Source: Dehalococcoidia bacterium
GTDB lineage: Bacteria; Chloroflexota; Dehalococcoidia; Lucifugimonadales; UBA2962
DNA: 64,000 nucleotides
Assembly: GCA_965116605.1 (NCBI GenBank)
Contig: OZ220697.1
Span: 1,617,427 to 1,681,426, forward strand
Direction of reading: 5' to 3'
Shown: piece by piece, positions 1-64,000 of the stretch
How the letters are laid out: every line of letters begins with the position of its first letter
Position numbering within the stretch: position 1 is the first letter of the stretch
The notes under the pieces: model-generated
What the model saw: the letters and a program-made list of their open reading frames with translations, nothing else
Databases searched by the model: none
What the model was told of the DNA's origin: nothing
Program-made: the position numbers and the translations under genes

Positions 1-798
1 GGGGATGGCGGCCGCATACATGGAATACGGACAACATCCAAGGCGGCCCGCATGGATGGTAAGGCCCTCAAGGGTAGGACAGGCGACCCGTGGACGCCCA
101 TCGATAAGAAACGGGACGGTCTACCGCTGACTCTGGGCCCCGGAGGATTCAACTACAAGCGGGTCGCCGATTACCTGACCAACTGGGAACACCCTGCCCT
201 GCTCAGGCCGACCAGCTCAGAACAGAGATCCGGCGAAACGATGCATTTGGTGGCCCGTGCGATGGTACGGGGGCAGGGTAAGACGGAAGGCTACCATGAG
301 CGCGTCATTCCCATCAGGAAAACGCTCCGGTCCGCCATGCTGCGTCGTAACGCATCTCCGGAACCCGGCCAGATCGCCCAGACACGAATCGAATGCGTCA
401 GTGTCGTCCAGCGCATCCTGAGCCACGCAATACAGGTCTTCGCTGCTCGCGGCGATCACGACAAAGTCAGTCCCGAGCACCGGACTATGGCCCGTGTATG
501 GCTCAATCGGCTCGACGAAATAGTGGATGCCCGGTTCTTCGAGGATCTCCAGCGGGAGTTGGAGGCTGGATCCAGCGAACGCCAGCGCATCAGGAACAAC
601 TGGTTGATGAACGGCAGCGATGGAGTGATCGACCACGCCCGTGTGCTGCTCGATGACGCAGAGTCTACCCTGCCCTGCCCGTCGATACACCGCTACAAGG
701 CTCGTGTCGCCGCCGAAGGGCTTTTTGAGGGACGGATACGCGGGAAAAGCGGCCTGCCGTTCCTCTTTGACCAAGCGACTCAGGAGAACGATGGATGA
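1..798 (+). CDS. cse1: Type I-E Cascade large subunit Cse1/CasA (Cas8e), 3' part only; gene starts off-window
   Basis: The frame of ORF 52..798 stays open back to base 1. It overlaps the next ORF by ATGA. It occupies the first slot of the canonical I-E order cse1-cse2-cas7-cas5-cas6e-cas1-cas2. The call is by synteny, not by a named motif. Confidence 0.75.
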   Translation, partial: GDGGRIHGIRTTSKAARMDGKALKGRTGDPWTPIDKKRDGLPLTLGPGGFNYKRVADYLTNWEHPALLRPTSSEQRSGETMHLVARAMVRGQGKTEGYHERVIPIRKTLRSAMLRRNASPEPGQIAQTRIECVSVVQRILSHAIQVFAARGDHDKVSPEHRTMARVWLNRLDEIVDARFFEDLQRELEAGSSERQRIRNNWLMNGSDGVIDHARVLLDDAESTLPCPSIHRYKARVAAEGLFEGRIRGKSGLPFLFDQATQENDG

Positions 799-1406
799 GC
801 ACTATCCAAGAGGTGGCGTCGCCCGACACTCCCGTCCAGCAGGGGGAGTCCCGGCCCTGGGGAGACATCGCCGTCAGTTTGTCAGGGCAAATAGCCCGTG
901 CCGACTTTCGCCGGGGCGATCTGGCCGAACTGCGACGCATGAACCCGGACGGTCCCAACGCGGCAGCCTTCTGGAAACTGTTGGCTCCGTACGGCCTGCT
1001 GGGCAGCAACACCCTGGAGTGTAAGTGGGCGCTCATCCTTCACGGCATTTCGCTTATGACGCCCACGGGAGACGGTAATGCCCGCACAGCCCACGACGGC
1101 CACAACCCCGTCGGACGGGCGCTGTACCTCGGCGGAGATTCGCAGCGTACATCGCCCCTATACAGCGAGACTCGGCTTAACAGGCTCCTGATGGCGCAGG
1201 GGCCCATGCTGCGAACGCTGCTGGCACGGACGTTCCGGATGCTCGCCGCCGCCAACGTGTCCTTCAACTGGCGGGAGATGGCCACGTTCATCTTGAACGA
1301 AGGCTATGACCAACAGGCAGCCGAACAGGGCCGCCGCCGCATTGCCCGTGCCTACTACGACACGGCGCGACGCAGCTCACTGACCCCCGCGGGCGAGCAC
1401 GAATAG
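795..1406 (+). CDS. cse2: Type I-E Cascade small subunit Cse2/CasB (Cas11)
   Basis: 203 aa, helical-looking and Arg-rich. It lies between the large subunit and cas7, with a 4-nt overlap upstream. Size and position fit Cse2. Confidence 0.75.
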   Translation: MSTIQEVASPDTPVQQGESRPWGDIAVSLSGQIARADFRRGDLAELRRMNPDGPNAAAFWKLLAPYGLLGSNTLECKWALILHGISLMTPTGDGNARTAHDGHNPVGRALYLGGDSQRTSPLYSETRLNRLLMAQGPMLRTLLARTFRMLAAANVSFNWREMATFILNEGYDQQAAEQGRRRIARAYYDTARRSSLTPAGEHE

Positions 1407-1428
1407 CATCAGACAGAGGAGTTCGACC

Positions 1429-2604
1429 ATGACGACACCCAGATTCCTGCAGATCCACACGCTGCACTCCTACCCGGCAGCACTGCTGAACCGTGACGAC
1501 AGCGGCCTGGCCAAGCGCATGCCCTTCGGCGGAGCCGTCCGTACCCGCATTTCGTCCCAGTGCCTCAAGCGCCACTGGCGCGTCGCCCAGGACGAGTTCG
1601 CCATACACAGCATCCCTGGTGCCGAGGGCGCTGTCCGATCGCGCAACGTTGTCGAGCGAATGATCATTGAGCCGCTGCGCGAGAGCGGCCAGTACGGCGA
1701 AGAAATTGTCGATGCAGTGCGGGACGCGTTCAATGTCGGGGTGTACGGTAAAAGCGGGGCGACTGAATCCGGGCGCCAACCCCTGTTGCTGGGACACCCA
1801 GAAGTGGAACATCTGAAGGCGCTTGCCACCTCCATCTGCGCCGAACATTCCGCAGACGCCAAGGCGGCTCGAGACGCGGCAACCAAACTCTTCAACACCC
1901 GCCAGGGCGAAGGCAGGAACTTCCGAGCCCTCCTAAACGGGGCTCGGCTCCCCGCCGGGCTCGAGGGGGCGCTGTTCGGGCGAATGGTCACATCTGACCC
2001 CGGATCCAACATCGACGCCGCCATCCATGTGGCACACGCCTTCACCGTGCACAGTGAGGAGAGCGAGAGCGACTACTTCTCCGTGGTCGACGATTTACAG
2101 AGCCTTGAAGAGGACTCAGGCGCCGCCCATATCGGCGACATGGAGCTCACCGCCGGCCTGTTCTATGGCTACGTAGTGGTTGACGTGCCAAGCCTGGTCT
2201 CCAATCTGGAGGGCTGCCCCGCAGGCGACTGGGAGTGCGCCGATCGAAGCCTGGCCGCCAGGGTCGTGGACCACCTGGCGCACCTCATAGCCACCGTCTC
2301 TCCCGGCGCGAAGCTGGGCTCCACCGCGCCCTACGGCTATGCCGATCTGATGTTCATTGAGGCCGGGTCCCGTCAGCCTCGCAGCCTCGCCAACGCCTAC
2401 CGCACCGCCATCGAGGCGCAGACTGGCACGGCCACAACCGCCATGTCCGGATACCTGCAAAAGCTCGATGCAGCCTACGGCTCGCGCGAGGTGCGCCGCG
2501 TGATGTCGGTCGAGGACTGCGAGATGCCCGCCTCCCAGCGGCTATCCCTGGACGACCTCGCATCCTGGGCCGCAGATTCGGTCCGTAATGGCCTGGCCGA
2601 ATAG
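1429..2604 (+). CDS. cas7: Type I-E Cascade backbone subunit Cas7e/CasC (Cse4)
   Basis: 391 aa. The N-terminus FLQIHTLHSYPAALLNRDDSGLAKR...RISSQCLKRHWR matches the Cas7e pattern as I remember it. A GAGGAG Shine-Dalgarno sits just upstream. Confidence 0.9.
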   Translation: MTTPRFLQIHTLHSYPAALLNRDDSGLAKRMPFGGAVRTRISSQCLKRHWRVAQDEFAIHSIPGAEGAVRSRNVVERMIIEPLRESGQYGEEIVDAVRDAFNVGVYGKSGATESGRQPLLLGHPEVEHLKALATSICAEHSADAKAARDAATKLFNTRQGEGRNFRALLNGARLPAGLEGALFGRMVTSDPGSNIDAAIHVAHAFTVHSEESESDYFSVVDDLQSLEEDSGAAHIGDMELTAGLFYGYVVVDVPSLVSNLEGCPAGDWECADRSLAARVVDHLAHLIATVSPGAKLGSTAPYGYADLMFIEAGSRQPRSLANAYRTAIEAQTGTATTAMSGYLQKLDAAYGSREVRRVMSVEDCEMPASQRLSLDDLASWAADSVRNGLAE

Positions 2605-2607
2605 ACC

Positions 2608-3375
2608 ATGCGGCATCTCATCGTGAACTTGGAGTCTCCCCTTATGGCCTTCGGTGGCGAGGCAGTCGACAGCTACGGCGTCATCAGGTCCTTCCCGGCG
2701 ACGTCGATGCTCACCGGCCTGTTGGCCAACGCCCTGGGCTGGCGGCGCGTCGACCGAGAACGGCACCAAGGGCTTGAGGGCAGATTGATCTTTGCCGCCC
2801 GCATCGACCGGGAACCACATGGAGGCGCCAGCATGCGGGACTTTCAGAGCGCGGCCATTAACAACACCGAACAGGGCTGGACGACGCGAGGATATCCTGA
2901 AGGCCGCGGCGGCGGGACATACCAGAATCACCTGCGCTACCGCGACTACTTCGCAGACATGATCGTAACCGTGGCCCTGCGCCTCGATCCTGTAGACGGA
3001 GAACCGACGCTGGAAGGCCTGGCAGAGGCCCTGCGGGAACCGGGCCGTCCCCTTTTCATCGGCCGCAAGCCATGCCTACCCTCGGCCCCGCTTTTCGCGG
3101 GATTCATCGATGCCGACACCGCGCTGGCCGCCTTGGGGAACTGGCCGATCGCCAAGGAAACCGGCAGCGCCTCGCCTGTAAGGGCTCTGTGGCCCGAAGG
3201 AGAGGGCATGGCGGATATCGACCCCACCCACCGCTACATGCTTACCGACCAGCGCAATTGGGTGTCCGGACTGCACGGCGGTGGGCGGGCGGTCTTCGAG
3301 GGATTCTTGGGCCGTGATCAGTTCCCGTCGGTCCCGACGGCCACCGCGCCGCAAGAAGAGAGCGCGGCGGCATGA
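2608..3375 (+). CDS. cas5: Type I-E Cas5e/CasD
   Basis: MRHLIVNLESPLMAFGGEAVDSYGVIRSFPATSMLTGLLANALGW is the Cas5e N-terminal pattern. It starts 4 nt after the cas7 stop. Confidence 0.85.
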   Translation: MRHLIVNLESPLMAFGGEAVDSYGVIRSFPATSMLTGLLANALGWRRVDRERHQGLEGRLIFAARIDREPHGGASMRDFQSAAINNTEQGWTTRGYPEGRGGGTYQNHLRYRDYFADMIVTVALRLDPVDGEPTLEGLAEALREPGRPLFIGRKPCLPSAPLFAGFIDADTALAALGNWPIAKETGSASPVRALWPEGEGMADIDPTHRYMLTDQRNWVSGLHGGGRAVFEGFLGRDQFPSVPTATAPQEESAAA

Positions 3376-4124
3376 TCACGACACCTGAACCAACAATCGA
3401 ACCGGACGTTCTGCAGATGATCCGCGCGGAGGTCAACGTCAGGGAGCTCTACAGGTGGATGGGCGTCAGGCGCCTTGCAGACCCAGACCACGCCATGCAC
3501 TGCCTGCTTACCGAGTGCTTCGGAGACCTGGCTCCCAGGCCCTTTCGGCTTATTGTGCCACGCGGCGGGTCCACCGGTGTCCTATACGGGTACGGTGGCT
3601 CCGGCACCGACGCCCTGCGCGAAGCGTCTGCCATCTGCGCAGACCCGCTTCAGTGCCGGGTCATACCCGCCGAAAAACTCGACAGCAAGGAGATGCCCAC
3701 GCAATGGAGGGTCGGCAAACGCCTCGGTTTCGAAACACGTGTGCGCCCGATAGTGCGGCGCTCCCGACGCTCCGAAAACCGCCCGTCGGGAGAATGCGAT
3801 GCCTTCCTATGGGAAGCCCTGCAGCAGCCAGAGAGCGGCATGAAGCGCAGCAGAGAGGAAGTTTATGCGGGATGGCTTTCGGACCAATTCAACAGAATCG
3901 GCGGGGCGAGACTGGACATTGAGCACATCAAGCTGGTGTCGTTTCAACGTAGCCGCGCCATCCGCAGGCTGCGCGCCCGACACACCGAAGGGCCGGACGC
4001 ATTGATGCGCGGCATGCTTACGATCATCGACCCCGCCGGCTTCCGGCGTCTACTGGCCCGAGGCGTCGGGCGGCACCGTGCCTATGGCTATGGAATGCTG
4101 CTCCTCCGCCCGGCCAGCGGATGA
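3372..4124 (+). CDS. cas6e: Type I-E crRNA endoribonuclease Cas6e/CasE (Cse3)
   Basis: 250 aa with an ATGA overlap with cas5. The C-terminal glycine-rich loop GVGRHRAYGYGMLLLRP is typical of Cas6e. Confidence 0.85.
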   Translation: MITTPEPTIEPDVLQMIRAEVNVRELYRWMGVRRLADPDHAMHCLLTECFGDLAPRPFRLIVPRGGSTGVLYGYGGSGTDALREASAICADPLQCRVIPAEKLDSKEMPTQWRVGKRLGFETRVRPIVRRSRRSENRPSGECDAFLWEALQQPESGMKRSREEVYAGWLSDQFNRIGGARLDIEHIKLVSFQRSRAIRRLRARHTEGPDALMRGMLTIIDPAGFRRLLARGVGRHRAYGYGMLLLRPASG

Positions 4125-4163
4125 CCGTCGGTTACGCACCTTACCAAACCAATAGCACGCTCC

Positions 4164-4193
4164 CATTTGCCCCGCACACGCGGGGAAAGCGAG
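4164..4193 (+). repeat. Solitary CRISPR-repeat-like hairpin in the cas6e-cas1 intergenic gap
   Basis: CATTTG CCCCGC ACAC GCGGGG AAAGCGAG. It has the same 6-bp stem and 4-nt loop as the array repeat (CCCCGU AGGC GCGGGG). The repeat's U-G wobble is replaced by a C-G pair. A T-rich 5' flank and an A-rich 3' flank are kept. Confidence 0.6.
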
Positions 4194-4203
4194 TGTAGAC
4201 ACG

Positions 4204-5148
4204 ATGCTTAAGGGCCGCCTGGGACTGGAAACCGCCAGGATTCCCCATGCCGATCGTCACGGCCTGTTGTGGCTGTCACGTGGCGCCCTGACGGTGCGGG
4301 ACGGCACACTCCGGTTCCAGCGCAATGACGAAAGAGACGACGCCAGTCCCTTGGAAGGCGGCGAGTACGGCATACCCTTTCAGACCCTGTCAATGATCTT
4401 GCTGGGACCGGGTTCGACGGTCAGCCACGACGCCCTGCGCCTCATGGGACGCCACGGCACCGCGCTGGTCGCCGTGGGCCAAGATGGCGTCAGATGTTAC
4501 ACGGCCCCGCCACTAATGCCTGATACCTCTGATATGGCTCGTCGACAAATGCGCGCTTGGGGCGACCCCGAGGGAAGCCGAATCAAAATAGCCCGCAAAA
4601 TGTACGCTCTACGCCTTGGAGAGGTTCTCCCTCACCAGAGTCTTAGCGCCCTTCGCGGAATCGAAGGCGCGCGCGCGAAACGCACCTATCAAATCCTGGC
4701 GCAGCGCTATGGGATAACATGGCGTGGTCGCCGTTACGACCGATCGAACCCGCTGGCTGCGGACATTCCGAATCAGGCCATCAATCACGCCTCGGTTGCC
4801 GTGACCTCCGCGGCCGTGATCGCCGTGACAGCCATTGGCGCAATTCCGCAGCTTGGCTTCATTCATGAACACAGCGGCGACGCCTTCGCCCTAGACATAG
4901 CTGACCTGTTCCGAGACACAGTCCTTCTGCCCGCCGCGTTCAAATCTGCAAAGGCTGTGACCGACAACCCCACGCTGAACATCGAACGGCACACTAGGCG
5001 CATCACAGGAGAGATGCTCCGGACAGAGCTAGTGATTTCAAGGATGATTGACCGCATAAAGACGCTATTCGATGATGTTGCCGTCCCCCGAGGTGATCTG
5101 GCGGCCCCGGAAGGTGAACTGTCTCAGGAGCCAGGGGCAGTTCCGTGA
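4204..5148 (+). CDS. cas1: Cas1 integrase (I-E type)
   Basis: 314 aa, position and length fit I-E Cas1. It overlaps cas2 by 4 nt (GTGA). Confidence 0.9.
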   Translation: MLKGRLGLETARIPHADRHGLLWLSRGALTVRDGTLRFQRNDERDDASPLEGGEYGIPFQTLSMILLGPGSTVSHDALRLMGRHGTALVAVGQDGVRCYTAPPLMPDTSDMARRQMRAWGDPEGSRIKIARKMYALRLGEVLPHQSLSALRGIEGARAKRTYQILAQRYGITWRGRRYDRSNPLAADIPNQAINHASVAVTSAAVIAVTAIGAIPQLGFIHEHSGDAFALDIADLFRDTVLLPAAFKSAKAVTDNPTLNIERHTRRITGEMLRTELVISRMIDRIKTLFDDVAVPRGDLAAPEGELSQEPGAVP

Positions 5149-5432
5149 CAGTGGTCGTCACCGTCAACGTAGAGGCCCGCTATCGAGGGTATCTCGCATC
5201 GGCGATGCTGGAAATAGCTCCCGGCGTCTACACATCTCCGCAAATGACCGGCGGTATCAGGGATAGGATCTGGGAAGTGCTGTCCCATTGGTATTACCAG
5301 CTAGGACAGGGCTCTATAGTGATGACGTGGCGCGATACCAGCTCCGTAGGCGAACAGCGAATTCGTACCCTAGGGGACGCTCCCAAGGAGATCGTCGATG
5401 CCGACGGCGTCTACTTGGTCAAATACCGCTAG
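5145..5432 (+). CDS. cas2: Cas2 (I-E type)
   Basis: 95 aa. MTVVVTVNVEARYRGYLASAMLEIAPGVYTSP resembles the E. coli-type Cas2 N-terminus. It is the last gene before the leader. Confidence 0.85.
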   Translation: MTVVVTVNVEARYRGYLASAMLEIAPGVYTSPQMTGGIRDRIWEVLSHWYYQLGQGSIVMTWRDTSSVGEQRIRTLGDAPKEIVDADGVYLVKYR

Positions 5433-5487
5433 TCACATCGGCTGACAGATTATCACGAATTGCTATATATACTATCGCAGTAAAAGG
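5433..5487 (+). promoter_or_regulatory. CRISPR leader (AT-rich)
   Basis: A 55-bp AT-rich stretch (..ATTGCTATATATACTATCGCAGTAAAAG) lies between the cas2 stop and the first, perfect repeat. Degenerate repeats are at the opposite end of the array. Confidence 0.7.
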
Positions 5488-8273
5488 GGTTTCCCCGTAG
5501 GCGCGGGGATAGACCTAGATACCTTCTCTGTGGCACCCACTACACTCTGGTTTCCCCGTAGGCGCGGGGATAGACCCGACGAGGGGCCGAAATATCGGAT
5601 TGCGGCACAGGTTTCCCCGTAGGCGCGGGGATAGACCTGGGTGTTCCGGTGTTGTGATGAGAAACCATCCGGTTTCCCCGTAGGCGCGGGGATAGACCTC
5701 CCGCATCCAGCGTTCCACGGTCAGACCATAGGGTTTCCCCGTAGGCGCGGGGATAGACCTATCTGGTTTTCCGTGATCCTGGCCGTGGTGTTGGTTTCCC
5801 CGTAGGCGCGGGGATAGACCCAAGGCGAGGAGTAAGCGTGGACGGCGATCAGGGGTTTCCCCGTAGGCGCGGGGATAGACCCGCCCACATGCAGGCGCTC
5901 GTGGAAGCGTACTGGGTTTCCCCGTAGGCGCGGGGATAGACCGGACCCGACCGCCGGGAAGGATGTCGGGGAGCTGGTTTCCCCGTAGGCGCGGGGATAG
6001 ACCCGGAGCTAGCGGTGCCTCTGGCTCAGGAACAGCGGTTTCCCCGTAGGCGCGGGGATAGACCGGCTCACGACTTCGGCGCGACTGGCTACACGGCGGT
6101 TTCCCCGTAGGCGCGGGGATAGACCTATGCGGACTGGCTCGCGGAGCCCCCGCCCACCGGTTTCCCCGTAGGCGCGGGGATAGACCGGACACGACCGATC
6201 AGGTCGAGGGGCTGGCAATGGTTTCCCCGTAGGCGCGGGGATAGACCGCTGTCGGCGTCGATCTGCGCCCCTTCATCGACGGTTTCCCCGTAGGCGCGGG
6301 GATAGACCCGGTTACGTCGGTGACCCCCTTGATTCGGGGTAGGTTTCCCCGTAGGCGCGGGGATAGACCCGTTGTCCCGAGGATCCGCTGCGCCGTGGCC
6401 TTGGTTTCCCCGTAGGCGCGGGGATAGACCCCTCGCATTCAGTACACAGGAGCCGACAATGCCGGTTTCCCCGTAGGCGCGGGGATAGACCCTACGACAC
6501 CGATGTCAGAGGCCGCGTGGTCGGGGTTTCCCCGTAGGCGCGGGGATAGACCTTTGAGCGGGCGGCCGAGACCTCCCTGGGGGTCGTCCGGTTTCCCCGT
6601 AGGCGCGGGGATAGACCGGGGTGAGGCTGATCTTCCCATAAGCCGGTTCGGGTTTCCCCGTAGGCGCGGGGATAGACCGTGGCCACCGGGACAGTCGTCG
6701 CCGTAGTAGTGGGTTTCCCCGTAGGCGCGGGGATAGACCTGTGCCAGTCGGGATAATCGGCCCTCAGGGCCGGGTTTCCCCGTAGGCGCGGGGATAGACC
6801 GACTCTTGCCTATACCGCCCGGCGTCGTGAGCTGGTTTCCCCGTAGGCGCGGGGATAGACCCTGAAGGTCCAGGCCCAACGGGACCGCCTGATCGGTTTC
6901 CCCGTAGGCGCGGGGATAGACCTGCCCGTTTGATTTCGCGGGGGGTGAGGCGAAGGGTTTCCCCGTAGGCGCGGGGATAGACCTGGCACTAACTGGATTA
7001 AAGGGGGAACTTTTAAGGTTTCCCCGTAGGCGCGGGGATAGACCGGTCTTACGCCTTTTCACCGCCCGCAGTTTCACGGTTTCCCCGTAGGCGCGGGGAT
7101 AGACCTATCGGACCGGTGAGAATCGAAGGATTGGGATTGGTTTCCCCGTAGGCGCGGGGATAGACCGGCCCGTCAGCACCGTCACTATGAGGTCGGGCGG
7201 GTTTCCCCGTAGGCGCGGGGATAGACCGCGCATGGCAACTGAGACGATGCGTTCCAGCGCGGTTTCCCCGTAGGCGCGGGGATAGACCGCCCGCGTAGTA
7301 CGCCTGCCCGACGGTATCGAAGGTTTCCCCGTAGGCGCGGGGATAGACCGATACTGTCACCACCCGTGTGTATACACTTACTGGTTTCCCCGTAGGCGCG
7401 GGGATAGACCCGACCTGTCCGACCACTTCATGCAGGTGACGATGGTTTCCCCGTAGGCGCGGGGATAGACCCGGCAGCATGGCCACCGTATACAGTGCCG
7501 ACGAGGTTTCCCCGTAGGCGCGGGGATAGACCCGGCGTGATCGTCACGCGCATCTCGTCGTAGTAGGTTTCCCCGTAGGCGCGGGGATAGACCCGCCTCG
7601 CGGTAGGGTTTGGTCAATGCCACCTGGGTTTCCCCGTAGGCGCGGGGATAGACCGATTTGGCAGAAGACCATAGAGGCCCAAACCCAGGTTTCCCCGTAG
7701 GCGCGGGGATAGACCTGGTTCCACGGCCCGTCTATACAGCAAGGCTGAGGTTTCCCCGTAGGCGCGGGGATAGACCCATGATCGTGATGCACCCCAATGA
7801 CTGGGCGGCGGTTTCCCCGTAGGCGCGGGGATAGACCCCGAACTCCTCCGTGACGAGCGCGACCAATTCAGGTTTCCCCGTAGGCGCGGGGATAGACCCC
7901 ACGCTTTGCGTCTCCGTTTCCAGCTAGCTGCGGTTTCCCCGTAGGCGCGGGGATAGACCGTGCCATTCGACGCTACATAGGTAACTGATCCAGGTTTCCC
8001 CGTAGGCGCGGGGATAGACCCAGGTCATTCTGCGGCCTGGCGGACGATTGGGGGGGTTCCCCGTAGGCGCGGAGATAGACCCTGAATCCCCATTTCTGCG
8101 AGAGCCTGTTCCGCGGTTTCCCCGTAGGCGCGGGGATAGACCTCGGCCAGAGCATCGCCCAGGGTTTTGGAATCGAGAACCGACCGAGGTTTCCCCGTAG
8201 GCGCGGGGATGGACCTCATACAGCAGACGGACCAAACCAAGTGTGCGAGGTTTCCCCGTAGGCGCGGGTGACC
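5488..8273 (+). CRISPR. Type I-E CRISPR array, 46 repeats / 45 spacers (manual count)
   Basis: The 28-nt conserved repeat is GGTTTCCCCGTAGGCGCGGGGATAGACC, recurring every 61 bp (33-nt spacers on this definition). Repeats start at 5488, 5549, 5610 ... 8115, 8188, 8249. The last repeats are mutated (8054 GGGTTCCCC..GGAGATAGACC; 8188 ..GGGGATGGACC; 8249 truncated ..GCGGGTGACC). Orientation matches the I-E consensus (..CGGGGATAAACC). Confidence 0.97.
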
Positions 8274-8317
8274 TGGCTCAGGCCTATCGCACTAGAGGCG
8301 AGCGGCAGGTCCTTAAA

Positions 8318-9153
8318 GTGGCCGCGATTGCAGCCGATGTCGCTCTTGACGATGTACTTGATCTCGGACGCAAGCTTGATGCAGACCCGCTCCTTAGAGA
8401 AGTCTTCTACCGCCAGTATCCGAATGTAGACCTCGAATCTCTCGCGGGTGCCTCGGACGAACGGCTTGATGGCCTGGCGAACGGAGTGAAGGGCAAGTAT
8501 TTCGAAATGCTCGTGTGCGACCGACTAAATGCCGGAGAGCGGCTGGGGGAACTGCGGCTTGATCCCGGCCAGAACGCCCATCTAGCCGAGTCGTCTACGC
8601 AGCCCGGATGGGACCTGCGAATTGAGAATGAGGATGGTTCCTTCAACTCAAGGCCACCGAATCGATGGGATATGTGAAAGAGGCCGTGGTCGAATATCCC
8701 GACATACGAGTGGTCGTGCCCCCGGAAGTCGACGCCGGTGCCGATTACGTCCTGGGTACCGACATCTCTAACGAGTAGTTGGACGACTTCGTTGTGACCC
8801 AGATCAGTGAATTGGCGGACAGAGCGGTTGATGATCTCTTGGATCAAGCCGCTGAGACGGCCTTCGATGCCATCACATTCGCGTCGATGATTGTCACCGG
8901 TGTTATCGAAGGAGGCAGATACCTGACCGGACGTTCGACCCTCCGGCAAGCCCTCCGTAAAGGGGCAAGACGCATGGGAAGAGTGAGTGTGTACAACGCG
9001 TTAGGAGTGATCCTGGGCCCAACTGGAGTGGGCGTTCCACTGGTGATGGGAATGCGATTTGCTGAAGGCAGGCTAACGGGCAGGATTGACCTTGCAGCTC
9101 TTCTGGAATCGAGGGCGCTGGAGATTAGGCGATTGACTATATCGGGTGCCTGA
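8318..9153 (+). pseudogene. PD-(D/E)xK-like nuclease gene with C-terminal membrane segment, disrupted (frameshift near 8650 plus in-frame TAG at 8776)
   Basis: Frame 1 gives ..GKYFEMLVCDRLNAGERLGEL..QPGWDLRIENEDGS. It continues after a frame change as LQLKATESMGYVKEAVVEYPDIRVVVPPEV (D..(E/Q)xK-like). After the TAG it reads LDDFVVTQ...VILGPTGVGVPLVMGM. The family is not recognised by name. Confidence 0.4.
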
Positions 9154-9445
9154 GTGAGAGGGGATCGAAGCACACGATTCAGGAGAAGAGAACGAGGGCC
9201 TCTGCATCGATCGCACGCCCTCCATCTGCCCTCCACCAGTTCAACACCGCGTCCGCGGCGCCATGGGCAAAATTGAAGAAACGCATTGAACGACTCTACA
9301 TTAGCAGCGCTCACCGTCATCCACGTAGCCAGCGACAATTCGCTATGATGCATCGCAGTTGGCGTCAAGCCGAATGTCCAAGCTCATGCGATCCGCATTC
9401 GGAATTCCCGTCTTCTAAGTCGTAGGCCGCGGAGGTACAGCAAAA

Positions 9446-10633
9446 GTGAGTGGCGAACCACAGCTATACAAGATCAACCCCTCGACACGGGAATCGGTGG
9501 CGCTGCGCGAAGTCGAATTCGCGCGATTGGGCTTGCAGGAGCGGTCGGACATACAAGAGTGGGTTGCGGCCAATCCCGGCATCATAGGCGAGGACCTACT
9601 TGTGATCTCCAAGGAGTTCAGCGGCTTCGACCGCACCAGCGAGAGGCTCGACCTGCTAGCTGTTGATGCCAATGGCCGACTCATCGTCATCGAGTTGAAA
9701 CGCGATGACTCGGGGGCGGACGCCTATTGGCAGGCCATCAAGTATGCAAGCTATATTCGCCGGGCCAGCGCGGATCAGATCATTAGCATGCTTGCCAGTC
9801 ATGCGGAGGTCTCGGAGGAGGAGGCTGGCACCATGCTGTTGAATCATCTGGACTCGGACGGTCTCGATTCGCTCAACAACGATCAGCGCATCATCCTCGC
9901 AAGCCACAGATTTGCTCCGGAAGTAACTTCTGCGGCTCTGTGGCTCAACGAGAAAGCCCCTGATGAGAACTTGATTACTTGCATCCAACTGACTCCATAC
10001 CGCGATGAAGAAACCAATTCCCTATACGTCCAAGCGAACACCATCATCCCGGTACCTGGCGAGGAAGACTATCAAATCCAAATCGGTAGCAGGCAGCTGC
10101 AGGCGGGTGCCAGCGGATTCGCGCAGAATCTCCAAAAGACTTACGACCGCAACCAAAGGGACGAAGTCACCCGCTTCCTGAGAAGAGCTGCAGACCTTGC
10201 ATTGGGCTCCCTCACTAAGGGCAAGAGACCAGACAAACGAAGCAGATGGGCCGGAGGTTGGGCTGGTGGAGCCTACGACCATCGCTACTACAGGGTTTGG
10301 TATTCGCACGCTCCCTGGAGCAATTGGGGAATGTCCTACAGGATGAATCTGTATCGCCTAGACGGCGAAACTAACCCGTGGAAGGTGAACGTCGAATTTG
10401 GCCACTTCTCTGACGAACTTGGGAGCAGGATCGCGAAACTGCAGATTCATGAAAGCCAAGAGATTGAAGACGATCGCATCGTGGTGACCCACACCAGCGA
10501 AGACTTGGACGACGCGTTTTCTCATAGGTTAGGCGATACGCTCAGGCGTTTCATCGAAGCAATTACGCCTCTAGTCGACGGGTTCGACGGAGACGAGAAT
10601 CAAGAAGAGTCTCTGCCGGCCGGTATCCCATGA
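9446..10633 (+). CDS. NucS/DUF91-like PD-(D/E)xK nuclease domain protein (paralog 1)
   Basis: RLDLLAVDANGRLIVIELKRDDSGADAYWQAIKYASY fits the NucS C-domain-type motif (D..D..G..VViElKR..a....Q...Y). The N-terminal region is collinear with the ORF at 28187..29248. Confidence 0.65.
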   Translation: MSGEPQLYKINPSTRESVALREVEFARLGLQERSDIQEWVAANPGIIGEDLLVISKEFSGFDRTSERLDLLAVDANGRLIVIELKRDDSGADAYWQAIKYASYIRRASADQIISMLASHAEVSEEEAGTMLLNHLDSDGLDSLNNDQRIILASHRFAPEVTSAALWLNEKAPDENLITCIQLTPYRDEETNSLYVQANTIIPVPGEEDYQIQIGSRQLQAGASGFAQNLQKTYDRNQRDEVTRFLRRAADLALGSLTKGKRPDKRSRWAGGWAGGAYDHRYYRVWYSHAPWSNWGMSYRMNLYRLDGETNPWKVNVEFGHFSDELGSRIAKLQIHESQEIEDDRIVVTHTSEDLDDAFSHRLGDTLRRFIEAITPLVDGFDGDENQEESLPAGIP

Positions 10634-10740
10634 AGTTAAGCGCCGTTGCAGGGAAGTAGCCGTGGAACCCTCATGCAATCTCATTGCAGGTCTCAACTAT
10701 CGCCGCCTCCTTTCTCGTGCATGGTTCTCAACTGGACTGC

Positions 10741-10860
10741 GCCTTCCTTGACCACCGTCGCACTCCAATCTCGAGCTTTCGCTCATGCCCGATAGGGATG
10801 ACGTGGTGGTCTTTGCAAATGCAGACTCTCTGAATACACCAAGTGCTGGGGCTCCACCGA
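10741..10860 (-). mobile_element. Solo right-end remnant of a diverged IS256-family element
   Basis: CCTTCCTTGACCACCGTCGC...GGATGACGTGGTGGTCT...GAATACACCAAGTGCTGGG aligns block by block with the right ends of the two full IS copies (CCTTTCCTTGACCACCGTCGC...GGATGACGCGGTGGTCT...TAATACACCACGTGCTGGG). No transposase body follows. Confidence 0.6.
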
Positions 10861-10917
10861 ACCCGCCCAAAAGCTACGTCCACTGAGCGCGCTTGGGACG
10901 TTCCTGTTAGGGCATAA

Positions 10918-11820
10918 CAAACGAGAAAGCTATTCGCACTAACCGCGATTGCGACGTTAGGGCTGGTGGGATGCGTGGACGCTGGGACTGGTGCCGAGAT
11001 GGATGCAACGGTCGAAGCGTCTCTATCCGTTGAACGGGCAACAGACGCTCAGACTGAGGCGACCAAACAAGTCCTAGATCTCGCCACCACCATTCCAAAG
11101 CCTATTTTCCCGGCCCTGCCCTCGCAAGCTCAATCGCCCAGCCCCACAACCACAACCACCCTGACACCGGCAACTAACAAGGACCACTATGACACCACTT
11201 CCCGGCCTGTGGAGCTAGCCGTCGAGGTTCCGCCGACTGGACAATTCACATCCGTCAGCGCGGGTTCCTCTCACGCCGCACGCGTGAGAGCCGACGGCAG
11301 CGTCGCCTGCTGGGGCGTTGACATCCATGGCCGCACTTCGCCGCCCAAGGGACAGTTAAACTCCGTCAGCGCCGGGTGGTCTCACACCTGTGGGCTGAGG
11401 GCCGACGGCGTCGTAGATTGCTGGGGCTGGGACGAATACGGCCAGGCCTCGCCGCCGCAAGGGCAATTTGCCGCCGTAAGCGCCGGGTACGATCACACCT
11501 GCGGGGTCGAGGTTGACGGTGCCATGTCCTGCTGGGCGAACAATCTGAACGGACAAGCCTGGCCGCCCACTGGCGAATACGCCACCGTCAGCGCCGGGGA
11601 AAGTCTCACCTGCGGGGTGAGGACCGACGGCACCGTCGCCTGCTGGGGATCGGGTGACTTCGGCCAAGCCGCTTCGCATGGAGGGTAGTTTGCCGCCGTC
11701 AGCGCCGGGTATTATCACACCTGCGGGGTGAGGACCGATGGCACCGTCGCCTGTTGGGGGTCGGACAATTCAGGCCAAGCCGCTCGGACCGGCGGGATTC
11801 GAAGAATCAGCGAGAGGTAG
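10918..11820 (+). pseudogene. RCC1-repeat lipoprotein gene, in-frame TAG at 11686 and no canonical start
   Basis: Repeats of the type SVSAG.SHTCG.R.DG.V.CWG...GQ..PP recur. The TAG at 11686 sits where the other repeats have Q/E (GQF/GQL/GEY), and one more full repeat follows in frame up to the stop at 11818-11820. A lipobox (LGLVGC) is encoded upstream of the track's GTG start. No ATG, GTG or TTG lies between it and the upstream stop at 10915. Confidence 0.6.
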
Positions 11821-11851
11821 GCATTTGAGCGGGCGCCGCCCAACCTTGTGG

Positions 11852-13603
11852 CTAACCCTCCATTGCCTCCCTGATCCGGGCGTCGATCGCCGACCGGGCA
11901 TCTTCATGAGCCACAAGGATCAGCAGGGCCCGGGCCCTGGACAATCCCACGTATAGCAGTGACTGGACCATCTGATCTTCCACGTCCTCTATGTCGACTA
12001 CGATTACCACCCTGCTCTCAAGTCCCTTGAACGAGTGGATCGTCGAGAACCTCAGGCAGTCCGCGGGAGCGTCCAGTGACCGCGAGCAGTCGACGAGCGG
12101 GATACCGTTGAGCCTTTCGAACGGGGCAAGGGCGGAGTTCTCAAGCCGCCGGGGCGACAGGACGATCACCTCGTCCGCGCCTACTCCGCCCCTTGCCAGT
12201 CGGTCGATGGTCTCCCCGAGGGCCTTCTCCAGCCCGGACCTGGTCCGCCAGTAGCGGCGCTCGACCGGCAGCCCTGCCTCATGGCCAAGTCTGAACGGCG
12301 GCCTATTGAATCCCCCGAAGATAGCCGCCTCTTCGGCGATGGCCCGCGTGTTGCGGCAGTTGAGTGTCAGCCTCGCCCTGACGAAGTGCTCGCAGTAGTC
12401 CGAGAGGTCTACGGCGGACTCGGAGGCGGCGCCGTAGAGGACCTGTCCGGTAAAGTCCCCGAAGATCCCCCACGTCCCTCCGGCCAGGCCTCCCCGTATT
12501 GCCCGGTTCGCAAGGTCGAGCGTGGTGCGGCGGAACAGATCTTGCGCCTCGTCCATCACCAGCACGTCGAACGGTCTATCCATCTCCTCCAGGGCGATCT
12601 CGCCGTAGAACGGATACAGCTCGTCAAAGAGCCCGGTAAAGTCGTCTCCTTCTATGGCATGGCGCTCGTGCTCGAGGAACTCCTCCCCCACGCTGCTGGC
12701 GGTCACTATCCCCCTGAGGGTCCTGTGCCAGGATCCTGCCGCTATCCCGGTGCCCTCCGTCTGTCTGGCCAGCCAGTCCCCGAGGAGGCGATTGAAGCAG
12801 ACGAAGAGCACCTTTTGTCCCGCCCTGTCCGCCCGCCGGGCGTACTCCAGGGCCAGCAGCGTCTTGCCGGTGCCGGCGGCCCCCTCGAAGAGGCACCTCG
12901 GGTTGGCCGCAAGCTCATCGAGGCGATCGTACTGCTCGCCGGTCAGGCTCAGGAGCCTTTCCTCGGTTCTTCCCAGCGAGACGGACCTTGCGACCACAAG
13001 ATCGAAACTGGGCCTGAGGTAGCCGACCAGCGACCTGATCTGGGATGTGGTCGGAAGAGACTCGCCGCTGCGCTGCTGGAACTGCCTCAGCCGACTTTCG
13101 ACGACCCGCTTGATGGACGAGGAGACAGGTCGCCGAAGGTCCTCGGCGTCGATCACGTCGCTTCGCTCGAATTCCGGACTGTCCGGCGGACAGGCAACGT
13201 CGGGGAACACGACCGCGAACCCGATCGGACAGGTCGCCTCGGGGGAGGCCCGACCGAAATGGTCTGCGATCGCCCTGCGCAGGGCGAACATGGACTCCCT
13301 GGCCTGGGCGAACGGGCTCTTCTTGAGGTCTGTGGACCGCCCGTACCGATCCATCGTGCGCCAGATCCCGTCCCGGCACGAGACCCGTCCGCCCTTTACC
13401 TCAAGGCAGACGACTCCCTCGCCCGGGACGATTACGACGAAGTCTATCTCCCCGTAAGGGCCCGTCGGCCTGCGCGCCAGCCCGAGAGAGTGAATGACCG
13501 TCCATCCCGCTGTGTCCGGGTCGTGCTCGAGCAGGTCGAAGATCCGCCTCTCGGCAGAGCTCTCGACCGCCTCGTCGATCTGTGCAGGGATCATTCTGGA
13601 CAT
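11852..13603 (-). CDS. NERD-domain / superfamily-1 (UvrD-like) helicase fusion
   Basis: The N-terminus (ERRIFDLL...YGEIDFVVIVPGEGVVCLEVKGG) is NERD-like. It is followed by Walker A GAAGTGKT, Walker B VLVMDEAQD, then STIHSFKGLESRVVIVVD and LLYVGLSRARALLILV, typical of UvrD/Rep-like C-termini. Confidence 0.8.
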   Translation of the reverse strand: MSRMIPAQIDEAVESSAERRIFDLLEHDPDTAGWTVIHSLGLARRPTGPYGEIDFVVIVPGEGVVCLEVKGGRVSCRDGIWRTMDRYGRSTDLKKSPFAQARESMFALRRAIADHFGRASPEATCPIGFAVVFPDVACPPDSPEFERSDVIDAEDLRRPVSSSIKRVVESRLRQFQQRSGESLPTTSQIRSLVGYLRPSFDLVVARSVSLGRTEERLLSLTGEQYDRLDELAANPRCLFEGAAGTGKTLLALEYARRADRAGQKVLFVCFNRLLGDWLARQTEGTGIAAGSWHRTLRGIVTASSVGEEFLEHERHAIEGDDFTGLFDELYPFYGEIALEEMDRPFDVLVMDEAQDLFRRTTLDLANRAIRGGLAGGTWGIFGDFTGQVLYGAASESAVDLSDYCEHFVRARLTLNCRNTRAIAEEAAIFGGFNRPPFRLGHEAGLPVERRYWRTRSGLEKALGETIDRLARGGVGADEVIVLSPRRLENSALAPFERLNGIPLVDCSRSLDAPADCLRFSTIHSFKGLESRVVIVVDIEDVEDQMVQSLLYVGLSRARALLILVAHEDARSAIDARIREAMEG

Positions 13604-13790
13604 GTTCTGGTCATCGCAAGCGCATGGAACTTCCGACCCGCGGCAGAGGACCTACGCAGGTGCCGGAGAGCCGGCAGGCAATGCCATCAATCGGCCGCCG
13701 GCAATCCCGTCAGCTTTCGCGGGTCGGTCCCAGTACCATACTGGCTGGCTGCGAAACAGTGGAGTCGAGGTCAGCTCTTTGGCTATCAAG

Positions 13791-14603
13791 GTGGTCTCCT
13801 GGAACATAGGCGGCAAGGTGGAGCCCTGGCACAGTCTGCTCGGGATGGACGCGGACGTCGCCCTGCTGCAGGAGGCCGGCCGGCCGCCCGGGGACCTGGC
13901 CAGTCCGATCGCAGTCGATCCCGCGCCGTGGAGGACCGCGGGCTGGACCGGATGGCCCCGCCGGACGGCAGTTGCCAGGCTCTCGGAACGCGTCGAGATG
14001 GAGTGGGTCGCTGCACGACCCCTCGAGGAGGCTCGTGCGGGGGACCTCGCCGTCAGCCGCCCCGGGACGGTCACGGCCGCACACGTCTGTGCTCCCGGTG
14101 TGGACCCGTTCATTGCCGTCTCGATGTACTCGCTCTGGGAGAGCCCCCACGCCTCGACCAATAGCGGCTGGATAGTCTCGGATGCCTCCGCACACCGGGT
14201 CGTCTCAGACCTGTCCGCGTTCATCGGGACTCAGCACGGTCACCGCATCCTGGCCGCGGGCGATCTGAACATCCTCCGCGGCCAGGGAGAGGGCGGGAGC
14301 TGGTACTGGGCAGGGCGCTATCAAACGGTGTTCGACAGGATGGAGGCGCTGGGGCTGAAGTTCGTGGGCCCGCAGGCGCCCGACGGGCGGCAGGCGGACC
14401 CATGGCCGGCCGAGCTGCCCCCCGGCAGCGGGAACGTCCCCACGTACTACCCGAGAGGCGGGAGTCCGGCAACGGCCACCCGCCAGTTGGACTTCGTGTT
14501 CGCGTCCAGTGCAATGGCCGATTGTGTTCGCGTGCGTGCCCTTAACGACCCGGACGACTGGGGTTCCAGCGACCACTGCCGCGTGGAGATCGATATCACA
14601 TAG
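13791..14603 (+). CDS. Endonuclease/exonuclease/phosphatase (EEP) family protein
   Basis: VVSWNIGG, DVALLQE, GDLNI and SDHCRVEIDI are in EEP order. The long ORF-track start (13494) overlaps the helicase and is unlikely. GTG 13791 or TTG 13779 are the plausible starts. Confidence 0.75.
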   Translation: MVSWNIGGKVEPWHSLLGMDADVALLQEAGRPPGDLASPIAVDPAPWRTAGWTGWPRRTAVARLSERVEMEWVAARPLEEARAGDLAVSRPGTVTAAHVCAPGVDPFIAVSMYSLWESPHASTNSGWIVSDASAHRVVSDLSAFIGTQHGHRILAAGDLNILRGQGEGGSWYWAGRYQTVFDRMEALGLKFVGPQAPDGRQADPWPAELPPGSGNVPTYYPRGGSPATATRQLDFVFASSAMADCVRVRALNDPDDWGSSDHCRVEIDIT

Positions 14604-14889
14604 AGCCAGTCGCAGTAGCGAGTAGATTAGTAACCGAAGTCAGACTTCCCTATCCGACCGACCATTCCGGCCGGAGTTGGAATCGGTTGATGGTCCGGTT
14701 ATCGCCCGGAAGCTCGTAGGTTCGCTCAGACCAATTTGCTGCTCTGATTCACCTGCCGAATGTTGTCACTATCCGGGATGTCAAAGCATGGCGATGGAGT
14801 TTGAATGACCGCGCAGACAAGGTGCCAAAGTCCCTGCGGTTGACATATGATTTGCCCTCCCAAGTCCAGTGTAGGAGGCTGCCAGAACT

Positions 14890-14932
14890 ATGCCACAGTT
14901 CACCACTACGTCCGTTGATGAGGCCCGGAGGA
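14890..14932 (+). pseudogene. 5' fragment (14 codons) of a small ORF split by the IS256 insertion
   Basis: AGGAGG (14873-14878) then ATG 14890, MPQFTTTSVDEARR. The reading frame continues exactly at 16981 once the IS and one copy of the 8-bp duplication are removed. Confidence 0.6.
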
Positions 14933-14982
14933 GGTCACGTCCCGTCAAGTGGTGTATTAGGGCGTCATCCTGTTGATGATGT

Positions 14983-16184
14983 TCACGCAGCAGTTGGCTG
15001 TGGAAGCATCGCCTCCGGCGATGCTTCCAGTTCCTGATCAATGCCCGGAGATGTAAGCGTCAGGTAGCGGCGCCCGATAGCCCACTCGTCGTGCTGCTCT
15101 GCCAGCACCGCTCCCACCAGCCGGCGTGCAGCAGGCCGGTTCGGGAAGATACCGACCACATCCGTCCGTCTGCGGATCTCCTTGTTGAGCCGTTCCAGCG
15201 GGTTGTTCGACCAGATCTGCCTCCAGTGAGGTACAGGGAACGCCGTGAAGGCCAGGACGTCAGGACCCGCCTCGGACAGCATCGAGGCGGCCTGCGGGAA
15301 CCGGTCCTCGAGCTGGTCTATCACCCTGTGCAGCTGCGCATGCACCTCCTCGGCCGACGGCTGCTGGTAGACGGTCCTTACCATCGTCGCCACCGCCGGC
15401 TGCGCTCGCCTGGGCACACGGGTCAGCAGGTTGGTCATGAAGTGGGTGCGGCAGCGCTGCCAGCTCGCTCCCGCGAAGACCGTCGCGATCGCATCCCTCA
15501 GACCGCGGTGAGCATCGGATACCACCAGCTCCACACCATCCAGGCCTCGGTCGACCACAGAGCGCAGAAACGCCAGCCAGAAGGCACCGTCCTCGCTGGT
15601 CCCCACGTCCATGCCGACGATCTCGCGCTTGCCCTCGCCGTTGACCGCTGTCGCCACCACCACGCTCACGTTCACTATCCTGCCCGACTCCCTCACCTTC
15701 TGCGTCAGCGCATCCAGCCATACGTACCGGTAGGGACCTCCGTCCAGCGGCCGGCCCAGGAAGCTGTCGACCACCTCGTCGAGCTCTGAGCAGATACGTG
15801 AGACCTGGCTCTTTGAGATGCCCTCGCATCCCAGGGCCTTTACCAGGTCGTCCACCCGCCTCGTCGACACACCCTCCACGTATGCCTGCTGAATGACGCC
15901 CAACAGGGCTCGCTCGCTGCGCCGCCGCGGCTCCAGAAGGCTCGGGAAGTAGCTCCCCTCCCTCAGCCTGGGGATCCGAAGGTCCATCGTCCCAACACGT
16001 GTATCCCACTGCCTGGACCTGTACCCGTTGCGCTGGGTCACACGCTCCGTGCTGCGCTCCCTGTAGCCCGCACCGGTCCTGGCTGAGACCTCGGCATCCA
16101 TGATCCCTTCCACCAGGACCACCAGCGCCTCGCGCAGGAAATCCACGTCTCCGTCCGCACCACGCTTGCGCAATATCCCCAGCA
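14983..16184 (-). CDS. IS256-family (Mutator-type) transposase, exon 2; exon 1 is 16852..16873 (GTG) or 16852..16858 (ATG)
   Basis: The translation is nearly identical to the 407-aa ORF of copy 2, with few substitutions (e.g. SVVDRG/SVADRG, FLGRP/FLRRP, AIATVF/AIASVF). Typical strings are present: DGAFWLAFLRSV..GVELVVSDAHRGL..WQRCRTHFMTN. The track's 461-aa ORF reads on into the intron by chance. Confidence 0.9.
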
Positions 16185-16851
16185 GTAGGGTAGGCCGCCG
16201 GCGAGTTACTCCGGTTGGAGCACTTTTCCGTCGGCCCCCCTCCGAACCGTGCATGAACTTTTCAGTCTCACACGGCTCTCCAGTGACACTCGTCCAGGTT
16301 CTCAACCCGGATGGCACGGAAAGTGGTTTCGGCGTTACGCATTCCGCGCACCTCCCCACTCTCCGCACCGGTGCCGCCTGCCCCCCTTCGCCATGTACCG
16401 GGCTTTCCCCGGCTCGGACTACTACGAGGGCTCCGTGACCATAGGGCTCTCGCCCCGTAGGCCATCCCGCGTTACGGTGACACAGGACGTCCGAGCGCGA
16501 CTGTAGGTGCCCCGTTCATCCCCTTGTATGGCCTCATTGGTCATCGTCCGCTCGGCGGAGTTGCATCGGTCTGGACCTGTTACCGGTGCAACGAGCGGCG
16601 CCGGGTTACAAGCGTTCTACCGGCGGGTGAAAGGAACACCTTCCGGGAACTGGGGTTCAGGCAATCCAGCTTTCACCGTATCGCGCGGGTCTTGCGGAAC
16701 CGGCCCTACAACGCCTTCAGGCCGTAGCCGCTTTACCGACATGCTGTTTTCCCCATTGGCTTTCACCGCAAGGTAGGTCGGTTGACCCAAGAACTTTCTC
16801 CGAGTTCTTCCCGATTGAGTCGGGTATCCTATGCCGCGTCACGCGGCGCAC
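16185..16851 (-). ncRNA. ORF-less group II intron (self-splicing ribozyme / retroelement derivative)
   Basis: - Absent from IS copy 2.
- On the minus strand it starts GUGCG and ends CCUAC.
- Domain V is GAGCCGUGUGAGACUGAAAAGUUCAUGCACGGUUC (plus 16244-16278).
- The domain VI helix has a bulged A 7 nt from the 3' end.
- EBS2 UCCUUUC (plus 16629-16635) and EBS1 GGUCCA (plus 16572-16577) are complementary to the last 13 exon nt, GAAAGGAUGGACC.
- Excision restores the transposase frame. Confidence 0.9.
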
Positions 16852-16980
16852 GGTCCATCCTTTCCTTGACCACCGTCGCCCTCCTTGAGTTTTGTTGTTA
16901 GTCCTCTAAGGATGACGCGGTGGTCTCTCTTTATATAGATCCTCCTAATACACCACGTGCTGGGACGTTACTCCGGAGGA

Positions 16981-17228
16981 TCACAGGAGGAGGAAAGCGG
17001 CAGCTGGTACTGGCCGCGTATCTGGAGAGCATAAATGGTCTGTCCCGCGGGGTCGCCGGCAAGGTGGTCGCCTCCGAAGGAGAATCTCTCTCGACGGACA
17101 GGCGAAGGCTCGGAGACGCAGTCCGCCTGTCAGGAAGAGACATCGAAATAGTCCGCACCGACGATGCCATCTACTTCTGGCTGAGCGAACGTCGGCGAAG
17201 GGGCCGCCCGAGGACTGGCCGGGCCTAG
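16981..17228 (+). pseudogene. 3' fragment of the small ORF split by IS256 copy 1 (reconstructed product 96 aa, unknown function)
   Basis: ITGGGKRQLVLAAYLESINGLSRGVAGKVV...IYFWLSERRRRGRPRTGRA is in frame with 14890..14932 after removal of the IS and one duplication copy. Confidence 0.6.
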
Positions 17229-17315
17229 GACGCGCGCGCGGAAACGCTAGGTCTGACGTCCGTCTGTTGTCGAGCCAACATGCGGTGATTTCTCCCGTGC
17301 GCCGGCGTTGCGCAG

Positions 17316-17984
17316 TTACGTGAGCGCGACGCGATAGGACGTCAGGATTTCCTCGACGTAGACACGACCAGCGCCGTCGCTGAGACTCCGGTTGTCGGGC
17401 GGGACGGGTAAAGGTCCGCCTTCAACTTCTTCGAAACAACCGGCTGGACAGCGGTCGCCAAAGAAGACGTAGGCGTATCCCTCGGGCTCTTGGTGCGAAC
17501 GCCAGGTCAGGCCTTCAGCCCAGGGCGACCAGTTTCTAGTCGCCGAGCACCAGCGGCGTGTCATCGCGTAGTCGCTGGCGTCCGAAGCGGTCAGCCAGGT
17601 GTCCTGACCGACTGCTGCAAGATCTTTGCCTGAGCGGAGGCTAATCAATTCCAGGTCGCGCGTCGTGCGCAGCCAGCCGATTCTCCGCCTCGCGAGGCTG
17701 GCGCGCGGTAGCAGACGTGCACCTCGTTCGTCGATTGGAATGTCACGCAGCAGCACTTCGGCCACGGTGGTGCAGTCGTCCCCGGCAGCGTAGAGGAAAG
17801 GGTACTCATCGCCGGGCGTTGCATCGAATCGGCCACCCCTGAGGCCGCTATTTGCCACGGTTGGATTGAACTGGAGTGCACCGAAAGCTGTGCTGTGGAT
17901 GCGGGTTAGTGTAGTTCCTGCTGGCAGCAGGAGGCGGACCGGTGAGCCATCGTAGATTAAAGGGGGTTGGTGGATGGGCGACAA
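17316..17984 (-). CDS. RES-domain toxin (RES/Xre type II TA)
   Basis: 222 aa. The GGRFD motif, downstream conserved acidic and Ser positions, and the pairing with an upstream MbcA/ParS-like gene 6 nt away all fit the RES family. Confidence 0.7.
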   Translation of the reverse strand: MSPIHQPPLIYDGSPVRLLLPAGTTLTRIHSTAFGALQFNPTVANSGLRGGRFDATPGDEYPFLYAAGDDCTTVAEVLLRDIPIDERGARLLPRASLARRRIGWLRTTRDLELISLRSGKDLAAVGQDTWLTASDASDYAMTRRWCSATRNWSPWAEGLTWRSHQEPEGYAYVFFGDRCPAGCFEEVEGGPLPVPPDNRSLSDGAGRVYVEEILTSYRVALT

Positions 17985-17990
17985 TCCCGG

Positions 17991-18707
17991 CTACCCGACC
18001 AGCTCGGTAGCCACCTCGGCCACTGCGACGAGGTCGTCTGATCGATCGGTTCCGACAAGCTCAACAGGTCGAGCACTCAGACGGGCGTGAGTTGAGAACC
18101 ACCAGGACGCTACCGCCCAGGGATCAGCCGCGCCCTCGAGCAACTCGTTCACCGTGCGCACCTCGTGAAAGATGCTGCGTCGCTGAGGATCGAACTGGAA
18201 TGCCGGATACACATAGCCTCGGCCCAGGGGCAGGCCGAGGAGCCACGAACGTTCGCGGAGCTGCCTGACCTTCTCGCGGTTCGTTTCTTTGGCTCCCAGT
18301 GCGACTGCGACATGCCTTGGCTGGAGCATTGGTTCACGCCAGATGGTGTGGATCGCCTCACCCTGCAGCCTAGCCTGTGCCATCACGGTTTGCCCGACCT
18401 CATCGAGTACTTGACGCGGAGTGCCTCCAAGCTGCCGGACGAGGTCACTCCTCTGTGCGAGCAATACCAGCCAGCTACGGAGCAGGGTCTCATCGCCTTC
18501 CAAGGCGTGATGCCGAGCTGCAATAGATGCCGCGGCATCCAGCAGATCCGATTCCGGTCCGACCCAAACGGCGGCAAGACGATCCAGTAACTCGGCTGTG
18601 CCGTGCCGCCGATGTGACACATGCCTCAGGAGCGCTTCCACAAGCTTCGCATCACCGTGATCGCGCTCAAGATCCCGTAGTTGCTCTTCGAGTCGGCTCG
18701 TCATCAT
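17991..18707 (-). CDS. Xre/MbcA/ParS-like antitoxin (DUF2384-type C-terminus)
   Basis: The C-terminal ...DPWAVASWWFSTHARLSARPVELVG resembles the W..pn..LgG..P..L toxin-binding tail of RES-partner antitoxins. It lies directly upstream of the RES gene. Confidence 0.6.
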   Translation of the reverse strand: MMTSRLEEQLRDLERDHGDAKLVEALLRHVSHRRHGTAELLDRLAAVWVGPESDLLDAAASIAARHHALEGDETLLRSWLVLLAQRSDLVRQLGGTPRQVLDEVGQTVMAQARLQGEAIHTIWREPMLQPRHVAVALGAKETNREKVRQLRERSWLLGLPLGRGYVYPAFQFDPQRRSIFHEVRTVNELLEGAADPWAVASWWFSTHARLSARPVELVGTDRSDDLVAVAEVATELVG

Positions 18708-18781
18708 GTTTCCTAGCCTGACAGTAGCATCATAATGTCATCACCAACACTAACGTCAGTAGGGGGTACTGGCCTACATTG

Positions 18782-19653
18782 CTAAGTTGGATTTCGCCGA
18801 CGGACTCTTCGACGCTGTCTGGGTTGACTGGCCGCAGCTCGGACGGCCTCAAGTTCGCGCTCCTCTACGCCCTCGATCAGAAAATCCACTTCCAGCGGCC
18901 ACTCAGCCAATCCTGCTGCCATCGCGGGAGTCGTGAGGTTGCCCAGACTGCCGTGGGGCTGGCAGAAGTTGTACCAGGTCATGTATTGGGCCATCGCGTA
19001 CCAGTGGTGCTGGATCTTCTTGGAGATCCCTTTCGTCAGCTGGGTGAATCTCCTCATGCTCATCCGCATGGTCAGGTTGTGCCGCTCCACGTAGCTAGTG
19101 CTGATCTGGGCCTCGTCGGGTGATCCTGTGACCGTCGCCTTGGTTAGCCCGTAAATTGGCTCAGGCGAATACTTCCGCTTGTCCTCTTCGATCTCCTAGA
19201 CCTCTCCCGTACAGCTTGACGATCTGGCCGTAGTCCACGCTCCGGCCGAACGTTGCCAGCACCGCCTCCGGGTAGACCCACAGTCCATCCGTGGAGAGCC
19301 GAGTCGGACCGGACAGCCTGCTGGCCAGATCACACATGAAGGTCACGTCGGCGTGACGGTTGCGCCCACCCACAACCCACGAGACGATCAGCCTCGATAG
19401 CGGTCCAGGCCCAGACGTCCCCCGCCCACTCCGGATCGCCCATGATGTACGGGACTGTCAGCCACTTCGAGTAGCAGAACGACCTGATCTCATCTCGTGG
19501 TACAGTCACGCCACCGTACCGGCGTGAACAAGGAGTCTCGACACGGTCGTCGGGCTGCATCCAACGACCCTGGAGGTCAATCTCATCGAGGCTCCCTCGA
19601 CGAGCATCAGGAGGATCTGCCTACGCTTCTCCTAGGGAAGGCGATTCACCCAT
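18782..19653 (-). pseudogene. IS1-family-like DDE transposase, multiply frameshifted
   Basis: Pieces occur in three frames. They are EKRRQILLMLVEGASMRLTSRVVGCSPTTVSRLL (HTH), LSTDGLWVYPEAVLATFGRSVDYGQIVKLY and VERHNLTMRMSMRRFTQLTKGISKKIQHH..YNFCQPHGSL..TPAMAAGL. IS ends were not identified. Confidence 0.65.
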
Positions 19654-19701
19654 GGATTCTATAGAACGGGTGTTTCCAGGACAAGTGGTTTCCGGCTGTA
19701 T

Positions 19702-19818
19702 TTAGGGCCGGATGCGCAGTTCCTCTTCCGTCAACTGGCCGGTGGCGATCTTCATGAGGGTGACGGCGCAGGCGTTTGCATCCCGCGGACGCTTCTGTCC
19801 TTTTGGTCCAGTGGGCAT
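19702..19818 (-). CDS. Small conserved-looking ORF (38 aa), unknown function
   Basis: MPTGPKGQKRPRDANACAVTLMKIATGQLTEEELRIRP. It starts 5 nt after the stop of the upstream ORF. It is below the track's length cut-off. From memory it resembles a widespread small protein often found next to TA-like genes. Confidence 0.35.
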   Translation of the reverse strand: MPTGPKGQKRPRDANACAVTLMKIATGQLTEEELRIRP

Positions 19819-19822
19819 CAGT

Positions 19823-20083
19823 TCACATGCTTCTCAAGGCCGCGTCGATCTCGTCGTCGGTAAAGCCCTTCTTGCTCAACTGGTTCACGACGTCTATCAA
19901 CTCCACTTGCCCATCGTAGTATCTGACAAGAATCGTATGCGTGGGCTTACCGCTCAGCCGGAAAACGTCAAAGTCCAAGCGTTTCTTCTTGGCCTCGTAG
20001 CCTAGCTCTGCCAACAGCCCTCGAACGAACTCCCGATCAGCCGGATACTGGAACACGCAGTTCCCCGTTGAGACTGTGCTCAC
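19823..20083 (-). CDS. Hypothetical protein (86 aa)
   Basis: An ORF with plausible composition in a same-strand run with the HicB-like gene. It overlaps that gene by 47 nt, so one of the two boundaries, or a frameshift, is uncertain. Confidence 0.35.
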   Translation of the reverse strand: MSTVSTGNCVFQYPADREFVRGLLAELGYEAKKKRLDFDVFRLSGKPTHTILVRYYDGQVELIDVVNQLSKKGFTDDEIDAALRSM

Positions 20084-20462
20084 GGCGGACGGGCTCAGCG
20101 GTCAGCTCGATGAGTTGGTGTAGCGTGCCCGGAGAGGCCTGAGCCAGACTCTCGAACAGGTCCTCGTACAGCCCCGGGCTGAAGGTCTGAATCTCAGGCT
20201 TCTCATTCAACTTGTACTTCACTCCATGGAAGTCGAAGTACTGCTTCATGGCCCCGACCGCGTCGGGATATTCGGAGAACGACTCCAACAGCACGCCTAC
20301 CGACTCGTCCAGATTGGCCACCGCTTCCTTCTCACTGTCCCCATAGGCCACGATCCCCAGATCGCTAGCCACTACAGCCCAGTACTCGCGCTGACCGGCT
20401 CGCTGCTGAATCTCAAGGTCGAGCTTCAGATCGACCTTGTACGCATGACACTCCATCGTCAT
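20037..20462 (-). CDS. HicB-like (UPF0150-type) antitoxin-fold protein
   Basis: The N-terminal EYWAVVASDLGIVAYGDSEKEAVANLDESVGVLLE fits the HicB/UPF0150 pattern (Y.A...dlpG....G.T.eEA..n..eal...le). Confidence 0.45.
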   Translation of the reverse strand: MTMECHAYKVDLKLDLEIQQRAGQREYWAVVASDLGIVAYGDSEKEAVANLDESVGVLLESFSEYPDAVGAMKQYFDFHGVKYKLNEKPEIQTFSPGLYEDLFESLAQASPGTLHQLIELTAEPVRREHSLNGELRVPVSG

Positions 20463-21062
20463 CTCGCCCTCCTCTCACCCTTGACGTCAGGCGGACGCTT
20501 CCTCTGATCTACCGTCATGGTACCACCCATGAGGCTCTGTCCGAGGATGGCAATCCCACCCTGGTAACGCCGCTGAAGGTGACAGGCGCGCTGGGGCTGC
20601 GTCTGCGCCTTGAGGCCGTCGACGAGCCGGAAGGCGTCCTGCAGCGGGGGTCTGAGGCTGCAGGAGTCCCGTCCTAGAGCTTGCGGTCGAGGCAAGCCAA
20701 TTCCGCTACAGGTCGCCAAGGAGAGTTGAGGATTCGCATCGGCCTTGAGCGGCAGGATGACGCATAAGGCTGGTGCTCGACGGCTGGTCAGAGAGGAAAA
20801 CCGCATACGTCTCTGGCCCGCCGCTATGCTGTTCAATACCTTGAGCCTTGCTTGTCGTTGTCCTGAGGGATGTCACTCTTTCGGAGAAGTCCGTCGCATA
20901 CGTTTCCTTAAGTGACTATGCAGGTCACCACTCCGCCCTAGAGAATCTCACCCCGGTGTCTTTGAGGCGCAGGTGGCCATTGATGCCTGGCGGGCTTTAG
21001 CGTCGAGTCGGAGTACCTTAAGTCGCTCGAAAGTCGCGGGTGTAACTTGAGAGGAGAGGGGA

Positions 21063-21602
21063 TTGAACACTCGGGTGGTGGAACGAAGTGTTCTGTATTA
21101 CACGAACAGGGAGCGGAGCAAGCGAGGTCTGAGGAAGCTCAGCGGCCACCGGTCGCTCAAGCGGGCGGCCCGCCATCACAGCCGGTGGATGTCGAGGAGT
21201 TCGAGGTATTCCCATAGCGGAGTTCATGGAAGTAGACCGTGGGAGAGAGCGAAGTGGGCAGGCTATCCGAGCCAGCGTGTAGGGGAGAACATCTGGACGG
21301 TGAGCTCCGGCTCTGGCGGCACCTGGCGGAGCAGGTTCAAGTGGAGATCGGACTGGCAGCTGGGGAAGGCGGCGGTTATAAGTTGGATGAACAGCAAGGG
21401 ACACAGGAGAAACTTGCTAAATCCCGATTGGAACCATCTGGGAGTTGGGGTGGCGAGGAACAGGAGTGGGCGGGTGTATCTGACCCAGAACTTCGGCGGA
21501 GCCACTGTCCTCGACTCTCCGCTGATGAAGCCCGTCGTGTGGCTGGCGGGTCTTGGGCTTATGTTCCTGATGAGCGGGGGGCTCTGTTGGGCCGTCCGCT
21601 AG
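21063..21602 (+). CDS. CAP/SCP/PR1-like domain protein with C-terminal TM helix
   Basis: YTNRERSKRGLRKLSGHRSLKRAARHHSRWM...GENIW...SWMNSKGHRRNLLNPDWNHLGVGV...YLTQNFG follows the CAP-domain order. The tail VVWLAGLGLMFLMSGGLCWAV is hydrophobic. Confidence 0.7.
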   Translation: MNTRVVERSVLYYTNRERSKRGLRKLSGHRSLKRAARHHSRWMSRSSRYSHSGVHGSRPWERAKWAGYPSQRVGENIWTVSSGSGGTWRSRFKWRSDWQLGKAAVISWMNSKGHRRNLLNPDWNHLGVGVARNRSGRVYLTQNFGGATVLDSPLMKPVVWLAGLGLMFLMSGGLCWAVR

Positions 21603-21716
21603 CGGCATCTGAAACCAGTTCACTGAGAAACGGCCTGTAACAGGGCGGGACGACGTCGGATGTTGTCAATCGATCCAGTTCCATCCGGCTAAGGGATGGC
21701 CTCCCGCAGATCAGGA

Positions 21717-23996
21717 TCAGGGCGTCACCTCGTACTCCACCTCCGCGACTTTGCGGTCACCCGAGTACACGTAGACGAGATAACGTCCGGGCGCCCACTT
21801 TAGTGGAGGTGATTGCCCCACGGAAAACCAGGCGGTTCCCCCGGTGTACCCGGCCTCTGCACCAAGCGAATAGCTTCTGCGGCTGAACTCAAACCCGTCC
21901 TCGAAGTACTCCACTATCTCCACCGGGACCTCTTGCTTGCCACTCGACAGGGAGTATGAGTACTCCAACGTCAGGTATACCCAGTCATCGATGTCCTCCG
22001 CCGAAAAGACGGAAACGGCTGGGCCACCAGTGCTCGTATTGACAAAGGCCTGCTCGATGCGACCGTCGATGCCGCTGAGGCGCGGATCGACGGCGCTGGG
22101 ATCGAGTCGAGTCGGGTTAAAGGATACCGTTCCCGCATACCATCGGGCGATGATCGAGTTCACCCTACCGTCGTCCGAGCCAAATGCCCTCCTAACGTCG
22201 TCGATGCCAACCGATGTCCCTCGAATGTCATCTGCATCGTCCTCGATCGCCGACGTTGCATAAAGCTCGCGGAACCCCTGACGAAAACGGTCGTCTCCCA
22301 ATACGCGATACAGATCCACGAACAGGCGCTCCCCCAGCGAATAATTGCATTCGAATTCAAGATCGCCTCTGGAGACCCTAAGGGTCTCCAGCTCGGCGAT
22401 GCTGCGGGCATATCCACAGGGAGCATGGATGATGCCTATTGGCTGTCCGGTTCGCATGCCGTCAATCGCAGACGCCATGAATTCCGCCGCGCCCTCGTCC
22501 ACCCAATCCGCATTGCCGCTCCAGTAATAGTGCGCCACTTCATGTGCCTTGCTACGGCCCGCGAACGATGCTTCATTACTGCCGTCGTCGACGTCGAATT
22601 CTGGACGGATGGCGATGTGGGTGCCAGAGTTTGCCCCCACGTTAGAGCCGTGGACCGCGTTCTCGTACAGCAGGACGACGTGTCCAGTCGGAAAAGGCAC
22701 CCCCATGAACTCCTCCGCACCACGGACAGAGAGCTCCAACAGGTCCATTGATCTCGCGGCGCCTTGAGCCGTTCGGACGATGTCAAGGATGACATCGCCC
22801 GAAAGCTGCAGCCTGATGATGCGCCGCTCCAAGAAAACTCTCGATGGATCAAGCAGCGCGCGGATCAGTTCAGGGTTCGTTTGAGCAACGCCTTTCAGTG
22901 TCGCCACTATTGGGACCATGTCGTCCGTTATGCCATCTCGAACCGCCGGGTGGGACACCACACCTTCGCACTCCCTCGGTCTGAAGGAACAGAGATCCGA
23001 AAGTGCTCTTACGGCCGACAGGTCGGGCGGCTCCACTGACTCAAGAAACGGCATGTCGACTATCTTCATGGCATGCACTAGATGTCCGTTGGAGAGATAG
23101 GAAAGCTCTTCGATCAACTGGCTCTCCAAGCCTGTGATCCCGTCGCCTACCCAGCTGAGCCCGACAACCGATGCAGCGATACTCGGACTGGCGAAATTGC
23201 TTATCCACCTGATGGTGTCCGCCTCCAGAGAGCCGATGTCGTCCTGCATCCAGTCGAGAGAAACAAGGGACTTTGAAGTTGCAAAGTCTTTATTGGCGAT
23301 GTAGGACAGGTATTCGATGGCCTTGACCTCTGTCTCGTCGATGCCGTCACCTAGCCAATCCAGGGAAACGACTGCTGATGCGACACCCGCACGCCTTGTA
23401 TTGCTCAGCCAGCTAATCGCCTCGGCTTCGACATCGTTGACACCGTCCTCTACCCAGCGGAGCGCAACGAGCGACGAAGCAACCGAGCGGCTTGTCGCTG
23501 CGATGTAGATCAAGCCTTGGATAGCTTTGGACTCGGTTCCGTCGACACCGTCTTTTGTCCATTCCAGTTCTTTGATAGAGGATGCCAGCCGGCCGTCTTG
23601 CTGCTCCAGCCAACGGCCGTTCGTGAATCCACTGAGAGAGAACGAAACTGTAGTTGCCGTTCCCGCATGTTGGTCTTGGTTGCCAGACTGGAGGAATATC
23701 AGTGAAAGCACGGTAGCTATCCCTACAGCGACGAGAAGACCGGGCAGAGAGAAAATCTTCTTGGCCCACCCTCCCGTGCCTACGAGAGCTGCCGAGCACT
23801 TCTCGCAGATCCGGCCGCCCTCAGAGACAGCGAAGTCGATAACGAGTGCAGGGGCCTCTCGCTCTTGTCGACTACGGCCGCTCCCAAGAACCTTTAGGGG
23901 ACCGCCTAACCGAAGACCGCATAGCGTGGCGAGAGATCGTTCGTCTGCGTAGTGATAGGTGGCTGATTTTGGGCTCAAATTGCGAAGCCCTGACAT
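21717..23996 (-). CDS. Membrane-anchored zinc metalloprotease (HExxH..E gluzincin-like) with tandem ~35-aa helical repeats
   Basis: AHEVAHYYWSGNADWVDEGAAEFMA carries HExxH plus a downstream Glu. One TM segment is LPGLLVAVGIATVLSLIFL. Repeats of the type VSLDWLGDGIDETEVKAIEYLSYI are present. Confidence 0.65.
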   Translation of the reverse strand: MSGLRNLSPKSATYHYADERSLATLCGLRLGGPLKVLGSGRSRQEREAPALVIDFAVSEGGRICEKCSAALVGTGGWAKKIFSLPGLLVAVGIATVLSLIFLQSGNQDQHAGTATTVSFSLSGFTNGRWLEQQDGRLASSIKELEWTKDGVDGTESKAIQGLIYIAATSRSVASSLVALRWVEDGVNDVEAEAISWLSNTRRAGVASAVVSLDWLGDGIDETEVKAIEYLSYIANKDFATSKSLVSLDWMQDDIGSLEADTIRWISNFASPSIAASVVGLSWVGDGITGLESQLIEELSYLSNGHLVHAMKIVDMPFLESVEPPDLSAVRALSDLCSFRPRECEGVVSHPAVRDGITDDMVPIVATLKGVAQTNPELIRALLDPSRVFLERRIIRLQLSGDVILDIVRTAQGAARSMDLLELSVRGAEEFMGVPFPTGHVVLLYENAVHGSNVGANSGTHIAIRPEFDVDDGSNEASFAGRSKAHEVAHYYWSGNADWVDEGAAEFMASAIDGMRTGQPIGIIHAPCGYARSIAELETLRVSRGDLEFECNYSLGERLFVDLYRVLGDDRFRQGFRELYATSAIEDDADDIRGTSVGIDDVRRAFGSDDGRVNSIIARWYAGTVSFNPTRLDPSAVDPRLSGIDGRIEQAFVNTSTGGPAVSVFSAEDIDDWVYLTLEYSYSLSSGKQEVPVEIVEYFEDGFEFSRRSYSLGAEAGYTGGTAWFSVGQSPPLKWAPGRYLVYVYSGDRKVAEVEYEVTP

Positions 23997-24376
23997 TCGA
24001 TGAGGCGGTTTTCAGCAGCCATATACGACCGTCAATTGGCGTGATCCAGGGAGGGATGCGGCATAGCCAAAGCTGTAACTGCACGGATGATCATAACGGG
24101 TCACCGCCGTGAAGGGAGATGGAGCGTCAACGAGTCCGGTTTGCCCAGCTGGTGCAGCAGATAAGGACTGTCCGGGCGATTCGTGACACCGATATCGGGC
24201 CAGATATGTTGAGTGGGCTCGAAGGCGCTGTCCCTTCGCCCTCCGATGGACGAACGTCCCTGTGACCTCCCGATCTCGTTGTTGTTGGGAACTCGCCCAA
24301 TCGGCCCGTTCGGCCACGGGCTCGCTCTGCCCAACCCCAACCTGCGCTGTCGCCTGAGGAGCAGGGAGCGACTGGG

Positions 24377-24898
24377 CTAGTTCGGTGAACCTCTCGTCAG
24401 GCTGGAGTTGACCCGTTCCGGCCAGTCTAGGCGCAGGTCGATAGTCAGCTCTTCAACCGTCACCGAATCAAGGTACCCAACAACCCTCTACAACTCGGCC
24501 GGAACCTCATCCAGCACCAGCCTGAAGCTGCCCCGATCAAGGAAATCCTGCATGGTGGTCTCGAAAGAGTCGTCATCGACCGCTCCCTCCTCATCCTGGG
24601 CCTTTACCGCCTCCAGGATGGAGCCTTGACCGATGTTCTGAAGGGAACGGCGAAGGGGACCCTGCTCGAGGGTTCTGACGGTGTGCCCCTGGAGGAAAGC
24701 CGCGTAGGCTAGGAGTTGCGAGACAATATCACTCCGGGCCTGAGGGTTGCTGGCGAGCCTGACCTCGATCACCGCGGGGCGACCGGAGGGCTCGATTGCC
24801 AGGATGTCCGCGTAGAGCCCGTGCCCAACTGGACCTCTGAGCCATGGGAGCCAGTGGGAGGTCGCTGAAGTGACTGGAGCTGGAATCGCAGCTCGCAT
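24377..24898 (-). pseudogene. NucS/DUF91-like nuclease paralog 3, N-terminally short with in-frame TAG at 24488-24490
   Basis: GLYADILAIEPSGRPAVIEVRLASNPQARSDIVSQLLAYAAF is the same motif block as paralogs 1 and 2. After ..VLDEVPAEL a TAG is followed in frame by RVVGYLDSVTVEELTIDL.., which looks like a continuation. Confidence 0.5.
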
Positions 24899-25220
24899 CC
24901 GGACCGGTCAGCCGCTCATCCTCTGTCCTCATTCTCCAACACGCGGACTGGGCAAGAGGCCATGACCGGGACGTCTGACGTCGCAGGTGAAGCTCAGTCG
25001 GTGGTGCCGGGCAGGATGCCTGGACGACCTCATGAGAGGGCGCGCACGTGTGCCCGCCCCTACAGGCTCCGCCGATACGGAGGAGTGACCTCGCAGTGGG
25101 CGGTCTATAGGGGCAAGGGCTATGTAGTGCAGTGGGGCAATTGATTCACTTCGTAGTTTGAGCAGGCGGTAAAGCACCCTACGCAGAGGAAGAAGTGACC
25201 ACTATACTGCGGCGTGCGAG

Positions 25221-25709
25221 TTACCGACCATCATCGTTCTCCGCAGCCCTCCTCTTCTTCTCCTGGTAGGCGTAGATGGCTATTGGCCCGCCCGAAGCGG
25301 CCCCGGCAACAAAGAAAAGTTGACCGAAAACGTCGTTGTTGAGTAACTGCGACAGCTGACTGTTCGTTGCTTGGCCTTCTGGCGACTGCTCTAGCAAGAT
25401 CATGATTATCACTATGACAAGGTAGGGTACGAACCCGGCTACCGCTCCAATGACCATTCCCAAAACAGCGACAAGAACCACCATTCGGTATGACCAAGCG
25501 AAAACAACAATGGGGATCCCCACAGCGAAAACTACAAGTAATGCAATCAGAGTGCTCAGATTGGTGTCCTGAAGCGACCACCATAACTCCATCGCTGCGT
25601 AGACAAGCGCGAGGACAATACCTAAGCCGAATGCAACAAGTGCAACACGAGGTAACCAATTCTTCGACCACTTGACCACAACTTGGACTAGTCGCCCGAA
25701 ATCAGGCAT
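25221..25709 (-). CDS. Polytopic membrane protein, unknown function
   Basis: 162 aa with four to five hydrophobic stretches (LVAFGLGIVLALVYAAM, LIALLVVFAVGIPIVVFAW, VVLVAVLGMVIGAVAGFVPYLVIVIIMILL, LFFVAGAASGGPIAIYA). Confidence 0.55.
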   Translation of the reverse strand: MPDFGRLVQVVVKWSKNWLPRVALVAFGLGIVLALVYAAMELWWSLQDTNLSTLIALLVVFAVGIPIVVFAWSYRMVVLVAVLGMVIGAVAGFVPYLVIVIIMILLEQSPEGQATNSQLSQLLNNDVFGQLFFVAGAASGGPIAIYAYQEKKRRAAENDDGR

Positions 25710-25871
25710 ATCGCCTCGTCCTCAACTCATTGCGTGATATAGCGATCTTCTCATAAGGCCGGTCAGTTTGAGACCGGTCCTGGGAACAGGGAACAGAGCA
25801 ACCGCAATTGAATTGCAATGTCCGTATCCTCCCTGCGAATGTAGAAAGTCGATGCACTAGGGACGCACGCG

Positions 25872-27244
25872 GGTCACGTCCCGTCAAATGGTGTATTAAG
25901 GCGTCATCCTGTTGATGTCGTTTACGCAGCAGTTGGCTGTGGAAGCATCGCCTGAGGCGATGCTTCCAGTTCCTGATCAATGCCCGGAGATGTAAGCGTC
26001 AGGTAGCGGCGCCCGATAGCCCACTCGTCGTGCTGCTCAGCCAGCACCGCTCCCACCAGCCGGCGCGCAGCAGGCCGGTTCGGGAAGATACCGACCACAT
26101 CCGTCCGTCTGCGGATCTCCTTGTTGAGCCGTTCCAGCGGGTTGTTCGACCAGATCTGCCTCCAGTGAGGCACCGGGAACGCCGTGAAGGCCAGGACGTC
26201 AGGACCCGCCTCGGACAGCATCGAGGCGGCCTGCGGGAACCGGTCCTCGAGTTGGTCGATCACCCTGTGCAGTTGAGCATGCACCTCCTCGGCCGACGGC
26301 TGCTGGTAGACGGTGCGCACCATCGTCGCCACCGCAGGCTGCGCACGCCTGGGCACACGCGTCAGCAGGTTGGTCATGAAGTGCGTGCGGCAGCGCTGCC
26401 AGCTCGCTCCCGCGAAGACCGACGCGATCGCATCCCTCAGACCGCGGTGAGCATCGGATACCACCAGCTCCACACCATCCAGGCCACGGTCGGCCACCGA
26501 GCGCAGAAACGCCAGCCAGAAGGCACCGTCCTCACTGGTGCCCACGTCCATGCCGACGATCTCGCGCTTGCCCTCGCCGTTGACCGCCGTCGCCACCACC
26601 ACGCTCACGTTCACTATCCTGCCCGACTCCCTCACCTTCTGCGTCAGCGCATCAAGCCATACGTACCGGTAAGGACCTCCGTCCAGCGGCCTGCGCAGGA
26701 AGCTGTCGACCACCTCGTCGAGCTCTGAGCAGATACGTGAGACCTGGCTCTTGGAGATGCCCTCGCATCCCAACGCCTTCACCAGGTCGTCCACCCGCCT
26801 CGTCGACACACCCTCCACGTATGCCTGCTGAATGACGCCCAGCAGGGCTCGCTCGCTGCGTCTTCGCGGCTCCAGCAGGCTCGGGAAGTAGCTCCCCTCC
26901 CTCAGCCTGGGGATCCGAAGGTCCATCGTCCCCACGCGTGTGTCCCACTGCCTGGACCTGTAACCGTTGCGCTGGGTCACACGCTCCGTGCTGCGCTCCC
27001 TGTAGCCCGCACCGGTCCTTGCGGACACCTCGGCATCCATGATCCCTTCCACCAGGACCACCAGCGCCTCGCGCAGGAAATCCACGTCTCCGTCCGCACC
27101 ACGCTTGCGCAATATCCCCAGCAAGTCCATCCTTTCCTTGACCACCGTCGCCCTCCTTGAGTTTTGTTGTTAGTCCTCTAAGGATGACGCGGTGGTCTCT
27201 CTTTATGTAGATCCTCCTAATACACCACGTGCTGGGACGTTACT
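25872..27244 (-). mobile_element. IS256-family insertion sequence, copy 2 (intron-less, no target duplication)
   Basis: It has the same terminal inverted repeats as copy 1 and is 1373 bp. The 8-bp flanks differ (CGCACGCG versus CGTCAAGG). Confidence 0.9.
25922..27145 (-). CDS. IS256-family (Mutator-type) transposase, intact
   Basis: 407 aa, MVKERMDLLGILRKRG..., collinear with copy 1. The DDE-type strings are as listed for copy 1. The true start may be ATG 27130 (MDLLG). Confidence 0.92.
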   Translation of the reverse strand: MVKERMDLLGILRKRGADGDVDFLREALVVLVEGIMDAEVSARTGAGYRERSTERVTQRNGYRSRQWDTRVGTMDLRIPRLREGSYFPSLLEPRRRSERALLGVIQQAYVEGVSTRRVDDLVKALGCEGISKSQVSRICSELDEVVDSFLRRPLDGGPYRYVWLDALTQKVRESGRIVNVSVVVATAVNGEGKREIVGMDVGTSEDGAFWLAFLRSVADRGLDGVELVVSDAHRGLRDAIASVFAGASWQRCRTHFMTNLLTRVPRRAQPAVATMVRTVYQQPSAEEVHAQLHRVIDQLEDRFPQAASMLSEAGPDVLAFTAFPVPHWRQIWSNNPLERLNKEIRRRTDVVGIFPNRPAARRLVGAVLAEQHDEWAIGRRYLTLTSPGIDQELEASPQAMLPQPTAA

Positions 27245-27245
27245 C

Positions 27246-27704
27246 GTCAAGGGTTGGCCCCACAGTTTGCGAAGGACTTTATGGTGCCATGCGATCTTGA
27301 ACCCGAAGGTCCACCCGCTGAATGTAATTTGTGCCAAGGATACGGGTGAGCCGAAGCGCCCACTGAACGAGAAGGAGCGCAGCGAAGTCACGACCATTGT
27401 CAGTGCATCGCCATGGCGTTTGAGGCCGCAGGAAGTCCGAGAAGTAATTGACCGTACCGAAAAACCGCCATGGGAGTTAGGGATGGGTTAGCCATTGAGC
27501 GGCAAACTCGGCATCGAGCCGCCTTAACCGCCTAGCCTAGTCGATTCTCTGCCGCCAGTACTCGGTTCGCCACCAGCAGCAGGTCCGCTGAGTAAGGCCT
27601 ACTTGGCGGTAGGCCATGGCGGCCGTAAGGCCGTCCGCTATCGCCGCCCTGGCCTACCGTAACTTGTTTATCACCTGCTCAGGACTGTGCTTGCGTCTCG
27701 CCAT
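27246..27704 (-). pseudogene. IS3-family element remnant (orfA with two in-frame TAGs, cut by IS256 copy 2)
   Basis: From ATG 27704: MARRKHSPEQVINKLR*ARAAIADGLTAAMAYRQVGLTQRTCCWWRTEYWRQRID*ARRLRRLDAEFAAQ. This follows the IS3/IS407-type OrfA pattern (..PEQIi.kLReAe..la.G.tv.e.cRqlGis.qTyYrWRkeYgG...dqakRLkeLe.EN). The TAGs are at 27654-27656 and 27537-27539. Confidence 0.6.
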
Positions 27705-27767
27705 CTGTACCCCTTTCCCTGGTCCAACGTACTAACATTCGCGTTGGACCAGAATTCGGAGGGCAGG

Positions 27768-28190
27768 TCACTGGAGGTAGGTGTCCAGCGCTTTCTTGAA
27801 GCCTTCGAGCTCACTCACCTTCCAAGTGCGAAGCAGTTCCCTTGCGCAGGCCTGGCGGCTGAAGGTCCTGTGCGCAGAAACCCTGACGGTTCCGCTCTTG
27901 TACCTTCGGACGTTCATCAGGCGCGTCAGGCCGCAGTAGACGTGCACCTGCGTGCCAATGACGAGGTGCACGTCGAGATTCAGGCCCGCGACCTTCCTGT
28001 CCTTGAGGCCGGTCAGTGGAGCCAGAAACCCTCCCTCCGCAAGGAGTGCCATGAGATCCGGCGAGGCGGCCCGTTCGTACGAGGAGTTGTCCTTGCCCAA
28101 GTGACCTGCCCCCAAGCCTTCATTGCATAGCCGCCCCGCTATCGGCCCCATCGGCTGCCCGGGGATGGAGCCGGATGTCCTGTCGGTCAC
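27768..28190 (-). CDS. Hypothetical protein (140 aa) translationally coupled to NucS-like paralog 2
   Basis: Its GTG start overlaps the upstream stop (GTGA). No motif was recognised. Confidence 0.45.
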   Translation of the reverse strand: MTDRTSGSIPGQPMGPIAGRLCNEGLGAGHLGKDNSSYERAASPDLMALLAEGGFLAPLTGLKDRKVAGLNLDVHLVIGTQVHVYCGLTRLMNVRRYKSGTVRVSAHRTFSRQACARELLRTWKVSELEGFKKALDTYLQ

Positions 28191-29248
28191 TCGCCTCCTG
28201 ACGTCAACCGTCGGCGGGCCATCCAGCTCCTCAGCCCCTTCATGAATTGATCGACCTGATCGCTGTCTCGAAAGACTCCGGCCAGTCCTGCGGCGCTCTG
28301 CCTCTCCTCGTCCGAACTGCCAGCCCAGTTGCTCACAGATCTCTCAACCGCATCGTCGGGCAACCACTCTGACAGCTCCTGCATATCAACTCCCATCAGT
28401 TTGCCAATGCGGGTTGCATGCACGACGAAAGGTAGACCTCCGTTGTCGTCGGCGTAGGCGCGAACTAGCAGCACGGTGCGCATGCTTCCGGCGTCGTCCC
28501 TGATGGTGTATCCGACCGACTCGCGCGCGACCGCGCTCGCCGAAAGGATGCCACGAACGCCTTCCCTAACTTGACCGTACAGTTCGCCAACACCGTTTTC
28601 TATCGCCAGGGTCTGGAGACCGGACAGCGACCGGGATTGCCGCCTCCTTGAGGTGGACCGCGATCTGGCCTCCACCTCTTCCGGCTCTACCAAGTACACT
28701 CTCGCCAGCATTTCACGGCCGCCGCTGTCCTCGAAGTGATGTATCGTGACCACATTGATCGGTACGTCTAGCTCTGACAGATATGTGACGATCCTCTCGG
28801 TCCTCGCGTCCACCGATGTGGCGACTATCAGCGATCTATGGCCAAGATTCAGTTCCTCGGGGAGACGCCTGTCGAACCTCCGCTCGAAGGCATCGCGCAA
28901 GGAGTCCGCGCTCCCAAGATAACTTTCGGCTATATCCCTCAGTTCCTTCTCGGTCAGGTTCTGCGCGCACGACGCATAGTCGAGCGTCTGGGCGGTCACA
29001 TCCCTGGGGGTCTGACCTCTCTTGAGCTCGATGACGACCGTATCGCCTGCGCTGTCCAGGCACAAAAGGTCTATCTTCCCGCCCAGACCAGTTGATACCT
29101 GCCTTCCTATGACCAGCAGATCCTGTTCCAGCACCGAGATATCCTTTTCCAACCAGCCCTCCAGCCGTTCCTCGAAATCGATGGACGTAGAACTCATCTT
29201 GACCAGCTCCCCTTCCCGACTGACCTCCCAAATGCGTACCTCCTTCAT
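28187..29248 (-). CDS. NucS/DUF91-like PD-(D/E)xK nuclease domain protein (paralog 2)
   Basis: KIDLLCLDSAGDTVVIELKRGQTPRDVTAQTLDYASC is the NucS-type motif. I prefer ATG 29248 (MKEVRIWEV, preceded by AAGGGGG) over the track's 29317 start. Confidence 0.65.
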   Translation of the reverse strand: MKEVRIWEVSREGELVKMSSTSIDFEERLEGWLEKDISVLEQDLLVIGRQVSTGLGGKIDLLCLDSAGDTVVIELKRGQTPRDVTAQTLDYASCAQNLTEKELRDIAESYLGSADSLRDAFERRFDRRLPEELNLGHRSLIVATSVDARTERIVTYLSELDVPINVVTIHHFEDSGGREMLARVYLVEPEEVEARSRSTSRRRQSRSLSGLQTLAIENGVGELYGQVREGVRGILSASAVARESVGYTIRDDAGSMRTVLLVRAYADDNGGLPFVVHATRIGKLMGVDMQELSEWLPDDAVERSVSNWAGSSDEERQSAAGLAGVFRDSDQVDQFMKGLRSWMARRRLTSGGE

Positions 29249-29453
29249 GAATTCGCCCCCTTTAGCTCCCGATGTACCGGGATGACTTTGCAGCTTGAAC
29301 TGTGGACTCCAGACCACCCGGCGGTGGACTCAAACTACGTCGACTCCAGGTGACATGACCTGCCCGAATTGCTTGCACCAGCCACTCCCTTGGGGCCACC
29401 AGCGCCGAACCTGCCCGATGTTCAGTTCCCTCGGACCCCAACATCAATATCGC

Positions 29454-32400
29454 TCATTTGATGCGAATCTCCGCCGGGTCATCCTCATCGGTCACGTTGA
29501 TGGTAACCACGATGCTGTCCTTGGCACCGAGCGGGTCGGTGGCGGTCACCACAACGGTGTAGATGCTCTTGGCCTCGTAGTCCACATCGGCCTTCGTCTC
29601 TAGCTGGCCACTCTTCCTCGATATCTTGAAGGATCGAGCGTCTTCGCCGCCAATGGTGTATATGAGCAGGTCGCCGTCTGCGTCATGGGCGAAGACCGGG
29701 TCTCCGATGTTCTGCCCTTTCTCCGTGTTCTCGGGCACCTGCCGGCTCGTCGCGTCAGACTGGTCCCCTTCGGTGGTGAAGTCCTGGTCGGGGAACACCG
29801 GCGCGGCATTCACGCTCGGCAATATCGGCGCAGGACCAGTTGTCTTGCGCCCCCTCACAGGGGCTTCCAACAGTCCCGTCACATGTTGTTCAGCCTCATC
29901 TACGTCGTCCGTGTAGACCACCGCAGCTCGCAGACACCTGCCCACGTCGGCCGACTGAGGCGCGTAGATCTCTGAAGATGCGCCGTCTATCGGAGTCCAG
30001 ACAGCATCTTCACCGATGTCCCGGCACCTGGCCGATGGGGAATCGACCTCCGCGGACCGCTCCCACACCCACCGGGTGATGGCAACGCCACCGTCCGGGT
30101 CACTGAGCGTGGCCATCACCTCGATCCCTACGTGCGGCTGCCTCTGGGACAGGAGCACCTCCCCACCATCGTGCGTATTCACCACCTCGATGGCCACATC
30201 CAGTCTTGTCGTAAGCCTCCGGGGTCCCTCACCTGAGCGGGCCTCGATGACTATCGAGTAAGAGATCTTCTCCTCGAAGTCGGGCTCGCGACCCGCCCTG
30301 AAGCTGAGGACTCCATCGCTGTCGAACTCAAACTGGCTGCGGTCGTCACCGGACACCCTGTAGGTATATGGGGGGGTATCCTCTCCGTCCTGGTCGGTTA
30401 CAGTGTAGGTCCCGGCATCCACGGGGGTCTCTCCATCCCCGAGCGTGATGACCGGCTCGTCTTCGGGGTTCTCCCTGACTCTCAACACCGTCGGGGCGTC
30501 CTCATCGAAGGCGGGGGCTTCGTTCACCTCGGTCACCTTGACGACCACGTTCACCGTTGCCGAGGCGGTCGAGGGATCACTCGCCCTGATCCTCAGGACG
30601 TACTCGCTGTTATCGCCCTGGCCGGCATCCTCCCCGGGGGGCAGCGCGGGCGCGCCGGACAGGACCGTCGAATCCTCGTCCACGCGCTCGCCGGCGTCAG
30701 CGCCCAGCTCCTCGCCGACTCTGAGCTGGCCAGTTGCGCTGTCGATGGTGAACCGCACGTGACCGTCCTCGTCCTCAAGGTCGGGGGTGTCCAGGAGTTC
30801 GTAGAAAAGCACGTCCTCGTCCGTGTCGGTCGCCGTCAGGGGCTCCCCTATGTCCCTGCCCACGGCTGTGTTCTCGGGGACGGACCGGGAGACGTCGATG
30901 TAGATGGTGTCTTCATCCTCGTCCAGATCGGCGAAGGATGGAGCGGCATTGAACAGCGTCCTGGCCTCCACGCGGTTGGCGCTGACCGCCGAGGCGCTCT
31001 TGCGCGGGCCGAACCTGTCGGCATAGGTGACCGTAGCACGCAGGTACATGTCCACATCGGCCGGAACCGGTCTGCGAGCCGGCGATGTAGCCCCCTCTAT
31101 GTCCGTCCAGATCTTTCCGTCCTCGGACCTTGCCCACTGCCACCTTTCATCTGTCACTCCCTCATCCTCTTCCAGAAGGCCGGCAGAGAGGGGCCGGTCG
31201 ACCTGCGGCTGCAGCCTGTCGATGCCCACCGATCCCGGCTCGTCAACGTCCGTCACCACAACGGCCACGTCGTGCGTGCCTCCGGCGCCTTCGACCGTAA
31301 CCCTGTACACGTTCCTCTCCGCCATCGGCACTCCCTCAACGGAGGACCTCGGCTCCTCGTAGTCGGGGGGCTCCCTGAAGGCCAGCACCCCGCGTCGGAT
31401 GGTGAACAGTTCGCCATCACGACCACCCAGGGACCACCTGATGGGATCGCCGTCCTGGTCGTGGGCGCTGAGCGAGGTAACCGGATCCTTATCGTTCTCC
31501 GGGAAGGTTAACGAGCTAATGCCGGTTATCTCGGCGGGTTCATCCACGTCGTTGACCCTGATGGACACCACTATGCTCTCGGATGCACCCGACGGATCGG
31601 TGGCGGTCACGATCACCTCGTGCCTCCTGCTGGCCTCGTAGTCCAGCGGAGCCTTCGTCTTCAACTGGCCGTTGTTCCTGGAGATCGCAAACGACGCGGC
31701 GTCCTCACCACCCAGGGTATACATCACTAGGTCGCCGTCGTCGTCGTGGGCGCTCACCGGCGTTCCGATATCGTGCCCGGGCCCCCTGTCCTCGTCCACC
31801 CTCCGGCTGGTCCTGGCCGCATTGCCAACGAAATGCGGGGCGTCATTTGCGGGTCTCCTGATCTGCACGGGAGCCTCCGTCACGCCCGTCACCTGCTCGT
31901 CACCCGCATCCGCCGGGTTGTCTACGTTGTCCGTGTAGGTCGCCGTCGCCCGAAGACACCTGCCCGCGTCGGCATGCCTCGGCGTGTACGACGCCGACCG
32001 TGCCCCATCTATGGGGATCCAGTCTCCAACCGGGCCGATGCCGGAGGTACCCGGGTCGTCACGGCATTCGGCAGACGGCGTACCGCCCTCATCGACGGTG
32101 ATCTCGGCGGACCGTTCCCACAACCAGCTAGTGATCCTCACCCCGCCGTCCGGGTCGTCGGCCGTGGCAAGTACCGTTGTGCCCACCTGCGGCTCCCTCT
32201 GGGACAGAACCACCTCCCCCGCGTCCTCTCCATCCAGCACCTCTACGGTCACATCAAGGGTGGCGGTCAGCCTGCGGGTTCCCTCGCCGGAGCGGGCTTC
32301 GATTACTATCGAGTACGAGGCCTGCTCCTCGTAGTCGATCTCGTGGCCCTGCCTGAAGCTCAGCACGTCGTCAGCATTGAAGGCTAGGACATCGCTGTCG

Positions 32401-33686
32401 GCACCGGACACCGAGTACGTGTATGAGGTGTCGTCGTAGGGGTGAGGACCGGTGAAGGTGCCGTCCTCGTCGGTCACGGCATAGGTTGCGGCATCCACCG
32501 GGGTCTCACCGTCCTCACGTGTGATGACCGGTGGATCCGCTCCCTCCCTGACCCTGAGGACCGTCGGAGGGTCCTCATCGACAAAGTCAGGGGCCTCGTT
32601 CACATCGGCGAACGTAACTATCACGTTCACCGCTGCCGAGGCGGTCGAGGGATCGCTCACCTTCACCCTCAGGACATACTCGCCGTTTCCGGCGTCGCCT
32701 GCATCTTCATCCTGGGGCAGAGCGGGATCACCGGTCAGGGCCGTCGAGTCCTCGTCCTCCCGCTCGCCCGTGTCGGCCCCCAGTACCTTGCCGACCCTTA
32801 TCTGGCCGGAGAGGCTGTCCATGGTGAACCGCACCTGGCCGTCGTCATCGGCAAGGTCAGGCGTGTCCAGAAGTTCGTAGAACAGCAAGTCCCCGTCGGC
32901 GTCAGTAGCCGACACCGTCCCGCCTATGGCCGTTCCCACGGGCGTGTTCTCGGGGACGGACAGAAACACCGTCGCAACATCATCTCCATTGCGGTCGACG
33001 AAGCGAGGGGCGGCGTTGGCCAGGGTCCTGGCCTCGACACGGTACGCAGTCACAGCCGAAGCAATCTTTCCCGGGCCGAACCCATCGGAATAGGAGACGG
33101 TCGCCCGCAGGTACATGTCCACATCGGCCGGCTGCGGGCTCCGCCTCGGTGCCGTCGCCCCCACAATGTCCGTCCAGTTCTTCCCGTCCGCAGACCTCGC
33201 CCACTGCCACCTCTGGCCCGTCACCCCCTCATCCTCTTCCAAGAGGCTGGCCTCGAGTGGCCGATCGACCTGTGGCTGGGGCCTGTCGATGCTCGCCGTC
33301 CCGGCCTCGTCCACATCCGTGACCGTTACGGAAACATCGTGCGTGGTGAGCCCGACTGCGATGGTGACCCTGTACAGGTTGCTCCCCGCCTGCGATTGCG
33401 GGTCCTCGTAGTCGGGGGGAGCCTTGAATGCCAGCGCGCCGCCATCGATGCTGAACAGGTCGGCATCAGGGCCGTTGAGGGACCACTCGATGGGATCTCC
33501 GTCCTGGTCATGCGCCCTGAAGGTGCCGACCGGGGTCGTGCCGTTCTCGGCGTAGTCCAGCAGGGAGTCGGCCGTCTGAGCGTATGCCCGATGTCCCGGG
33601 GGACCGCCCGTCACTAGGTCCACGATCACCATGCCTGCGAGCACGATGACCAGTGCGATGGCTGGGGGTTTCACGTACAGGGGCAT
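29454..33686 (-). CDS. Giant cadherin-repeat surface protein (1410 aa) with an internal two-fold duplication
   Basis: An N-terminal TM/signal segment (PAIALVIVLAGMVIVDLV) is present. Cadherin linker motifs recur (VTDVDEAG, DVNEAPDF, VNDVDEPAEI, NVTDEDDPAEI). The two halves are collinear. Confidence 0.8.
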   Translation of the reverse strand: MPLYVKPPAIALVIVLAGMVIVDLVTGGPPGHRAYAQTADSLLDYAENGTTPVGTFRAHDQDGDPIEWSLNGPDADLFSIDGGALAFKAPPDYEDPQSQAGSNLYRVTIAVGLTTHDVSVTVTDVDEAGTASIDRPQPQVDRPLEASLLEEDEGVTGQRWQWARSADGKNWTDIVGATAPRRSPQPADVDMYLRATVSYSDGFGPGKIASAVTAYRVEARTLANAAPRFVDRNGDDVATVFLSVPENTPVGTAIGGTVSATDADGDLLFYELLDTPDLADDDGQVRFTMDSLSGQIRVGKVLGADTGEREDEDSTALTGDPALPQDEDAGDAGNGEYVLRVKVSDPSTASAAVNVIVTFADVNEAPDFVDEDPPTVLRVREGADPPVITREDGETPVDAATYAVTDEDGTFTGPHPYDDTSYTYSVSGADSDVLAFNADDVLSFRQGHEIDYEEQASYSIVIEARSGEGTRRLTATLDVTVEVLDGEDAGEVVLSQREPQVGTTVLATADDPDGGVRITSWLWERSAEITVDEGGTPSAECRDDPGTSGIGPVGDWIPIDGARSASYTPRHADAGRCLRATATYTDNVDNPADAGDEQVTGVTEAPVQIRRPANDAPHFVGNAARTSRRVDEDRGPGHDIGTPVSAHDDDGDLVMYTLGGEDAASFAISRNNGQLKTKAPLDYEASRRHEVIVTATDPSGASESIVVSIRVNDVDEPAEITGISSLTFPENDKDPVTSLSAHDQDGDPIRWSLGGRDGELFTIRRGVLAFREPPDYEEPRSSVEGVPMAERNVYRVTVEGAGGTHDVAVVVTDVDEPGSVGIDRLQPQVDRPLSAGLLEEDEGVTDERWQWARSEDGKIWTDIEGATSPARRPVPADVDMYLRATVTYADRFGPRKSASAVSANRVEARTLFNAAPSFADLDEDEDTIYIDVSRSVPENTAVGRDIGEPLTATDTDEDVLFYELLDTPDLEDEDGHVRFTIDSATGQLRVGEELGADAGERVDEDSTVLSGAPALPPGEDAGQGDNSEYVLRIRASDPSTASATVNVVVKVTEVNEAPAFDEDAPTVLRVRENPEDEPVITLGDGETPVDAGTYTVTDQDGEDTPPYTYRVSGDDRSQFEFDSDGVLSFRAGREPDFEEKISYSIVIEARSGEGPRRLTTRLDVAIEVVNTHDGGEVLLSQRQPHVGIEVMATLSDPDGGVAITRWVWERSAEVDSPSARCRDIGEDAVWTPIDGASSEIYAPQSADVGRCLRAAVVYTDDVDEAEQHVTGLLEAPVRGRKTTGPAPILPSVNAAPVFPDQDFTTEGDQSDATSRQVPENTEKGQNIGDPVFAHDADGDLLIYTIGGEDARSFKISRKSGQLETKADVDYEAKSIYTVVVTATDPLGAKDSIVVTINVTDEDDPAEIRIK

Positions 33687-33929
33687 CCTCGGGCTCGGTT
33701 GACGGGCGGGGCGGCGGCGCCATTACCGGGTCCTTCGGGGCCGGCAAGCCTGCGGCCCCTCATCGGAGCAGGCGGGCCATCGCCTTTTCGCAAAGGGCTA
33801 AGGCAACGTGAAGTCCTCCCCTAGCATACCCATGCATGCGTCCTCTCTTGGATTTCAAAGTGGCTGCCGGTCCGTGTGTGCGGGCCCCTCTTGCTGTGCG
33901 GAAGCAGGGAAGAACGACTCCCCCAACGC

Positions 33930-35075
33930 TCAGCTTCCCGATTCGTCGTGATGCCAGCCGGAGCCGAACACCAGCCCGTCATGCTCGACCAGCCAGAAGT
34001 GCTTGTCCTCAACCTCCCCCGTGACGGGGTTAACGTCCTCACGACCCACCCACACCCCCTCCTCGGTTGCCCTGAAGGACCCGTCGTCGAGCATTGCCTG
34101 CAGGTTCTCTGCGAATCCGTCGGCGTTGTAGTGGCCCAGGACTTCGCCTCCGGGCGTTGCGATGAACACGTACCACTGCGAATCGACGCTGTCGGGGCTG
34201 CTGTAGTAGGCCAGGGTGGCGTCCAATCCGTCGGCGTGATATCTGGCGATGGCCTCGTCCACGACGAATTTGGTGTATTCGTCGGCTGAGATGTGCCAGC
34301 CGGAGGCGAACAGCAGCCCATCATGCCGAACCACCCAGACGTGCTTGTACTCCAGCGCTCCGGCGTGGTCGTCTCCTATACCTCCGCTCTCCGGATTCTG
34401 GTAGACGTAGGAGACCCACTTGCCCTCCTCCGTAGCAGAGAGCATGTCCGGCCCAAAGTTGTACCCGGTGGCATCAATGCTCACCCAACCCTTCAGGTCC
34501 AGGCCGAGGCGGTGGGCGTCGGGATGCGCTATGACAAGATCGTTCTCGTCGATGATGAACACGTACCACTGACCGTCGACGCTCTGCTCACGGTTGTAGT
34601 GGGCGAGGGTAGCTTCCAGGCCCTGGGTCTCGTAGCGGGCGATGGCGCTCTCGACGAAGAACTTGGTGTACTCGGCGGGGGCCGACCTGGGCGGGATGGA
34701 CGCCACGACACCGCGGGCTATCTGTTCAGCCTCGGCAGGGGTAAGGCCTGGCTGTGGCTCCGCGATGGCCGCTATAGCGGCACTGACGATCTCTTCTACC
34801 TCTCTCTTGGATAGTCCAGCGTCCGGCTCAGGCATCTCTGTCATCGCCCTGCGGACGGCCTCCTCCACGTCTGCCGCCGTCAGTCCGGGTTCAGGCTGAG
34901 GCGGCGTGGGGACCTCTGCCATCCCCGCTCGGACTATCTCCTCAACCTCGGCTCGGGACAGCCCCGAGTCTCCATCTCTACAGGCAACCAGAGACAAGAC
35001 GACAAGAACTGTGATTGCTAGAAGAGCCATTGAGACCGCGCTCCGGTCATTCAACCTGCTTGCCAAATGCCGCAT
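33930..35075 (-). CDS. Lipoprotein with two Cache-like (sCache-type) extracellular domains
   Basis: The lipobox is LSLVAC. Two copies of ..YTKF.V..AIARY...GL.ATLA.Y......DGQWYVFI.D....V..HP...(K)H.W.V.HDGL.F.SGWH are present. Confidence 0.6.
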   Translation of the reverse strand: MRHLASRLNDRSAVSMALLAITVLVVLSLVACRDGDSGLSRAEVEEIVRAGMAEVPTPPQPEPGLTAADVEEAVRRAMTEMPEPDAGLSKREVEEIVSAAIAAIAEPQPGLTPAEAEQIARGVVASIPPRSAPAEYTKFFVESAIARYETQGLEATLAHYNREQSVDGQWYVFIIDENDLVIAHPDAHRLGLDLKGWVSIDATGYNFGPDMLSATEEGKWVSYVYQNPESGGIGDDHAGALEYKHVWVVRHDGLLFASGWHISADEYTKFVVDEAIARYHADGLDATLAYYSSPDSVDSQWYVFIATPGGEVLGHYNADGFAENLQAMLDDGSFRATEEGVWVGREDVNPVTGEVEDKHFWLVEHDGLVFGSGWHHDESGS

Positions 35076-35087
35076 TCGGGACTCCTG

Positions 35088-36527
35088 CTAGAGTCCGCCC
35101 AATACCACCGCCGAGGTTCCTGCGCTGGTCAACGTCTCCTCGTTGCCCCCATCGTCGGTGAAGGTGACCCGAACCTTGATGACCTTGCCGTTGTCCGATG
35201 CCTGGACCGTGTAGGTGGAACTCGTCGCCCCGTCGATCTCCGTGTCGTCTGCCAGCCACTGGTAGGTGTAGCTAACGTTCTCCAAGCCATCGGGGTCGGA
35301 GATATCGGACGTGTCGGCCGTGAGGGTCTGTCCCACCTGGGCGGTACCGCTGATGACGGGGGCGGGGGCCACCGTAATTCGGGACAAGGAGGACTGGCAG
35401 TTGTCCGTCGTGTTCGACTCATTCGTTACCGTGTCCACGCACACGCCGTAGTAGTACCTGCCCGCCGTGGACGGAGCGGTCAGATCGATCGACTGTGCGC
35501 TGATGCTCCCCCCCGCTATGGCCCCGACCGAGTCGGTGCCTTCCTCCGTGTCCGAAGACGTGATCGTAGAATCAGTGGAGCGGTAGTACCGCAGGGTTGT
35601 GGCCGGGGATTCCCCGGAACCCCTGTTGAGCACGCGCGTCGACAGGGTGAAGGTTTCCCCCGCTACAGGGTTGTAGTTACTTGCCCTGGGGCGATGTACC
35701 GTCAGGTTTATGCTACCGGGCTCCGATACTACAATTGATACATAGCCCGAACAGTTGTTGGTTGTGTCTGACTCCCCTGACACCGAATCCACGCACGAGC
35801 CGTAGTAGTAGGTGCCGGACGACGACGGGGCGGTCAGATCGATCCAGTGAGTGGCGTGGTCCCCCGATGCCAGCGCGTCGACCGAGTCGGTGCCCACCTC
35901 CGTGTCTGATGTAGAGATCGTGGTATCCGTGGACCGATAGTAGCGCAGGGTCGTGGCCGGGGCTCCTCCGTAACCGTCGTTCTCCGGGCGTGCCGTCAGT
36001 GTGAAAGTCCCCCCCGGAAGGAGGGGAACGTTGTGATACATGCCGCCCTTGTTACGCAGGTCCGGCCGGGCCTTGACTGTCACCGTCACCGCCGCCGAGC
36101 AGTTGTCCGTCGTGTCCGATTCCCCGGTCACAGAATCCACGCACGCGCCGTAGTAGTAGGTACCCGTCGTAGAGGGCGCGGTTAGATCAATGGACTGATC
36201 GCTGGTGCCCGCCGCCGCAAGCGCCCCGACCGCATCGGTGCCCAGCTCCGTGTCTGACGTTGCGATCGTTGCGTCCGTCGATCGGTAGTAGCGGAGCGTC
36301 GTCGCGGTAGACTCGCCATCGCCAGAGTTGGTCACCGTGGCTGACAGGGTGAACGACGCACCTGTATAGGGGCTCGTGTCGTCCACTGAAGGCGTCCCCA
36401 CTGCCAAATCTGGTGCAGAGTTGGCGTGGACGGGAGTATTCGAGGTCATCACTACCGCTGCCAGCGCCAGCGCTGCCCCAAGCGTGATGGCCGTCCCCAA
36501 GAGCCCGAGCCGCCTGGCAGCGGTCAT
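35088..36527 (-). CDS. Secreted CARDB-like repeat protein with a C-terminal ~90-aa module shared with the next gene
   Basis: A signal-like N-terminus is followed by three repeats of ..F.LSA.V.N.G.G.S.ATTLRYYRSTD.TI..SDTE.GTD.V.AL......IDLTAPS..GTYYYG.CVDSV.GESDT.NNCS. The C-terminus reads VGQTLTADTSDISDPDGL..YTYQWLADDTEIDGATSSTYTVQASDNGKVIKVRVTFTDDGGNEE. Confidence 0.7.
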   Translation of the reverse strand: MTAARRLGLLGTAITLGAALALAAVVMTSNTPVHANSAPDLAVGTPSVDDTSPYTGASFTLSATVTNSGDGESTATTLRYYRSTDATIATSDTELGTDAVGALAAAGTSDQSIDLTAPSTTGTYYYGACVDSVTGESDTTDNCSAAVTVTVKARPDLRNKGGMYHNVPLLPGGTFTLTARPENDGYGGAPATTLRYYRSTDTTISTSDTEVGTDSVDALASGDHATHWIDLTAPSSSGTYYYGSCVDSVSGESDTTNNCSGYVSIVVSEPGSINLTVHRPRASNYNPVAGETFTLSTRVLNRGSGESPATTLRYYRSTDSTITSSDTEEGTDSVGAIAGGSISAQSIDLTAPSTAGRYYYGVCVDTVTNESNTTDNCQSSLSRITVAPAPVISGTAQVGQTLTADTSDISDPDGLENVSYTYQWLADDTEIDGATSSTYTVQASDNGKVIKVRVTFTDDGGNEETLTSAGTSAVVLGGL

Positions 36528-36581
36528 CTCATGGCCCTCTCTTCACTTAGAGTTCGGTGGGCAACAACCACAATGGGGCAC

Positions 36582-39500
36582 CTACAACCCTCCCATGGTC
36601 ACCGCCGACGTGCCCACGCTGATCAGGGACTCCTCGTTGTCCTCATCATCCGTGAAGGTCACCCGCACCTTGATGACCTTGCCGTTCTCGGTTGACTGGA
36701 GCGTGTAGGTGGAGCTCGTCGCCCCGTCGATCTCCGTGTCGTTGGCAAGCCACTGGTAGCTGTACGACACGCCCGTCAGCCCGTCGGCATCGGAGATTCC
36801 GGACGTGCTGGCCGTCAGGGTCTGGCCAACCTGCTTCGTGCCGCTGATGGTCGGGGCGCCCGTCGCCGGGTTATTCGTGGTAGCGCTCTCATCTTCAGAC
36901 GTAGACCCGTCGCCGACGGAGTTGGTTGCGAATATGCGGACAGTGTACTCGGTCCCGTCACTGAGGCCCGTGATGGTGTATGAGTTCTCCGTCGAGGTAT
37001 CCGTCGTCGTTGCCTCCGATACGTCCGCTTCCGTGTCCCAGCTGTCCGAGTCCTCCTTCCACTGGACCGTGTAGCCCGTTATCTCCGCGCCTCCGTCCGA
37101 TTCGGGTTGCACCCATTCAACATCAAGCTCGCCCGCTGCCCCCGGTTCGACCCGTACGGCGCGGGGCTCGCTGGGAAGCGCCGCCGCCACCGTCCCTAAT
37201 TCCAGGGTTCCGGACTCAAAGTTGCCCAGATCGTCATCGAACTGCCATTTCACCGTGAGTTCCCTGCCCACATACCAGCGTTCGATCGTCCACCGACTTG
37301 TGGAGCCCGGCCTGTTCAAGAAGCTCGTTCCAAGCCAGATGCCGCCACTTGTATCGTCGTCGTAGTCCAGGACCCAGTGGAAGTTCCAGTAGGCATCGTC
37401 CCTCCCGTCCGCATCGCTTATGCCGGAAACATCCACGGTCAACTCCCCGCCCACCTCGACCGTGCCGGTAAAGGTGACGGTCCCCTGAGCAGCGTTGTTC
37501 TCCGCAGCAACCGTAGCGGGATCTACAACCGAGGTCGGAGCGCTGAACATCGTCTCCTCATTTCCCGCATCATCGGTGAAGGTCACCTTAACCTTCAGCC
37601 TCTCTCCTTCGTCCGCGTCCATCAGGAGGTAGCTCTCGCCGGTGGCGTCAGATATGTCGGTGAAGGTGTCCCCATCCCCTCTCATCCACTGGTAGGCAAA
37701 CGTAGCGTTGTCGAGTCCGTTCTCATCCTCGATGCTGTTTCTGCTGTAACCGGAAATGGCGGTGGTCCTGGCCAGTAGGGTATCTCCCACCTCGATCCCG
37801 TAGTGCACCTCTCCGTAAGAGCCGCTCGAATAGCGGTAAAGGATCCGGGGCGCTCCGGACGCCGGGCTGTTGGTACTATCGGCCGCCACCGCAACAGACG
37901 TAGGAGCGCTCTCCACAGCCTCGCTGTAGTTGTCGTCGTCTTTGAAGCTCAGCACGTACGTTATCCTCTTGCCGACATCGGCGGACCGGACCGTGTATCG
38001 GCTGCCCGTCGCGCCATCGACCGCCGTACCGTCCACATACCACTGGGTGGTATCGGTGCGATAGAGGTTGTCATCCGTCCCGTTCCTGTCATAGAAACCA
38101 CCAAAAGACCTCCTTAGTTCCACACCCACCTTCGGGATCCCGCTCAGATAGGGCGCGCCCCTCGCGGGATAGTCGGGATAGACAATGGGCCCGACGGTTT
38201 CGCTCACGACCGTCTCAGAATTGCCGCCGTCGTCGGTGAACGAGACGGACACCTTGACGGTTTCCCCACGTATCCAGCGATTGGGAGTCAGGGACTCTCG
38301 GGTGGAGCACGTGTATTCCCGACTGCCATCGTTGCAGAGCCAGGAATAGCTGAACCCAGAGTCGGGCATGCCGTTCTCGTCGTCGACGCCGGACATGTCG
38401 ACCGTCATGGAATGGTCCGATTTGATATGGGGTTCCCCCACGATGACCGGCTGTCCTGTCGCCGCCACGTTGGTTTCCTCCGCAACGGCATCGGTCGCGT
38501 CGCTTATCACGATCTCGTGGTTGCCCTCGTCATCTTCGAACTTGACCAGCACCTTGATCTCCCTGTCCAGGTCCGATGCGTCGATCTCATACGTGGACGA
38601 GGTTGCGTCATCTATGTCCTCGTCGGTCGTGCCGTCGCTGGAGATCCACTGGTACTCGAAAGTGGGGTTGGTGAGTCCGTCGTCGTCCGCAATGTCCGAC
38701 GTGGACGCGGTGAGGGTCCGGCCCACCGTCGTCGTGCCGCTTATGCTGGGCTGACCGGATGCCAGATTGTTGTCATCATCCGCATTTGGCAGGGTCAGGG
38801 GATCGCCACGACTGATGACGATGCCGTTGCCCCAGGTCATATCGAACTCAGCCGAGACCACCCTGACCGAGGCGGCTCCATCTCCGTCGCGAGTCACCGT
38901 CGTCCCATCGGTGCTGGTGCCGCCGGCCGACAATGTGACTTCTGTTGAGGCCAGCGAGCCTCCATAGGCTTCGAGGGTCAGGGAGATGTCGAAGGGCGTT
39001 GCGTTAGACACGTTGACCACGACATCGCCGTCGTCGTTCCGGGTCAACGTCAGACCGAATGCGAACGGGGCTCCCGGGTTATCCTCCAACGACAGCCGCT
39101 CCAGGGAGGTCCAGCCGTCAAAGAGTCCATCGGGAAGCTCGTCCAGTTGATTTTCGTTGAGGTAGAGGCTCTCCAGGCCGCTGAGGTCGTCGAAGACTTC
39201 GTCCGGGAGGTCGTCCAGTTCATTTTTGCCGAGACCGAGACTCACCAAGGAGCTGAGCTCACTGAAGATGTCGTCCGGAAGATCCTCCAGACTGTTGTTC
39301 CAAAAGCTCAGGTCCTCCAGGTTGTCCAGTTCGGAAAATAGGTCTGCGGAGAGGGAGCTCAGGCTGTTGCCTGTCAAGTACAGACGCTCGAGACTGTCCA
39401 GCTCGTCGAATATCTCATCTGGAAGGCCAGTCAAACCGTTCGAATTGAGATTCAGCTCCTCCAGCTCAGACTGGTTGTCCAGCAACCCCGACGGGAGAGA

Positions 39501-40703
39501 GGTCAAATCGTTGTACGACAGGTCTAGGACTTCCAACACGAGCAGGGAGTCAAACACGTCCTCCGGGAGGGATGAAATGGCGTTACGGTTCAGCTTGAGG
39601 TCCGTCAGCAGCGTCAGGGGGTCGAATACATCGCTCCCCAGCGTCGCCAGGTGGTTCTGATAGACCTGCAATTCGGTCAACCCGGAAAGGCCGGTAAAGA
39701 CTCCATTCGGCAACTCGGTTATGCGGGTCTTCCGGATTTCCAGAGACGGGACATTGGAGAGGCCCGCAAAGTCACCCGCTTTGAAGGAGTCGATTCTGGG
39801 TGCGGGGGGGATGCGGTTGGCCAGGTCCCCAACAAACAGGAACCAACCAGTGATTTCCGAAAGATGTGCGTCAGTTACGAAACCGCAATCCCTAACGTCC
39901 GGGTACCACAGGATCTCTTCCTGTACTACAGGTGTCCGCGAGCAGATGCCGGCGTCCTCAGCGACCACCGCCACCGTCGCCGGGCTGGTCAGGGATTCTG
40001 CATTGCCCAGATCATCGGTGAAGGAGACCCGGACCTTGATGGTCTTTCCCTCGTCGGACGCCTGCAACGTGTACTTTTGACCCGTTGCACCGTCGATGTC
40101 CGTATCCGTGGTGCCGTCGTTCGAAATCCACTGGTAGGAGAAGGTGACATTCTCCATGCCATCCTCGTCCTCGATGAGCCAGTTGCGGGACTGGAGCTGT
40201 CGCGTCACCCGGGGCTCCACGGAACCAGGCAACGGATCTCCGATTCTAGGCTCGCCCGTCGCGGGCGTATTCGTTTCGCGGGTCACCGTCACGGTGTAGG
40301 TCTGGGTGGCCTGGCCGTCTTCGGCGGTCACCTCCACGGTGATGGTGTTGCTTCCCACACTCAGCGAGACAGTGCCGTCTGAGTCCTCGACACCACCGAG
40401 CTTGATGACGTAGCCCGCCCCGGAATGGTTGACCGTGGGCGTGACGGTCGTCTCCGAGACGCTCCTGTACACGCTCGCCGTGTAAGAGGTCGTGCCGGAT
40501 GCGAATGTGCCGAAGTCCACGTTGCTCAGCGTCAGGGCGCTGAGGGTGGCGTCGGTGCTCTGGGTCTGGGCCAGGGCCGTCGGAGTCAGACCCGTTGCTG
40601 CCAGTGCCAGCGCAACCGAAAGTATGAGCGCCGCTCTAGAGCGTCCCGGCCTGACCGCGACCCATGCCAGCCTCGATCTGAGGATTGTCACTGCCCTTGT
40701 CAC
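36582..40703 (-). CDS. Giant surface protein (1373 aa): cadherin-like beta-sandwich, leucine-rich repeats, FN3 and seven ~90-aa YQW..DG..I.GAT..Y.....D.GK.I.V.V.F.DD.GN.E modules
   Basis: - Signal-like N-terminus.
- ATLSALTLSNVDFGTFASGTTSYTA.. (cadherin-like beta sandwich).
- About 12 LRRs (L..L.L..N.L..LP...F..L).
- FN3 (PSEPRAVRVEP...ITGYTVQWKE..YTITGLSDGTEYTVRIFATN). Confidence 0.8.
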   Translation of the reverse strand: MTRAVTILRSRLAWVAVRPGRSRAALILSVALALAATGLTPTALAQTQSTDATLSALTLSNVDFGTFASGTTSYTASVYRSVSETTVTPTVNHSGAGYVIKLGGVEDSDGTVSLSVGSNTITVEVTAEDGQATQTYTVTVTRETNTPATGEPRIGDPLPGSVEPRVTRQLQSRNWLIEDEDGMENVTFSYQWISNDGTTDTDIDGATGQKYTLQASDEGKTIKVRVSFTDDLGNAESLTSPATVAVVAEDAGICSRTPVVQEEILWYPDVRDCGFVTDAHLSEITGWFLFVGDLANRIPPAPRIDSFKAGDFAGLSNVPSLEIRKTRITELPNGVFTGLSGLTELQVYQNHLATLGSDVFDPLTLLTDLKLNRNAISSLPEDVFDSLLVLEVLDLSYNDLTSLPSGLLDNQSELEELNLNSNGLTGLPDEIFDELDSLERLYLTGNSLSSLSADLFSELDNLEDLSFWNNSLEDLPDDIFSELSSLVSLGLGKNELDDLPDEVFDDLSGLESLYLNENQLDELPDGLFDGWTSLERLSLEDNPGAPFAFGLTLTRNDDGDVVVNVSNATPFDISLTLEAYGGSLASTEVTLSAGGTSTDGTTVTRDGDGAASVRVVSAEFDMTWGNGIVISRGDPLTLPNADDDNNLASGQPSISGTTTVGRTLTASTSDIADDDGLTNPTFEYQWISSDGTTDEDIDDATSSTYEIDASDLDREIKVLVKFEDDEGNHEIVISDATDAVAEETNVAATGQPVIVGEPHIKSDHSMTVDMSGVDDENGMPDSGFSYSWLCNDGSREYTCSTRESLTPNRWIRGETVKVSVSFTDDGGNSETVVSETVGPIVYPDYPARGAPYLSGIPKVGVELRRSFGGFYDRNGTDDNLYRTDTTQWYVDGTAVDGATGSRYTVRSADVGKRITYVLSFKDDDNYSEAVESAPTSVAVAADSTNSPASGAPRILYRYSSGSYGEVHYGIEVGDTLLARTTAISGYSRNSIEDENGLDNATFAYQWMRGDGDTFTDISDATGESYLLMDADEGERLKVKVTFTDDAGNEETMFSAPTSVVDPATVAAENNAAQGTVTFTGTVEVGGELTVDVSGISDADGRDDAYWNFHWVLDYDDDTSGGIWLGTSFLNRPGSTSRWTIERWYVGRELTVKWQFDDDLGNFESGTLELGTVAAALPSEPRAVRVEPGAAGELDVEWVQPESDGGAEITGYTVQWKEDSDSWDTEADVSEATTTDTSTENSYTITGLSDGTEYTVRIFATNSVGDGSTSEDESATTNNPATGAPTISGTKQVGQTLTASTSGISDADGLTGVSYSYQWLANDTEIDGATSSTYTLQSTENGKVIKVRVTFTDDEDNEESLISVGTSAVTMGGL

Positions 40704-42014
40704 GTCGTACCTCCGAGGCCGTCACTCATGCGTCTGCAACATGGTCACGAATTGTACCAAATGCGTGCAGTCTCACACCTGTACAGACGGTACTTGGACG
40801 GCAGCGAATCAACCCATGCCTAAGGGGGCCACGAGTGCAATGATCGGCGAAACCGCCACTGGTCATATCCCTATGGCTCATACATTCAATGCGCCGATTT
40901 CCATCAGCCCTCGGATCGCGAACTGTCATTGTTTACGGTCCTCTTGCTGCGACCTAGTCTTAGTCCACTAAGTGTAGATCGAAAGCGTCTGTTTCGCCGA
41001 GATGTTCTGCAACTATTGTCCTCCTGCTGATGTCGCAAGACTCTACCCGCGACCCTTCCATTTGTGGCACTCGCTGTCAAAGCACCCTCCCCGGAAACCC
41101 ACTGTGCAAACGGGAACAAATGTGCTGGGTGGTCCGCTACCAATCAGTTCAAACAAAAGTATGCCGGCCAGGTTCGCTCACACCCGACGCCGGGCCAACC
41201 TTCATTCCGGCATTCCGGGAGCCAACGTCAACCCGGGGAAGTAGCTGTGGAATTCGCTGACAATAGCAGGGCGCGAATCCGAGGATCCAGGCGCTCCAAA
41301 GGCTGTCTTAAGGCCATCTAGCACGATCAGTATTGGACGTGCCAAGCCCGGGCGCGTCACGACCTGTTGGCTTCCGGGCGGGCCGTCTCCTGCTCCACCC
41401 GCTTGCCACCTTGGCACGGTATCAGCCATTCGCCCACCGGCGGCTACCTGTTCGTCTAGACTCAGACTGACCTCCGTGTCCGCGACCACGGCTCGGTCGG
41501 TGTCTCTAGGCGTTTATGAAGGTGTAGGCCTACCAAAGCGATCTACGACACCTTGCATTTCCTCAAAGCAGGCATTGCTCGAAGCTCAAGTTCCCACTTT
41601 ACTTGTTAGATTCACATACAACCAAGACTATCGCTATCACATCGATCCGGGTTACCTCGAGGCACGGCAGTCCAAACAGCGTTTGGAATTCCTCACATCA
41701 AATCGATCATCTGGCCTAAGCATCCATTTAGCCAATAGCGCCTTTTTCCTTATGCCCACTATGATACCTTGACTACGTGATGTACCACCTGCAATAGCTC
41801 CGTGAGTCGGTGTTGTGACTAGATCAGATGAATTCACGTGGTGACTCTTCTCTTGTGCCTGGGCAGTCAATCAGCAAATTTTCAAGGAGTGCTCCAATGA
41901 TTTCTATGATTTGCTGTCGGACATTGTGAATCATGCGGAGATGGTTTGCGAATGATCCCCTTTGGTGGTGCTGGTCTCGCATGGTCCTTCTCGTGGCCAG
42001 CCCAGCTCTTTCGT

Positions 42015-42048
42015 CTAAGGCGTGTATAAGAGCAGTTATACGCGCCTT
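42015..42048. repeat. Left dif-like recombination core site (inverted repeat L)
   Basis: CTAAG GCGTGTATAA GAGCAG TTATACGCGC CTT. Two 10-bp arms are inverted with respect to each other (9/10) around a 6-bp asymmetric centre. The 29 bp at 42020-42048 are perfectly repeated in inverse orientation at 43481-43509. Confidence 0.85.
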
Positions 42049-42190
42049 ATCGCCTTGGAACCCCCTGGGTGCGAATGTCCAAGACTGCCGCATGGCAAAC
42101 CATCACTAGCAGGCGACCCTAACCGGGCGCAGACCAGAGTTCCCAAGGTCGCAGACAACTCCATCGCGGGTCGCCCTGTATGCGATCCTC

Positions 42191-43447
42191 TCAGGGAGCT
42201 GGGCGGTGATGGCCATAGAACTGGGCAACCGCACCCTTGCCGGCGGTCTCGTTACGGATGTAGTGCGCCGGCATCCTGGAAGTACGCCAGCGTCCGGCGG
42301 TCATCAGGCTGGGCAGTTCGATTCCAGCCCTGGCCAGGTCGCGAGCCATTCCAACCCGTGGCGAGTGGCCGCTGAATCCGTCTCCAAGCCCAGCCACCTG
42401 TGCTGCCATCTTGATTCGCTTGGCGATTTGATTGGGCCGCAATCCAAACACGGTGTCGTCATCAGACGCCTCATTTCGGATTGAACATAGCGCCGCCATT
42501 GTCGCTGTGGAAACGAAGGCGACGGCGCCCTCGCCTTCGGCGTCAGTCTTGGAACGTCGAATCAGGAGTCGCCCCGTGCCGTCGGCTGCCGAAGCAATGT
42601 CCCTCCAGATCAGCACGGCCGCTTCGGATACCCTCAGCATGGCGTCCCTCATGAGGCTGATCATCGCAACGTCAAGGTTGCCCCGGGCTCTGGCGGTCTG
42701 AGGACTCTCAAGTCTACCGCCTCGACCGCGCCGCGGCTTACAGGCGGTGGAACGTATAGCGGCCAGGGCCTCGGCCGTCAGACCCTCCGCCTGCTTCTGG
42801 GACCTTCCCGCCATGCGAGTCGCGCTCCTGAGCATCCTCCTAACCTCGGGACCTGCACAAGGATCCTCGATCCCCGCGGTCCTGTGGGCGAAGGCGATTG
42901 CTGCTGCGGCCACTCGCAGCGTCGCCGGCCTGTGCCCCAGCTCTTCTATGCGCTCGGCAAGATACGCGGCGACATGCACCGGATCGGCAGGCAACGGCTG
43001 CACACCCTTGACCATTGCCCACATGCAGAAACTTCGCCACTGGACATCGTAGTTTGCAATCGTAGTGCGTGAGACTTCATGATCGAGTATCGCGTTAAGG
43101 TTGCCTATATCGGATTCTGAGAGATCCTTTATTGGACTCTGAGGCGCAGCAGGCAGGGACTTATAGACACCTGTTTGATTGATGCAAACGCCGTTAGATT
43201 CCAAGCCATAGTTAGTCCCTTTGCGCGCACCTTCTTTGTAAGATTCATCTGCGGCCGCAGAGGTTTGATCAGCCTTCGCAATTGAGGTGTGAGTCTCTAT
43301 CGCTTCGAGACTGGAGTTCCCTGACTCCAATTCCGAAATGAGACGACGAGCTAGGCTATGGCCAACTCCTTTACTCATTGGATGGTGGTCGATCGGGAGG
43401 TGGCTCGTGTGCACGCTGTGGAAGACTTTCGGCCTGTGGCGCGCCAT
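42191..43447 (-). CDS. Tyrosine site-specific recombinase (Xer/phage-integrase family)
   Basis: Catalytic signature in order: MLRVSEAAVL (Arg), SGHSPRVGMARDL (HxxR), GRWRTSRMPAHYIRN (Trp/His...Tyr). A SAM-like N-domain is present (TIANYDVQWRSFCMWA...HVAAYL). The ATG at 43447 has AAGGAG 5 nt upstream. The track's GTG 43507 lies inside the inverted repeat. Confidence 0.85.
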   Translation of the reverse strand: MARHRPKVFHSVHTSHLPIDHHPMSKGVGHSLARRLISELESGNSSLEAIETHTSIAKADQTSAAADESYKEGARKGTNYGLESNGVCINQTGVYKSLPAAPQSPIKDLSESDIGNLNAILDHEVSRTTIANYDVQWRSFCMWAMVKGVQPLPADPVHVAAYLAERIEELGHRPATLRVAAAAIAFAHRTAGIEDPCAGPEVRRMLRSATRMAGRSQKQAEGLTAEALAAIRSTACKPRRGRGGRLESPQTARARGNLDVAMISLMRDAMLRVSEAAVLIWRDIASAADGTGRLLIRRSKTDAEGEGAVAFVSTATMAALCSIRNEASDDDTVFGLRPNQIAKRIKMAAQVAGLGDGFSGHSPRVGMARDLARAGIELPSLMTAGRWRTSRMPAHYIRNETAGKGAVAQFYGHHRPAP

Positions 43448-43480
43448 AAATCTCCTTGGCTCTTTGATAACCTGTCTGCC

Positions 43481-43514
43481 AAGGCGCGTATAACTGCTCT
43501 TATACACGCTTTAG
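43481..43514. repeat. Right dif-like recombination core site (inverted repeat R)
   Basis: AAGGCGCGTATAACTGCTCTTATACACGC TTTAG is the reverse complement of 42015-42048 with one mismatch in the outer 5 bp. The ORF track shows the same peptide, MYKSSYTRL, at 42022(+) and 43507(-). Confidence 0.85.
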
Positions 43515-44100
43515 GCTCAGGTGCTGAGAAGACCTCCCGTTCGGTTGTGGTTTGGCTCGGTTACCTTCGGCTACCGACTCCTTCTCTTGCAGGGCAACGA
43601 CCCCACCTTCCTATAGCGCCCGTTTGCGTTGCCTGAGTTCACGTCCATTGCCTTGCGTTTAGATATATAACGAATCGAGAGTTGGGACGTTGCGACCGGA
43701 TGCCTGCATATGGCGGCGACGGGGCCTCGAGATGAAACTCTCCGAGCGGCCCGCGACATTGACCGTCCGCACCTGCATGGCCAAGGAGTTCTCATTTTCC
43801 GGCCTCGAGGGGGTGACTCGAAGTCAGTAGGCGGATGAGTGCAAGGAGACTCGTTCCCCGCGGGGTATGTCGACCGCGGTGCCTGGTCGCGGCGCGAGAT
43901 ACCGGCGATGGGCTGGGTCTTCGATTGGGAAGGCTATCCCGGATCGACGGGGGCTGGTTCAAGCCGATTGGTCAGCCCTGGATTGCACTTGGAGAATACA
44001 GGCTCGCCGCCGGGGCGACCTGAGGTACCGATCAGCTGGGGACGATACCCTGGCGGAGAGTCCTAGGCCCGTGTTGGTCCGCCGTTACGGCCCCGGCCTG

Positions 44101-44421
44101 TCAGCTACGGCTCTTGTGGAAACCACCCCTGGTGGGCCCGGCCAGCGCCGCGCTGATCCTGGCTAGCTTGCTCTGCGCGGCCGTGCGCCTTGCATCCATC
44201 GATTTGCGGACCAAGGTCGGCAGATTCCCGACCTGCGAGCTGAGCTCAGCTTCACGCTGGAGGTGCATCAGGCGCACCCTGTAGAGTTCGGACAGGTCCG
44301 ATCCGGTGTGACCCGGCCGACCGCAAAGAATGCACCGGTGCTCGCCGTCCGTCGATACCACCAGCCCGCGGCAATGCGGCCGGGGGCAGTCAAAGCTCTG
44401 GCCCTCTCCACATACAGTCAT
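44101..44421 (-). CDS. Small zinc-ribbon protein, unknown function
   Basis: The CPRPHC...CILC pattern (four Cys in two pairs) is followed by a helical tail. 106 aa. Confidence 0.4.
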   Translation of the reverse strand: MTVCGEGQSFDCPRPHCRGLVVSTDGEHRCILCGRPGHTGSDLSELYRVRLMHLQREAELSSQVGNLPTLVRKSMDARRTAAQSKLARISAALAGPTRGGFHKSRS

Positions 44422-44494
44422 ACGAGTGCCGCGGCCAAACAGCCTCCGATAGGCTGATTAGCGACCAGCGGCCCGGGTTCATGGGCGTCACGGT

Positions 44495-46588
44495 TCAAGC
44501 TCCGGTCCACCGGGACCACGAATATAGTGCGCCACTCCATGTCGGCTCCGTTGCCGCTACGCTTGAATCCGCTGGCTGCTCCCCCTGCGTTGCCATCTCG
44601 TCTCCGGAGGGGGTCGGGACCGTGTCCTCGGACTGATCCTTGGCGGTACCGCCGAACACATTGTCAGGAATCTCATCGCCTACCTGCGTGTTGCGGCGGA
44701 TGATGTCGGCAAGCGTGGTCGCACGCACCTCGGCCATCAACTCTTCGTTAGACAGGAAGTACGGGTCGTTCTCGAACCAGTATCTGTCTCCGTCGCGAAG
44801 GCGGAGAAACTGGTCCGCAATGATCGTGTGGAAGGTCTCGCCGACCATCGCGCCGGCCACGTGATCCTCGGCAAGTCCACCTGTCCAGATGTCGAGATCC
44901 TCTATCCCCGCATATGCCAGGCCCAACGCCTCCTGCACCGCGGGATCAGAGGTGACGTCGGCAAACGACTCGGCAGGCGGCAGTCCATAGGCACTTCGAA
45001 TCACGTTGTAGCTCGGCAGGCCGTGATCGCGGCCCCGCTGTATGTTCAGTGCCGCAAGATCACGCACCGGTCCCCCGGGGGCGCCGAATAGCAGATTGCG
45101 GACCTCGTCGACCAGCTTCGCATCGACCTTCTGGGCTGCCTGCCTGGCCAGGCCCCGCAGAAGTCCCGATATACCCTGCTCGGAAATGAGGGACGGGTTG
45201 AAGAATGCGTCCCGCAGCGAGAGAGGCTGCTCTGCTCCCAGCGAGTCGACGCGAAGCAGGCTCGGGGAGAGCATCGTGTGGCCGAACCTATATGCAGCCG
45301 TGGAGAACTCGTTTGCGATGGTGGGATCGACCCGGGGATCGTAGCCGCCGTATGGCCCGATCGCCCCGCGACCGAGCAGCAGGGGGAGGAACTCCGAATA
45401 GGTGATGACCTGCATCTGCGCCCCGACTATCTTTCGGGCCAGCTCGAAGATCTCGTGGCCGCTGAGGTCCGGGTCTTGCGAGGCGATGGTCTCGGCCAAA
45501 CGGTTGTGCTCCCTGACAAACAGCGTGTGCAGGGCGGTGAGGCCAACCTGCTCATTGGCTCTGATGTCGCCCGCCAGGAACAGATCTGTGCGGTCGCTGC
45601 CTCCCTCATTGTCCAATCCCGCCTCGTTGTACGGCAGGAACTTGCCATCTCCGGAGGTGAGCAGCATGCCGGTGCCGTCATCGGCTCTGAGCGCTCGGCT
45701 CCTGCATGCGTCCGAGCCGTACACGTTGGACCCGTCGATGAAGGCGCTGATCGTGTTGATCTGCTGCCTAGGGGCACCGGGGCCCATGCCTGTTTCCGGG
45801 TCGTACGCCGAGCGGCTAAAGTCGATGGTCTCAAGGCCGGTCCCCATCGGGTCGAAGAGCGTATCCCCGGCGGGAACTGGTATTGGCAGTGCCTCTCTGG
45901 GGTCCGCCTCTGGCGTCAGGCTTATGTCGTGGTCGAGGAACTGCCCCCACTGCCAGACCATGTCCGTAGCCTCGGCAACGTTTGCGATCGGCCAGGTTTG
46001 CGAGGAGACGAAATTGCTTATCAGGCGGCCATTCGGAAGGCCCGCGGGGATCCTCGCGGCAATCGCATACTCAAAGGGCACTGCGGCCCGCCTGGCAAGG
46101 TTGGTGTTGGCCATTCCACGTTCGGGGTGAGCGCGGTTGTTACTCCATCCGTCTATCGAGCGGGGCTCGAACGCAGGAGGGAACTCCCGCAGGCCGATGA
46201 CAGACTCAGCTCCAACGGTCCAGTCCAGATCGACCCCGGACCAGACGAACTGGCGCCCGTTCCCCCTGGCGTCGGAAAAGTTCAGCCACTGACCACCCAC
46301 GTGCAGCGCCAGACACTCGATACCCTCGCTGAGCACAGGCGAGATGTCGATGATCACGCTCCAGTCATCGGCCTCAACCTCCGAACTGTTGTAGAAGACG
46401 TTCGTGACGGTATATGTCGTGCCCAGCCAGGAGAAGGCATCGGAGGTAAGGGTGCCCACGGTACGCCCCGAGGACGAGCCATAACCCAGGAGTCCCTCAT
46501 AACCCCCAACCTCGATCAGGGCGTACCACACGCCCCTATCGGGAGCCCTGTAGGGGACAGTGTCTGGATCACCCTCAGCGTGGGCCAC
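44495..46588 (-). CDS. Animal-type haem peroxidase family protein (secreted)
   Basis: WQWGQFLDHDISLT (distal His region) and TAAYRFGHTMLSP (proximal His) are hallmark strings of the peroxidase-cyclooxygenase superfamily. A signal peptide is encoded in frame upstream of the track's GTG start (see finding). Confidence 0.85.
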   Translation of the reverse strand: MAHAEGDPDTVPYRAPDRGVWYALIEVGGYEGLLGYGSSSGRTVGTLTSDAFSWLGTTYTVTNVFYNSSEVEADDWSVIIDISPVLSEGIECLALHVGGQWLNFSDARGNGRQFVWSGVDLDWTVGAESVIGLREFPPAFEPRSIDGWSNNRAHPERGMANTNLARRAAVPFEYAIAARIPAGLPNGRLISNFVSSQTWPIANVAEATDMVWQWGQFLDHDISLTPEADPREALPIPVPAGDTLFDPMGTGLETIDFSRSAYDPETGMGPGAPRQQINTISAFIDGSNVYGSDACRSRALRADDGTGMLLTSGDGKFLPYNEAGLDNEGGSDRTDLFLAGDIRANEQVGLTALHTLFVREHNRLAETIASQDPDLSGHEIFELARKIVGAQMQVITYSEFLPLLLGRGAIGPYGGYDPRVDPTIANEFSTAAYRFGHTMLSPSLLRVDSLGAEQPLSLRDAFFNPSLISEQGISGLLRGLARQAAQKVDAKLVDEVRNLLFGAPGGPVRDLAALNIQRGRDHGLPSYNVIRSAYGLPPAESFADVTSDPAVQEALGLAYAGIEDLDIWTGGLAEDHVAGAMVGETFHTIIADQFLRLRDGDRYWFENDPYFLSNEELMAEVRATTLADIIRRNTQVGDEIPDNVFGGTAKDQSEDTVPTPSGDEMATQGEQPADSSVAATEPTWSGALYSWSRWTGA

Positions 46589-47051
46589 CCCGGGCAGACC
46601 GATCGCACAGGCCAGAAGACAAATGCATGCAAGTAGCGAAGTACGCCGAGGGCGAAGGATAAGCTTGCTCAGTACATTCGCTCCTGCAATTCGAGATCGG
46701 AACTGGACTCCCTGGTGGACGCTGCCTCGACAAGCGGGACCGACCTTCCATGAGGGCCGAGCAGGCCAGCCGTGGCACCAGCAGTGTTACCCAGCAGGCA
46801 ATCGCTACTCTCCGAGGATGGTCCCACTGGTGCGGCTCCTTTTCGGTGTCCCCGTGGACGGGTGATGTCCGGTCCATGTGCTCGCCTATCGATCGTCAAA
46901 GGCTTCATCTCATCGCCGACGGTCAATCTGGCATACAATCTACAGGCGTCTTGTTAGGTCGATATTAGTATTGGACCAATTAGTTATTAGTAGTTGTTGG
47001 CTTGCGTCGAATTTACACAGGCATTGAGTCCACCCAGACAATCGCCACTGG

Positions 47052-49490
47052 ATGAGGACGCCCCTTGAGGGCGGCCGTTTCAGGGACCATTTACATCTCG
47101 GTCAAGGAGAGCAATTGGTACAAATCACTGAACTGGTACGAGAGAACGAAGATCTGCGTGACAGGCTCCTGAGCCTCAGCGAGGCGAGCCTGCGCATAAA
47201 CGAGAGCCTTGAACTCGACGACGTGCTGCAGAGAGTCCTGGACTCCGCACGTGCCCTGACAAGCGCCCGCTACGGGGTGCTGACCACGGTGAATCACCTC
47301 GGGCGGGTAAAGGACTTCCTCACCTCCGGCATGACTCATCAGGAGCGCCGGAGATTGGAGGGCGCACCCGGTCGCAGGCAGTTCTTCGATTACTCCATGG
47401 ATCTCGCCGAGCCGGTCAGGGTGCCGGACTTTCGGAGCTACTTCAGTTCTGTCGGCCTCAACTACTCCTGCCCCCTAGCGGTCAGGGCGTTCCTTACGGC
47501 TCCCATCAGGCACTGCGGAAAGAGCGTCGGTTACATCCTCCTCGGCAAGAAGGTGAAGGGAGAGGAGTTCAGCCCCGACGACGAGCGGACACTGACCATG
47601 TTCGCATCACAGGCCGCCATGGTCATCGCCAACGCCCGAAGGTACCAGGACGAGCAGAGAGCCAGGGCGGACCTGGAGACGCTGATTGATACCTCACCGG
47701 TGGGCGTGGTGGTCTTCGACACCAGGACGAATTCCCCGGTGTGCATCAACCGCGAGATGAACAGGATCGTCGAGGTGCTGCGCAACCCGGGCCAGTCGGA
47801 CGAGCAACTCCTGGCGACCATAACCTGCCAGCGCTCCGACGGCCGAGAGATATCGCTCGAGGATTATTCCCTGTCGCAGGTGCTGTGCACCGGCGAGACG
47901 GTCCGCGCAGAGGAGATCGTCCTCAAGGTCCCCGGGGATCGTAGCGTCAGCGTGATCATGAACGCCACGCCCATACGCCCGGCGGGCGGCGACGTGGAGT
48001 CCGTGGTGGTGACCCTTCAGGACATGACCCCGCTGGAGGACCTGGAGCGGATGCGCGCAGAGTTCCTTGCAGTGGTCAGCCACGAGCTCAGGGAGCCACT
48101 GACCTCCATAAAGGGTTCGATAACGACCCTGCTGGACAGCTCCGCTGCCCTGAATCCGGCGGAGACGCTCCAGTTCCACAAGATCATCGACTCGCAGTCC
48201 GACCGGCTGCGCGAGCTGATAAGCGACCTGCTGGACGTGGCGCGCATCGAGATGGGAATGTTGTCGGTCAGCCCGGAACCGTCGAGCCTTACGGTCCTAA
48301 TCGACCAGGCCAGGAACATCTTCCTCAGCGCGACGGGCAGGGACAACGTGGGCATCAAGCTGGCGCCCGACTTGCCCTGGGTCATGGTTGACAGGCTCCG
48401 CATCGTGCAGGTCCTCAGCAACCTGCTATCCAACGCGGCGAGGCACTCGCCCGAGTCGGCGAAAATCCGAATAGACGCCGTCAGGGACGGCGTCTATGTG
48501 GCGGTCTCGGTGTCCGACTCGGGGAGCGGCCTGTCGGCAGACCGCATGCAGCACCTCTTCAGGAAATTTTCGCGCATCGACGGCGACGGGAAGGGACGGG
48601 GCGTCGCCGGCTCCGGCCTGGGCCTTGCCATCTGCAAGGGCATCATCGAGGCCCACGGAGGTCGCATCTGGGCCGAGAGCGATGGGCCGGGCATGGGCTC
48701 GCAGTTCACCTTCACGATCCCCGTGGAGGAAGAGTCCGTAAACACCCTGACCTCGGGAGTACCAGAGCCGTCCGCCCTTGCCTCACGGCAAAAGGCAAAC
48801 GGCCGCACGCGCATACTCGTCGTCGATGACGACCCCCAGACCCTGCGCTACGTCCGGGACATCCTGACGAAGTCAGGCTACGAGGCGATCGTGACCGGCG
48901 ACCCGGAAGACGCTTTACGCATCACGGTTGAAGAAACGCCCCATATGGCCGTGCTGGACCTGATGCTGCCCGGTACGGACGGCATAGGGCTGATGAAGAC
49001 GATCCGCGAGGCCAGCGACATCCCCGTGATGTTCCTGTCCGCCTACGGACAGGAACAGATCATCGCCACGGCCTTTGACATGGGCGCTGCCGACTACGTC
49101 GTAAAGCCCTTCTCGCCCACCGAGCTTTCGGCCCGGATCAGGGCCGCCCTCCGCAAGAGGGTTGCACCAGAGCCGTCACGTCCCTACCTGCACCAGGGTC
49201 TCGCCATCGACTACCAGACACGCGAGGTCAGGCTCGGCGATCATCATGTACAGCTGACGGCCATAGAGTTCAGGATGCTCGCGGAACTCTCGGCGAACGC
49301 AGGGCGGGTGCTCACCTATGAACATCTCCTGAGGCGAGTGTATGGCCTGGGGCATAACGGGGATCTGCGCCCAATGCGCACGGTGGTATGCAATCTGCGT
49401 CGTAAGCTGGGCGACAGCGCCGATGAGCCCAGGTTCATCTTCACCGAGCCACGCGTCGGCTATCGCATGCCCCGGGGTGCCGAATCCTGA
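47052..49490 (+). CDS. Cytoplasmic GAF-PAS-histidine kinase fused to a complete OmpR/PhoB-type response regulator (REC + winged helix)
   Basis: - H-box: VVSHELREPLTSIKG.
- G-boxes: DSGSGL..GSGLGLAICKGIIEAHGGRIWAES.
- REC: RILVVDDD...MAVLDLMLPGTDG...VVKPF.
- Winged helix: LTAIEFRMLAELS...VLTYEHLLRRVYG......RTVVCNLRRKL......FIFTEPRVGYRM.
- No TM segment. Confidence 0.85.
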   Translation: MRTPLEGGRFRDHLHLGQGEQLVQITELVRENEDLRDRLLSLSEASLRINESLELDDVLQRVLDSARALTSARYGVLTTVNHLGRVKDFLTSGMTHQERRRLEGAPGRRQFFDYSMDLAEPVRVPDFRSYFSSVGLNYSCPLAVRAFLTAPIRHCGKSVGYILLGKKVKGEEFSPDDERTLTMFASQAAMVIANARRYQDEQRARADLETLIDTSPVGVVVFDTRTNSPVCINREMNRIVEVLRNPGQSDEQLLATITCQRSDGREISLEDYSLSQVLCTGETVRAEEIVLKVPGDRSVSVIMNATPIRPAGGDVESVVVTLQDMTPLEDLERMRAEFLAVVSHELREPLTSIKGSITTLLDSSAALNPAETLQFHKIIDSQSDRLRELISDLLDVARIEMGMLSVSPEPSSLTVLIDQARNIFLSATGRDNVGIKLAPDLPWVMVDRLRIVQVLSNLLSNAARHSPESAKIRIDAVRDGVYVAVSVSDSGSGLSADRMQHLFRKFSRIDGDGKGRGVAGSGLGLAICKGIIEAHGGRIWAESDGPGMGSQFTFTIPVEEESVNTLTSGVPEPSALASRQKANGRTRILVVDDDPQTLRYVRDILTKSGYEAIVTGDPEDALRITVEETPHMAVLDLMLPGTDGIGLMKTIREASDIPVMFLSAYGQEQIIATAFDMGAADYVVKPFSPTELSARIRAALRKRVAPEPSRPYLHQGLAIDYQTREVRLGDHHVQLTAIEFRMLAELSANAGRVLTYEHLLRRVYGLGHNGDLRPMRTVVCNLRRKLGDSADEPRFIFTEPRVGYRMPRGAES

Positions 49491-49583
49491 CGCTGCGGTC
49501 CTGCAACTGGCTTGCCGCAAGTCGTTTAGCAGATCGCCTGGACCAGAAGTCAGGGAGCGAGTCAAGGTCCGTTCGTTGCGAGT

Positions 49584-49697
49584 GAGAATCTCGGTCGGGA
49601 CTTCAACGGTAGGACGGAGCCCTGGCTCTATCTGATCTCGATGGACTCCGATGTCGCTCTCCTGCAGGAGGCCGGCCAGCCGCCGGTTGGCCCATAG
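49584..49697 (+). pseudogene. 5' stump of a second EEP-family gene
   Basis: ..FNGRTEPWLYLISMDSDVALLQEAGQPP parallels GGKVEPWHSLLGMDADVALLQEAGRPP of the intact EEP gene at 13791. It ends after about 37 codons at a TAG. Confidence 0.6.
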
Positions 49698-50168
49698 CTA
49701 GATCTCCCACCACCATGACGATGTGTAGATCCTCATGTCTCCAATTTCTTCGGCCGTTGATGCAGTCCACATATCCTCCCCGTCGTCCCCCAACCTGGAG
49801 TTGTCGTCAAGTTGTCGGTACACATTGGCGGTGATTTGCGTAGGCGGCCCTGCCCGGGAGGAGAGCTTGGCAGCGTAGTTTGCTGCTCGGCCGACCCACA
49901 CAAGGTCGTTGGCACCCCGTACGCCAGTACGCGCCACGAGGAGTCTGCTTGCGTCTATGCCGACGACTTGCTTGACTGAATAGCGACTCGCTCGATAGTG
50001 GGCGCGTATGGCTGGATTGATGATCTCCTTTACCGCGAAGTTGATCTTGAGAGCGGCCCGCACCGCGCTGCTGTTCCTCTTCCTGCCAATGAAAACCGCC
50101 ATGATGCGGTCGCCATCGTACGCGGTGATCGCTCCACGCTCGCGGCCAATGATCCGAGCGGCGCACAC
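49698..50168 (-). pseudogene. 3' part of a class III nucleotidyl cyclase gene (N-terminal metal-binding half missing)
   Basis: It starts just before YDGDRIMAVF (the GDGiMAvF motif) and continues VVGIDASRLLVARTG.....DLVWVGRAANYAAKLS (G.v.G..G......y...G..VN.AaRL). Upstream in frame there are only stops. Confidence 0.6.
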
Positions 50169-50175
50169 TAGGTAG

Positions 50176-50820
50176 GACTACTCCGTCTACACGATGAGGC
50201 AGGCCTCGCGCAGGTCCTGGCGCATCGGCCAGACACAGCCCGTCAGGCTCGTGTTCATGTCCTACCGCGACACCCTGCAGGCCGACGCCCTGAAGCTGGT
50301 GGCAAAGAAGCTTCAGTCGTCGTTGGCCGTCGAGGGCGAACTGCCGGAGGACGGGCTCGCCGCGTTTGGCGACGACGGCGACGACCTGATGATGGCGCTG
50401 GCCCGCAAGATCGTCAGCGGCGAGCGGGACGAGCCTGAGACGGTGGAGGAGGTCTTCGCTACGGCGCAGGACGCCGCGAGCGAGGCCGAGGAGCTGCTGG
50501 TGGACAAGGACTGGAGGCCGGTCGAGGTCGAGCCGGAGAACATCTCGGTCAACGGCAACGGCCATCACGAGGGCTTCGGCATCGGGCCGACGGTCGAGGT
50601 GGCCCCGGTCAATGGTCGCAACGGCAATGGTCACCACGACGGTGCCGACGAGCCGCCGCAGTCGCTGTTCTCGTGGGCGGAGTTCATGGCGGCAGAGCCA
50701 ACCAGGCCGAAGGGCCGCAGGAGCAAGCCTCAGCCCGCCTCCATGTCCATGTTCGAGTGGGCGTTCGAGCAGGAGCGGGAGCGCAAGGCCGAGGCGGAGT
50801 TGGTCGAAGCGGGAGGATAG
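50176..50820 (+). pseudogene. 3' part of an SNF2/DEAD-like helicase gene (motif VI onward)
   Basis: DYSVYTMRQASRRSWRIGQTQPVRLVFMSYRDTLQADALKLVAKK is the helicase motif VI region (Q...R..RiGQ). It is preceded in frame by a stop at 50173, and no helicase core lies upstream. Confidence 0.6.
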
Positions 50821-50832
50821 GACGTGACACAA

Positions 50833-50865
50833 GGGTGAGGATGCCGCTTGGCGGCATCCTCACCC
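50833..50865 (+). terminator. Perfect 15-bp stem / 3-nt loop hairpin downstream of the helicase stump
   Basis: GGGTGAGGATGCCGC TTG GCGGCATCCTCACCC starts 13 nt after the stop codon. No U-tract follows, so intrinsic-terminator function is uncertain. Confidence 0.4.
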
Positions 50866-50918
50866 GCCCGTACCCCCATATGCGGCCTTTTTCGCGTTTC
50901 AGGACAGGAGAAAAAACC

Positions 50919-51305
50919 ATGACCCCGCCTACCGACATAACGAAGCGACTCACCGACCCATTACAGGAGGAGACGATGCACCTGTTCGACGCCGATGCCA
51001 GGGAAGAGAAGGCTCTCTGCGGAGCCGACGTCTCCGCCGAAGACCTGATGACCGTCCAATACTGCCTGGCGCAGCTTATCCGTGGCGTTCCCGTCGGGAA
51101 TGTCTGCAGGGCATGCATTCGTTTCGCGGCGTGTTGGGCCGAGGAGCACTGCCGGAAGCTGGAAGCCGAAACCATGCTCCTGCGGGCCAACGCGCAAAGG
51201 CTGCATGAGAGGAACGCGACGCGCTATCGAAACAGCTTGGAGGAGGCGGACCTTGAGGCCGACCGCCTGCTCGAACGGGCCCGCCGACTCGCCGACACGC
51301 TTTAG
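50919..51305 (+). CDS. Hypothetical protein (128 aa), Cys-containing N-half and coiled-coil-like C-half
   Basis: ATG 50919 is preceded by AGGAG (50906-50910). MTPPTDITKRL...CGADV...NVCRACIRFAACWAEEHC...LEADRLLERARRLADTL. The upstream part of the track's longer ORF looks like a GC shadow. Confidence 0.45.
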   Translation: MTPPTDITKRLTDPLQEETMHLFDADAREEKALCGADVSAEDLMTVQYCLAQLIRGVPVGNVCRACIRFAACWAEEHCRKLEAETMLLRANAQRLHERNATRYRNSLEEADLEADRLLERARRLADTL

Positions 51306-51564
51306 ATGGAAACCGGGCCAAGCCCGCTAGGCGATCGGACCGGGAAATAAGCCCCTCCTCCATACGTGGGCGTTTTTTCACTTGTGGTAGGCCGGAGACA
51401 TGCTGATCGTTGAGGACGGTCAGCCGGGCCTGAAGCTCTCCCGGTGCAAGGACTGCCCTGAACGCCGGCGAGGGGCCGCGCCTGTAGAGTGACGAGTCGC
51501 CGGTCGAGAAGCTTTACCCCAGGTCAGTGAGTAGGCAGTTGCCGGCCAATGACCTGGCAGCGGT

Positions 51565-52053
51565 TCAAAAGGGCAAGTCGTCAGGACTCCGGTTTGCCCT
51601 TGCTTCCTCGAACTGCCGCCTCATCTCGGCAGCTTCGGCGTCAGACGGTTCGCGATGGCACAGCACGAAGCCGGCTCCGAAGTGAACCAACTCTACATCT
51701 GGAGGCATCACCCGTGCCAATGGGCGATTGTCCTCACCTTGTGGCTCGGAAGCCCCGACAACTGACGAAGCCGGGTTGTATGCCACCATCGCCTTACCAT
51801 CAGACCGCAGATAATGGCCAACAGGCTTGGGGGAGTAATCGCCATCTGTGCGGGCACCTGCATATTGACTGACGACTGAGCGCACGTCTGACTGCTGAGG
51901 GCCAGCCTGCCAAGTCACATGAATGGATGCTCCTTCCGCATAGCGACTGGACCTGACAGAGAACTTGACATCCGGGAAGTTCTCCTTGAGCGAATACCGG
52001 ACTAGCCTAGCTACCTCAACAACGTCAATGTATCGGGGACGTCTGTCAGTCAT
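51565..52053 (-). CDS. Hypothetical protein (162 aa), possibly LPD29-like domain
   Basis: ATG 52053 is preceded by AGGAGGG. ARLVRYSLKENFPDVKFSVRSSRYAEGASIHVTWQAGPQQSDV resembles, from memory, a domain found in polyvalent proteins of conjugative elements. The family call is low confidence. Confidence 0.45.
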   Translation of the reverse strand: MTDRRPRYIDVVEVARLVRYSLKENFPDVKFSVRSSRYAEGASIHVTWQAGPQQSDVRSVVSQYAGARTDGDYSPKPVGHYLRSDGKAMVAYNPASSVVGASEPQGEDNRPLARVMPPDVELVHFGAGFVLCHREPSDAEAAEMRRQFEEARANRSPDDLPF

Positions 52054-52218
52054 TGTCCCTCCTGGGGTGTCAGCGAAGCTCCCTGATGGCGAATGACGGC
52101 AACAGCCACTTGAGTTGTCGATGCTTTGCGAATCGAGCATACAGGGTCCGGGGTGGCCGTGCTAGAAGCGACACGGTTCTCTCGTCTATCGGTTGACGGT
52201 TCAACGACTTTCCCTGAC

Positions 52219-53715
52219 TCAGTCCAACCACATAGTCAGTGCACAAGCTCTATCATCCAACCATCTGAGGATGCGGATCTTGACTCCGGGGGTATTCCCG
52301 AGTTGTCGCAGCAACTCGGCCTGTTCATGTCGGCCGGTGAGATTGGCACGCCGGTCGCCCACACCTTCGCCCAGTTCCGCAGGACAGTGCGGGCGCGTGG
52401 TGTCGTCTAGGTGCTGAAGGAAGTGAGAGCTGAGGGCGTAACGAAGCGGACCAGGGTCACCCAAGCCAGCTGGTGCCACGCTGTATGAGACGTACTGCGC
52501 AAGGAGGCTAGCAACGACGTTTACGGAGAGCGGAGCCACATTCTGATTGGCCGGGACATCTGAGCGACCAGCACCCGCGAGGTACTCCGGGTCGGCAAGG
52601 AGACCGTCCCTATCGGGGATAACCTCACCGAGGTCGATTTGTCGGTTGCAGCTCATACAAGGTCTCATGGGTCGGATGACATGGGAACGCCAAGTCGCAT
52701 TTCGCATCCTTCCGTCTTTGAAGGTATCGATGCCAATGCCCCCGTCGATCACGGGAATGAAGTCGGAGTAAGCCAGGGCATTGAGGACTGCTCGCGGCCA
52801 GGGGCGGTCAACACAGGAGAATATGAGATCATGGTCCAGCGCCAACCGCAGTCCCTCGGGTTCGCATATGGATAGATCGGACACCTCGATCTTGGCATTC
52901 TCCGCCGTGGAGGCATCGGCCCCTTCCCTCTGGGCCACGAACGTCTTCGGTCGCAGCAGCCTGGCGTCGCGAGGTTTGGCTCCGATGAGCCTGTCGAGGT
53001 TGTGGTACTGGACTATGTCGAAGTCCATGACTGTTATGTTGCACAGCCCCGACGCGGCCAAGCGCAGGACGACGTCAAGCCCTACACTCCCGGCGCCCAC
53101 GACGAGGACCCTGCGCCGGGCGAGGTCTGCTTGGCATTCCTCCCCCCAAGCGCTTACAGTGCGCAACTGCCCCTCAGTTGGTCGCGGCGGCGGGCTGAGG
53201 AGTTCATTCCACGAAACGGCAAGTCGGTCACCGACTACCCGCACATTGGTGGAGTCAGTGCAGGCAATCTGCCTACCGACCTCGATGTTCCAAAAGCGAG
53301 CCGACCAGGTGTGGTTACCCGTCGCGAGGGTCATTCCCACCAATGGCAGCGCTGTCAGCTCTCGGACGAGGTTGGCGTAACTGGATTCGGTGTCGCGGTC
53401 AGGTTCACTCATGAACTGCCAGCTGTCGGCCTTGGGGTGACTGTGGAGCAGGACCAGGCCGGACTCACTTCTCTGGGCTACCTGGGCACCCCGCAGTATG
53501 TATTGGCCAGTCACAGTCACGTTGCCATCCACGGTTCGGTCCTCCGACTCGGGCGGTACTACCGAAGTAATCAGTGCACTGACGCGGCTCTTCCCCGTAG
53601 AGAGGCGATAAGTTGCCAGGCAGGCATCTTCTTGACCGTCGGATCGGACCAGTAGACTCAACAGCGCCTTCTCGGTGGCGGCGGTCATTGCAACCGAGGT
53701 GGTTTTCGAGGTCAT
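52219..53715 (-). CDS. JAB (JAMM-like) deubiquitinase domain fused to ThiF/E1-like adenylation domain
   Basis: N-terminal half: GLVLLHSHPKADSWQFMSEPDRD (HxH...SxxD JAMM-like). C-terminal half: RRVLVVGAGSVGLDVVLRLAASGLCNITVMDFDIVQYHNLDRL (Rossmann GxGxxG plus D.D.v...NL.R of ThiF/MoeB/E1) and CMSC. ATGA overlap with the upstream gene. Confidence 0.8.
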   Translation of the reverse strand: MTSKTTSVAMTAATEKALLSLLVRSDGQEDACLATYRLSTGKSRVSALITSVVPPESEDRTVDGNVTVTGQYILRGAQVAQRSESGLVLLHSHPKADSWQFMSEPDRDTESSYANLVRELTALPLVGMTLATGNHTWSARFWNIEVGRQIACTDSTNVRVVGDRLAVSWNELLSPPPRPTEGQLRTVSAWGEECQADLARRRVLVVGAGSVGLDVVLRLAASGLCNITVMDFDIVQYHNLDRLIGAKPRDARLLRPKTFVAQREGADASTAENAKIEVSDLSICEPEGLRLALDHDLIFSCVDRPWPRAVLNALAYSDFIPVIDGGIGIDTFKDGRMRNATWRSHVIRPMRPCMSCNRQIDLGEVIPDRDGLLADPEYLAGAGRSDVPANQNVAPLSVNVVASLLAQYVSYSVAPAGLGDPGPLRYALSSHFLQHLDDTTRPHCPAELGEGVGDRRANLTGRHEQAELLRQLGNTPGVKIRILRWLDDRACALTMWLD

Positions 53716-54059
53716 GAGGTTGCCTCACCAAGGACAGCGCGGACATGGCTAGTCCAACAGACTCCCGGTGAGGCATCACCCCATCCGATGACGTTGCGGC
53801 TGTGCTTCAGCCAGTCGGCCTTCGTTGAGGATCGGCTGTTCGTTTCCGAGAAGCTGACGCCGGCAGGCAGGTGAATCCAATGGGGAGGTGCTTGTGGCCA
53901 GGGGCTGAGTTCGCCAACGCTCACGCCGGTTACGACCGCCGTACCTGCGTGGGCACCGTCAATGGGTTGGATACGGTAGACTACGAGCCCATCCTCGACC
54001 TCGGGATTGAAACCCAGGTCCGTCAAGGCGTCGATGAACCCTTGAACCCCGTGGTCCAT
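53712..54059 (-). CDS. Small E2/UBC-like protein (prokaryotic E2 family associated with multiubiquitin operons)
   Basis: 115 aa, wedged by overlaps between the Ubl and JAB-E1 genes. It carries a PPHWIHLP string and a single Cys (PGVCWTSH). The call rests on size, operon position and my memory of the Prok-E2 family-E pattern. Confidence 0.55.
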   Translation of the reverse strand: MDHGVQGFIDALTDLGFNPEVEDGLVVYRIQPIDGAHAGTAVVTGVSVGELSPWPQAPPHWIHLPAGVSFSETNSRSSTKADWLKHSRNVIGWGDASPGVCWTSHVRAVLGEATS

Positions 54060-54304
54060 TATGCCATGGGCCCCTTCTGGCGGATCGCTACGAATCTGGC
54101 ATCCTTCGTGATTTCGACGACTTCGTCATCATCGAAGTGCTTGGTCTCGGGTCGGTCCTTGCCTATGAGTTCGCCGAGGTCGTAATTGGCCGGGTCCAGT
54201 CCAGCCAGACGAAGAAGTGCCGAGGCCTTCTGGCTGATGTCGTCTGTCGTGAATGGTTGGCCGTCAATGGTGAATGGGATTGAGCGCCGAGCTGAGTCGG
54301 TCAT
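54059..54304 (-). CDS. Ubiquitin-like beta-grasp protein (multiubiquitin-family, single domain)
   Basis: 81 aa from ATG 54304 (AGGAGG 8 nt upstream). IPFTIDGQPFTTDDISQKASALLRLAGLDPANYDLGELIGKDRPETKHFDDDEVVEITKDARFVAI fits the multiubiquitin beta-grasp pattern. The stop overlaps the E2 start (TAATG). It ends ..RQKGPMA with no terminal Gly-Gly. Confidence 0.6.
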   Translation of the reverse strand: MTDSARRSIPFTIDGQPFTTDDISQKASALLRLAGLDPANYDLGELIGKDRPETKHFDDDEVVEITKDARFVAIRQKGPMA

Positions 54305-54446
54305 TCCTGATCCTCCTGTCCCGATGTACTTTTCCTTTCCATGCGTCATGTTATCCACACCCTTCTGGGCTCTCAGGCCGCCATATTTGTTGACTGCGAC
54401 GGTCGTCCGCCAAACAGCCTCTTGATACAATGATGACGGCGGATCC

Positions 54447-54492
54447 CCGAAACCTGCACGGAAGCGCTCCCGTCTCCGCGTGCAGGTTTCGG
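54447..54492. promoter_or_regulatory. 14-bp perfect inverted repeat in the divergent promoter region
   Basis: CCGAAACCTGCACG (54447-54460), an 18-nt spacer, then CGTGCAGGTTTCGG (54479-54492). It lies between the Ubl operon and the sigma-like/XRE operon. Confidence 0.5.
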
Positions 54493-55256
54493 CCGCGGCT
54501 CGCCGTTATCTCCATCAAGAGATGGTAGTGATGGAGGCCCACGAAAAGTTCACCCTTCCACCTGACGTCCAGGCGGAGCTTGCGGCCCTTCCAGAACCGA
54601 CCGCACCCGGCTACCTCGACAGCTTGGAACGAGCGCCTCTTGAGGTGGTGGTAATCGCACGTCGCTTTGCGACGGACCAGAGACTCCGAGACCAGATTGA
54701 CTCGATCCTGGTCAGTCGCTTAACGCCAGTCATCCGGGCTGCCGTTCATCGGCATGGGCGAGTGTCTAGAACGGAGCTCAAAGACGCCGAGCAAGAGGCG
54801 ATGGCTCTGTTCTGGGAGGCGATTCTGAGTGAGTCCTTCTTCGAAGTGCGGTTCAACCAGGCTATGCGGTTTCTTGCTAAGCAGGCTGGGAGGAAGATAC
54901 GGGGAGGCAAGCAGAGGGAGTTCGAAAGTTCCGCCCTACGTGCCGGGACCGAGGATTCTGAGAATCCAGACGGCCGAGATAGTCCCGTAGACGTCCCAGA
55001 CCGTGTTGACGAATATTCTCGGTCCGAGGACCGGAACCTCATCAATTTAGGGCTGGCTTCACTTCCCGAGGAGCAAGCGAGGGCGATAGTCCTTCGCTAC
55101 AGAATGGACCTGCAAATCTACAGCCATGATCCCGCAGTGCGCACGGTCGCTTCGGTACTTGGCTGCGGGGAGCGAAAGGCCCGTAAGCTGATCGCGGACG
55201 GTAGGGCGGGCTTGCGGCGTGCCATTGGTCAGGAGGACGACTATGAGTCGCGTTAA
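54480..55256 (+). CDS. Sigma-70 family (ECF-like) sigma factor-like protein
   Basis: A region-2-like segment (AEQEAMALFWEAILSESF) and a region-4 HTH (LPEEQARAIVLRYRMD...IASVLGCGERKARKLIADGRAGLRRAI) are present. The start is uncertain (GTG 54480, ATG 54522 or 54531). Confidence 0.6.
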   Translation: MQVSAAARRYLHQEMVVMEAHEKFTLPPDVQAELAALPEPTAPGYLDSLERAPLEVVVIARRFATDQRLRDQIDSILVSRLTPVIRAAVHRHGRVSRTELKDAEQEAMALFWEAILSESFFEVRFNQAMRFLAKQAGRKIRGGKQREFESSALRAGTEDSENPDGRDSPVDVPDRVDEYSRSEDRNLINLGLASLPEEQARAIVLRYRMDLQIYSHDPAVRTVASVLGCGERKARKLIADGRAGLRRAIGQEDDYESR

Positions 55257-55872
55257 CAGAGGCAACGGGGTGCAGAAGTTCTGGGAAGCGCGTGCCAGCG
55301 GCGCGGAAGTCGAGGTGAAGGCAATCCTTGAAGAGCATCCAGATGAAGCGTTGGAGCTTGCAGATGCAATCCGAGAGGCCGCGAGGCAGGAAGATTCGGC
55401 GGCTCGGGAGCGCATGTGGCTTGCGCGAGCACATGTGCTCAACCAGTCGGGTGGAGATATGAGTCTGGGAGACCTGCTCCGCAGCTCGCGGGAAGAAGCG
55501 GGCTTGAGCACGACCGCCCTTAGCCAAAGAGCTCAGGGACGCGGAGTAAGTCTAATCGCAACGGCGATCCAGCAATTGGAAGCTGACAGGGCGAAGGTCA
55601 CAAACTTAAGGACTCCCGGTCTGTGGTCGACACTTGCGGAGATTTTGCAGATTGACCCCCACAGACTCGTGGCGACGATTCGACTCGCCGTCTCTGGTTC
55701 CCCCACAGCACAGCGCTTCACGCGGATGGAGCGGGGGTCGACAGCTGCAAACCGTCAACGACTTATGACTAGCGGGTTGCCATTAGATGCGGGAGATGAC
55801 ATGGCAGACTATATCGATTGGGTCAGGGAGGAATTGGGCCTACCGCCTTCGCCGACCGATGCGACTCAATAG
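55243..55872 (+). CDS. XRE-family helix-turn-helix regulator
   Basis: ATG 55243 has AGGAGG 6 nt upstream and overlaps the sigma-like stop. SLGDLLRSSREEAGLSTTALSQRAQGRGVSLIATAIQQLEADR is an XRE-type HTH. Confidence 0.65.
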   Translation: MSRVNRGNGVQKFWEARASGAEVEVKAILEEHPDEALELADAIREAARQEDSAARERMWLARAHVLNQSGGDMSLGDLLRSSREEAGLSTTALSQRAQGRGVSLIATAIQQLEADRAKVTNLRTPGLWSTLAEILQIDPHRLVATIRLAVSGSPTAQRFTRMERGSTAANRQRLMTSGLPLDAGDDMADYIDWVREELGLPPSPTDATQ

Positions 55873-56346
55873 CCGGTGCTGCTCGAGGGCGATGAAGATG
55901 ACGTCCTGCGACACCTGGTATCGTCTTGCAACGTCAGCCGGCATCAATCCAGCATCAACATCTTTGCGAAGCCATCGAGGTGGCACTAGCAACACACTGC
56001 TGAAGTAGTCCGCTTCGCGTTCAAGTTCCTTTTCCGGGTCCGCCGAGTACAGCGCGCTCTCAGGGTCCTCGTGTGGGGAGAATACGAAGCCGTCCGGGTG
56101 CATTAGATAGTGGCCTATCTCATGCCCGATCGAGAACCGCTGTCCGGTTTCAGACTCAGAGGCATTCACGTGAATCTGTCCGTGTTCAAGCAGTGCGCGA
56201 CCGCCGTGTTCGCCCGTGTCGGAATAGACTATGTGGAGAAACAGGGATGCAGCGAGGTGCTTCACATCAACCGGCGGGAGGCTAACCCCGGCGTCTTTGA
56301 GGAGGTCCTCAGCCTTGATCCTACATAGATGAGTTCGTACTGGCAT
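55840..56346 (-). CDS. ImmA/IrrE-family zinc metallopeptidase
   Basis: FSIGHEIGHYLMH (HExxH) plus EREADYFSSVLLVP is the ImmA/IrrE signature. Its 3' end overlaps the convergent XRE gene by 33 nt. Confidence 0.8.
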   Translation of the reverse strand: MPVRTHLCRIKAEDLLKDAGVSLPPVDVKHLAASLFLHIVYSDTGEHGGRALLEHGQIHVNASESETGQRFSIGHEIGHYLMHPDGFVFSPHEDPESALYSADPEKELEREADYFSSVLLVPPRWLRKDVDAGLMPADVARRYQVSQDVIFIALEQHRLLSRIGRRRR

Positions 56347-56741
56347 CAGTAGCGGTCTCGTCGTTGGTCGATTCGTTCAGCGAAACGGTCCGTCAAGCCT
56401 GCTCCGTGGTCTCGTAGGGTGTCCAGGTAATTGGCGAACCAGCGGACGGCGATTGCAGCGTCCCCTCGGCCAACAGAGCGCTTCTCCATGGCCTTGCGGA
56501 GTTCAGTAGCAGCCTCGGCCACATCATCCGCGTCGAGTTCATCTTCAAATACCCAGTTCAGATCGTACAAACCTAGCTCTTCCAACGCATCACTCATGTC
56601 GTCGGTGCTGACGCCGCAATAGTCGACATTCAACCAGGGACACTTGATGTTCTGTTGTCGAGCAACACAGGTCCGGATCCCCTGGACAGGGTTTTCGGGA
56701 CGGCATGGTACCGGGTCAGGCCAAATGAGCGGTCGCTCCAT
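56346..56741 (-). CDS. Hypothetical protein coupled to the ImmA-like gene
   Basis: Its stop overlaps the ImmA start (TGATG). An acidic helical segment is present (MSDALEELGLYDLNWVFEDELDADDVAEAATEL). The true start may be internal. Confidence 0.4.
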   Translation of the reverse strand: MERPLIWPDPVPCRPENPVQGIRTCVARQQNIKCPWLNVDYCGVSTDDMSDALEELGLYDLNWVFEDELDADDVAEAATELRKAMEKRSVGRGDAAIAVRWFANYLDTLRDHGAGLTDRFAERIDQRRDRY

Positions 56742-56851
56742 GTGACATCACCCTCCCCTCTTGACCAACACTGGTGTATTGGGACTTCCAACTCGCCCTC
56801 TTGGTAGCGTGGCCGCCCTGCGTCGTTGACCGGATTCGTTGATGGTCACGC

Positions 56852-57688
56852 CTACTCCATCGACCTGAGGAACTCCTGGGCGAGGCCGACCACATCCGCT
56901 TGTATTTCATCGTCGGTCCCCAGGGTCAAGAACTGTGCCGCCCCTATAGGGCCGAGGCCGTCGTGGCTGCAGAAGTCCCTAGCAACTATGGACAGTGCGT
57001 CGTCAATGTAGGCGCTCGGCTGGAGGGAAGCCAGGCTCTCTACGACTTTGGGGACTCCCAGCCCTCTCCATACATAGAAAAGGTCGTACGCGTCTTTGTT
57101 TTCCGCCCTGTTGCCAAAGGCAAGAGCTTTGAGGATCGTAAAGGCGCCTGGACCGCACACGGGAATGCTGCGAGTCGCCCACGCACCGGAAGGGGTGCGG
57201 GCTGACAGCTCTTTCCACTGCCGGTCCCTGAAGGCCAGTTCGAGACCTGGTGTGACTATAGCGGCCAGATCAGATTCGATGTGGAGGAGTGCACCTCCTT
57301 GATCTGCCTCATCGGTGGGAGGAATCAGGAAGTCCACCCGTACAGAATAAGGAGCGATCGTAGTCCAGGTCTGTAATCTCATGTTGCTCTGCTCATTCAC
57401 TTCGGGCTCGAATCCTGCGTCTCGCAACCTGTCGCCCAGCTCTCGATAGCGCTCGCGATTCAGCATGGCCAACGCCAAGCCCATGTCCAGATCCATTGTT
57501 CCCGCGTGAGGGTCTAGACCCGGCGGCAGGTCTCCTTGGTCGACAAGCAGATAGGGAACCAGCCCGCCCACAACAACGACCTCATCAAGCAGATCTCCCA
57601 ACTTAGTTGCCATGTGAAGACATGTGCTCTGGACAAAGCCCAGCTGCTCGATGCCGTAGCCGCCACCGCTTGGTGGCTTAGAGGTCAT
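56852..57688 (-). CDS. AbiEii/AbiGii-like nucleotidyltransferase (type IV TA / abortive-infection toxin family)
   Basis: VVVGGLVPYLL...HAGTMDLDMGL (NTase G-x and DxD region) and FTILKALAFGNRAENKDAYDLFYV (K..A...R...KD.YDL) are present. It overlaps the upstream AbiEi-like gene. Confidence 0.6.
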   Translation of the reverse strand: MTSKPPSGGGYGIEQLGFVQSTCLHMATKLGDLLDEVVVVGGLVPYLLVDQGDLPPGLDPHAGTMDLDMGLALAMLNRERYRELGDRLRDAGFEPEVNEQSNMRLQTWTTIAPYSVRVDFLIPPTDEADQGGALLHIESDLAAIVTPGLELAFRDRQWKELSARTPSGAWATRSIPVCGPGAFTILKALAFGNRAENKDAYDLFYVWRGLGVPKVVESLASLQPSAYIDDALSIVARDFCSHDGLGPIGAAQFLTLGTDDEIQADVVGLAQEFLRSME

Positions 57689-58796
57689 CGTTGTCTCCCA
57701 AGAGGAGCCGCTTCCGCAGCTCTTCTGCGGCTTCTGTCGCCCTTTCGGGGTGACTCTTCAGATCGAGATAGGCCTGCACAGGATGGACGCACCGTATGCC
57801 ATCAACAACCTCGGCTCCATCGAAGACGCCCTCGTCGTTGGGTGTAACCAGCCAAGTGTTCGCCCCTTTAGGCTCTTCCCTGAAGCCGAGGTCGCTCTTG
57901 ACCCCCACCGATGGGGGACGTGAGAGATACACGGTGGAAAGACGGAATCCGGCGTGTCGTGTCAACAGCCACGCTGCGGCGAGCCCCGTCACTGCGTACG
58001 ATACGTCCGTGCTAGAGAGGACTTCTGCGATTGACCGGGTTAGCGAATCGCCTCCCGAAGTTGAAATGTGACCCCGGATCACGTGGTGTCGGTCGAACCT
58101 GTAGTCTTCCCTCCATGCGTCGAGCAGTGTCCCCCTGTCAGTGACACGGATGCCATCATCGCCTCGTTGCACGAGACCGGCCTCGAGGAGCTTGCCTATG
58201 ACGCGGCTTGCATGTCCCTCATTTAGACCGACGCTGGAGGCTATCGCGCGCTGAGTTTTTGGCTTGGAAGGCTCAATGAGCAATTGCCTTGCTATTCGAG
58301 AGCCCTTAGTTCCGAACGGGCTCTCTGGCCTTCCGGGCCTGCGGAACAGATTGGGATTCCCTAGGTTCTGGTAGAAGATGCCGGGCACGATGATTCTAGC
58401 GTTGCCTGAGAGGTCCAGCCATGGAAGTTGGGCTTCCTCGCAACGTTCCTGGCCTGCTTCGCCCATGTAAGGGACTGCTAGGGCTGGAGTTACCCTTTGA
58501 GGGAAGCTGCTCGGGGCCGTCCTCAATTTGCGAATTGCCTCAGTGATATGGCCAAGGGACCCCGATCGCTTCCATTCCAAGACGAAGGACTGATCTAGAT
58601 TGGTGAAGACGGCGTCCCAGACGCAATCGTCATCGGTGCGCACATTGAAGCTGGCGTCTTCAGTCAAGTCGGCGACGCCAAAGATGTCGGCGAGACGATC
58701 GACTGCTTGCCGAATTGCCATGGACTCACGTGGGATCTGCATAAGTGCTTTTATACCATGCTTTGCGCATTTGCGCAACCCATGCTGTTTAAGCAA
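57678..58796 (-). CDS. AbiEi-like antitoxin/transcriptional regulator (extended N-terminus)
   Basis: A winged-HTH segment (TQRAIASSVGLNEGHASRVIGKLLEAGLVQR) and a C-terminal ..CVHPVQAYLDLKSHPERATEAAEELRKRLL match the AbiEi C-domain pattern. An 11-nt overlap links it to the NTase gene. Confidence 0.55.
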   Translation of the reverse strand: MLKQHGLRKCAKHGIKALMQIPRESMAIRQAVDRLADIFGVADLTEDASFNVRTDDDCVWDAVFTNLDQSFVLEWKRSGSLGHITEAIRKLRTAPSSFPQRVTPALAVPYMGEAGQERCEEAQLPWLDLSGNARIIVPGIFYQNLGNPNLFRRPGRPESPFGTKGSRIARQLLIEPSKPKTQRAIASSVGLNEGHASRVIGKLLEAGLVQRGDDGIRVTDRGTLLDAWREDYRFDRHHVIRGHISTSGGDSLTRSIAEVLSSTDVSYAVTGLAAAWLLTRHAGFRLSTVYLSRPPSVGVKSDLGFREEPKGANTWLVTPNDEGVFDGAEVVDGIRCVHPVQAYLDLKSHPERATEAAEELRKRLLLGDNDDL

Positions 58797-59570
58797 CTTA
58801 GGACTGCGTTACCGGCGACTTGGGGACGCCACTGTCCGTGGTTCTGCGCGGCTACCCCTCGCTAGAGAAATCCAAAGGCTTGTCCGTCACGACGTCAAGA
58901 GGTATGCCGGTGTTTGGGCACGCCGCCGCCCAGACGCGTCGGCCGCCCACGATCAGCTCCTCGGAGTCCGACCCAGGCGTATCGCTGTCGCCAGCCATCG
59001 GGACCGTATAGCGAACTACGGCCTTGCTTGGCATGACCACGATCTCCCTTCTGTACTCACCGGTTCCCGGCGAGTCGCCCGCCTCGCCCGTCCACGCGAG
59101 CGGTTGCACACTCTACCGCGCCGTGATGCTGACGCTGAACGTCCCGTCGGCATGACACCCCCCTTACACACCGCCGCCGCATGATTCAATCGCTTCCCCA
59201 ACAATAGGTGCCTGCGTCGCACGCGCCGCGAGTTCGTCTCTCTCGCTCTGCATCACCCTGACCCCTTCAGGCCGTATGGCACTCAGGAGAACAAGTGGCG
59301 CACCCGTCAACTTGTCGGAATATGCGCCGCAACTGCCCCGCGCTGCCCGCGCGTGCGAAAGACAAGGGTTTCAATCCGCTGCCTCAACGTCTCACGGTGA
59401 GGGGACGTTCCCGTAGTACCATCGGGCGATTACCTCATCCGCGGCCTCGCCGAAAGCCTTTCCGATGTCCCATTTGGACCGCGTCCTGTACCAATCCCTT
59501 AGCCGGGAAATCATGTTCGACACCGTGGTCCCTAGGCCTACCTTCTAGCCTATGTATGAATCTTGCAGCT

Positions 59571-60770
59571 TTAGACTATCGTAAGAGGACAGGGCGGTAG
59601 TTCCGGCCACCACCGTTTCGGATACAGGTACTTGTCGCCTTCTGCATCGTCGGGCGTCTCGTATTCGGGGACATAGCTTTCCCCGATCCCATCCAGCCAA
59701 TCCCAGTCGACGACATTGTTAGCGTATTGAATCGCTCGGTTGATACGGTTCACTTCCCTTAGCATTGACCCGCTACGTGGGCCAGCCGGTAGCACCTTCA
59801 CCAAGACATACTTGAACATCATCAGAACAGACTGTAGTTCGATTCGGCTAACGGTCCTGTTGCCGACCATGTATTGCTGGACACGCCGCTCCGGCTCTTG
59901 CACCAGACGCCTCCCGTACGGTTCCGGCATCCACACGGCCCTTCTCTCTTGTGACTCTTCAAACTTCGGGAAGTCTTCGGAGAGTACGATCTGGCAAGCC
60001 GGACAATCTTCGTTCAGACTCCAAGAATTGGCATCTTCAGTCTCCTCGTCCTCCCTGACATGCCAAACGGCGGAGAGACACTCGTCGCAAAAGGGAACCT
60101 GTCCACATTTACCATCTCCCCGGTGGGCGTAAATGTACGAGACAGAATATCCGTCGCCCGAGTCACTGAATGGCCTGTCACAGCGTACGCAGCGCAAATT
60201 GCCCCCGGCGACATCCCTGCGCTGCTGCTCGAATTCTTTCCAGAGAGCCTCGCGCTCCTTACGCTGTCTGTATGGACTGCGAAAGTCCTCCCTTATGCCG
60301 ACTATCGGATCGTTGAGCGTTGCCAAGTGTTGCCAGAGATCAGCGAGGCGCTGGCGCCGGCGGTTACGACAGTTACGATTGGAGATATGGCCCCTCATGA
60401 CCGAGCTATCAGTCGGTCGCTGGCTACCATCCAACTCAAAAATGTCGATCCCGTGGGCAGCGCAGTAGGCCAGCTTGGCTGCCGAAGGAGGGCTGGTATG
60501 TGTGATTTCGAGCCATATCGGTGGCTTGCCGCTCCTCTCCAAGAGAATGTCCGGGCGAAAGCCACCGTAGTCGGCCTCACGTCTTACGGCACTGACTTCC
60601 GTCATGATGTTCTCCACGAACCCGCCGCCCTCGCAACTCCCACAACAATCCCTGAAGAACATCCAGAATCCCTGCTGCCGTTTGCGACACCGCTCCAACT
60701 GTTGGGCCAGCATAGCTGTATTGGTCCAATGCGGGACACCTTCCGGATATCCAGGTGTGCCCATGTTCAT
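59571..60770 (-). CDS. CoiA-like PD-(D/E)xK nuclease domain protein with Cys-rich (zinc-ribbon-like) middle region
   Basis: GGFRPDILLERSGKPPIWLEITHTSPPSAAKLAYCAAHGIDIFELD resembles the CoiA-type core (..aDv.......i.iEiq.S). It is followed by CVRCDR...CGQVPFCDEC...CPAC. Confidence 0.45.
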   Translation of the reverse strand: MNMGTPGYPEGVPHWTNTAMLAQQLERCRKRQQGFWMFFRDCCGSCEGGGFVENIMTEVSAVRREADYGGFRPDILLERSGKPPIWLEITHTSPPSAAKLAYCAAHGIDIFELDGSQRPTDSSVMRGHISNRNCRNRRRQRLADLWQHLATLNDPIVGIREDFRSPYRQRKEREALWKEFEQQRRDVAGGNLRCVRCDRPFSDSGDGYSVSYIYAHRGDGKCGQVPFCDECLSAVWHVREDEETEDANSWSLNEDCPACQIVLSEDFPKFEESQERRAVWMPEPYGRRLVQEPERRVQQYMVGNRTVSRIELQSVLMMFKYVLVKVLPAGPRSGSMLREVNRINRAIQYANNVVDWDWLDGIGESYVPEYETPDDAEGDKYLYPKRWWPELPPCPLTIV

Positions 60771-61451
60771 CTCATTTACCTTGTCGATTCCTGGGCCTTG
60801 TCTGTGTAGCTATGCCCGTCGGCCGCAGCGACGCGGCTACATGACTTCCCGTTCGTTGTTCTGCCAAGCTCCGTACTGGCTGCCCATATCAGGAGCCAGC
60901 AAATCTGCTTCAGCGGCTGGTGACACCAGCATAGCAACTGGCCCTAGCAATAGGGGCAGGTCCCTATCTGGTGACCTAGAACTGGCTTCGGCCAATCTCC
61001 GCTAAGAATTGGTCCACAACTTGAGCGCCATGCGCTGCGGATCACTTAGGATGAGGTTCCCTCTTTTGATCTTGGCGTGGAGTCGAAGACGTAGCACCCT
61101 GCCTGGGTTGGTCCGTATGTTCTCTTCGGCGATTCTAGTTAACACGGCATTGTCAGAGACTGCTTCAAGGAACTTTGCGACAGGCCAGCCCTACTGGCCG
61201 AAGGCCTAGACTACGCCTCTTCTGAGGGCTCGGTCCCGGCCCGATCCGTGGCGACGAATTAGCCGCTGGAATACCCGGCAGCGCCCTGGGAAGACGCGTT
61301 TCAATGTCCATTTGGTCTGCACTAACTCACAGCTAGCATGAAACGTTGAACCGGTCGACTTTCAAGGAAATTGGAGGGGGGTCTGGTCTTGGGGGTGCCT
61401 TCAAACCGGCCGGACCAGCATCCTGGGAGACACGTGGATGGGAAGCGGGCT

Positions 61452-61826
61452 ATGACCGAAGTACGCCAATTCCATAGGCGCATGGTGGCAAACCTTCCGC
61501 CTGGCACAGTTATGCGAAACCTCGGCGGTGGGATCACCACCATCAAGAGTTACTCGGCCGGCAAAGTCTCGTACGTGAGGGGAAAGTCTACGTTTCGAGT
61601 GGCGATCAGCGACCTGTTCTCGGCCTACTCCCGCTTTAGGGGCGCTCAGGTGAGGTCCCGTGACCTGAGGCTGCATGCGCCAGAGGTGTTCGATTCTTCG
61701 GCTCGACCAGCCGGTCATTCATGCAACTGCACTTTCTTGTTCATGGTGCTTCGACGGCTTGGTATGGCGAGCGGAGTCGAAGGCCGGGGAACCCGTTCTG
61801 ATCCCTTCAGCACAACTTTCTTGTAG
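61452..61826 (+). CDS. Hypothetical protein
   Basis: An ORF with reasonable composition (MTEVRQFHRRMVANLPPGTV...GHSCNCTFLFMVLRRLG). The family is not recognised. Confidence 0.35.
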   Translation: MTEVRQFHRRMVANLPPGTVMRNLGGGITTIKSYSAGKVSYVRGKSTFRVAISDLFSAYSRFRGAQVRSRDLRLHAPEVFDSSARPAGHSCNCTFLFMVLRRLGMASGVEGRGTRSDPFSTTFL

Positions 61827-62762
61827 CGCGCGCTCCTTCGGAGATTCCTCCATGTTGCTGCAGGAGGTCGTCAGCGGCGAGCAGGACGCTATAGTGACCA
61901 AGGCACAGAGCACGAGAGGACGTACATTTTCGAACTCTCTGAGCCTGCGTTTCTTTTGACGGCCAGCTTCGAATACCGTTATGTGACGCGGTAGGAGGCA
62001 TCAATGGAACTAGTGAGGCGCATCGCTTGGTTCTTGGCGTTCGGTGGATTGGCCCTGGTAGTGTTTGCCCTCGGAGCTTGCGGATGGTCGTGCGCAGATC
62101 GCCGGTGGTGCCGATTCGGAGATGGGCTCGGCGGCGACGGCTTGGTCACTTGGGGCGATAGTGTTCTGGCTTGGAGCGGCTAAGTTCGGGGCAGGGGTAG
62201 TGTTACAGCTGCTCTACCGGGCCATCTCAGGCCGTTAAAGGTTGCTGCAGGCTTTAAGCTGAATTCTCGCCCTTTTGCCTGTGGCGGACGCTCACATACT
62301 GAGCGATTGTCTGATTCGCCCCGTGCCCTGCCACCTGTGTATGTCAATCCCAGATGGCGTCACGAGAGCATCCCCGAACGGACGATAGGCCTGCGTTTCG
62401 GAGACAGGGATACGGAAACGGGAGTAGCCTAATACGTCGAATCCCATCGGTCGGGAGCATTCCCGCAGATCGCGGCGCAGGTTCTTGACCAAGTAGCGGA
62501 CCAGCCAAGACTCACCCTATCTACCCGGGTTCCAGACCCAATCCAACTGCTGAAACAGGGCAGCGCCCGCCCGGAGGTCGCCCAGAGCCAGTGTAGTATC
62601 TCGTACACGGTGACGGCTAGATGCATGGAACGCCTGTCACCCGGCGCTCGGCATATTCGAAGCGCAGGCACCCAAAAGGCTGGGTAGCAGCAGGGCGTTC
62701 CATCCGAAGACTGCCCGTCTCCTCAGTGTGGTACTGATCCTTGCCGCCATTGAAATCGCTCT

Positions 62763-63551
62763 CTATTCCCGAGGGAGGTTTTCAAGTACGCCTCTACGGG
62801 TGTCTCGACAGATGTTCTCCATAGTATCTCGGGCACTTGTGCCTGCATGTTGGGCAGCGGCGATTATCGCGGCTACCGCTATTTTTGACGCGAGTGCCTC
62901 CGCCGTCCGCAAATCGTGTTCCTCCGCCTCCTCGTTTACAGCTTTTGAGACTGAGGTGGATATTTTCGCGGTTCTTCGTTCCGACTTTTCCTGCGGCCTC
63001 TTGCGGCGATATATGAAGGATGCTATTTGTCGTCCTCGGGTAGTGTAGGTGGGAATCCTGTCTATTTCGAGGTATTCCCGCTCCAGAAGGTCGAAGAAAT
63101 TTGCCTCGGCGTTGGCGCCGTTTCTCTCCTCCCCTATGTAGACAAACCACTTCCCGGTAAATGCCTTCAGGACTTGTTCGGCCATTCGGTCCCTTATTGG
63201 AGGCCAAATCAGGAGAAGGGCTCGGCCTTCTTGATTGACGTAAGAGTGATCGTCAGGCCTGTTCTTCCGAACACGATGGTGTAGGTGTTTCGTCTTAGGG
63301 AAGTATTTGTTTTCATCTTGGTCAGGCGGAGCGGCATCGTAACACAGTACATCGGCCCCGTATTGTTTCATAAGTTCGGCGTTGTGACCCGTTCCAGCGC
63401 CGGCTTCCACGAACTCTGGACCGTACCGGAGAATTTCCCTTATGGTCTCCGGGGTTAAGTCTACGAAGTGGTCATGCCTGTTGACGTGCGAGCTGCTGAA
63501 TATCCCAAGCGGCCGCGTGTCCAACCCTGCTGGTTCTACTTCCTTTGTCAT
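62763..63551 (-). CDS. Class I SAM-dependent methyltransferase-like protein
   Basis: Motif I is FVEAGAGTGHNAELM, followed by DVLCYDAAPP (an acidic residue at the end of beta-2). The Lys/Glu-rich C-terminal tail is unusual. Confidence 0.55.
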   Translation of the reverse strand: MTKEVEPAGLDTRPLGIFSSSHVNRHDHFVDLTPETIREILRYGPEFVEAGAGTGHNAELMKQYGADVLCYDAAPPDQDENKYFPKTKHLHHRVRKNRPDDHSYVNQEGRALLLIWPPIRDRMAEQVLKAFTGKWFVYIGEERNGANAEANFFDLLEREYLEIDRIPTYTTRGRQIASFIYRRKRPQEKSERRTAKISTSVSKAVNEEAEEHDLRTAEALASKIAVAAIIAAAQHAGTSARDTMENICRDTRRGVLENLPRE

Positions 63552-64000
63552 TCTACTTCTCCCTTGCCGCTGTCACCCGGGACTGGGGTAGTTCTATGTT
63601 GCCATTCGCCATCCACTGTCTCACTGTTCCAATTGGCTCAGGTGTAAGGCAGTGCATGAAGAGTTGGACATAGCGCGGCAGCTCATCCACCTCCAGTCAA
63701 ACAGCCATTCAGGCAGTTCGCCGACTGGCCCTGACCGACTATTCCGGGCGCTTCACACGCATCGGCTTCAGCAGCGCCTTACGCAACATCCATTAGTGGT
63801 GGCGATGTCTACGATATGGATAAGAGGCAGTATTCCGTTGTTGAATCAAAAGCAGGCTACTATAAGCAGTTGGTCAATGAGTTAAGGGCTCCTTACATAA
63901 TAGCTCTGAAGGATAAAAGGTGTGGGTCTGGTACACCATCACGCATTCGGTTCGGCGACAGAACGCTCTTACTAGAAATTGCATATTCCGGAGATGTGGT

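Follow-up and report, generated by a model that had tools for sequence, protein, structure and literature searches.

Results

An IS256-family transposase gene in two pieces

The window analysed here, a stretch of 64,000 nucleotides within which all positions are counted, carries on its minus strand two copies of an insertion sequence (IS) of the IS256 family. Members of this family have one Mutator-type DDE transposase, a length of ~1.3–1.5 kb, terminal inverted repeats and a target duplication of 8–9 bp, and the host element shows these features: copy 1 (14933–16972) measures 2040 bp, or 1373 bp without the intron described below, ends in imperfect terminal inverted repeats and is flanked by an 8-bp direct repeat, TCCTCCGG, at 14925–14932 and 16973–16980. 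Copy 2 (25872–27244) is intron-free, encodes an intact 407-aa transposase (25922–27145) and has no target duplication at its flanks. Alignment of the two gives exactly 667 extra bases, at 16185–16851 and in copy 1 only, in agreement with the initial annotation of this locus; the insert is bounded by ...ATGGACC on one side and TGCTGGGG... on the other, at a site where copy 2 reads ATGGACT followed directly by TGCTGGGG.

The insert divides the copy 1 transposase gene (minus strand) into exon 1 (16852–16873), which runs from a probable GTG start codon at 16871–16873 to the first position of codon 8, and exon 2 (14983–16184), which ends at the stop codon. Joined, the exons give a coding sequence of 1224 nt and a protein of 407 aa that matches the Pfam family Transposase_mut (PF00872; E about 1e-133 to 5e-133). 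The earlier proposal that excision restores the transposase holds in so far as this product is co-linear with that of copy 2, from which it differs at 4 of 407 residues (99% identical; 40 codons differ synonymously, 4 non-synonymously); the ligated junction, ATGGACC/TGCTGG, is moreover the uninterrupted sequence of two related IS copies (L158 and L159). The start codon then assumed, the ATG at 16856–16858, needs correction, the GTG 15 nt (five codons) upstream being probably the true start: a Shine-Dalgarno sequence, AAGGAGG (16880–16886), lies 6 nt before it, and homologues begin MVKERMDLL or MARDSIDIL, the MVKERMDLL N terminus being conserved and some homologues lacking the internal Met. With translation starting there, the intron lies after nt 22 of the coding sequence, and IBS2, one of the two exon segments with which the intron pairs (below), would be coding sequence and not a Shine-Dalgarno sequence.

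The unspliced message would end after 14 codons, reading MVKERMDRAPRDAA and then a stop. The predicted spliced RNA junction is ...AUGGACC/UGCUGGGG.... A scan for a sigma-70 promoter upstream of the gene on the minus strand found none, the sigma-70 model being uninformative for this phylum. Among the best 120 homologues of the transposase there is no other intron-interrupted copy; three candidates with shortened or extended N termini (P0072, P0090 and P0092) were rejected as frameshifted or mis-called, their target sites being intact and empty.

The insert as a group II intron

Read on the minus strand, the insert begins GUGCG and ends CCUAC, termini that survive re-reading, are identical in relatives and follow the group II consensus (5' GUGYG, 3' AY). 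Group II introns also possess a domain V (DV) of ~34 nt, marked by a catalytic AGC triad, a tetraloop and a bulge of 2 nt, and downstream of it a domain VI (DVI) whose bulged branch A lies 7–8 nt from the 3' end. The Rfam model covering both domains, RF00029, matches 16185–16280 (minus strand) over its full length at 55.2 bits, against a gathering score of 40 (E=4e-8), and the match ends on the last intron base, at the 3' end originally claimed. DV, recognized at the outset by its AGC triad and GAAA loop, occupies 16244–16278 (intron nt 574–608; triad at nt 575–577) on the evidence of Rfam, family alignments and a survey of DV lengths. DVI spans 16187–16241 (nt 611–665) in the consensus fold of 24 relatives, and the family alignment places the bulged A predicted at -7 at nt 661 (window position 16191). 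At 35 nt, against the usual 34, DV has one additional bulged A in its distal stem; this base is absent from the 23 closest relatives among the matches listed in the family alignment, and the DV length survey finds the same 35-nt variant with its bulged A in three related introns (L082, L139 and L149). The Rfam D1–D4 models gave sub-threshold matches only (RF01998, 17.4 bits; gathering score 35). A family-profile nhmmer search recovers 16373–16851 at E=6e-150 and 16185–16288 at E=2e-26.

An RNAalifold consensus assigns 16467–16846 (nt 6–385, minus strand) to domain I, closed by a stem of nt 6–10 and 381–385 and comprising subdomains Ia, Ib, IC and ID. Domain II (16436–16464, nt 388–416) folds into two helices and domain III (16380–16431, nt 421–472) into three, with compensatory changes in both (for example CG:11 / GC:10 in domain II), giving the multi-helix domain I and the domains II and III of a group II intron, with covariation. 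In the loop of Ib, alpha (16798–16803, nt 49–54) pairs with alpha' (nt 292–297, window 16555–16560), a tertiary pairing, or pseudoknot, in which five of the six pairs show two-sided changes across relatives. Overall, 71 of 122 pairs have changed on both sides among the relatives, a number reached by none of 500 shuffles, and paired cells in the fold of domains I–III amount to 96.8%, against 35–46% when the partners are slid. The copy 1 intron retains 117 of 120 consensus pairs (RNAalifold, 22 relatives), where full-length relatives retain 117–120, and, of the columns conserved in 20 or more of the 21 other sequences, only one carries a change private to it; by these measures of sequence and predicted pairing, no decay is visible in its ribozyme.

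Exon recognition can be followed base by base. EBS2 (UCCUUUC; 16629–16635, nt 217–223) forms seven of seven Watson–Crick pairs with IBS2 (GAAAGGA; 16858–16864), and EBS1 (GGUCCA; nt 275–280) forms six of six with IBS1 (UGGACC; 16852–16857), both IBS being read directly in exon 1, so the complementarity first noticed to the 13 exon bases 5' of the junction is exact at 13 of 13. Adjoining EBS1, and together with it at 16572–16579 in the 11-nt loop of a hairpin (nt 260–292), delta (CA; nt 273–274) makes two of two pairs with positions +1 and +2 of the 3' exon (UG). The sequence of the EBS1 hairpin is GGUAACAGGUCCAGACCGAUGCAAC. When the intron was shuffled 20,000 times with its dinucleotides preserved, both EBS matches turned up in the correct order and spacing twice. 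Across 12 introns, EBS1 pairs on average at 5.67 of 6 positions with its own exon and at 2.54 of 6 with mismatched exons; delta pairs at both positions with its own 3' exon in all 12 (as CA/UG, GA/UC or GU/AC), against an average of 1.27 of 2 in mismatched combinations. The EBS loops of relatives that sit in other genes, helicase genes among them, differ and match each relative's own exons. The initial identification of an ORF-less group II intron is thus backed by the Rfam DV–DVI match, homology to full-length introns, covariation and EBS/IBS pairing, and on these sequence grounds we regard the copy 1 insert as a true group II intron that lies in the sense direction close to the 5' end of the transposase gene.

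Lineage and loss of the intron ORF

Over nt 1–483 and 567–667 the copy 1 intron is 82–88% identical to full-length introns of Dehalococcoidia/Chloroflexota metagenome-assembled genomes (blastn, nhmmer). More than 15 such loci stand among the matches listed; a scan of genome contigs by a domain III motif gave at least 119 loci, the full-length family among them, and a single related genome, OZ240213.1, has at least three full-length copies. The relatives' proteins are LtrA-like reverse transcriptase (RT)/maturases with RVT_1, Intron_maturas2 (PF01348) and AI2M-like_HNH domains; their best match of solved structure is LtrA (5g2x; E=7e-121, full length), compared with E=5e-31 for the IIB T.el4h protein. 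The protein-type criterion for the ML/IIA class was scored on these full-length relatives, the copy 1 intron itself having no ORF. Together with a delta that adjoins EBS1, these LtrA-like proteins place the intron in the ML/IIA lineage, narrowing to one class the IIA/IIB-type EBS/IBS arrangement that had been reported and is indeed present. A IIB/CL affiliation, suspected because the domain III motif occurs across a broad range of taxa, was rejected on the LtrA-like proteins and the delta–delta' covariation.

At 667 nt, the intron is far shorter than its full-length relatives (2407–3269 nt), about 1.74 kb being absent in comparison with those of 2.4 kb. Domain IV (DIV) is a stub of 94 nt (16286–16379, nt 473–566, minus strand) that aligns to the ORF start of the full-length relatives and is laid out as a 14-bp stem (nt 483–496/526–539) and a second hairpin (nt 542–558). 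Within it, a vestigial Shine-Dalgarno sequence, GGAGG (nt 497–501), an AUG (nt 510–512) inside a small conserved hairpin and about 6–12 codons align to the ORF starts of relatives, remnants that reveal a deletion origin and mark the intron as an ORF-deleted, non-autonomous derivative. Its computed fold (-45.1 kcal/mol, z=-3.6) models the stub as tightly structured and not random, and the stem of the DIVa start-codon hairpin co-varies across the family; that the hairpin has been retained is most readily accounted for if a protein still binds it.

Similar losses have occurred elsewhere. Further independent deletion derivatives include introns of 952 nt (L046), 1633 nt (L093) and, in Microvirga, 668 nt. 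A common ORF-less ancestor with the last of these, suggested by the near-equal length, was rejected, identity being only 67%; set against the 82–88% shared with full-length Dehalococcoidia introns, this value points to independent deletions. Six ORF-less loci (L128, L131, L132, L144, L157 and L002) lie in RT genes, at the YADD codons, and in IS6/IS240-type and IS3-type transposases; they belong to the same broad family and differ from the copy 1 intron in their targets, and their identity to it, only 67–76%, again suggests independent deletion events. A metagenome scan with a narrow pattern for the ORF-less architecture gave 34 loci, the best about 76% identical to the copy 1 intron. No close sibling of the exact ORF-less form appeared among the genome matches listed, in the metagenome scan or in two viral-contig scans, which found nothing.

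The final 184 nt of the intron lack stop codons in the reading frame of exon 2, creating a 461-aa ORF from a GTG at 16368. On this basis one might suppose that the unspliced ORF specifies a functional, N-terminally altered transposase, or that the 667 bp are a MITE-like element mobile at the DNA level; we consider either extremely improbable. The ORF would start inside the DIV stem and would replace the conserved N terminus MVKERMDL, its 61-aa extension is absent among the best 120 homologues, and its frame through DV differs from the intron-protein frame of close relatives, all of which sits well with the initial view of the ORF as an artefact. That the open frame might be a vestige of an intron-protein C terminus was likewise rejected, since relatives use another frame, with a stop in the DV tetraloop, and we put the openness of the frame through DV down to chance. 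A DNA element with duplications of its own is effectively refuted: the insert has neither a target-site duplication nor terminal inverted repeats, and its insertion is base-exact relative to copy 2, L158 and L159.

Splicing, decay or self-sufficiency

As first reported, neither the intron nor the window encodes an RT/maturase, tblastn with three related intron proteins giving nothing at E<=1; no gene for a helper RT/maturase was found within the 64 kb, nor, by nhmmer and Rfam, any group II intron other than that of copy 1. About 10 kb from copy 1, the cognate site of copy 2 (between 27124 and 27123) is empty. It could pair with the EBS at 12 of 13 positions by Watson–Crick pairs and, through a T at -1, at the remaining one by a G.U wobble with EBS1; that so nearly perfect a site has been left unoccupied argues against ongoing retrohoming.

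A window lacking an intron protein and an empty cognate site also suit another reading, in which the copy 1 intron is real and no longer spliced in vivo, because a compatible maturase is missing or the DV variant is harmful, so that copy 1 is transposase-null and can be mobilised only in trans. The private extra base in DV and the inactivity of many bacterial intron copies (PMC4424553) speak for such a stranded relic as well. We nevertheless think it unlikely, while giving it some weight: the ribozyme is undecayed in its consensus pairs and highly conserved columns, EBS, IBS and delta pair perfectly, the DIV stub appears tightly structured, the same DV variant recurs in other members of the family, and related genomes such as OZ240213.1 hold several full-length copies.

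Introns of the Ll.LtrB type require their protein at physiological Mg2+. The membership of this family in ML/IIA, with LtrA-like proteins, and the retention of a DIVa start-codon hairpin with a co-varying stem thus make it very unlikely that the copy 1 intron self-splices in vivo without an intron-encoded protein (IEP). Autonomy of this sort would accord with its complete, well-conserved core and with the failure to find a maturase nearby, in the 64-kb window, and has a proposed precedent in C.te.I1 of Clostridium tetani, another bacterial group II intron that lacks an ORF and sits in a protein-coding gene; C.te.I1 is reported to self-splice robustly in a genome with no related IEP (cited in PMC4424553). 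The abundance of IEP-encoding relatives in related genomes makes assistance in trans the more likely route for the copy 1 intron.

Discussion

We think it likely that the copy 1 intron is a non-autonomous ML/IIA intron that inserted by retrohoming into an IS256-family transposase gene, on its sense strand, and is spliced with a trans-acting maturase. The IS promoter would transcribe the pre-mRNA; an LtrA-like RT/maturase, encoded at another locus of the genome by a full-length sibling intron, would bind the DIVa stub and promote lariat splicing, with A661 attacking the 5' splice site; the exons would then be ligated at C/UG, and the copy 1 transposase would be made only after splicing. That help comes in trans from a sibling intron's protein encoded beyond the window is, by analogy, the most likely arrangement. 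In bacteria, an ORF-less intron almost always shares its genome with related introns, the trans action of whose proteins has been shown experimentally (PMC4424553, PMC2882425), and DIVa is the key protein-binding site of IIA introns (PMC2882425). For the transposase of copy 1 itself, a ribozyme gate would be the logical consequence, the intron throttling the expression in cis of this IS copy. The gate would be leaky, since copy 2, at a distance of about 10 kb, supplies the code for an intact and near-identical transposase, by which copy 1 can probably still be moved.

Several characterized systems offer partial parallels. The ORF-less TeI3 introns of Thermosynechococcus elongatus owe both splicing and mobility to intron proteins acting in trans (Mohr, Ghanem & Lambowitz 2010, PMC2882425). 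Like the copy 1 intron, they have lost most of the domain IV ORF of their ORF-containing relatives, keeping remnants of the ORF ends, a remodelled domain IV and good EBS/IBS pairing; unlike it, they are cyanobacterial and of the IIB/CL class, with 17 copies sharing one common deletion, whereas the copy 1 intron is ML/IIA, seen as a single copy in an apparently Dehalococcoidia-type genome. RmInt1 of Sinorhizobium meliloti also lies inside an IS transposase gene, that of ISRm2011-2, where intron stop codons make splicing essential for the transposase (Chillon et al. 2014, PMC4238363) and where, it has been suggested, the IS can spread only as far as the efficiency of splicing allows (PMC4238363). 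RmInt1, however, is of class D (IIB3), encodes its own RT/maturase and resides in an IS630-family host, in contrast to an ORF-less ML/IIA intron in an IS256-family host, for which splicing is predicted. With Ll.LtrB of Lactococcus lactis and its protein LtrA (5g2x), the family shares proteins that match over their whole length in a common RT/Intron_maturas2/HNH architecture, IIA-type recognition of the 3' exon by a delta adjoining EBS1, and a start codon in the DIVa hairpin; the copy 1 ribozyme differs in being much smaller (667 nt in total), ORF-less and distant in sequence. Among archaea, ORF-less introns homing into the genes of other mobile elements are described by Dai & Zimmerly (2003, as cited in PMC8919778).

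The locus thus nests one selfish element in another, a retroelement-derived ribozyme within a DNA transposon, and the nesting would tie the expression of IS copy 1 to splicing machinery that a helper intron, the third element involved, provides. It extends the range of ORF-less ML/IIA introns to an apparent Dehalococcoidia/Chloroflexota genome, a group for which a search of the literature gave no studies of group II introns. Current concepts are unchanged, both trans-spliced ORF-less bacterial introns and introns gating IS transposases having been published already. The 34 further ORF-less relatives in metagenomes suggest that such derivatives may be commoner than RT-based surveys indicated. 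A bolder and rather improbable extension would see here a guild of ORF-less ML/IIA 'mini-introns' of 650–700 nt, mostly uncatalogued, in soil and subsurface bacteria, mobilised in trans and preferring mobile-element genes: RT genes at their YADD codons and transposases of the IS6, IS3 and IS256 types. The copy 1 intron, its DIV stub re-zipped into near-perfect hairpins, would then be a selected, splicing-limited throttle on its IS, and the existence of the guild would conflict with the idea that bacteria seldom carry ORF-less introns.

For annotation the outcome is direct. The 461-aa 'gene' at 14983–16368 appears spurious, the real product being predicted as a two-exon transposase of 407 aa, an error that intron-aware annotation would fix.

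A group II intron interrupts one of two IS copies

A BLAST search within the window places the second IS256-family copy at 25872-27245, 96% identical to the first across the transposase body and 99% across the 121-bp left end; the protein of each copy matches Pfam Transposase_mut (E about 1e-133). Pairwise alignment of the copies leaves a single extra block, 667 bp at 16185-16851, in copy 1, which reads ...GGAAAGGATGGACC on one side of the insert and TGCTGGGGATATT... on the other; copy 2 is uninterrupted at the matching site, with ...GGAAAGGATGGACT joined directly to TGCTGGGG.... On the minus strand the insert begins 5' GUGCG and ends CCUAC 3', and no target duplication or terminal inverted repeats of the insert were found at 16185-16851. 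The borders of copy 1 carry imperfect inverted repeats and an 8-bp direct repeat, TCCTCCGG, on both sides. The flanks of copy 2 (CCTTGACG at 25864-25871, CGCGTGCG at 27245-27252) show no 8-bp target-site duplication, which suggests that an IS-mediated rearrangement, or recombination of one copy with the other, took place in the past. The best matches of the window IS are environmental assemblies, one labelled Dehalococcoidia.

An Rfam scan of the whole window at gathering threshold returned a single match, RF00029 (group II domain V/VI), at 16185-16280 on the minus strand (55.2 bits, threshold 40), covering the full model and ending on the final base of the insert. Domains V and VI (DV, DVI) can be aligned with those of relatives (24 in all), and the branch-point A is bulged at -7 (intron nt 661). 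DV is 35 nt long owing to an additional bulged A, in its distal stem, that is absent from all 23 nearest relatives; three other related introns (L082, L139 and L149) share this architecture, which we regard as natural variation that calls for slight caution. By blastn, plasmid relatives include Streptomyces and Rhodococcus introns (67-70% identity) with ~600-aa RT/maturase genes, and a 668-nt ORF-less relative within an IS3-type transposase of a Microvirga plasmid. A domain III motif scan, using one genome per species, found at least 119 loci; closest among the matches listed are 2.4-3.3 kb introns of Dehalococcoidia/Chloroflexota MAGs, 82-88% identical to the window intron over nt 1-483 and 567-667, and the window itself is very likely of Dehalococcoidia/Chloroflexota origin. 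The insert is a group II intron: the initial annotation, which had described the copy 1-specific 667 bp, its termini and the bulged A, is confirmed as an observation, and its interpretation is supported with three amendments, namely a different start codon, assignment to the mitochondrial-like (ML)/IIA class and a gate that is putative and leaky.

Exon recognition and intron class

The exon-binding sites proposed initially are exact: EBS2 (UCCUUUC, nt 217-223) and EBS1 (GGUCCA, nt 275-280) pair without mismatch with exon positions -13 to -7 and -6 to -1. Of 20,000 dinucleotide shuffles, 2 produced both matches correctly ordered and spaced. Directly 5' of EBS1, the delta bases CA pair with 3' exon positions +1 and +2 (UG). 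Full-length relatives lie in other genes (for example behind helicase GxGKT-F or DExH codons, or near other gene starts); their EBS loops vary with the site, and the stems on either side are unchanged. In a set of 12 introns, a mean of 5.67 of 6 EBS1 positions pair with the intron's own IBS1, against 2.54 of 6 in mismatched intron/exon combinations; delta pairs at both positions in all 12, changing along with the first exon bases.

Reading of the 3' exon by a delta beside EBS1 is how IIA introns are arranged. RVT_1, Intron_maturas2 and AI2M/AI1M-like HNH domains are present in the proteins of the relatives, which match LtrA, the Ll.LtrB protein (5g2x), end to end (E=7e-121); their match to the IIB T.el4h protein is confined to the RT domain (E=5e-31). 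Because delta adjoins EBS1 and these proteins are LtrA-like, the predicted lineage of the window intron is ML/IIA, narrowing an earlier reading of 'IIA/IIB-type'.

The interrupted transposase gene

The transposase probably starts at GTG 16871-16873, six bases past AAGGAGG, and not at the ATG first proposed, because homologues begin MVKERMDLL, MVKDSMDL or MARDSIDIL, the internal Met being absent from several. The intron then follows CDS nt 22, in codon 8. As anticipated, precise excision restores the gene: the spliced CDS (1224 nt, 407 aa) is co-linear with copy 2, from which it differs by 40 synonymous and 4 non-synonymous codons, and the sequence across the ligated junction is exactly that of uninterrupted related IS copies from a metagenome (L158 and L159, ATGGACCTGCTGG). 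The unspliced message translates as MVKERMDRAPRDAA followed by a stop. The 461-aa ORF of the gene track was rejected as an artefact, as it had been at first reading; its GTG start lies inside the domain IV (DIV) stem, and its frame through DV differs from that of the relatives' intron-encoded protein (IEP).

A lost ORF and a conserved ribozyme

Full-length relatives encode an ORF of 590-614 aa, starting at ~nt 511 (MQ.AETVLNVIRERG...) and ending in or just before DV. DIV of the window intron is a 94-nt stub (nt 473-566) that keeps a GGAGG Shine-Dalgarno sequence, an AUG (nt 510-512) and a short run of codons that can still be recognised (MRNAETTF...), after which the sequence resumes ~8 nt before DV; ~1.74 kb is missing, in agreement with the reported lack of an RT/maturase in the intron. 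The AUG sits within a small hairpin whose stem covaries in the family alignment (UGCA/UGCA, GCGC/GCGC and CUC/GAG in relatives, GCGC/GCGU here), enclosed by a 14-bp stem (483-496/526-539) and accompanied by another hairpin, of 7 bp (542-558); the folding energy of the stub is -45.1 kcal/mol (z=-3.6). The intron protein binds IIA introns mainly at DIVa (PMC2882425), and retention of the AUG hairpin is as would be expected of an intron still serviced by protein.

ORF loss recurs in this family. One derivative (L046, 952 nt) keeps the HNH end of the ORF alone, another (L093) is 1633 nt long, the Microvirga intron measures 668 nt, and 34 metagenome loci have the ORF start 25-55 nt from DV, the complete introns measuring 647-698 nt, a similarity in size partly imposed by the search pattern. 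These derivatives are just 67-76% identical to the window intron and therefore represent independent deletion events. The 952-nt derivative lies on an 8-kb stretch of Dehalococcoidia chromosome OZ220672.1 (L046:2098-6979) that also holds one full-length copy of 2.4 kb and, of a third family intron, the 3' end.

A consensus fold from a 22-sequence alignment has the expected layout: a DI closing stem (nt 6-10/381-385), subdomains Ia, Ib, IC and ID, DII (nt 388-416) and DIII (nt 421-472). With the alpha-alpha' tertiary pairing added by hand before pairs were counted, standard pairs fill 96.8% of cells, against 35-46% when partners are slid 1-3 columns, and double-sided changes occur in 71 of 122 pairs (shuffle mean 35.5; observed value reached in 0 of 500 shuffles), including covariation at 5 of 6 alpha-alpha' pairs. 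The window intron keeps 117 of 120 consensus pairs (full-length relatives, 117-120) and, at the columns where 20 or more of the 21 other sequences agree, differs by a single private substitution; judged from sequence, its ribozyme looks intact.

Probable splicing in trans and a putative, leaky gate

Guide sequences match the exons and excision restores the gene; splicing probably occurs, assisted in trans by an ML-type RT/maturase. No helper protein gene was found across the 64-kb window, as first noted, and the helper would most likely come from a sibling intron located elsewhere in this genome. According to reviews, an ORF-less intron in a bacterium nearly always shares its genome with related introns that encode an IEP (PMC4424553), and trans-splicing of ORF-less introns has been demonstrated (PMC4424553, PMC2882425); related MAGs hold several full-length copies each, OZ240213.1 for example having three. 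The homing site in copy 2 is near-perfect yet empty, suggesting that retrohoming is currently inefficient. Because IBS2 and IBS1 occupy CDS nt 10-22, we infer that EBS-IBS pairing probably competes with 30S binding at the GTG. The putative transposition gate would cover the transposase of copy 1 only and be leaky, a near-identical transposase being encoded by copy 2 in the same genome.

Among the closest published analogues are the T. elongatus TeI3 ORF-less introns, with a DIV ORF deletion, visible remnants and mobilisation in trans (PMC2882425), and RmInt1, which interrupts the transposase gene of ISRm2011-2: transposase cannot be produced there unless the intron is spliced, and splicing has been proposed to limit IS spread (PMC4238363). 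Because such analogues exist, and ORF-less introns of bacteria have been surveyed (Simon et al. 2008; Miura et al. 2022, PMC8919778), the window intron is a further case of a known type. A literature search found no relevant paper on group II introns of Dehalococcoidia, and this is possibly the first ORF-less group II intron described from Dehalococcoidia-type genomes.

Relatives and neighbouring genes

Four full-length Dehalococcoidia relatives carry a 250-360 nt insertion in the DI 3' strand, equivalent to nt ~373 (L076:3078-3370, L086:343-608, L069:7315-7580, L019:3807-4169). Its antisense strand encodes homologous 70-71-aa hydrophobic peptides in L076 and L086 (...GRGHP.GS.LRW.G...VLR...) and a 59-aa transmembrane-like peptide in L069, and the insertion may be a cargo or toxin-like gene within the intron. 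In soil metagenomes, ORF-less relatives are nested or tandem (L127:307-1498; L135:2-937; L126:205-1419; L134/L150/L136/L155): L127 has a 683-nt intron with a second copy immediately after, L135 is a twintron whose inner ORF-less intron splits the outer intron's DV, and L126 repeats DVI segments several times. Others (L128, L131, L132, L144) lie exactly at the YADD motif of RVT_1/GIIM-type RT genes, between RYADD and F, and so inside ORFs of other group II introns; L157:7320-8017 and L002:2937-3604 are in IS6/IS240-type and IS3-type transposases.

Adjoining IS copy 1 on the minus strand are a RES-domain toxin gene (17316-17984; Pfam RES, E=2.5e-16) and an upstream 238-aa partner ORF (17991-18707), which probably form a toxin-antitoxin pair of the RES-Xre type. 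With a NERD/UvrD-like helicase also present, at 11852-13603, the region looks like an accessory or defence island. A 1410-aa minus-strand ORF with cadherin repeats (29454-33686; Pfam Cadherin, E=6e-46) is unrelated to the intron.

Follow-up and report, generated by a model that had tools for sequence, protein, structure and literature searches.

The window, by which the whole 64-kb stretch of DNA that was analysed is meant, contains a short cassette in which a tyrosine recombinase gene on the minus strand is the only open reading frame between two lox-like sites, S1 and S2 (Table 1). This confirms the original prediction of a lone recombinase gene between perfect 29-bp inverted repeats, and the repeat is unique in the window: the 26-mer GCGTGTATAAGAGCAGTTATACGCGC occurs exactly twice in the 64 kb, once per strand and with 0 mismatches, and none is expected from 100 shuffles. 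S1 reads TAAGGCGTGTATAA-GAGCAG-TTATACGCGCCTTA (42016-42049) and the reverse complement of S2 reads TAAAGCGTGTATAA-GAGCAG-TTATACGCGCCTTG (43480-43513). The two form an inverted repeat which is perfect over 29 bp and extends to 33 bp with one mismatch, the centre CTGCTC of S2 being the reverse complement of the centre GAGCAG of S1. Each site is near-palindromic, with 13-bp arms that are alike at 12 of 13 positions and flank the asymmetric centre, which supports the earlier claim that each repeat is itself a recombinase core site. The 10-bp arms with 9 of 10 positions alike that had been proposed are indeed present, but the arms reach 13 bp and the repeat continues weakly outward to 46 nt (42003-42048 and 43481-43526, 87% complementary in a repeat search). 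Even the minimal pattern TATAA-N6-TTATA was found in the window at S1 and S2 only, with 0 occurrences in shuffles. Scanning the window revealed no third full site within 42 kb to the left or 20 kb to the right of the cassette; an arm with its centre, the second arm missing, lies at 29656, and a weak site-like match with a different centre at 58739.

Table 1. Features of the cassette and its surroundings, with positions in the window.
Feature	Position	Strand	Remarks
Operon of secreted repeat proteins and Cache sensor	29454-40703	-	Pfam
Operon member: cadherin protein	29454-33686	-
Operon member: sCache	33930-35075	-
Operon member: CARDB	35088-36527	-
Operon member: LRR/cadherin-like/fn3	36582-40703	-
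AT-richer stretch between S1 and surface-protein operon	40704-42002	.	1.3 kb; no gene, RNA or homolog detected
Whole unit with weak outward repeat extension	42003-43526	.	repeat search of window
Site S1, lox-like	42016-42049	.	3' of recombinase gene; architecture as in about 40 related loci
S1 outer arm	42017-42029		AAGGCGTGTATAA
S1 centre	42030-42035		GAGCAG
S1 inner arm	42036-42048		TTATACGCGCCTT
Segment expected to invert, centre to centre	42030-43499		about 1.46 kb
Cre-type tyrosine recombinase (P0001)	42191-43447	-	418 aa; Pfam PF00589; PDB Cre
Site S2, lox-like	43480-43513	.	33 nt 5' of recombinase start codon
S2 inner arm	43481-43493		AAGGCGCGTATAA
S2 centre	43494-43499		CTGCTC
S2 outer arm	43500-43512		TTATACACGCTTT
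Featureless stretch between S2 and 106-aa ORF	43527-44100	.	0.57 kb

The likeliest start of the recombinase gene is the ATG at 43447, 33 nt inward of S2 and accompanied by the Shine-Dalgarno sequence AAGGAG. The protein matches the Pfam family Phage_integrase (PF00589) at 6.7e-12, and its relatives in the PDB are Cre chains only, with an E value of 4e-15 spanning both domains. Its Cre-homologous core comprises residues ~108-418 and is about 25-30% identical to Cre, and all seven catalytic residues of Cre (R173, E176, K201, H289, R292, W315, and Y324 in Cre numbering) are present at aligned positions. The assignment to the Xer/dif type in the original prediction was therefore corrected to Cre/lox, as Cre is the only PDB relative, the NCBIfam Xer scores stay far below their cut-offs (XerA 30.5 bits with a cut-off of 220; PRK00283 18 with a cut-off of 279), and the arms of each site are alike, whereas those of dif differ between the XerC and XerD sides. 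Judged from its sequence, the enzyme is catalytically intact and Cre-type rather than Xer-type. Strong purifying selection acts on the core (dN/dS 0.07-0.14 at dS>1.2), and the N-terminal ~107 amino acids are unconstrained (pN~pS). Exactly the same protein is encoded on two contigs. An AlphaFold (AF2) model calculated from a 12-sequence alignment was poor, with a pLDDT of 53.

Targets of Cre-type enzymes have been defined as two inverted half-sites of 11-15 bp around an 8-bp spacer, located near the gene and carrying a G/T-A-T/G-A motif beside the spacer, and about 50% of the Cre-type sites predicted in this way were experimentally active (PMC10250229). S1 and S2 have all of these features. 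Their geometry is that of lox, TAAGGCGTGTATA-AGAGCAGT-TATACGCGCCTTA, with 13-bp arms ending in GTATA and an 8-bp spacer of the form A-NNNNNN-T, and both are found within 150 bp of the gene, S2 33 nt upstream and S1 141 nt downstream. The recombinase presumably acts on S1 and S2 as its own targets.

An inverted pair of sites around the recombinase gene was found in about 40 fetched Dehalococcoidia loci, down to about 61% protein identity and with centre-to-centre distances of 1.25-1.56 kb, and is absent from homologs below 50% identity. The sites of the family were described by the pattern AARGCGYGTATAA-N6-TTATACRCGCYTT. While synonymous sites are saturated, the arms are constantly AARGCGYGTATAA across relatives. 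The centre exists in at least 11 variants (GAGCAG, ATACAG, ATATAG, ATACAA, ATGCAG, ATACTG, ATAAAG, GTGCCC, ATTCCG, TTGCCG, and TTTCCG) and at 39 of 40 loci the centre of one site appears exactly reverse-complemented in its partner, the exception being L020, which has both centres in direct orientation and lies on a contig at 3x coverage. At one further locus (L025) a double change is found concordantly in both centres, and the protein is identical to that of its relatives. As the centres are mirrored despite this variation, the two sites are likely constrained to recombine mutually, and recombination of inverted sites leads to inversion; gene conversion between the repeats, rather than selection, could in principle keep the centres mirrored. 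The outer arms of the upstream sites are variable among loci. Arm types 'u' and 'd' were considered as markers of past inversions and dropped, as they are not strict across lineages. The family resides on chromosomes of uncultured Dehalococcoidia, and collections of phages and plasmids contain essentially none of it, the best plasmid relative being at most 38% identical; its members are located at the edges of surface-protein operons and defence-gene regions. The window copy is a 'solo' member of this large chromosomal family.

Most relatives carry a conserved catalytically dead paralog beside the cassette. The order at these canonical loci is cassette, dead paralog, a HTH_17 (excisionase-type) gene, and then highly variable defence genes (SNF2, CBASS, RM, RES). 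The window has neither the paralog nor the HTH_17 gene, and no remnant of a dead paralog was detected by tblastn in its uncalled flanks. Another feature of the relatives is a conserved element of ~100 nt outside the downstream site, which is common to canonical loci and the solo loci L001 and L030; an RNA structure in it received no covariation support, and an nhmmer profile search gave no match to it in the window. One circular related genome has two mirrored modules which bracket a 54.5-kb defence-gene segment, and in one related genome four alternately oriented sites (U1, D1, D2, U2) delimit three modules; the window contains one module with two sites only.

The earlier claim that the flanks carry no confident gene was borne out: the stretches 40704-42002 and 43527-44100 gave no Pfam, Rfam, tRNA, promoter, or terminator match and had no homolog in any fetched locus by blastn and tblastx. 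The gap corresponding to the first of these measures only ~0.25-0.4 kb in related loci. A promoter suggested within the cassette was not recovered, as a scan of 40500-44600 for the consensus, from which Chloroflexota promoters may differ, found no sigma-70-like promoter or terminator in or around it. With no promoter or terminator found, a switch function has no sequence support, and as in addition no locus was seen in both orientations among 28 canonical contigs and the 2 contigs with the protein of the window, a switching of transcription into 41.5-42.0 kb or 43.5-44.1 kb by the cassette is still speculation. Any effect of the cassette on neighbouring genes is putative.

An operon similar to that at 29454-40703 adjoins the cassette in related loci, with the recombinase there pointing the opposite way. 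The sCache gene, for example, has 80% DNA identity and is on the same strand in the window and in L024, and the recombinase is on the opposite strand. All 28 canonical related contigs have a single orientation, so that, if these contigs are independent, a minority orientation would make up no more than roughly 10%, and relative to the surface operon the cassette of the window is directed opposite to all 28; the two contigs with the protein of the window share one orientation (2/2). This difference may have arisen by relocation rather than by inversion in place, because the window is no simple flip of the canonical locus: the dead paralog, the HTH_17 gene, and the outside element are missing from it, and ~1 kb of additional sequence lies beside the operon. 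An in-place flip demonstrated by the conserved element outside S2 had been considered and was dropped, as the nhmmer profile was negative there. Inversion may still be occurring in this genome.

Cassettes and their flanks have diverged to very different extents. In three families the cassette is 0-0.4% divergent, the left flank 0.5-11%, and the right flank up to 33%, in loci which had been picked by an identical recombinase protein and are thus biased toward similar cassettes. Picking by identical protein does not alone account for diverged flanks. In the P0070 family, the P0068 family, and L011, divergence starts directly outside the outer arm, and when families are compared, the left flank cannot be aligned anywhere up to the upstream site itself. 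The loci L077-79, in which a retained arm and centre adjoin unrelated DNA, give a further junction at a site. Such a discordance of cassette and flank would match module exchange as described for pdif modules.

In this layout the gene segment can most likely be flipped or exchanged as a whole rather than be cut out, and we consider it probable that the cassette is a self-contained Cre/lox-type module which has its own sites and undergoes inversion or whole-cassette exchange. S1 and S2 would then be the enzyme's own targets, with four monomers bound to the four 13-bp arms and strand exchange taking place within the 6-bp overlap of the 8-bp spacer. Recombination of S1 with S2 would invert the 1.46-kb cassette and would not excise it, because the asymmetric centres are mirror images; the expectation of inversion rather than excision in the original prediction is thus supported. 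With the same geometry, a double crossover at both sites with compatible cassette DNA would replace the whole cassette, a natural cassette exchange as it has been proposed for dif modules. More tentatively, and as a possibility that we hold with some reserve, the cassette might be the portable engine of a chromosomal 'lox-module' system with live enzymes, a dead paralog, and alternating site arrays, in which modules are inverted, locked, exchanged, and lost in pairs, including defence islands of tens of kb, and maybe repositioned near eukaryote-like surface-protein operons.

It is rather unlikely that the cassette behaves like a transposon, excising as a circle and re-integrating at lox-like pseudo-sites; the recombinase would then be a tyrosine transposase, and the repeats would be the ends of the element. 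Mirrored ends, as found in 39 of 40 loci, cannot form a circle by the standard mechanism, and the direct centres of L020, a state that would allow excision, are on the contig with only 3x coverage. One genome contains two copies (L001 and L003) which are 96-100% identical, with similarity starting inside the outer arm of the upstream site, as this model would have it, but their shared unit overruns the downstream site by 1.8 kb, and the element outside the downstream site that canonical loci have in common with L001 and L030, though not with the window, likewise lies beyond the supposed end. Solo cassettes do occur in unrelated contexts beside restriction-modification and other defence genes, and the outer arms of upstream sites vary as target-derived DNA would. 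The loci L077-79 resemble a cassette-less junction, as they retain, on the paralog (rec') side, an arm and its centre joined to unrelated DNA, and lack the recombinase; no locus shares their far flank, and no occupied/empty pair was found for them. Reading of the sequence beside the repeats disclosed no target-site duplication, and neither this nor identical copies with the same two ends elsewhere, the marks of an IS or transposon, were observed. The orthologous locus was sought through a neighbouring peroxidase gene, and no clean empty site was found: in two relatives (L074 and L075; 76% and 82%) the cassette is absent, but similarity to the window stops at ~44094-44318, 0.6-0.8 kb from S2 and not at the repeats. 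The contig of a 99% strain stops at 44494.

Still less probable is a larger genomic (defence) island of which the cassette forms the integrase end, with one site used for integration and excision and the inverted second site being accessory. The order of genes at the canonical loci and the 54.5-kb defence-gene segment between mirrored modules would suit such an island, but the window has no paralog, HTH_17 gene, or third site, no directly repeated partner site was present in the 6-7 kb of island sequence searched, and no account is given of the strictly conserved feature, which is the pair of inverted sites on either side of the gene. That the sites do not recombine today and are relics, or operators for self-repression only, is very improbable. 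In its favour, protein bound at S2, 33 nt ahead of the start codon, would keep the gene from being transcribed, and all related contigs have a single orientation. Against it, the 29-bp repeat of the window is perfect and its gene intact and constrained, an operator needs no second site downstream, no inverted orientation, and no mirrored centres, and similarity breakpoints coincide with the sites.

A self-contained module as preferred here would be a natural case of a Cre-type enzyme kept permanently between inverted targets of its own. In genome engineering such an inverted geometry is built deliberately for stable inversion and cassette exchange; literature searches found neither a described family with this layout nor a description of a natural conserved architecture with a Cre-type enzyme between its own inverted targets. 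With its at least 11 natural spacer variants, the family amounts to a collection of recombinase/site pairs that may serve as orthogonal tools, and from the pair of live and dead paralogs one could learn by what means a simple recombinase is given directionality or is locked.

Known systems close to the cassette include Cre/loxP of phage P1 and the further Cre-type recombinases Dre/rox, Vika/vox, and the YR series, Cre being the closest solved relative, with identical catalytic residues. It shares with Cre/loxP the 13-bp inverted arms ending in GTATA, the 8-bp spacer with an asymmetric 6-bp overlap, and the location near the gene, and no accessory arm-type sites are evident. P1 carries a single loxP which is used for circularisation and dimer resolution, whereas here two inverted sites bracket the gene on the chromosome of Dehalococcoidia. 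The extra unconstrained ~107-aa N-terminus, the core identity of only ~25-30%, and the dead paralog next door in most relatives are further differences from Cre. In the FLP/FRT system of the yeast 2-micron plasmid a tyrosine recombinase gene is likewise flanked by two inverted sites, and the outcome is inversion, not deletion; there, however, each FRT site is part of a 599-bp repeat of a small plasmid, inversion serves copy-number amplification, and for a 2.7-Mb chromosome no such role is indicated. Hin/hix of Salmonella also has the recombinase gene inside the segment that is inverted between two inverted sites, but Hin is a serine recombinase which needs an enhancer and Fis and has a promoter for fljBA in its segment, whereas the present one belongs to the tyrosine recombinases and a scan for an outward promoter gave no hit. 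With the tyrosine-recombinase invertons fimS with its FimB/FimE, the promoter inversions of Bacteroides, and vsa/vpma of Mycoplasma, the cassette shares short inverted repeats, the type of enzyme, and a position beside surface-protein genes. The segments inverted there are short and promoter-bearing, their recombinase is encoded outside them, and comparison of genomes readily shows both orientations, whereas here the recombinase gene is the sole content of the segment and 28 of 28 related contigs have one orientation.

The analogy to pdif (dif) modules of Acinetobacter plasmids, proposed originally for a module with its own recombinase, fits the identical cassettes in diverged flanks and the alternating sites in one related genome, and both systems have a discrete module (1.46 kb here) between inversely oriented core sites. 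For pdif modules, there are documented cases of a single module being inverted or replaced, and modules can be gained or lost only in pairs (PMC13141974). In contrast to pdif sites with their distinct XerC and XerD arms, the arms here are alike (1 of 13 positions differing) and orientation resides in the centre only; pdif modules carry cargo and rely on the host XerCD, while this module encodes its own Cre-type enzyme, and they are found on Acinetobacter Rep_3 plasmids, not on the chromosome of another phylum. If the reading as arrays of modules were true, gene shuffling by dif modules would extend from Acinetobacter plasmids to the chromosomes of uncultured Chloroflexota, as a self-encoded counterpart of the Xer-dependent dif-module system which touches defence islands as well as surface proteins with a presumed part in host interaction.

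Two sites, S1 and S2, bracket the recombinase gene, and as reverse complements of each other they bear out the perfect 29-bp inverted repeat of the original prediction. A 26-mer core occurs in two exact copies on opposite strands of the window with 0 mismatches, and in 0 of 100 shuffles. Each site is near-palindromic, with 13-bp arms (12/13 matching) flanking an asymmetric 6-bp centre, and the minimal pattern TATAA-N6-TTATA is found nowhere else in the 64-kb window. No target-site duplication was present at the repeats. The lox-like string and the half-site listed in the table, which shuffles yield as readily, are probably due to chance.

Coordinates of features in the window and in related loci (L numbers)
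Feature	Position	Strand	Description
S1, downstream site	42016-42049		TAAGGCGTGTATAA-GAGCAG-TTATACGCGCCTTA, read from sequence
S2, upstream site	43480-43513		Reverse complement of S1 save two outer positions
Inverted-repeat arms	42003-42048 and 43481-43526		46 nt, 87%; repeat search of the window
Recombinase gene	42191-43447	-	
Surface-protein operon	29454-40703	-	Cadherin, sCache, CARDB, LRR
Transposase gene	25922-27145	-	IS256/Mutator family, intact (Pfam 1.5e-133), about 15 kb from cassette
Nuclease-like gene	28187-29317	-	Weak NucS-like match, beside transposase gene
Haem peroxidase and kinase pair	44495-49490		Animal-type haem peroxidase; divergent GAF-PAS hybrid histidine kinase/response regulator
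Lox-like string	58739-58756		Weak, GCATAA-GTGCTT-TTATAC
Half-site	29656-29669		Half-site and centre GTGTATATGAGCAG, second arm missing
Genes at solo cassettes	L032:2548-5739	-	Defence-type
Genes at solo cassettes	L035:8643-10997	-	Defence-type
Genes at solo cassettes	L034:1928-5218	+	Defence-type
Paralog gene	L009:4827-5636	-	Equivalents in 28 loci
Conserved element	L005:4424-4538		Example from canonical loci
Direct-orientation site	L020:5371-5404		Downstream site, 3x contig
Mirrored modules	L016 and L076		3,908,199-3,965,586 of one 4.36-Mb circular contig

The only open reading frame between S1 and S2 runs on the minus strand. Translation probably starts at the ATG at 43447, 33 nt inward of S2 and just after an AAGGAG motif; this start yields a protein of 418 amino acids, as in the database record (P0001). 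Pfam assigned only the generic Phage_integrase domain. A PDB sequence search matched nothing but Cre and variants engineered from it (E 4e-15; both domains covered, in two stretches), and all seven active-site residues are kept in the Cre alignment (R173, E176, K201, H289, R292, W315, and Y324). As no curated Xer model came near its cut-off (XerA 30.5 bits versus 220), the Xer/dif-type label proposed earlier had to be abandoned; by criteria testable on sequence the enzyme belongs to the Cre type. In the Cre geometry each site reads as 13 bp (…GCGTGTATA), 8 bp (A-GAGCAG-T), and 13 bp (TATACGCGC…), and the loxP arms end likewise (…CGTATA / TATACG…). S1 and S2 have the features used for predicting Cre-type targets, i.e., 11-15-bp half-sites with at most two asymmetries, an 8-bp spacer, a distance of at most 1 kb from the gene, and a G/T-A-T/G-A motif flanking the spacer; about half of the targets predicted in this way were active in experiment (PMC10250229). 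Compared with relatives, the Cre-homologous core yielded a dN/dS of 0.07-0.14 with saturated synonymous sites (dS>1.2), and residues 1 to about 107 evolved near neutrality (pN~pS). Disorder is predicted for these ~107 residues, the reading frame nonetheless being open across all lineages, and an MAQGT start is conserved in the recombinases of the canonical families. AlphaFold, given a shallow alignment, produced a poor model (pLDDT 53).

About 2,000 homologs were found in a collection of 5.8 billion proteins; the best 120 of them are 63-76% identical and come nearly all from metagenome assemblies, and the named genomes are Dehalococcoidia MAGs. Plasmid and viral collections essentially lack the family (best identity at most 38% and 36%, respectively). 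About 75 loci were fetched for comparison. In those with a recombinase at least about 61% identical, an inverted lox-like pair 1.25-1.56 kb apart brackets the gene, counting contigs that reach far enough and with the exceptions L004 and L028; around homologs below 50% identity the pair is not present. The arms remain AARGCGYGTATAA across lineages with saturated synonymous sites, and in the most distant members they are GGATAA/TTATCC, altered at both sites together. The centre varies (GAGCAG in the window; ATACAG, ATATAG, ATACAA, ATGCAG, ATACTG, ATAAAG, GTGCCC, ATTCCG, TTGCCG, and TTTCCG elsewhere), and in all loci but one, L020, the centres of the two sites are exact reverse complements of each other. 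Locus L025 has ATACAA/TTGTAT where relatives with an identical protein have ATACAG/CTGTAT, a concordant double change, and L071 and L072 show a mirrored change at spacer position 1. Such a pattern would be expected if the arms, contacted by the protein, are conserved and the strand-exchange region has to match between sites. Inversion is the product of Cre/lox sites in inverted orientation (PMC10250229). In L020 the downstream centre is ATATAG instead of CTATAT, with arms unchanged; both centres thus point the same way, in direct orientation, which would allow excision of the cassette. As A-TATA-G is nearly palindromic, this flip takes a change of two outer positions only. Taken together, the system is regarded with moderate confidence as a self-contained Cre/lox-type module, which would normally invert its own gene segment and might also be exchanged as a whole cassette.

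In each of three families, members differ by 0-0.4% over the ~1.45 kb from centre to centre, synonymous and non-coding positions included; over the 400 bp outside they differ by 0.5-11% (left) and by up to 33% (right), and in the paralog gene by 2-19%. These loci were chosen by identical recombinase, which biases towards similar cassettes, but without recombination the flanks would match equally, and the discordance is therefore real. Between families, nothing to the left can be aligned until the upstream site is reached, from which point identity is 97-98%; in the families of the recombinases P0070 and P0068 and in L011, divergence begins immediately past the downstream site's outer arm. The discordance fits cassette replacement by crossovers at both sites, and the suggested likeness to pdif modules, the module's own recombinase aside, also fits the near-identical cassettes in diverged flanks. 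For dif modules with inversely oriented sites, inversion of a single module is documented; a module is replaced when a cointegrate forms and is resolved, and modules are gained or lost in pairs only (PMC13141974).

Two solo copies, without the paralog, are present in one genome (L001, L003; 96-100% identical), their similarity starting within the upstream site's outer arm and extending 1.8 kb past the downstream site. In L077-79, around 8215-8235, paralog and conserved element are followed by AAAGCGTGTATAA-ATACAG-TTAT and then abruptly by unrelated DNA with an OmpR-type response regulator and a surface-protein operon (Big/Filamin-domain proteins); the recombinase is absent, and this would be a cassette-less joint at the site. 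A matching occupied locus was not found among the fetched loci. The haem peroxidase next door led to regions orthologous to the window in 82% and 76% relatives, and within the stretch covered these carry no cassette. Similarity to the window ends at ~44094-44318, 0.6-0.8 kb short of S2; a clean empty site is therefore missing, and more than the cassette is variable here. In a 99%-identical strain the contig stops at window position 44494. The peroxidase and kinase pair is conserved in relatives. A 99%-identical strain (L073) diverges totally past 51040, with HTH_17 and SMC/AAA genes instead, which marks a strain-level variable region.

Most relatives are canonical loci with one order: an operon for secreted repeat proteins, read leftward (cadherin-like, Ig, fn3, and LRR domains, frequently with an sCache gene), upstream site, rightward recombinase, downstream site, a conserved element of ~100 nt, a leftward paralog of 267-270 amino acids, an HTH_17 gene, and defence-type genes that vary strongly. 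Solo cassettes in other metagenomes also adjoin defence-type genes, with an Eco57I-type restriction-modification gene (divergent from the upstream site), a ResIII helicase, and a DUF499 protein, and the defence association is therefore independent of the paralog. All canonical contigs (28/28) have the same orientation, which argues against frequent flipping there. The window operon is of the canonical kind. At the DNA level the sCache gene of the window shares 80% identity with its L024 counterpart, on the same strand, yet the recombinases are on opposite strands; the window cassette thus points the other way. Paralog and HTH_17 gene are lacking in the window, a profile search did not detect the conserved element, the gap between operon and site is 1.3 kb versus ~0.3 kb in relatives, and the two flanks of the cassette have no homolog in any fetched data. 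The orientation difference is thus not a clean in-place flip. As recombinase, gap, and LRR operon are co-directional in the window, read-through could occur, and the module may act as a switch on the adjacent operon. Of the earlier proposal, inversion rather than excision is supported by the mirrored centres; for the transcription switch a scan of the cassette region found neither promoter nor terminator.

The paralog (264-272 amino acids, 45% identical to the recombinase, conserved) is encoded convergently to the downstream site. The Lys hairpin is missing from it, the box II His is Asp, and the chain ends before Trp and Tyr, so the protein should be catalytically dead. It has a dN/dS of 0.12-0.24 and 442 relatives at E<=1e-20 nonetheless, and might impose directionality on the reaction or lock it. 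The conserved element, non-coding and ~110 nt outside the downstream site, contains …GCTGAGACTG…CTCCTATCCGCTCCTTCC…AACCCCAT; the paralog strand has AGAGGAG-N8-ATGGGGTTA…, followed after 11 codons by a stop whose position is fixed, and covariation supporting an RNA fold was not found in it. The mirrored modules of L016 and L076, 8-9% divergent, flank a 54.5-kb defence-gene segment ending in the two dead-paralog genes; their four sites share the centre ATATAG in alternating orientation, and surface-protein operons face outward on both outer sides. The window operon encodes eukaryote-type domains (LRR_8, cadherin, fn3, and CARDB), and several peroxidase homologs belong to MAGs with sponge-symbiont names (Candidatus Poriferisodalis, Chloroflexi MAGs), which hints at a sponge-associated host.

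A mobile element forming circles is a rather unlikely alternative, and a recombinase acting as the integrase at one end of a defence island a still more doubtful one. Relic or operator-only sites are a very improbable reading beside the intact, constrained gene and the mirrored centres. No description of a conserved natural Cre-type gene family bracketed by inverted targets, or of an associated dead paralog, was found in the literature. The Cre/lox-type module favoured here would work like Cre/lox itself and behave similarly to a dif module, from which it differs in encoding its own enzyme. In Hin/hix and FLP/FRT the recombinase gene lies between inverted sites, a layout which the window cassette resembles.

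Follow-up and report, generated by a model that had tools for sequence, protein, structure and literature searches.

Within the window (the whole 64-kb stretch of Dehalococcoidia DNA analyzed here) lies a compact set of genes for a ubiquitin-like protein (Ubl), an E2-like protein and a JAB-E1 fusion. Its presence raises the question of whether this is a genuine protein-tagging operon and, if so, whether it is a new kind of system or a relative of a known one. The trio and the functional parts of its largest product are as follows:

54059..54304, minus strand: Ubl, BubA-like, a single beta-grasp domain, 81 aa
53712..54059, minus strand: E2-like protein, BubB-like, 115 aa
52219..53715, minus strand: JAB/JAMM-E1 fusion, 498 aa
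53221-53670, minus strand: JAB domain of the 498-aa protein (approx. residues 16-165), with E29, H91, H93, S103 and D106
52336-53166, minus strand: E1 adenylation domain (approx. residues 184-460), with G207xG209xxG212, R242, D296, C353xxC356 and C444
52582-52584, minus strand: proposed catalytic crossover-loop Tyr378 of the E1, in the motif Y-[LIV]-x-G-A-G

All three genes are intact, and each overlaps the next start-to-stop: the Ubl stop and E2 start form TAATG (reverse complement of 54057-54061), and the E2 stop and E1 start form ATGA (reverse complement of 53712-53715), which implies co-translation. The Ubl gene begins with an ATG that has AGGAGGA upstream; an in-frame ATG at 54349 would yield a 96-aa form, which is the form picked by gene callers for the closest database homologues. 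A preliminary description of this DNA had reported both junctions, the motifs HSHP...SEPD, GAGSVG, NLDRL and CxxC (here CMSC) in the 498-aa protein, and a Ubl ending in ...RQKGPMA; each of these was found again in the reverse complement or the translations. The same trio, in the same order and conserved over its full length, is present at ~109 other loci, of which protein look-ups and plasmids supplied 29 and metagenomes 80, a recurrence far beyond chance. These three intact genes form a genuine bacterial operon for ubiquitin-like protein tagging.

The 498-aa protein matches ThiF (2.3e-23) and, weakly, Prok-JAB (E 0.009), and its best PDB match by phmmer is Citrobacter BubCD (9ea4, E 2.3e-16), aligned across both domains (residues 16-374 versus 17-361). 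The catalytic residues are invariant in 30 sequences at 27-73% identity, and each of E29, H91, H93, D106, R242 and Y378 is retained by 83-85 of the 85 distinct JAB-E1 ORFs compared. R242 and Tyr378 have counterparts in R227 and the Y370 motif of Bub E1s (PMC11601596), and Y-[LIV]-x-G-A-G is the catalytic-Tyr motif of canonical Bub E1s, in which this crossover-loop Tyr stands in for a catalytic Cys. Identity is at least 40% within the clade that contains the window protein and below 31% to canonical Bub members. The CxxC and C444 of the E1 domain are also invariant in the clade. Because canonical Bub E1s from outside Citrobacter (Paracoccus, Rhizobium, Nostoc, Deinococcus) carry CxxC...CxxC, we interpret these cysteines as a probable MoeB/ThiF-type zinc site, with a catalytic Cys as the alternative.

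For the 115-aa protein, zero sequence matches were obtained in Pfam, NCBIfam or PDB. Its AF2 model (pLDDT 92.7) retrieves Citrobacter BubB as the top Foldseek hit (9eae_C, E 0.17, probability 0.72), followed by UbcH7/Ubc12, with TM 0.5-0.57. An hhalign comparison of 75 diverse family members with six canonical BubB sequences gave a probability of 87% (E 4.2e-6, 112 columns) and pairs HSR of the E2-like family with WSRH of canonical BubB. The proposed catalytic Ser87 (codon 53799-53801) is preceded by His86. Among 81 sequences, HSR occurs in 65 and WSR in 6, Ser87-Arg88 is kept in 71, and a search for a conserved Cys found none (peak column Cys frequency, 0.19). The motif PPHW(I/V/L)H at residues 58-63 is invariant, and the invariant polar residues H60, H63, T73, N74, S78, H86 and H105 are densely clustered. 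In Type I BubB, by comparison, the His lies at +2 relative to the Ser rather than at -1, and the canonical Asp299 aligns with His60. The equivalent Ser in Bub's E2 is the site of a Ubl~Ser oxyester and is needed for conjugation (PMC11601596). Catalysis by Ser87 is plausible from these alignments.

The window Ubl scores 19.3 bits against PF14452 (Multi_ubiq) over residues 11-76, below the 24.5 cut-off, and 12 of 37 Ubl homologues match this model. Its AF2 model (pLDDT 83) has a beta-grasp topology and a disordered tail, and the nine best PDB matches found with Foldseek are all Bub multi-ubiquitin/BubA structures (probability 1.0, TM 0.69-0.74). Type I Bub Ubls comprise 1-3 beta-grasp domains, and one Rhodococcus orthologue consists of two tandem repeats. 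These results bear out the earlier assignments of the three products, namely a multiubiquitin-type Ubl, an E2-like protein and a JAMM-like peptidase fused to a ThiF/E1 domain.

The closest known system is Type I Bub (bacterial ubiquitination-like), with its operons of BubAB, BubCD and BubE (formerly 6E.1 / DUF6527; Ye, Gong, Chambers, Corbett; PMC11601596, PMC11601603). Bub and the trio have in common a JAB/JAMM-E1 fusion with homology from end to end, a multi-ubiquitin-type beta-grasp Ubl, a Cys-less E2 with a conserved Ser, an E1 crossover-loop Tyr and the lack of an E3, as well as frequent CapP-like/HTH regulators and locations that include plasmids and defence-type neighbourhoods. The trio differs from Type I Bub in several respects. 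'All Bub operons possess bubE' (Type I and II), whereas the BubE/DUF6527 serine protease is missing across the ~109 loci of the trio clade: a BubE/DUF6527 (PF20137) HMM, built from six canonical BubE proteins and retrieving 6/6 of them (E 1e-40 to 3e-55), had no match in the 64-kb window, in 28 related loci or in 80 metagenome loci. In every related locus Ubl and E2 have translationally coupled genes of their own, in different frames, and no BubAB fusion; split Ubl/E2 genes also occur in some RefSeq loci with DUF6527. The E2 motif is His-Ser-Arg, not Ser-x-His, and His60 replaces the Asp. Pfam/NCBIfam models miss the E2 and most Ubls, which have diverged too far, the Ubl tail is fixed as [A/G]-x-Val-x, and a sigma-70-like gene is often linked.

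Class 6e, as predicted by Iyer, Burroughs & Aravind in 2006, groups a JAB-E1 fusion with an 'inactive' E2/RWD-like protein and a Ubl, the latter either solo or as a polyUbl (PMC1779556). The trio has the same three components and a similarly sporadic distribution that includes actinobacteria, but lacks the fourth, the metal-binding protein 'Y' (now DUF6527/BubE; PMC1779556). The preliminary description had cited this gene set as a prediction from comparative genomics; class 6e has since been characterized biochemically as Bub, which works via Tyr and Ser oxyesters (PMC11601596). Much of the enzymology can thus be predicted, and the novelty of the system is smaller than the description implied. 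Bil (bacterial ISG15-like, Type I/II) resembles the trio in having Ubl, E2, JAB and E1 without an E3. However, Bil has a multidomain E1 (IAD-AAD-CYS), a Cys-containing E2 and a stand-alone JAB, whereas the trio has a single adenylation domain fused to JAB and a Cys-less E2; PADLOC yielded no Bil match, and none of its models matched the trio Ubl or E2. Type II CBASS likewise combines E1-type adenylation with a JAB peptidase, and the M78 peptidase near the trio is CapP-like. In contrast to CBASS Cap2, an E2-E1 fusion that conjugates the CD-NTase, the trio E2 is separate and no CD-NTase or effector is conserved; PADLOC E1-E2 models match the trio E1 over the Rossmann core only. The trio clade is a stripped-down relative of Bub, not a new kind of system.

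Trio copies are found in Chloroflexota MAGs, actinobacterial plasmids and soil metagenomes; many are plasmid-borne, some adjoin recA in an otherwise housekeeping context, and their neighbours include toxin-antitoxin, restriction-modification and Abi genes. The preliminary description had singled out a 162-aa gene 165 nt after the trio:

51565-52053: LPD29-domain gene, 162 aa, with ATG at 52053 and the ribosome-binding site AGGAGGG

This ORF is present (a longer, 191-aa version starts at 52140), but it co-occurs with the trio at 0 of ~109 loci, and among 62 loci with more than 1.5 kb after the E1 gene there is no conserved gene 3' of it. Of the earlier statement that the operon sits amid Abi and nuclease genes with its own regulators, the regulator set is real, but the Abi and nuclease neighbours are not conserved; AbiE-like genes are never conserved together with the trio across the ~109 loci. 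Searches of 50,697 phage records and IMG/VR found no trio homologues, a result that is uninformative on defence either way.

The trio has a single conserved accessory, its regulator set: a CapP-like peptidase of the ImmA/IrrE kind, accompanied by an HTH protein, a sigma-70-like protein or both. In the window, the promoter region and regulators comprise the following:

54447..54492, no strand: putative operator within the divergent promoter region; its 14-nt arms (CCGAAACCTGCACG / CGTGCAGGTTTCGG) form a perfect inverted repeat around an 18-nt spacer
54522..55256, plus strand: sigma-70-family (ECF-like) protein, ~244 aa, divergent from the Ubl operon
55243..55872, plus strand: HTH_31 (XRE-type) protein, ~209 aa (HTH_31 5.9e-5), overlapping the end of the sigma gene
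55840..56346, minus strand: ImmA/IrrE-type (M78) metallopeptidase, CapP-like, 168 aa (Peptidase_M78 2.6e-16), convergent with the HTH gene

The inverted repeat sits within a broader dyad-symmetric stretch (54419-54521), and the sequence of its half-sites (TGCAGGTTTC) is kept, with no compensatory changes, in three related loci (L001, L002 and L004). This pattern speaks for binding by a protein rather than for an RNA hairpin, and we infer that the repeat is a putative operator. The called sigma ORF starts at GTG 54480, within the inverted repeat, and ATG 54522 fits homologue lengths. Its product scores 6.8e-6 against TIGR02937 (sigma70-ECF), below the cut-off, and weakly against Sigma70_r4. Orthologues of the sigma protein (56-59% identical) and of the HTH_31 protein (57-61% identical) occupy the same positions in the same three loci; the start of the HTH_31 gene was set to fit homologue lengths of 208-210 aa. 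On plasmids of M. avium and Nocardioides, RefSeq labels sigma factors beside the trio, and the sigma of module-B loci is another one, which has both r2 and r4 regions.

M78 orthologues are found in L002 and L004, and M78-like peptidases adjoin the trio in most related loci with enough flanking sequence. The window protein matches PADLOC capP (3e-23), and its best PDB matches are CapP (7t5t, 4.4e-6) and Deinococcus IrrE. It is a peptidase domain alone: at 168 aa, compared with 291 aa in the 7t5t CapP chain, it lacks the C-terminal part of CapP. CapH and CapP are carried by 31% of published Bub operons and respond to DNA damage. Here the HTH_31 gene adjoins the M78 gene, but its product has no capH match and the sigma-like gene lies between this pair and the trio. 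By analogy, the HTH_31 protein is proposed to be a repressor and the substrate of the M78 peptidase. At least four types of regulator module are exchanged from locus to locus around an unchanging trio, and one of them includes a Rad50/SbcC-like ATPase that co-travels with the trio.

Judging from sequence and modelled structures, we put the probability at roughly 60% that the locus belongs to the Bub (6E) lineage as a minimal member without BubE, controlled by a CapP-like regulatory module of the ImmA/IrrE type. Such an operon would be held off via the divergent promoter and the inverted-repeat operator. After DNA damage or infection the M78 peptidase would cut the HTH protein, as in CapH/CapP, ImmR/ImmA and DdrO/IrrE, and expression would rise, possibly via the co-encoded sigma-70-like protein. 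The JAMM domain would then cut Pro-Met-Ala off the Ubl precursor, with Gly78 as the likeliest new C-terminus; alternatively, Ala81 itself would be activated. By homology to Citrobacter and E. coli Bub, the E1 domain is predicted to adenylate the Ubl C-terminus (G-loop, R242, D296), and the Ubl would pass to Tyr378 as an oxyester and on to Ser87 of the E2-like protein, helped by His86 and His60. In the last step, the E2-like protein would attach it to target-protein amino groups with no E3 involved. The characterized proteins behind this predicted chemistry share ~25% identity with the E1 and, in the case of the E2, are linked to it only at profile level. In the absence of the BubE serine protease, deconjugation would fall to the JAMM domain as the only candidate. 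The physiological role could be anti-phage or a general damage response; Bub systems are without demonstrated phage protection (PMC13373217).

The same machinery may instead use an unprocessed Ubl, with the E1 adenylating and conjugating the full-length ...Val-Ala81 and the JAMM domain serving only as a deconjugase or editing enzyme, a reading we regard as possible but clearly not the probable one. The precursor tail is ...R75-Q-K-G78-P-M-A81, and across 78 distinct Ubl sequences a C-terminal [A/G/T]-x-V-x signature is kept: a small residue is always followed by exactly three more, position -2 is almost without exception Val, and the protein usually ends in Ala. At -4, Ala outnumbers Gly, and Thr, which would suit an activated Ubl C-terminus poorly, turns up at times. 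Counting from the Phe conserved in the final strand gives 10 residues to the terminus and just 7 to Gly78; canonical BubA tails measure 9-11, closer to the former, so that processing may be absent. Yet the last residue varies (A, E, V, S and G in the wider clade), which is odd for an adenylation-pocket residue, canonical split BubA proteins also bear short dispensable tails after Gly (GGAA, GGGV, GHGNH), the Citrobacter BubCD JAMM domain has been shown to cut after the conserved Gly, and the JAMM site of the clade is invariant. A change at the next step, in which the E2-like protein is a non-catalytic adaptor (RWD-like, the designation first given to the 6e E2 by Iyer et al.; PMC1779556) and the E1 alone hands Ubl, as the adenylate or from Tyr378, to targets chosen by the adaptor, is quite unlikely. 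The missing Cys, the displaced His and Asp relative to Type I BubB and the weak Foldseek support for the fold (E 0.17) are in its favour, but Ser87-Arg88 aligns with the oxyester-forming Ser that Bub requires for conjugation, is widely retained, and lies inside an invariant polar cluster that resembles an active site.

Other readings concern what the trio is for. The preliminary description had named sulfur transfer as the linkage that would speak against conjugation, and a ThiS/MoaD-ThiF-type sulfur carrier in a cofactor or peptide-antibiotic pathway, with no protein conjugation, would fit the E1 scores against ThiF/MoeB models and the RefSeq label of just 'ThiF family adenylyltransferase'. 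These NCBIfam scores are, however, far below the cut-offs (e.g. 55 versus 275), the E1 has no rhodanese domain, the JAMM domain and E2-fold protein are always there, and the closest characterized relative performs protein conjugation. The conserved neighbours are regulators, and genes for thiamine, molybdopterin, cysteine or siderophores are not conserved nearby; this census of ~109 loci effectively rules the sulfur-carrier reading out, leaving it highly improbable. A less remote, though still doubtful, proposal makes the cassette a mobile-element or stress switch, in which Ubl is attached to the sigma, HTH or peptidase proteins or to host repair proteins and tunes the DNA-damage response or element induction. 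The sole co-travellers are indeed regulators (sigma-70-like, HTH, ImmA/IrrE-like) and, in one module, the Rad50/SbcC-like ATPase; an effector gene and a conserved downstream gene are both absent, some copies stand beside recA and many on plasmids, and Bub has no demonstrated anti-phage phenotype. However, swapping of regulator modules around a constant trio is the pattern of the 'Cap' controllers of immune operons rather than of substrates, and in Bil, where conjugation itself is the antiviral act, a separate effector is unneeded.

Next to the preferred reading, a minimal BubE-less Bub, stands a broader and unlikely one: that the BubE-less clade, more than a reduced Bub, is a ubiquitination-like pathway with a mechanism of its own and a His-Ser E2 dyad. 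In such a pathway the unprocessed ...Val-Ala end may be activated, or the fixed tripeptide may be a regulated 'safety cap' that the JAMM domain removes only on induction. The sigma protein and the ImmA-like protease, with the Rad50-like ATPase in some loci, may form a circuit that senses DNA damage or foreign DNA. If this is true, host or invader proteins would be tagged in Chloroflexota and Actinomycetota, including by way of Mycobacterium and Rhodococcus plasmids, and actinobacteria would possess a second, inducible protein-tagging system beside pupylation.

The ubiquitin-like (Ubl) conjugation cassette consists of three genes:

54059-54304, minus strand: Ubl, 81 aa, intact ORF
53712-54059, minus strand: E2-like protein, 115 aa, intact ORF
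52219-53715, minus strand: JAB-E1 fusion, 498 aa, intact ORF

Gene order, intact reading frames and translational coupling are read directly from the sequence, with stop/start overlaps between the Ubl and E2-like genes (TAATG, the reverse complement of 54057-54061) and between the E2-like and JAB-E1 genes (ATGA, the reverse complement of 53712-53715). The Ubl ATG at 54304 is preceded by an AGGAGGA ribosome-binding site that is kept in related loci; an in-frame ATG also lies at 54349, and a start there would yield 96 aa, the form called for the closest database homologues. Every motif quoted in the preliminary description was found in the translations of the window, and its Ubl, E2-like and JAB-E1 assignments are correct according to sequence, profile and structure matches to bacterial ubiquitination-like (Bub) proteins. 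The trio that it proposed as a novel system is therefore real, but the same assignments lead to one known lineage, Bub.

Class 6e combines a polyUbl with an 'inactive' E2/RWD-like protein, a JAB-E1 fusion and a protein Y that binds metal (Iyer et al. 2006, PMC1779556); it was renamed Bub and characterised by the Corbett laboratory (PMC11601596, PMC11601603). Type I Bub comprises BubAB (a Ubl-E2 fusion), BubCD (JAB-E1) and BubE (DUF6527, a Ser-His protease). By the published account bubE is present in all Bub operons, and CapH+CapP regulators accompany 31% of them. BubAB is cut after a conserved Gly by the JAB domain, the E1 adenylates the Ubl and then forms a Ubl~Tyr370 oxyester, and the E2 carries the Ubl as an oxyester on Ser333, near His335 and Asp299 (PMC11601596, PMC11601603). 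Among the bacterial ubiquitination-like pathways known, these are the most diverged, and they use oxyesters, not thioesters.

The JAB-E1 protein contains a ThiF domain (2.3e-23), and its match to Prok-JAB is weak. Among solved structures, its closest relative is Citrobacter BubCD (E 2.3e-16), which is the JAB-E1 fusion encoded in a Type I Bub operon; the alignment of residues 16-374 with BubCD 17-361 covers both domains. In 30 JAB-E1 sequences (27-73% identity), the JAMM residues E29, H91, H93, S103 and D106 are invariant, as are the E1 residues G207/G209/G212, D231, R242 (Citrobacter R227), D296, C353, C356, C444 and Y378; in a wider census, the active-site residues of both domains are kept in 79-85 of 85 distinct ORFs. 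The Y378 motif, Y-[LIV]-x-G-A-G, is the catalytic-Tyr motif of canonical Bub E1s (Paracoccus AYVRGAG, Citrobacter GYITG). Because canonical Bub E1s of Paracoccus, Rhizobium, Deinococcus and Nostoc carry a CxxC plus a second CxxC, we read the CxxC of JAB-E1 as a putative MoeB/ThiF-type zinc site; the Citrobacter E1 no longer has it.

The E2-like protein has no match in Pfam, NCBIfam or PADLOC, even at E <= 10, and searches of PDB sequences with phmmer and then a narrow profile returned only noise (aquaporin). Its AF2 model folds confidently (pLDDT 92.7), and in Foldseek it matches Citrobacter BubB best (E 0.17, probability 0.72), with the eukaryotic E2s UbcH7 and Ubc12 next (TM 0.5-0.57). When a narrow alignment of 32 E2 sequences was compared with BubB by hhalign, the match was not significant (E 0.05-0.08). 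Significance was reached only once diverse metagenome members were added, with 75 diverse members matching six canonical BubB proteins over their full length (probability 87%, E 4.2e-6). Invariant in the family are P59, H60, W61, H63, T73, N74, S78, H86, S87, R88, W93, G94 and H105, and Cys does not exceed 19% in any alignment column. Ser87-Arg88 aligns with the catalytic Ser of the canonical W-S-R-H motif, and His60 with the canonical Asp299. The active-site constellation is nonetheless altered, since the partner His lies at -1 in this family (HSR, 65 of 81 sequences); canonical BubB has it at +2, and a divergent subclade (WSRPH) at +3. In L022 and L023, canonical Bub loci on Bradyrhizobium and Deinococcus plasmids, the E2 motif is FSWH, not WSRH, and a ~500-aa 'phosphotransferase' gene lies between the E1 and DUF6527 genes.

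The Pfam Multi_ubiq family matches the Ubl end to end, although at 19.3 bits, which is below cut-off, and also matches 12 of 37 Ubl homologues; a Ubl profile found no match among PDB sequences. The AF2 model (pLDDT 83) shows the beta-grasp element order and a disordered tail, and its nine best PDB matches in Foldseek are Bub-operon multi-ubiquitin proteins, including BubA bound to BubCD (probability 1.0, TM 0.69-0.74, rmsd 1.8-2.7). Across 120 close sequences and 78 that are more diverse, the C-terminus follows the pattern [A/G/(T/S)]-x-V-[A/(E,V,S,G)] (examples are KGPVA, SAPVA, ADVA and GGVA), and exactly three residues follow the small residue in all of them. Canonical split BubA ends in G, or in G and a few residues. 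The parsimonious reading is that the JAMM domain would cut the Ubl after Gly78. If the terminal residue were itself activated, no processing would be needed, and the fixed tail length, the near-invariant Val and the comparison of tail length with canonical BubA speak for this alternative, which we regard as the less likely of the two.

Taken on its sequence, the window trio is of Bub type in its predicted function and ancestry. Its clade differs from the published Bub definition in lacking both the BubAB fusion and BubE, and E1 identity is <31% to canonical Bub members versus >=40% inside the clade. An HMM built from six canonical BubE proteins, which recovers all six (E 1e-40 to 3e-55), gave no hit in the window or in any of the clade loci. 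On a Halorarius halobius plasmid (L025, 2674-5892), a 110-aa protein, a 145-aa E2-like protein (YWSRDW) and a 520-aa JAB-E1 (28% identical) occur together. A DUF6527 gene is absent from this locus too; therefore, BubE-less variants exist in archaea as well. The literature searched contained no description of a BubE-less Bub type, and clade members may sit among the 544 published Bub operons. The clade is not categorically new; its sigma-linked control module is unusual.

Trio loci were gathered through protein look-up, annotated plasmids and metagenomes, giving ~109 loci; a scan of genome contigs returned only 3. They occur in Chloroflexota MAGs (Caldilineaceae, E1 identity 73-75%), on actinobacterial plasmids of M. 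avium, M. abscessus, Rhodococcus, Nocardioides, Clavibacter and Pseudarthrobacter (48-56%), and in soil-type metagenomes (40-66%). Metagenome searches with an 11-sequence alignment found the conjugation core in at least 490 loci, forming 195 clusters (50% identity) at E <= 1e-30, and no trio homologues were found in phage GenBank records or IMG/VR. The clade Ubl and E2 are annotated 'hypothetical protein', and standard pipelines therefore miss these systems.

Several neighbours were considered as further parts of the system:

51565-52053, minus strand: stand-alone LPD29 protein, 162 aa (LPD29, 4.5e-17), with its own ribosome-binding site
57678-58796, minus strand: AbiEi_2-type antitoxin/regulator, 372 aa
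within 56852-58796, minus strand: 278-aa protein with a weak AbiEii nucleotidyltransferase match (E 0.06), overlapping the AbiEi_2-type gene

LPD29 denotes 'large polyvalent protein associated domain 29', a family named after large polyvalent proteins, and 165 nt separate the E1 gene from the start of this downstream gene. The co-occurrence of this 162-aa gene with the trio, which the preliminary description had raised, is absent from all related loci. No locus has, next to its trio, a counterpart of the AbiEi_2/AbiEii-like pair or of the other window neighbours, and the LPD29 gene, this pair and a 399-aa ORF were rejected as system parts. Clustering of ORFs up to 2.5 kb downstream of E1, in the 62 loci with enough sequence, found a shared gene only within one near-identical contig set. 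The AbiEi_2/AbiEii-like genes probably form an AbiE-type toxin-antitoxin or abortive-infection pair that adjoins the cassette but is separate from it. Of the setting first described, the Abi genes are thus not shared, whereas the dedicated regulators proved to be a conserved module. This module co-travels with the trio in at least four interchangeable forms, almost always including an ImmA/IrrE-like metallopeptidase:

Module A: sigma-70-like protein, HTH_31 protein and 168-aa M78 peptidase (window, L001, L002, L004)
Module B: another sigma (r2 + r4), a 300-336-aa ImmA-like protein and a Rad50/SbcC-like SMC_N ATPase (L026-L035, ~20 metagenome loci, M. avium pP7a)
Module C: HTH-M78 fusion protein
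Module D: short HTH protein and M78

The window M78 peptidase matches PADLOC capP (3e-23) and the PDB entries for CapP and IrrE. With 168 aa against 291 aa in the CapP chain, it covers CapP only in part; therefore, the rest of CapP's function comes from elsewhere or is missing. The module B ATPase (~600 aa, SMC_N/AAA_23, with a possible zinc hook) could make that module a DNA-end sensing controller. Copies of module B are seen on M. avium plasmid pP7a (L016, 9134-12653), where a DEAD/DEAH helicase comes after it, and in metagenomes among L036-L068. In the window, a 131-aa ORF (56346-56741, minus strand) has a stop codon overlapping the M78 start, and its product may be a small partner of the peptidase; in L004, the ~83 aa from Met49 are weakly matched (1e-6) by sequence immediately upstream of the M78 gene. 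As a system part it was rejected, its sole counterpart being this weak match of its C-terminal third in one locus.

The divergent promoter region contains a perfect 14-nt inverted repeat (54447-54460/54479-54492) inside wider dyad symmetry. Because its half-sites are conserved without compensatory changes in the module A loci L001, L002 and L004, the repeat fits a putative operator. Between the genes for the Ubl and the sigma protein, four concentric inverted repeats centred near 54470 occupy 54419-54521. Clear conservation in relatives is confined to the inner 14-nt pair, and a second site may be formed by an outer TAAT(A/C)AC(G/A)GC-like element. Over 51.4-56.9 kb, neither a sigma-70 consensus promoter nor an intrinsic terminator was called.

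One further gene may bear on the mobility of the region:

42191-43507, minus strand: tyrosine recombinase (Phage_integrase, 7.5e-12), ~9 kb from the cassette

Because of this recombinase, 42-64 kb may be an integrated element or island; the window has no tRNA gene. Short ORFs without Pfam match at 49698-51305, between the histidine-kinase and LPD29 genes, are possibly gene remnants, and the start of one (50194-50820, plus strand) resembles, by eye, a helicase's C-terminal part. Unrelated to the cassette are three very large proteins of secreted or surface type at 29454-40703 (minus strand; 1410, 479 and 1373 aa), with cadherin, LRR, fn3 and CARDB repeats.

By analogy with characterised homologues, damage or infection would derepress the operon through the M78 peptidase and HTH protein, and the JAMM domain would trim the Ubl. 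After adenylation, the Ubl would pass through a Tyr378 oxyester and a Ser87 oxyester to target lysines without an E3, and with BubE absent the JAMM domain would be the only deconjugase. The trio is found on plasmids and near HEPN-NTase, Eco57I-type restriction-modification, PemK, PIN and AbiE genes, a context that is compatible with a defence role but is no proof of one. Some copies adjoin recA amid housekeeping genes, and no phage-borne homologue turned up in the phage records searched; an anti-phage phenotype has not been demonstrated for Bub (PMC13373217).

The clade shows that the BubE protease is dispensable for the existence and spread of the conjugation core, and it takes the Bub lineage into Chloroflexota and onto actinobacterial plasmids. 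The host genera Mycobacterium and Rhodococcus are genetically tractable and have large phage collections, and the natural E2 variants HSR, WSRH and WSRPH offer a way to dissect a Ser-based E2. The clade can serve as a minimal and tractable model that is widely distributed.
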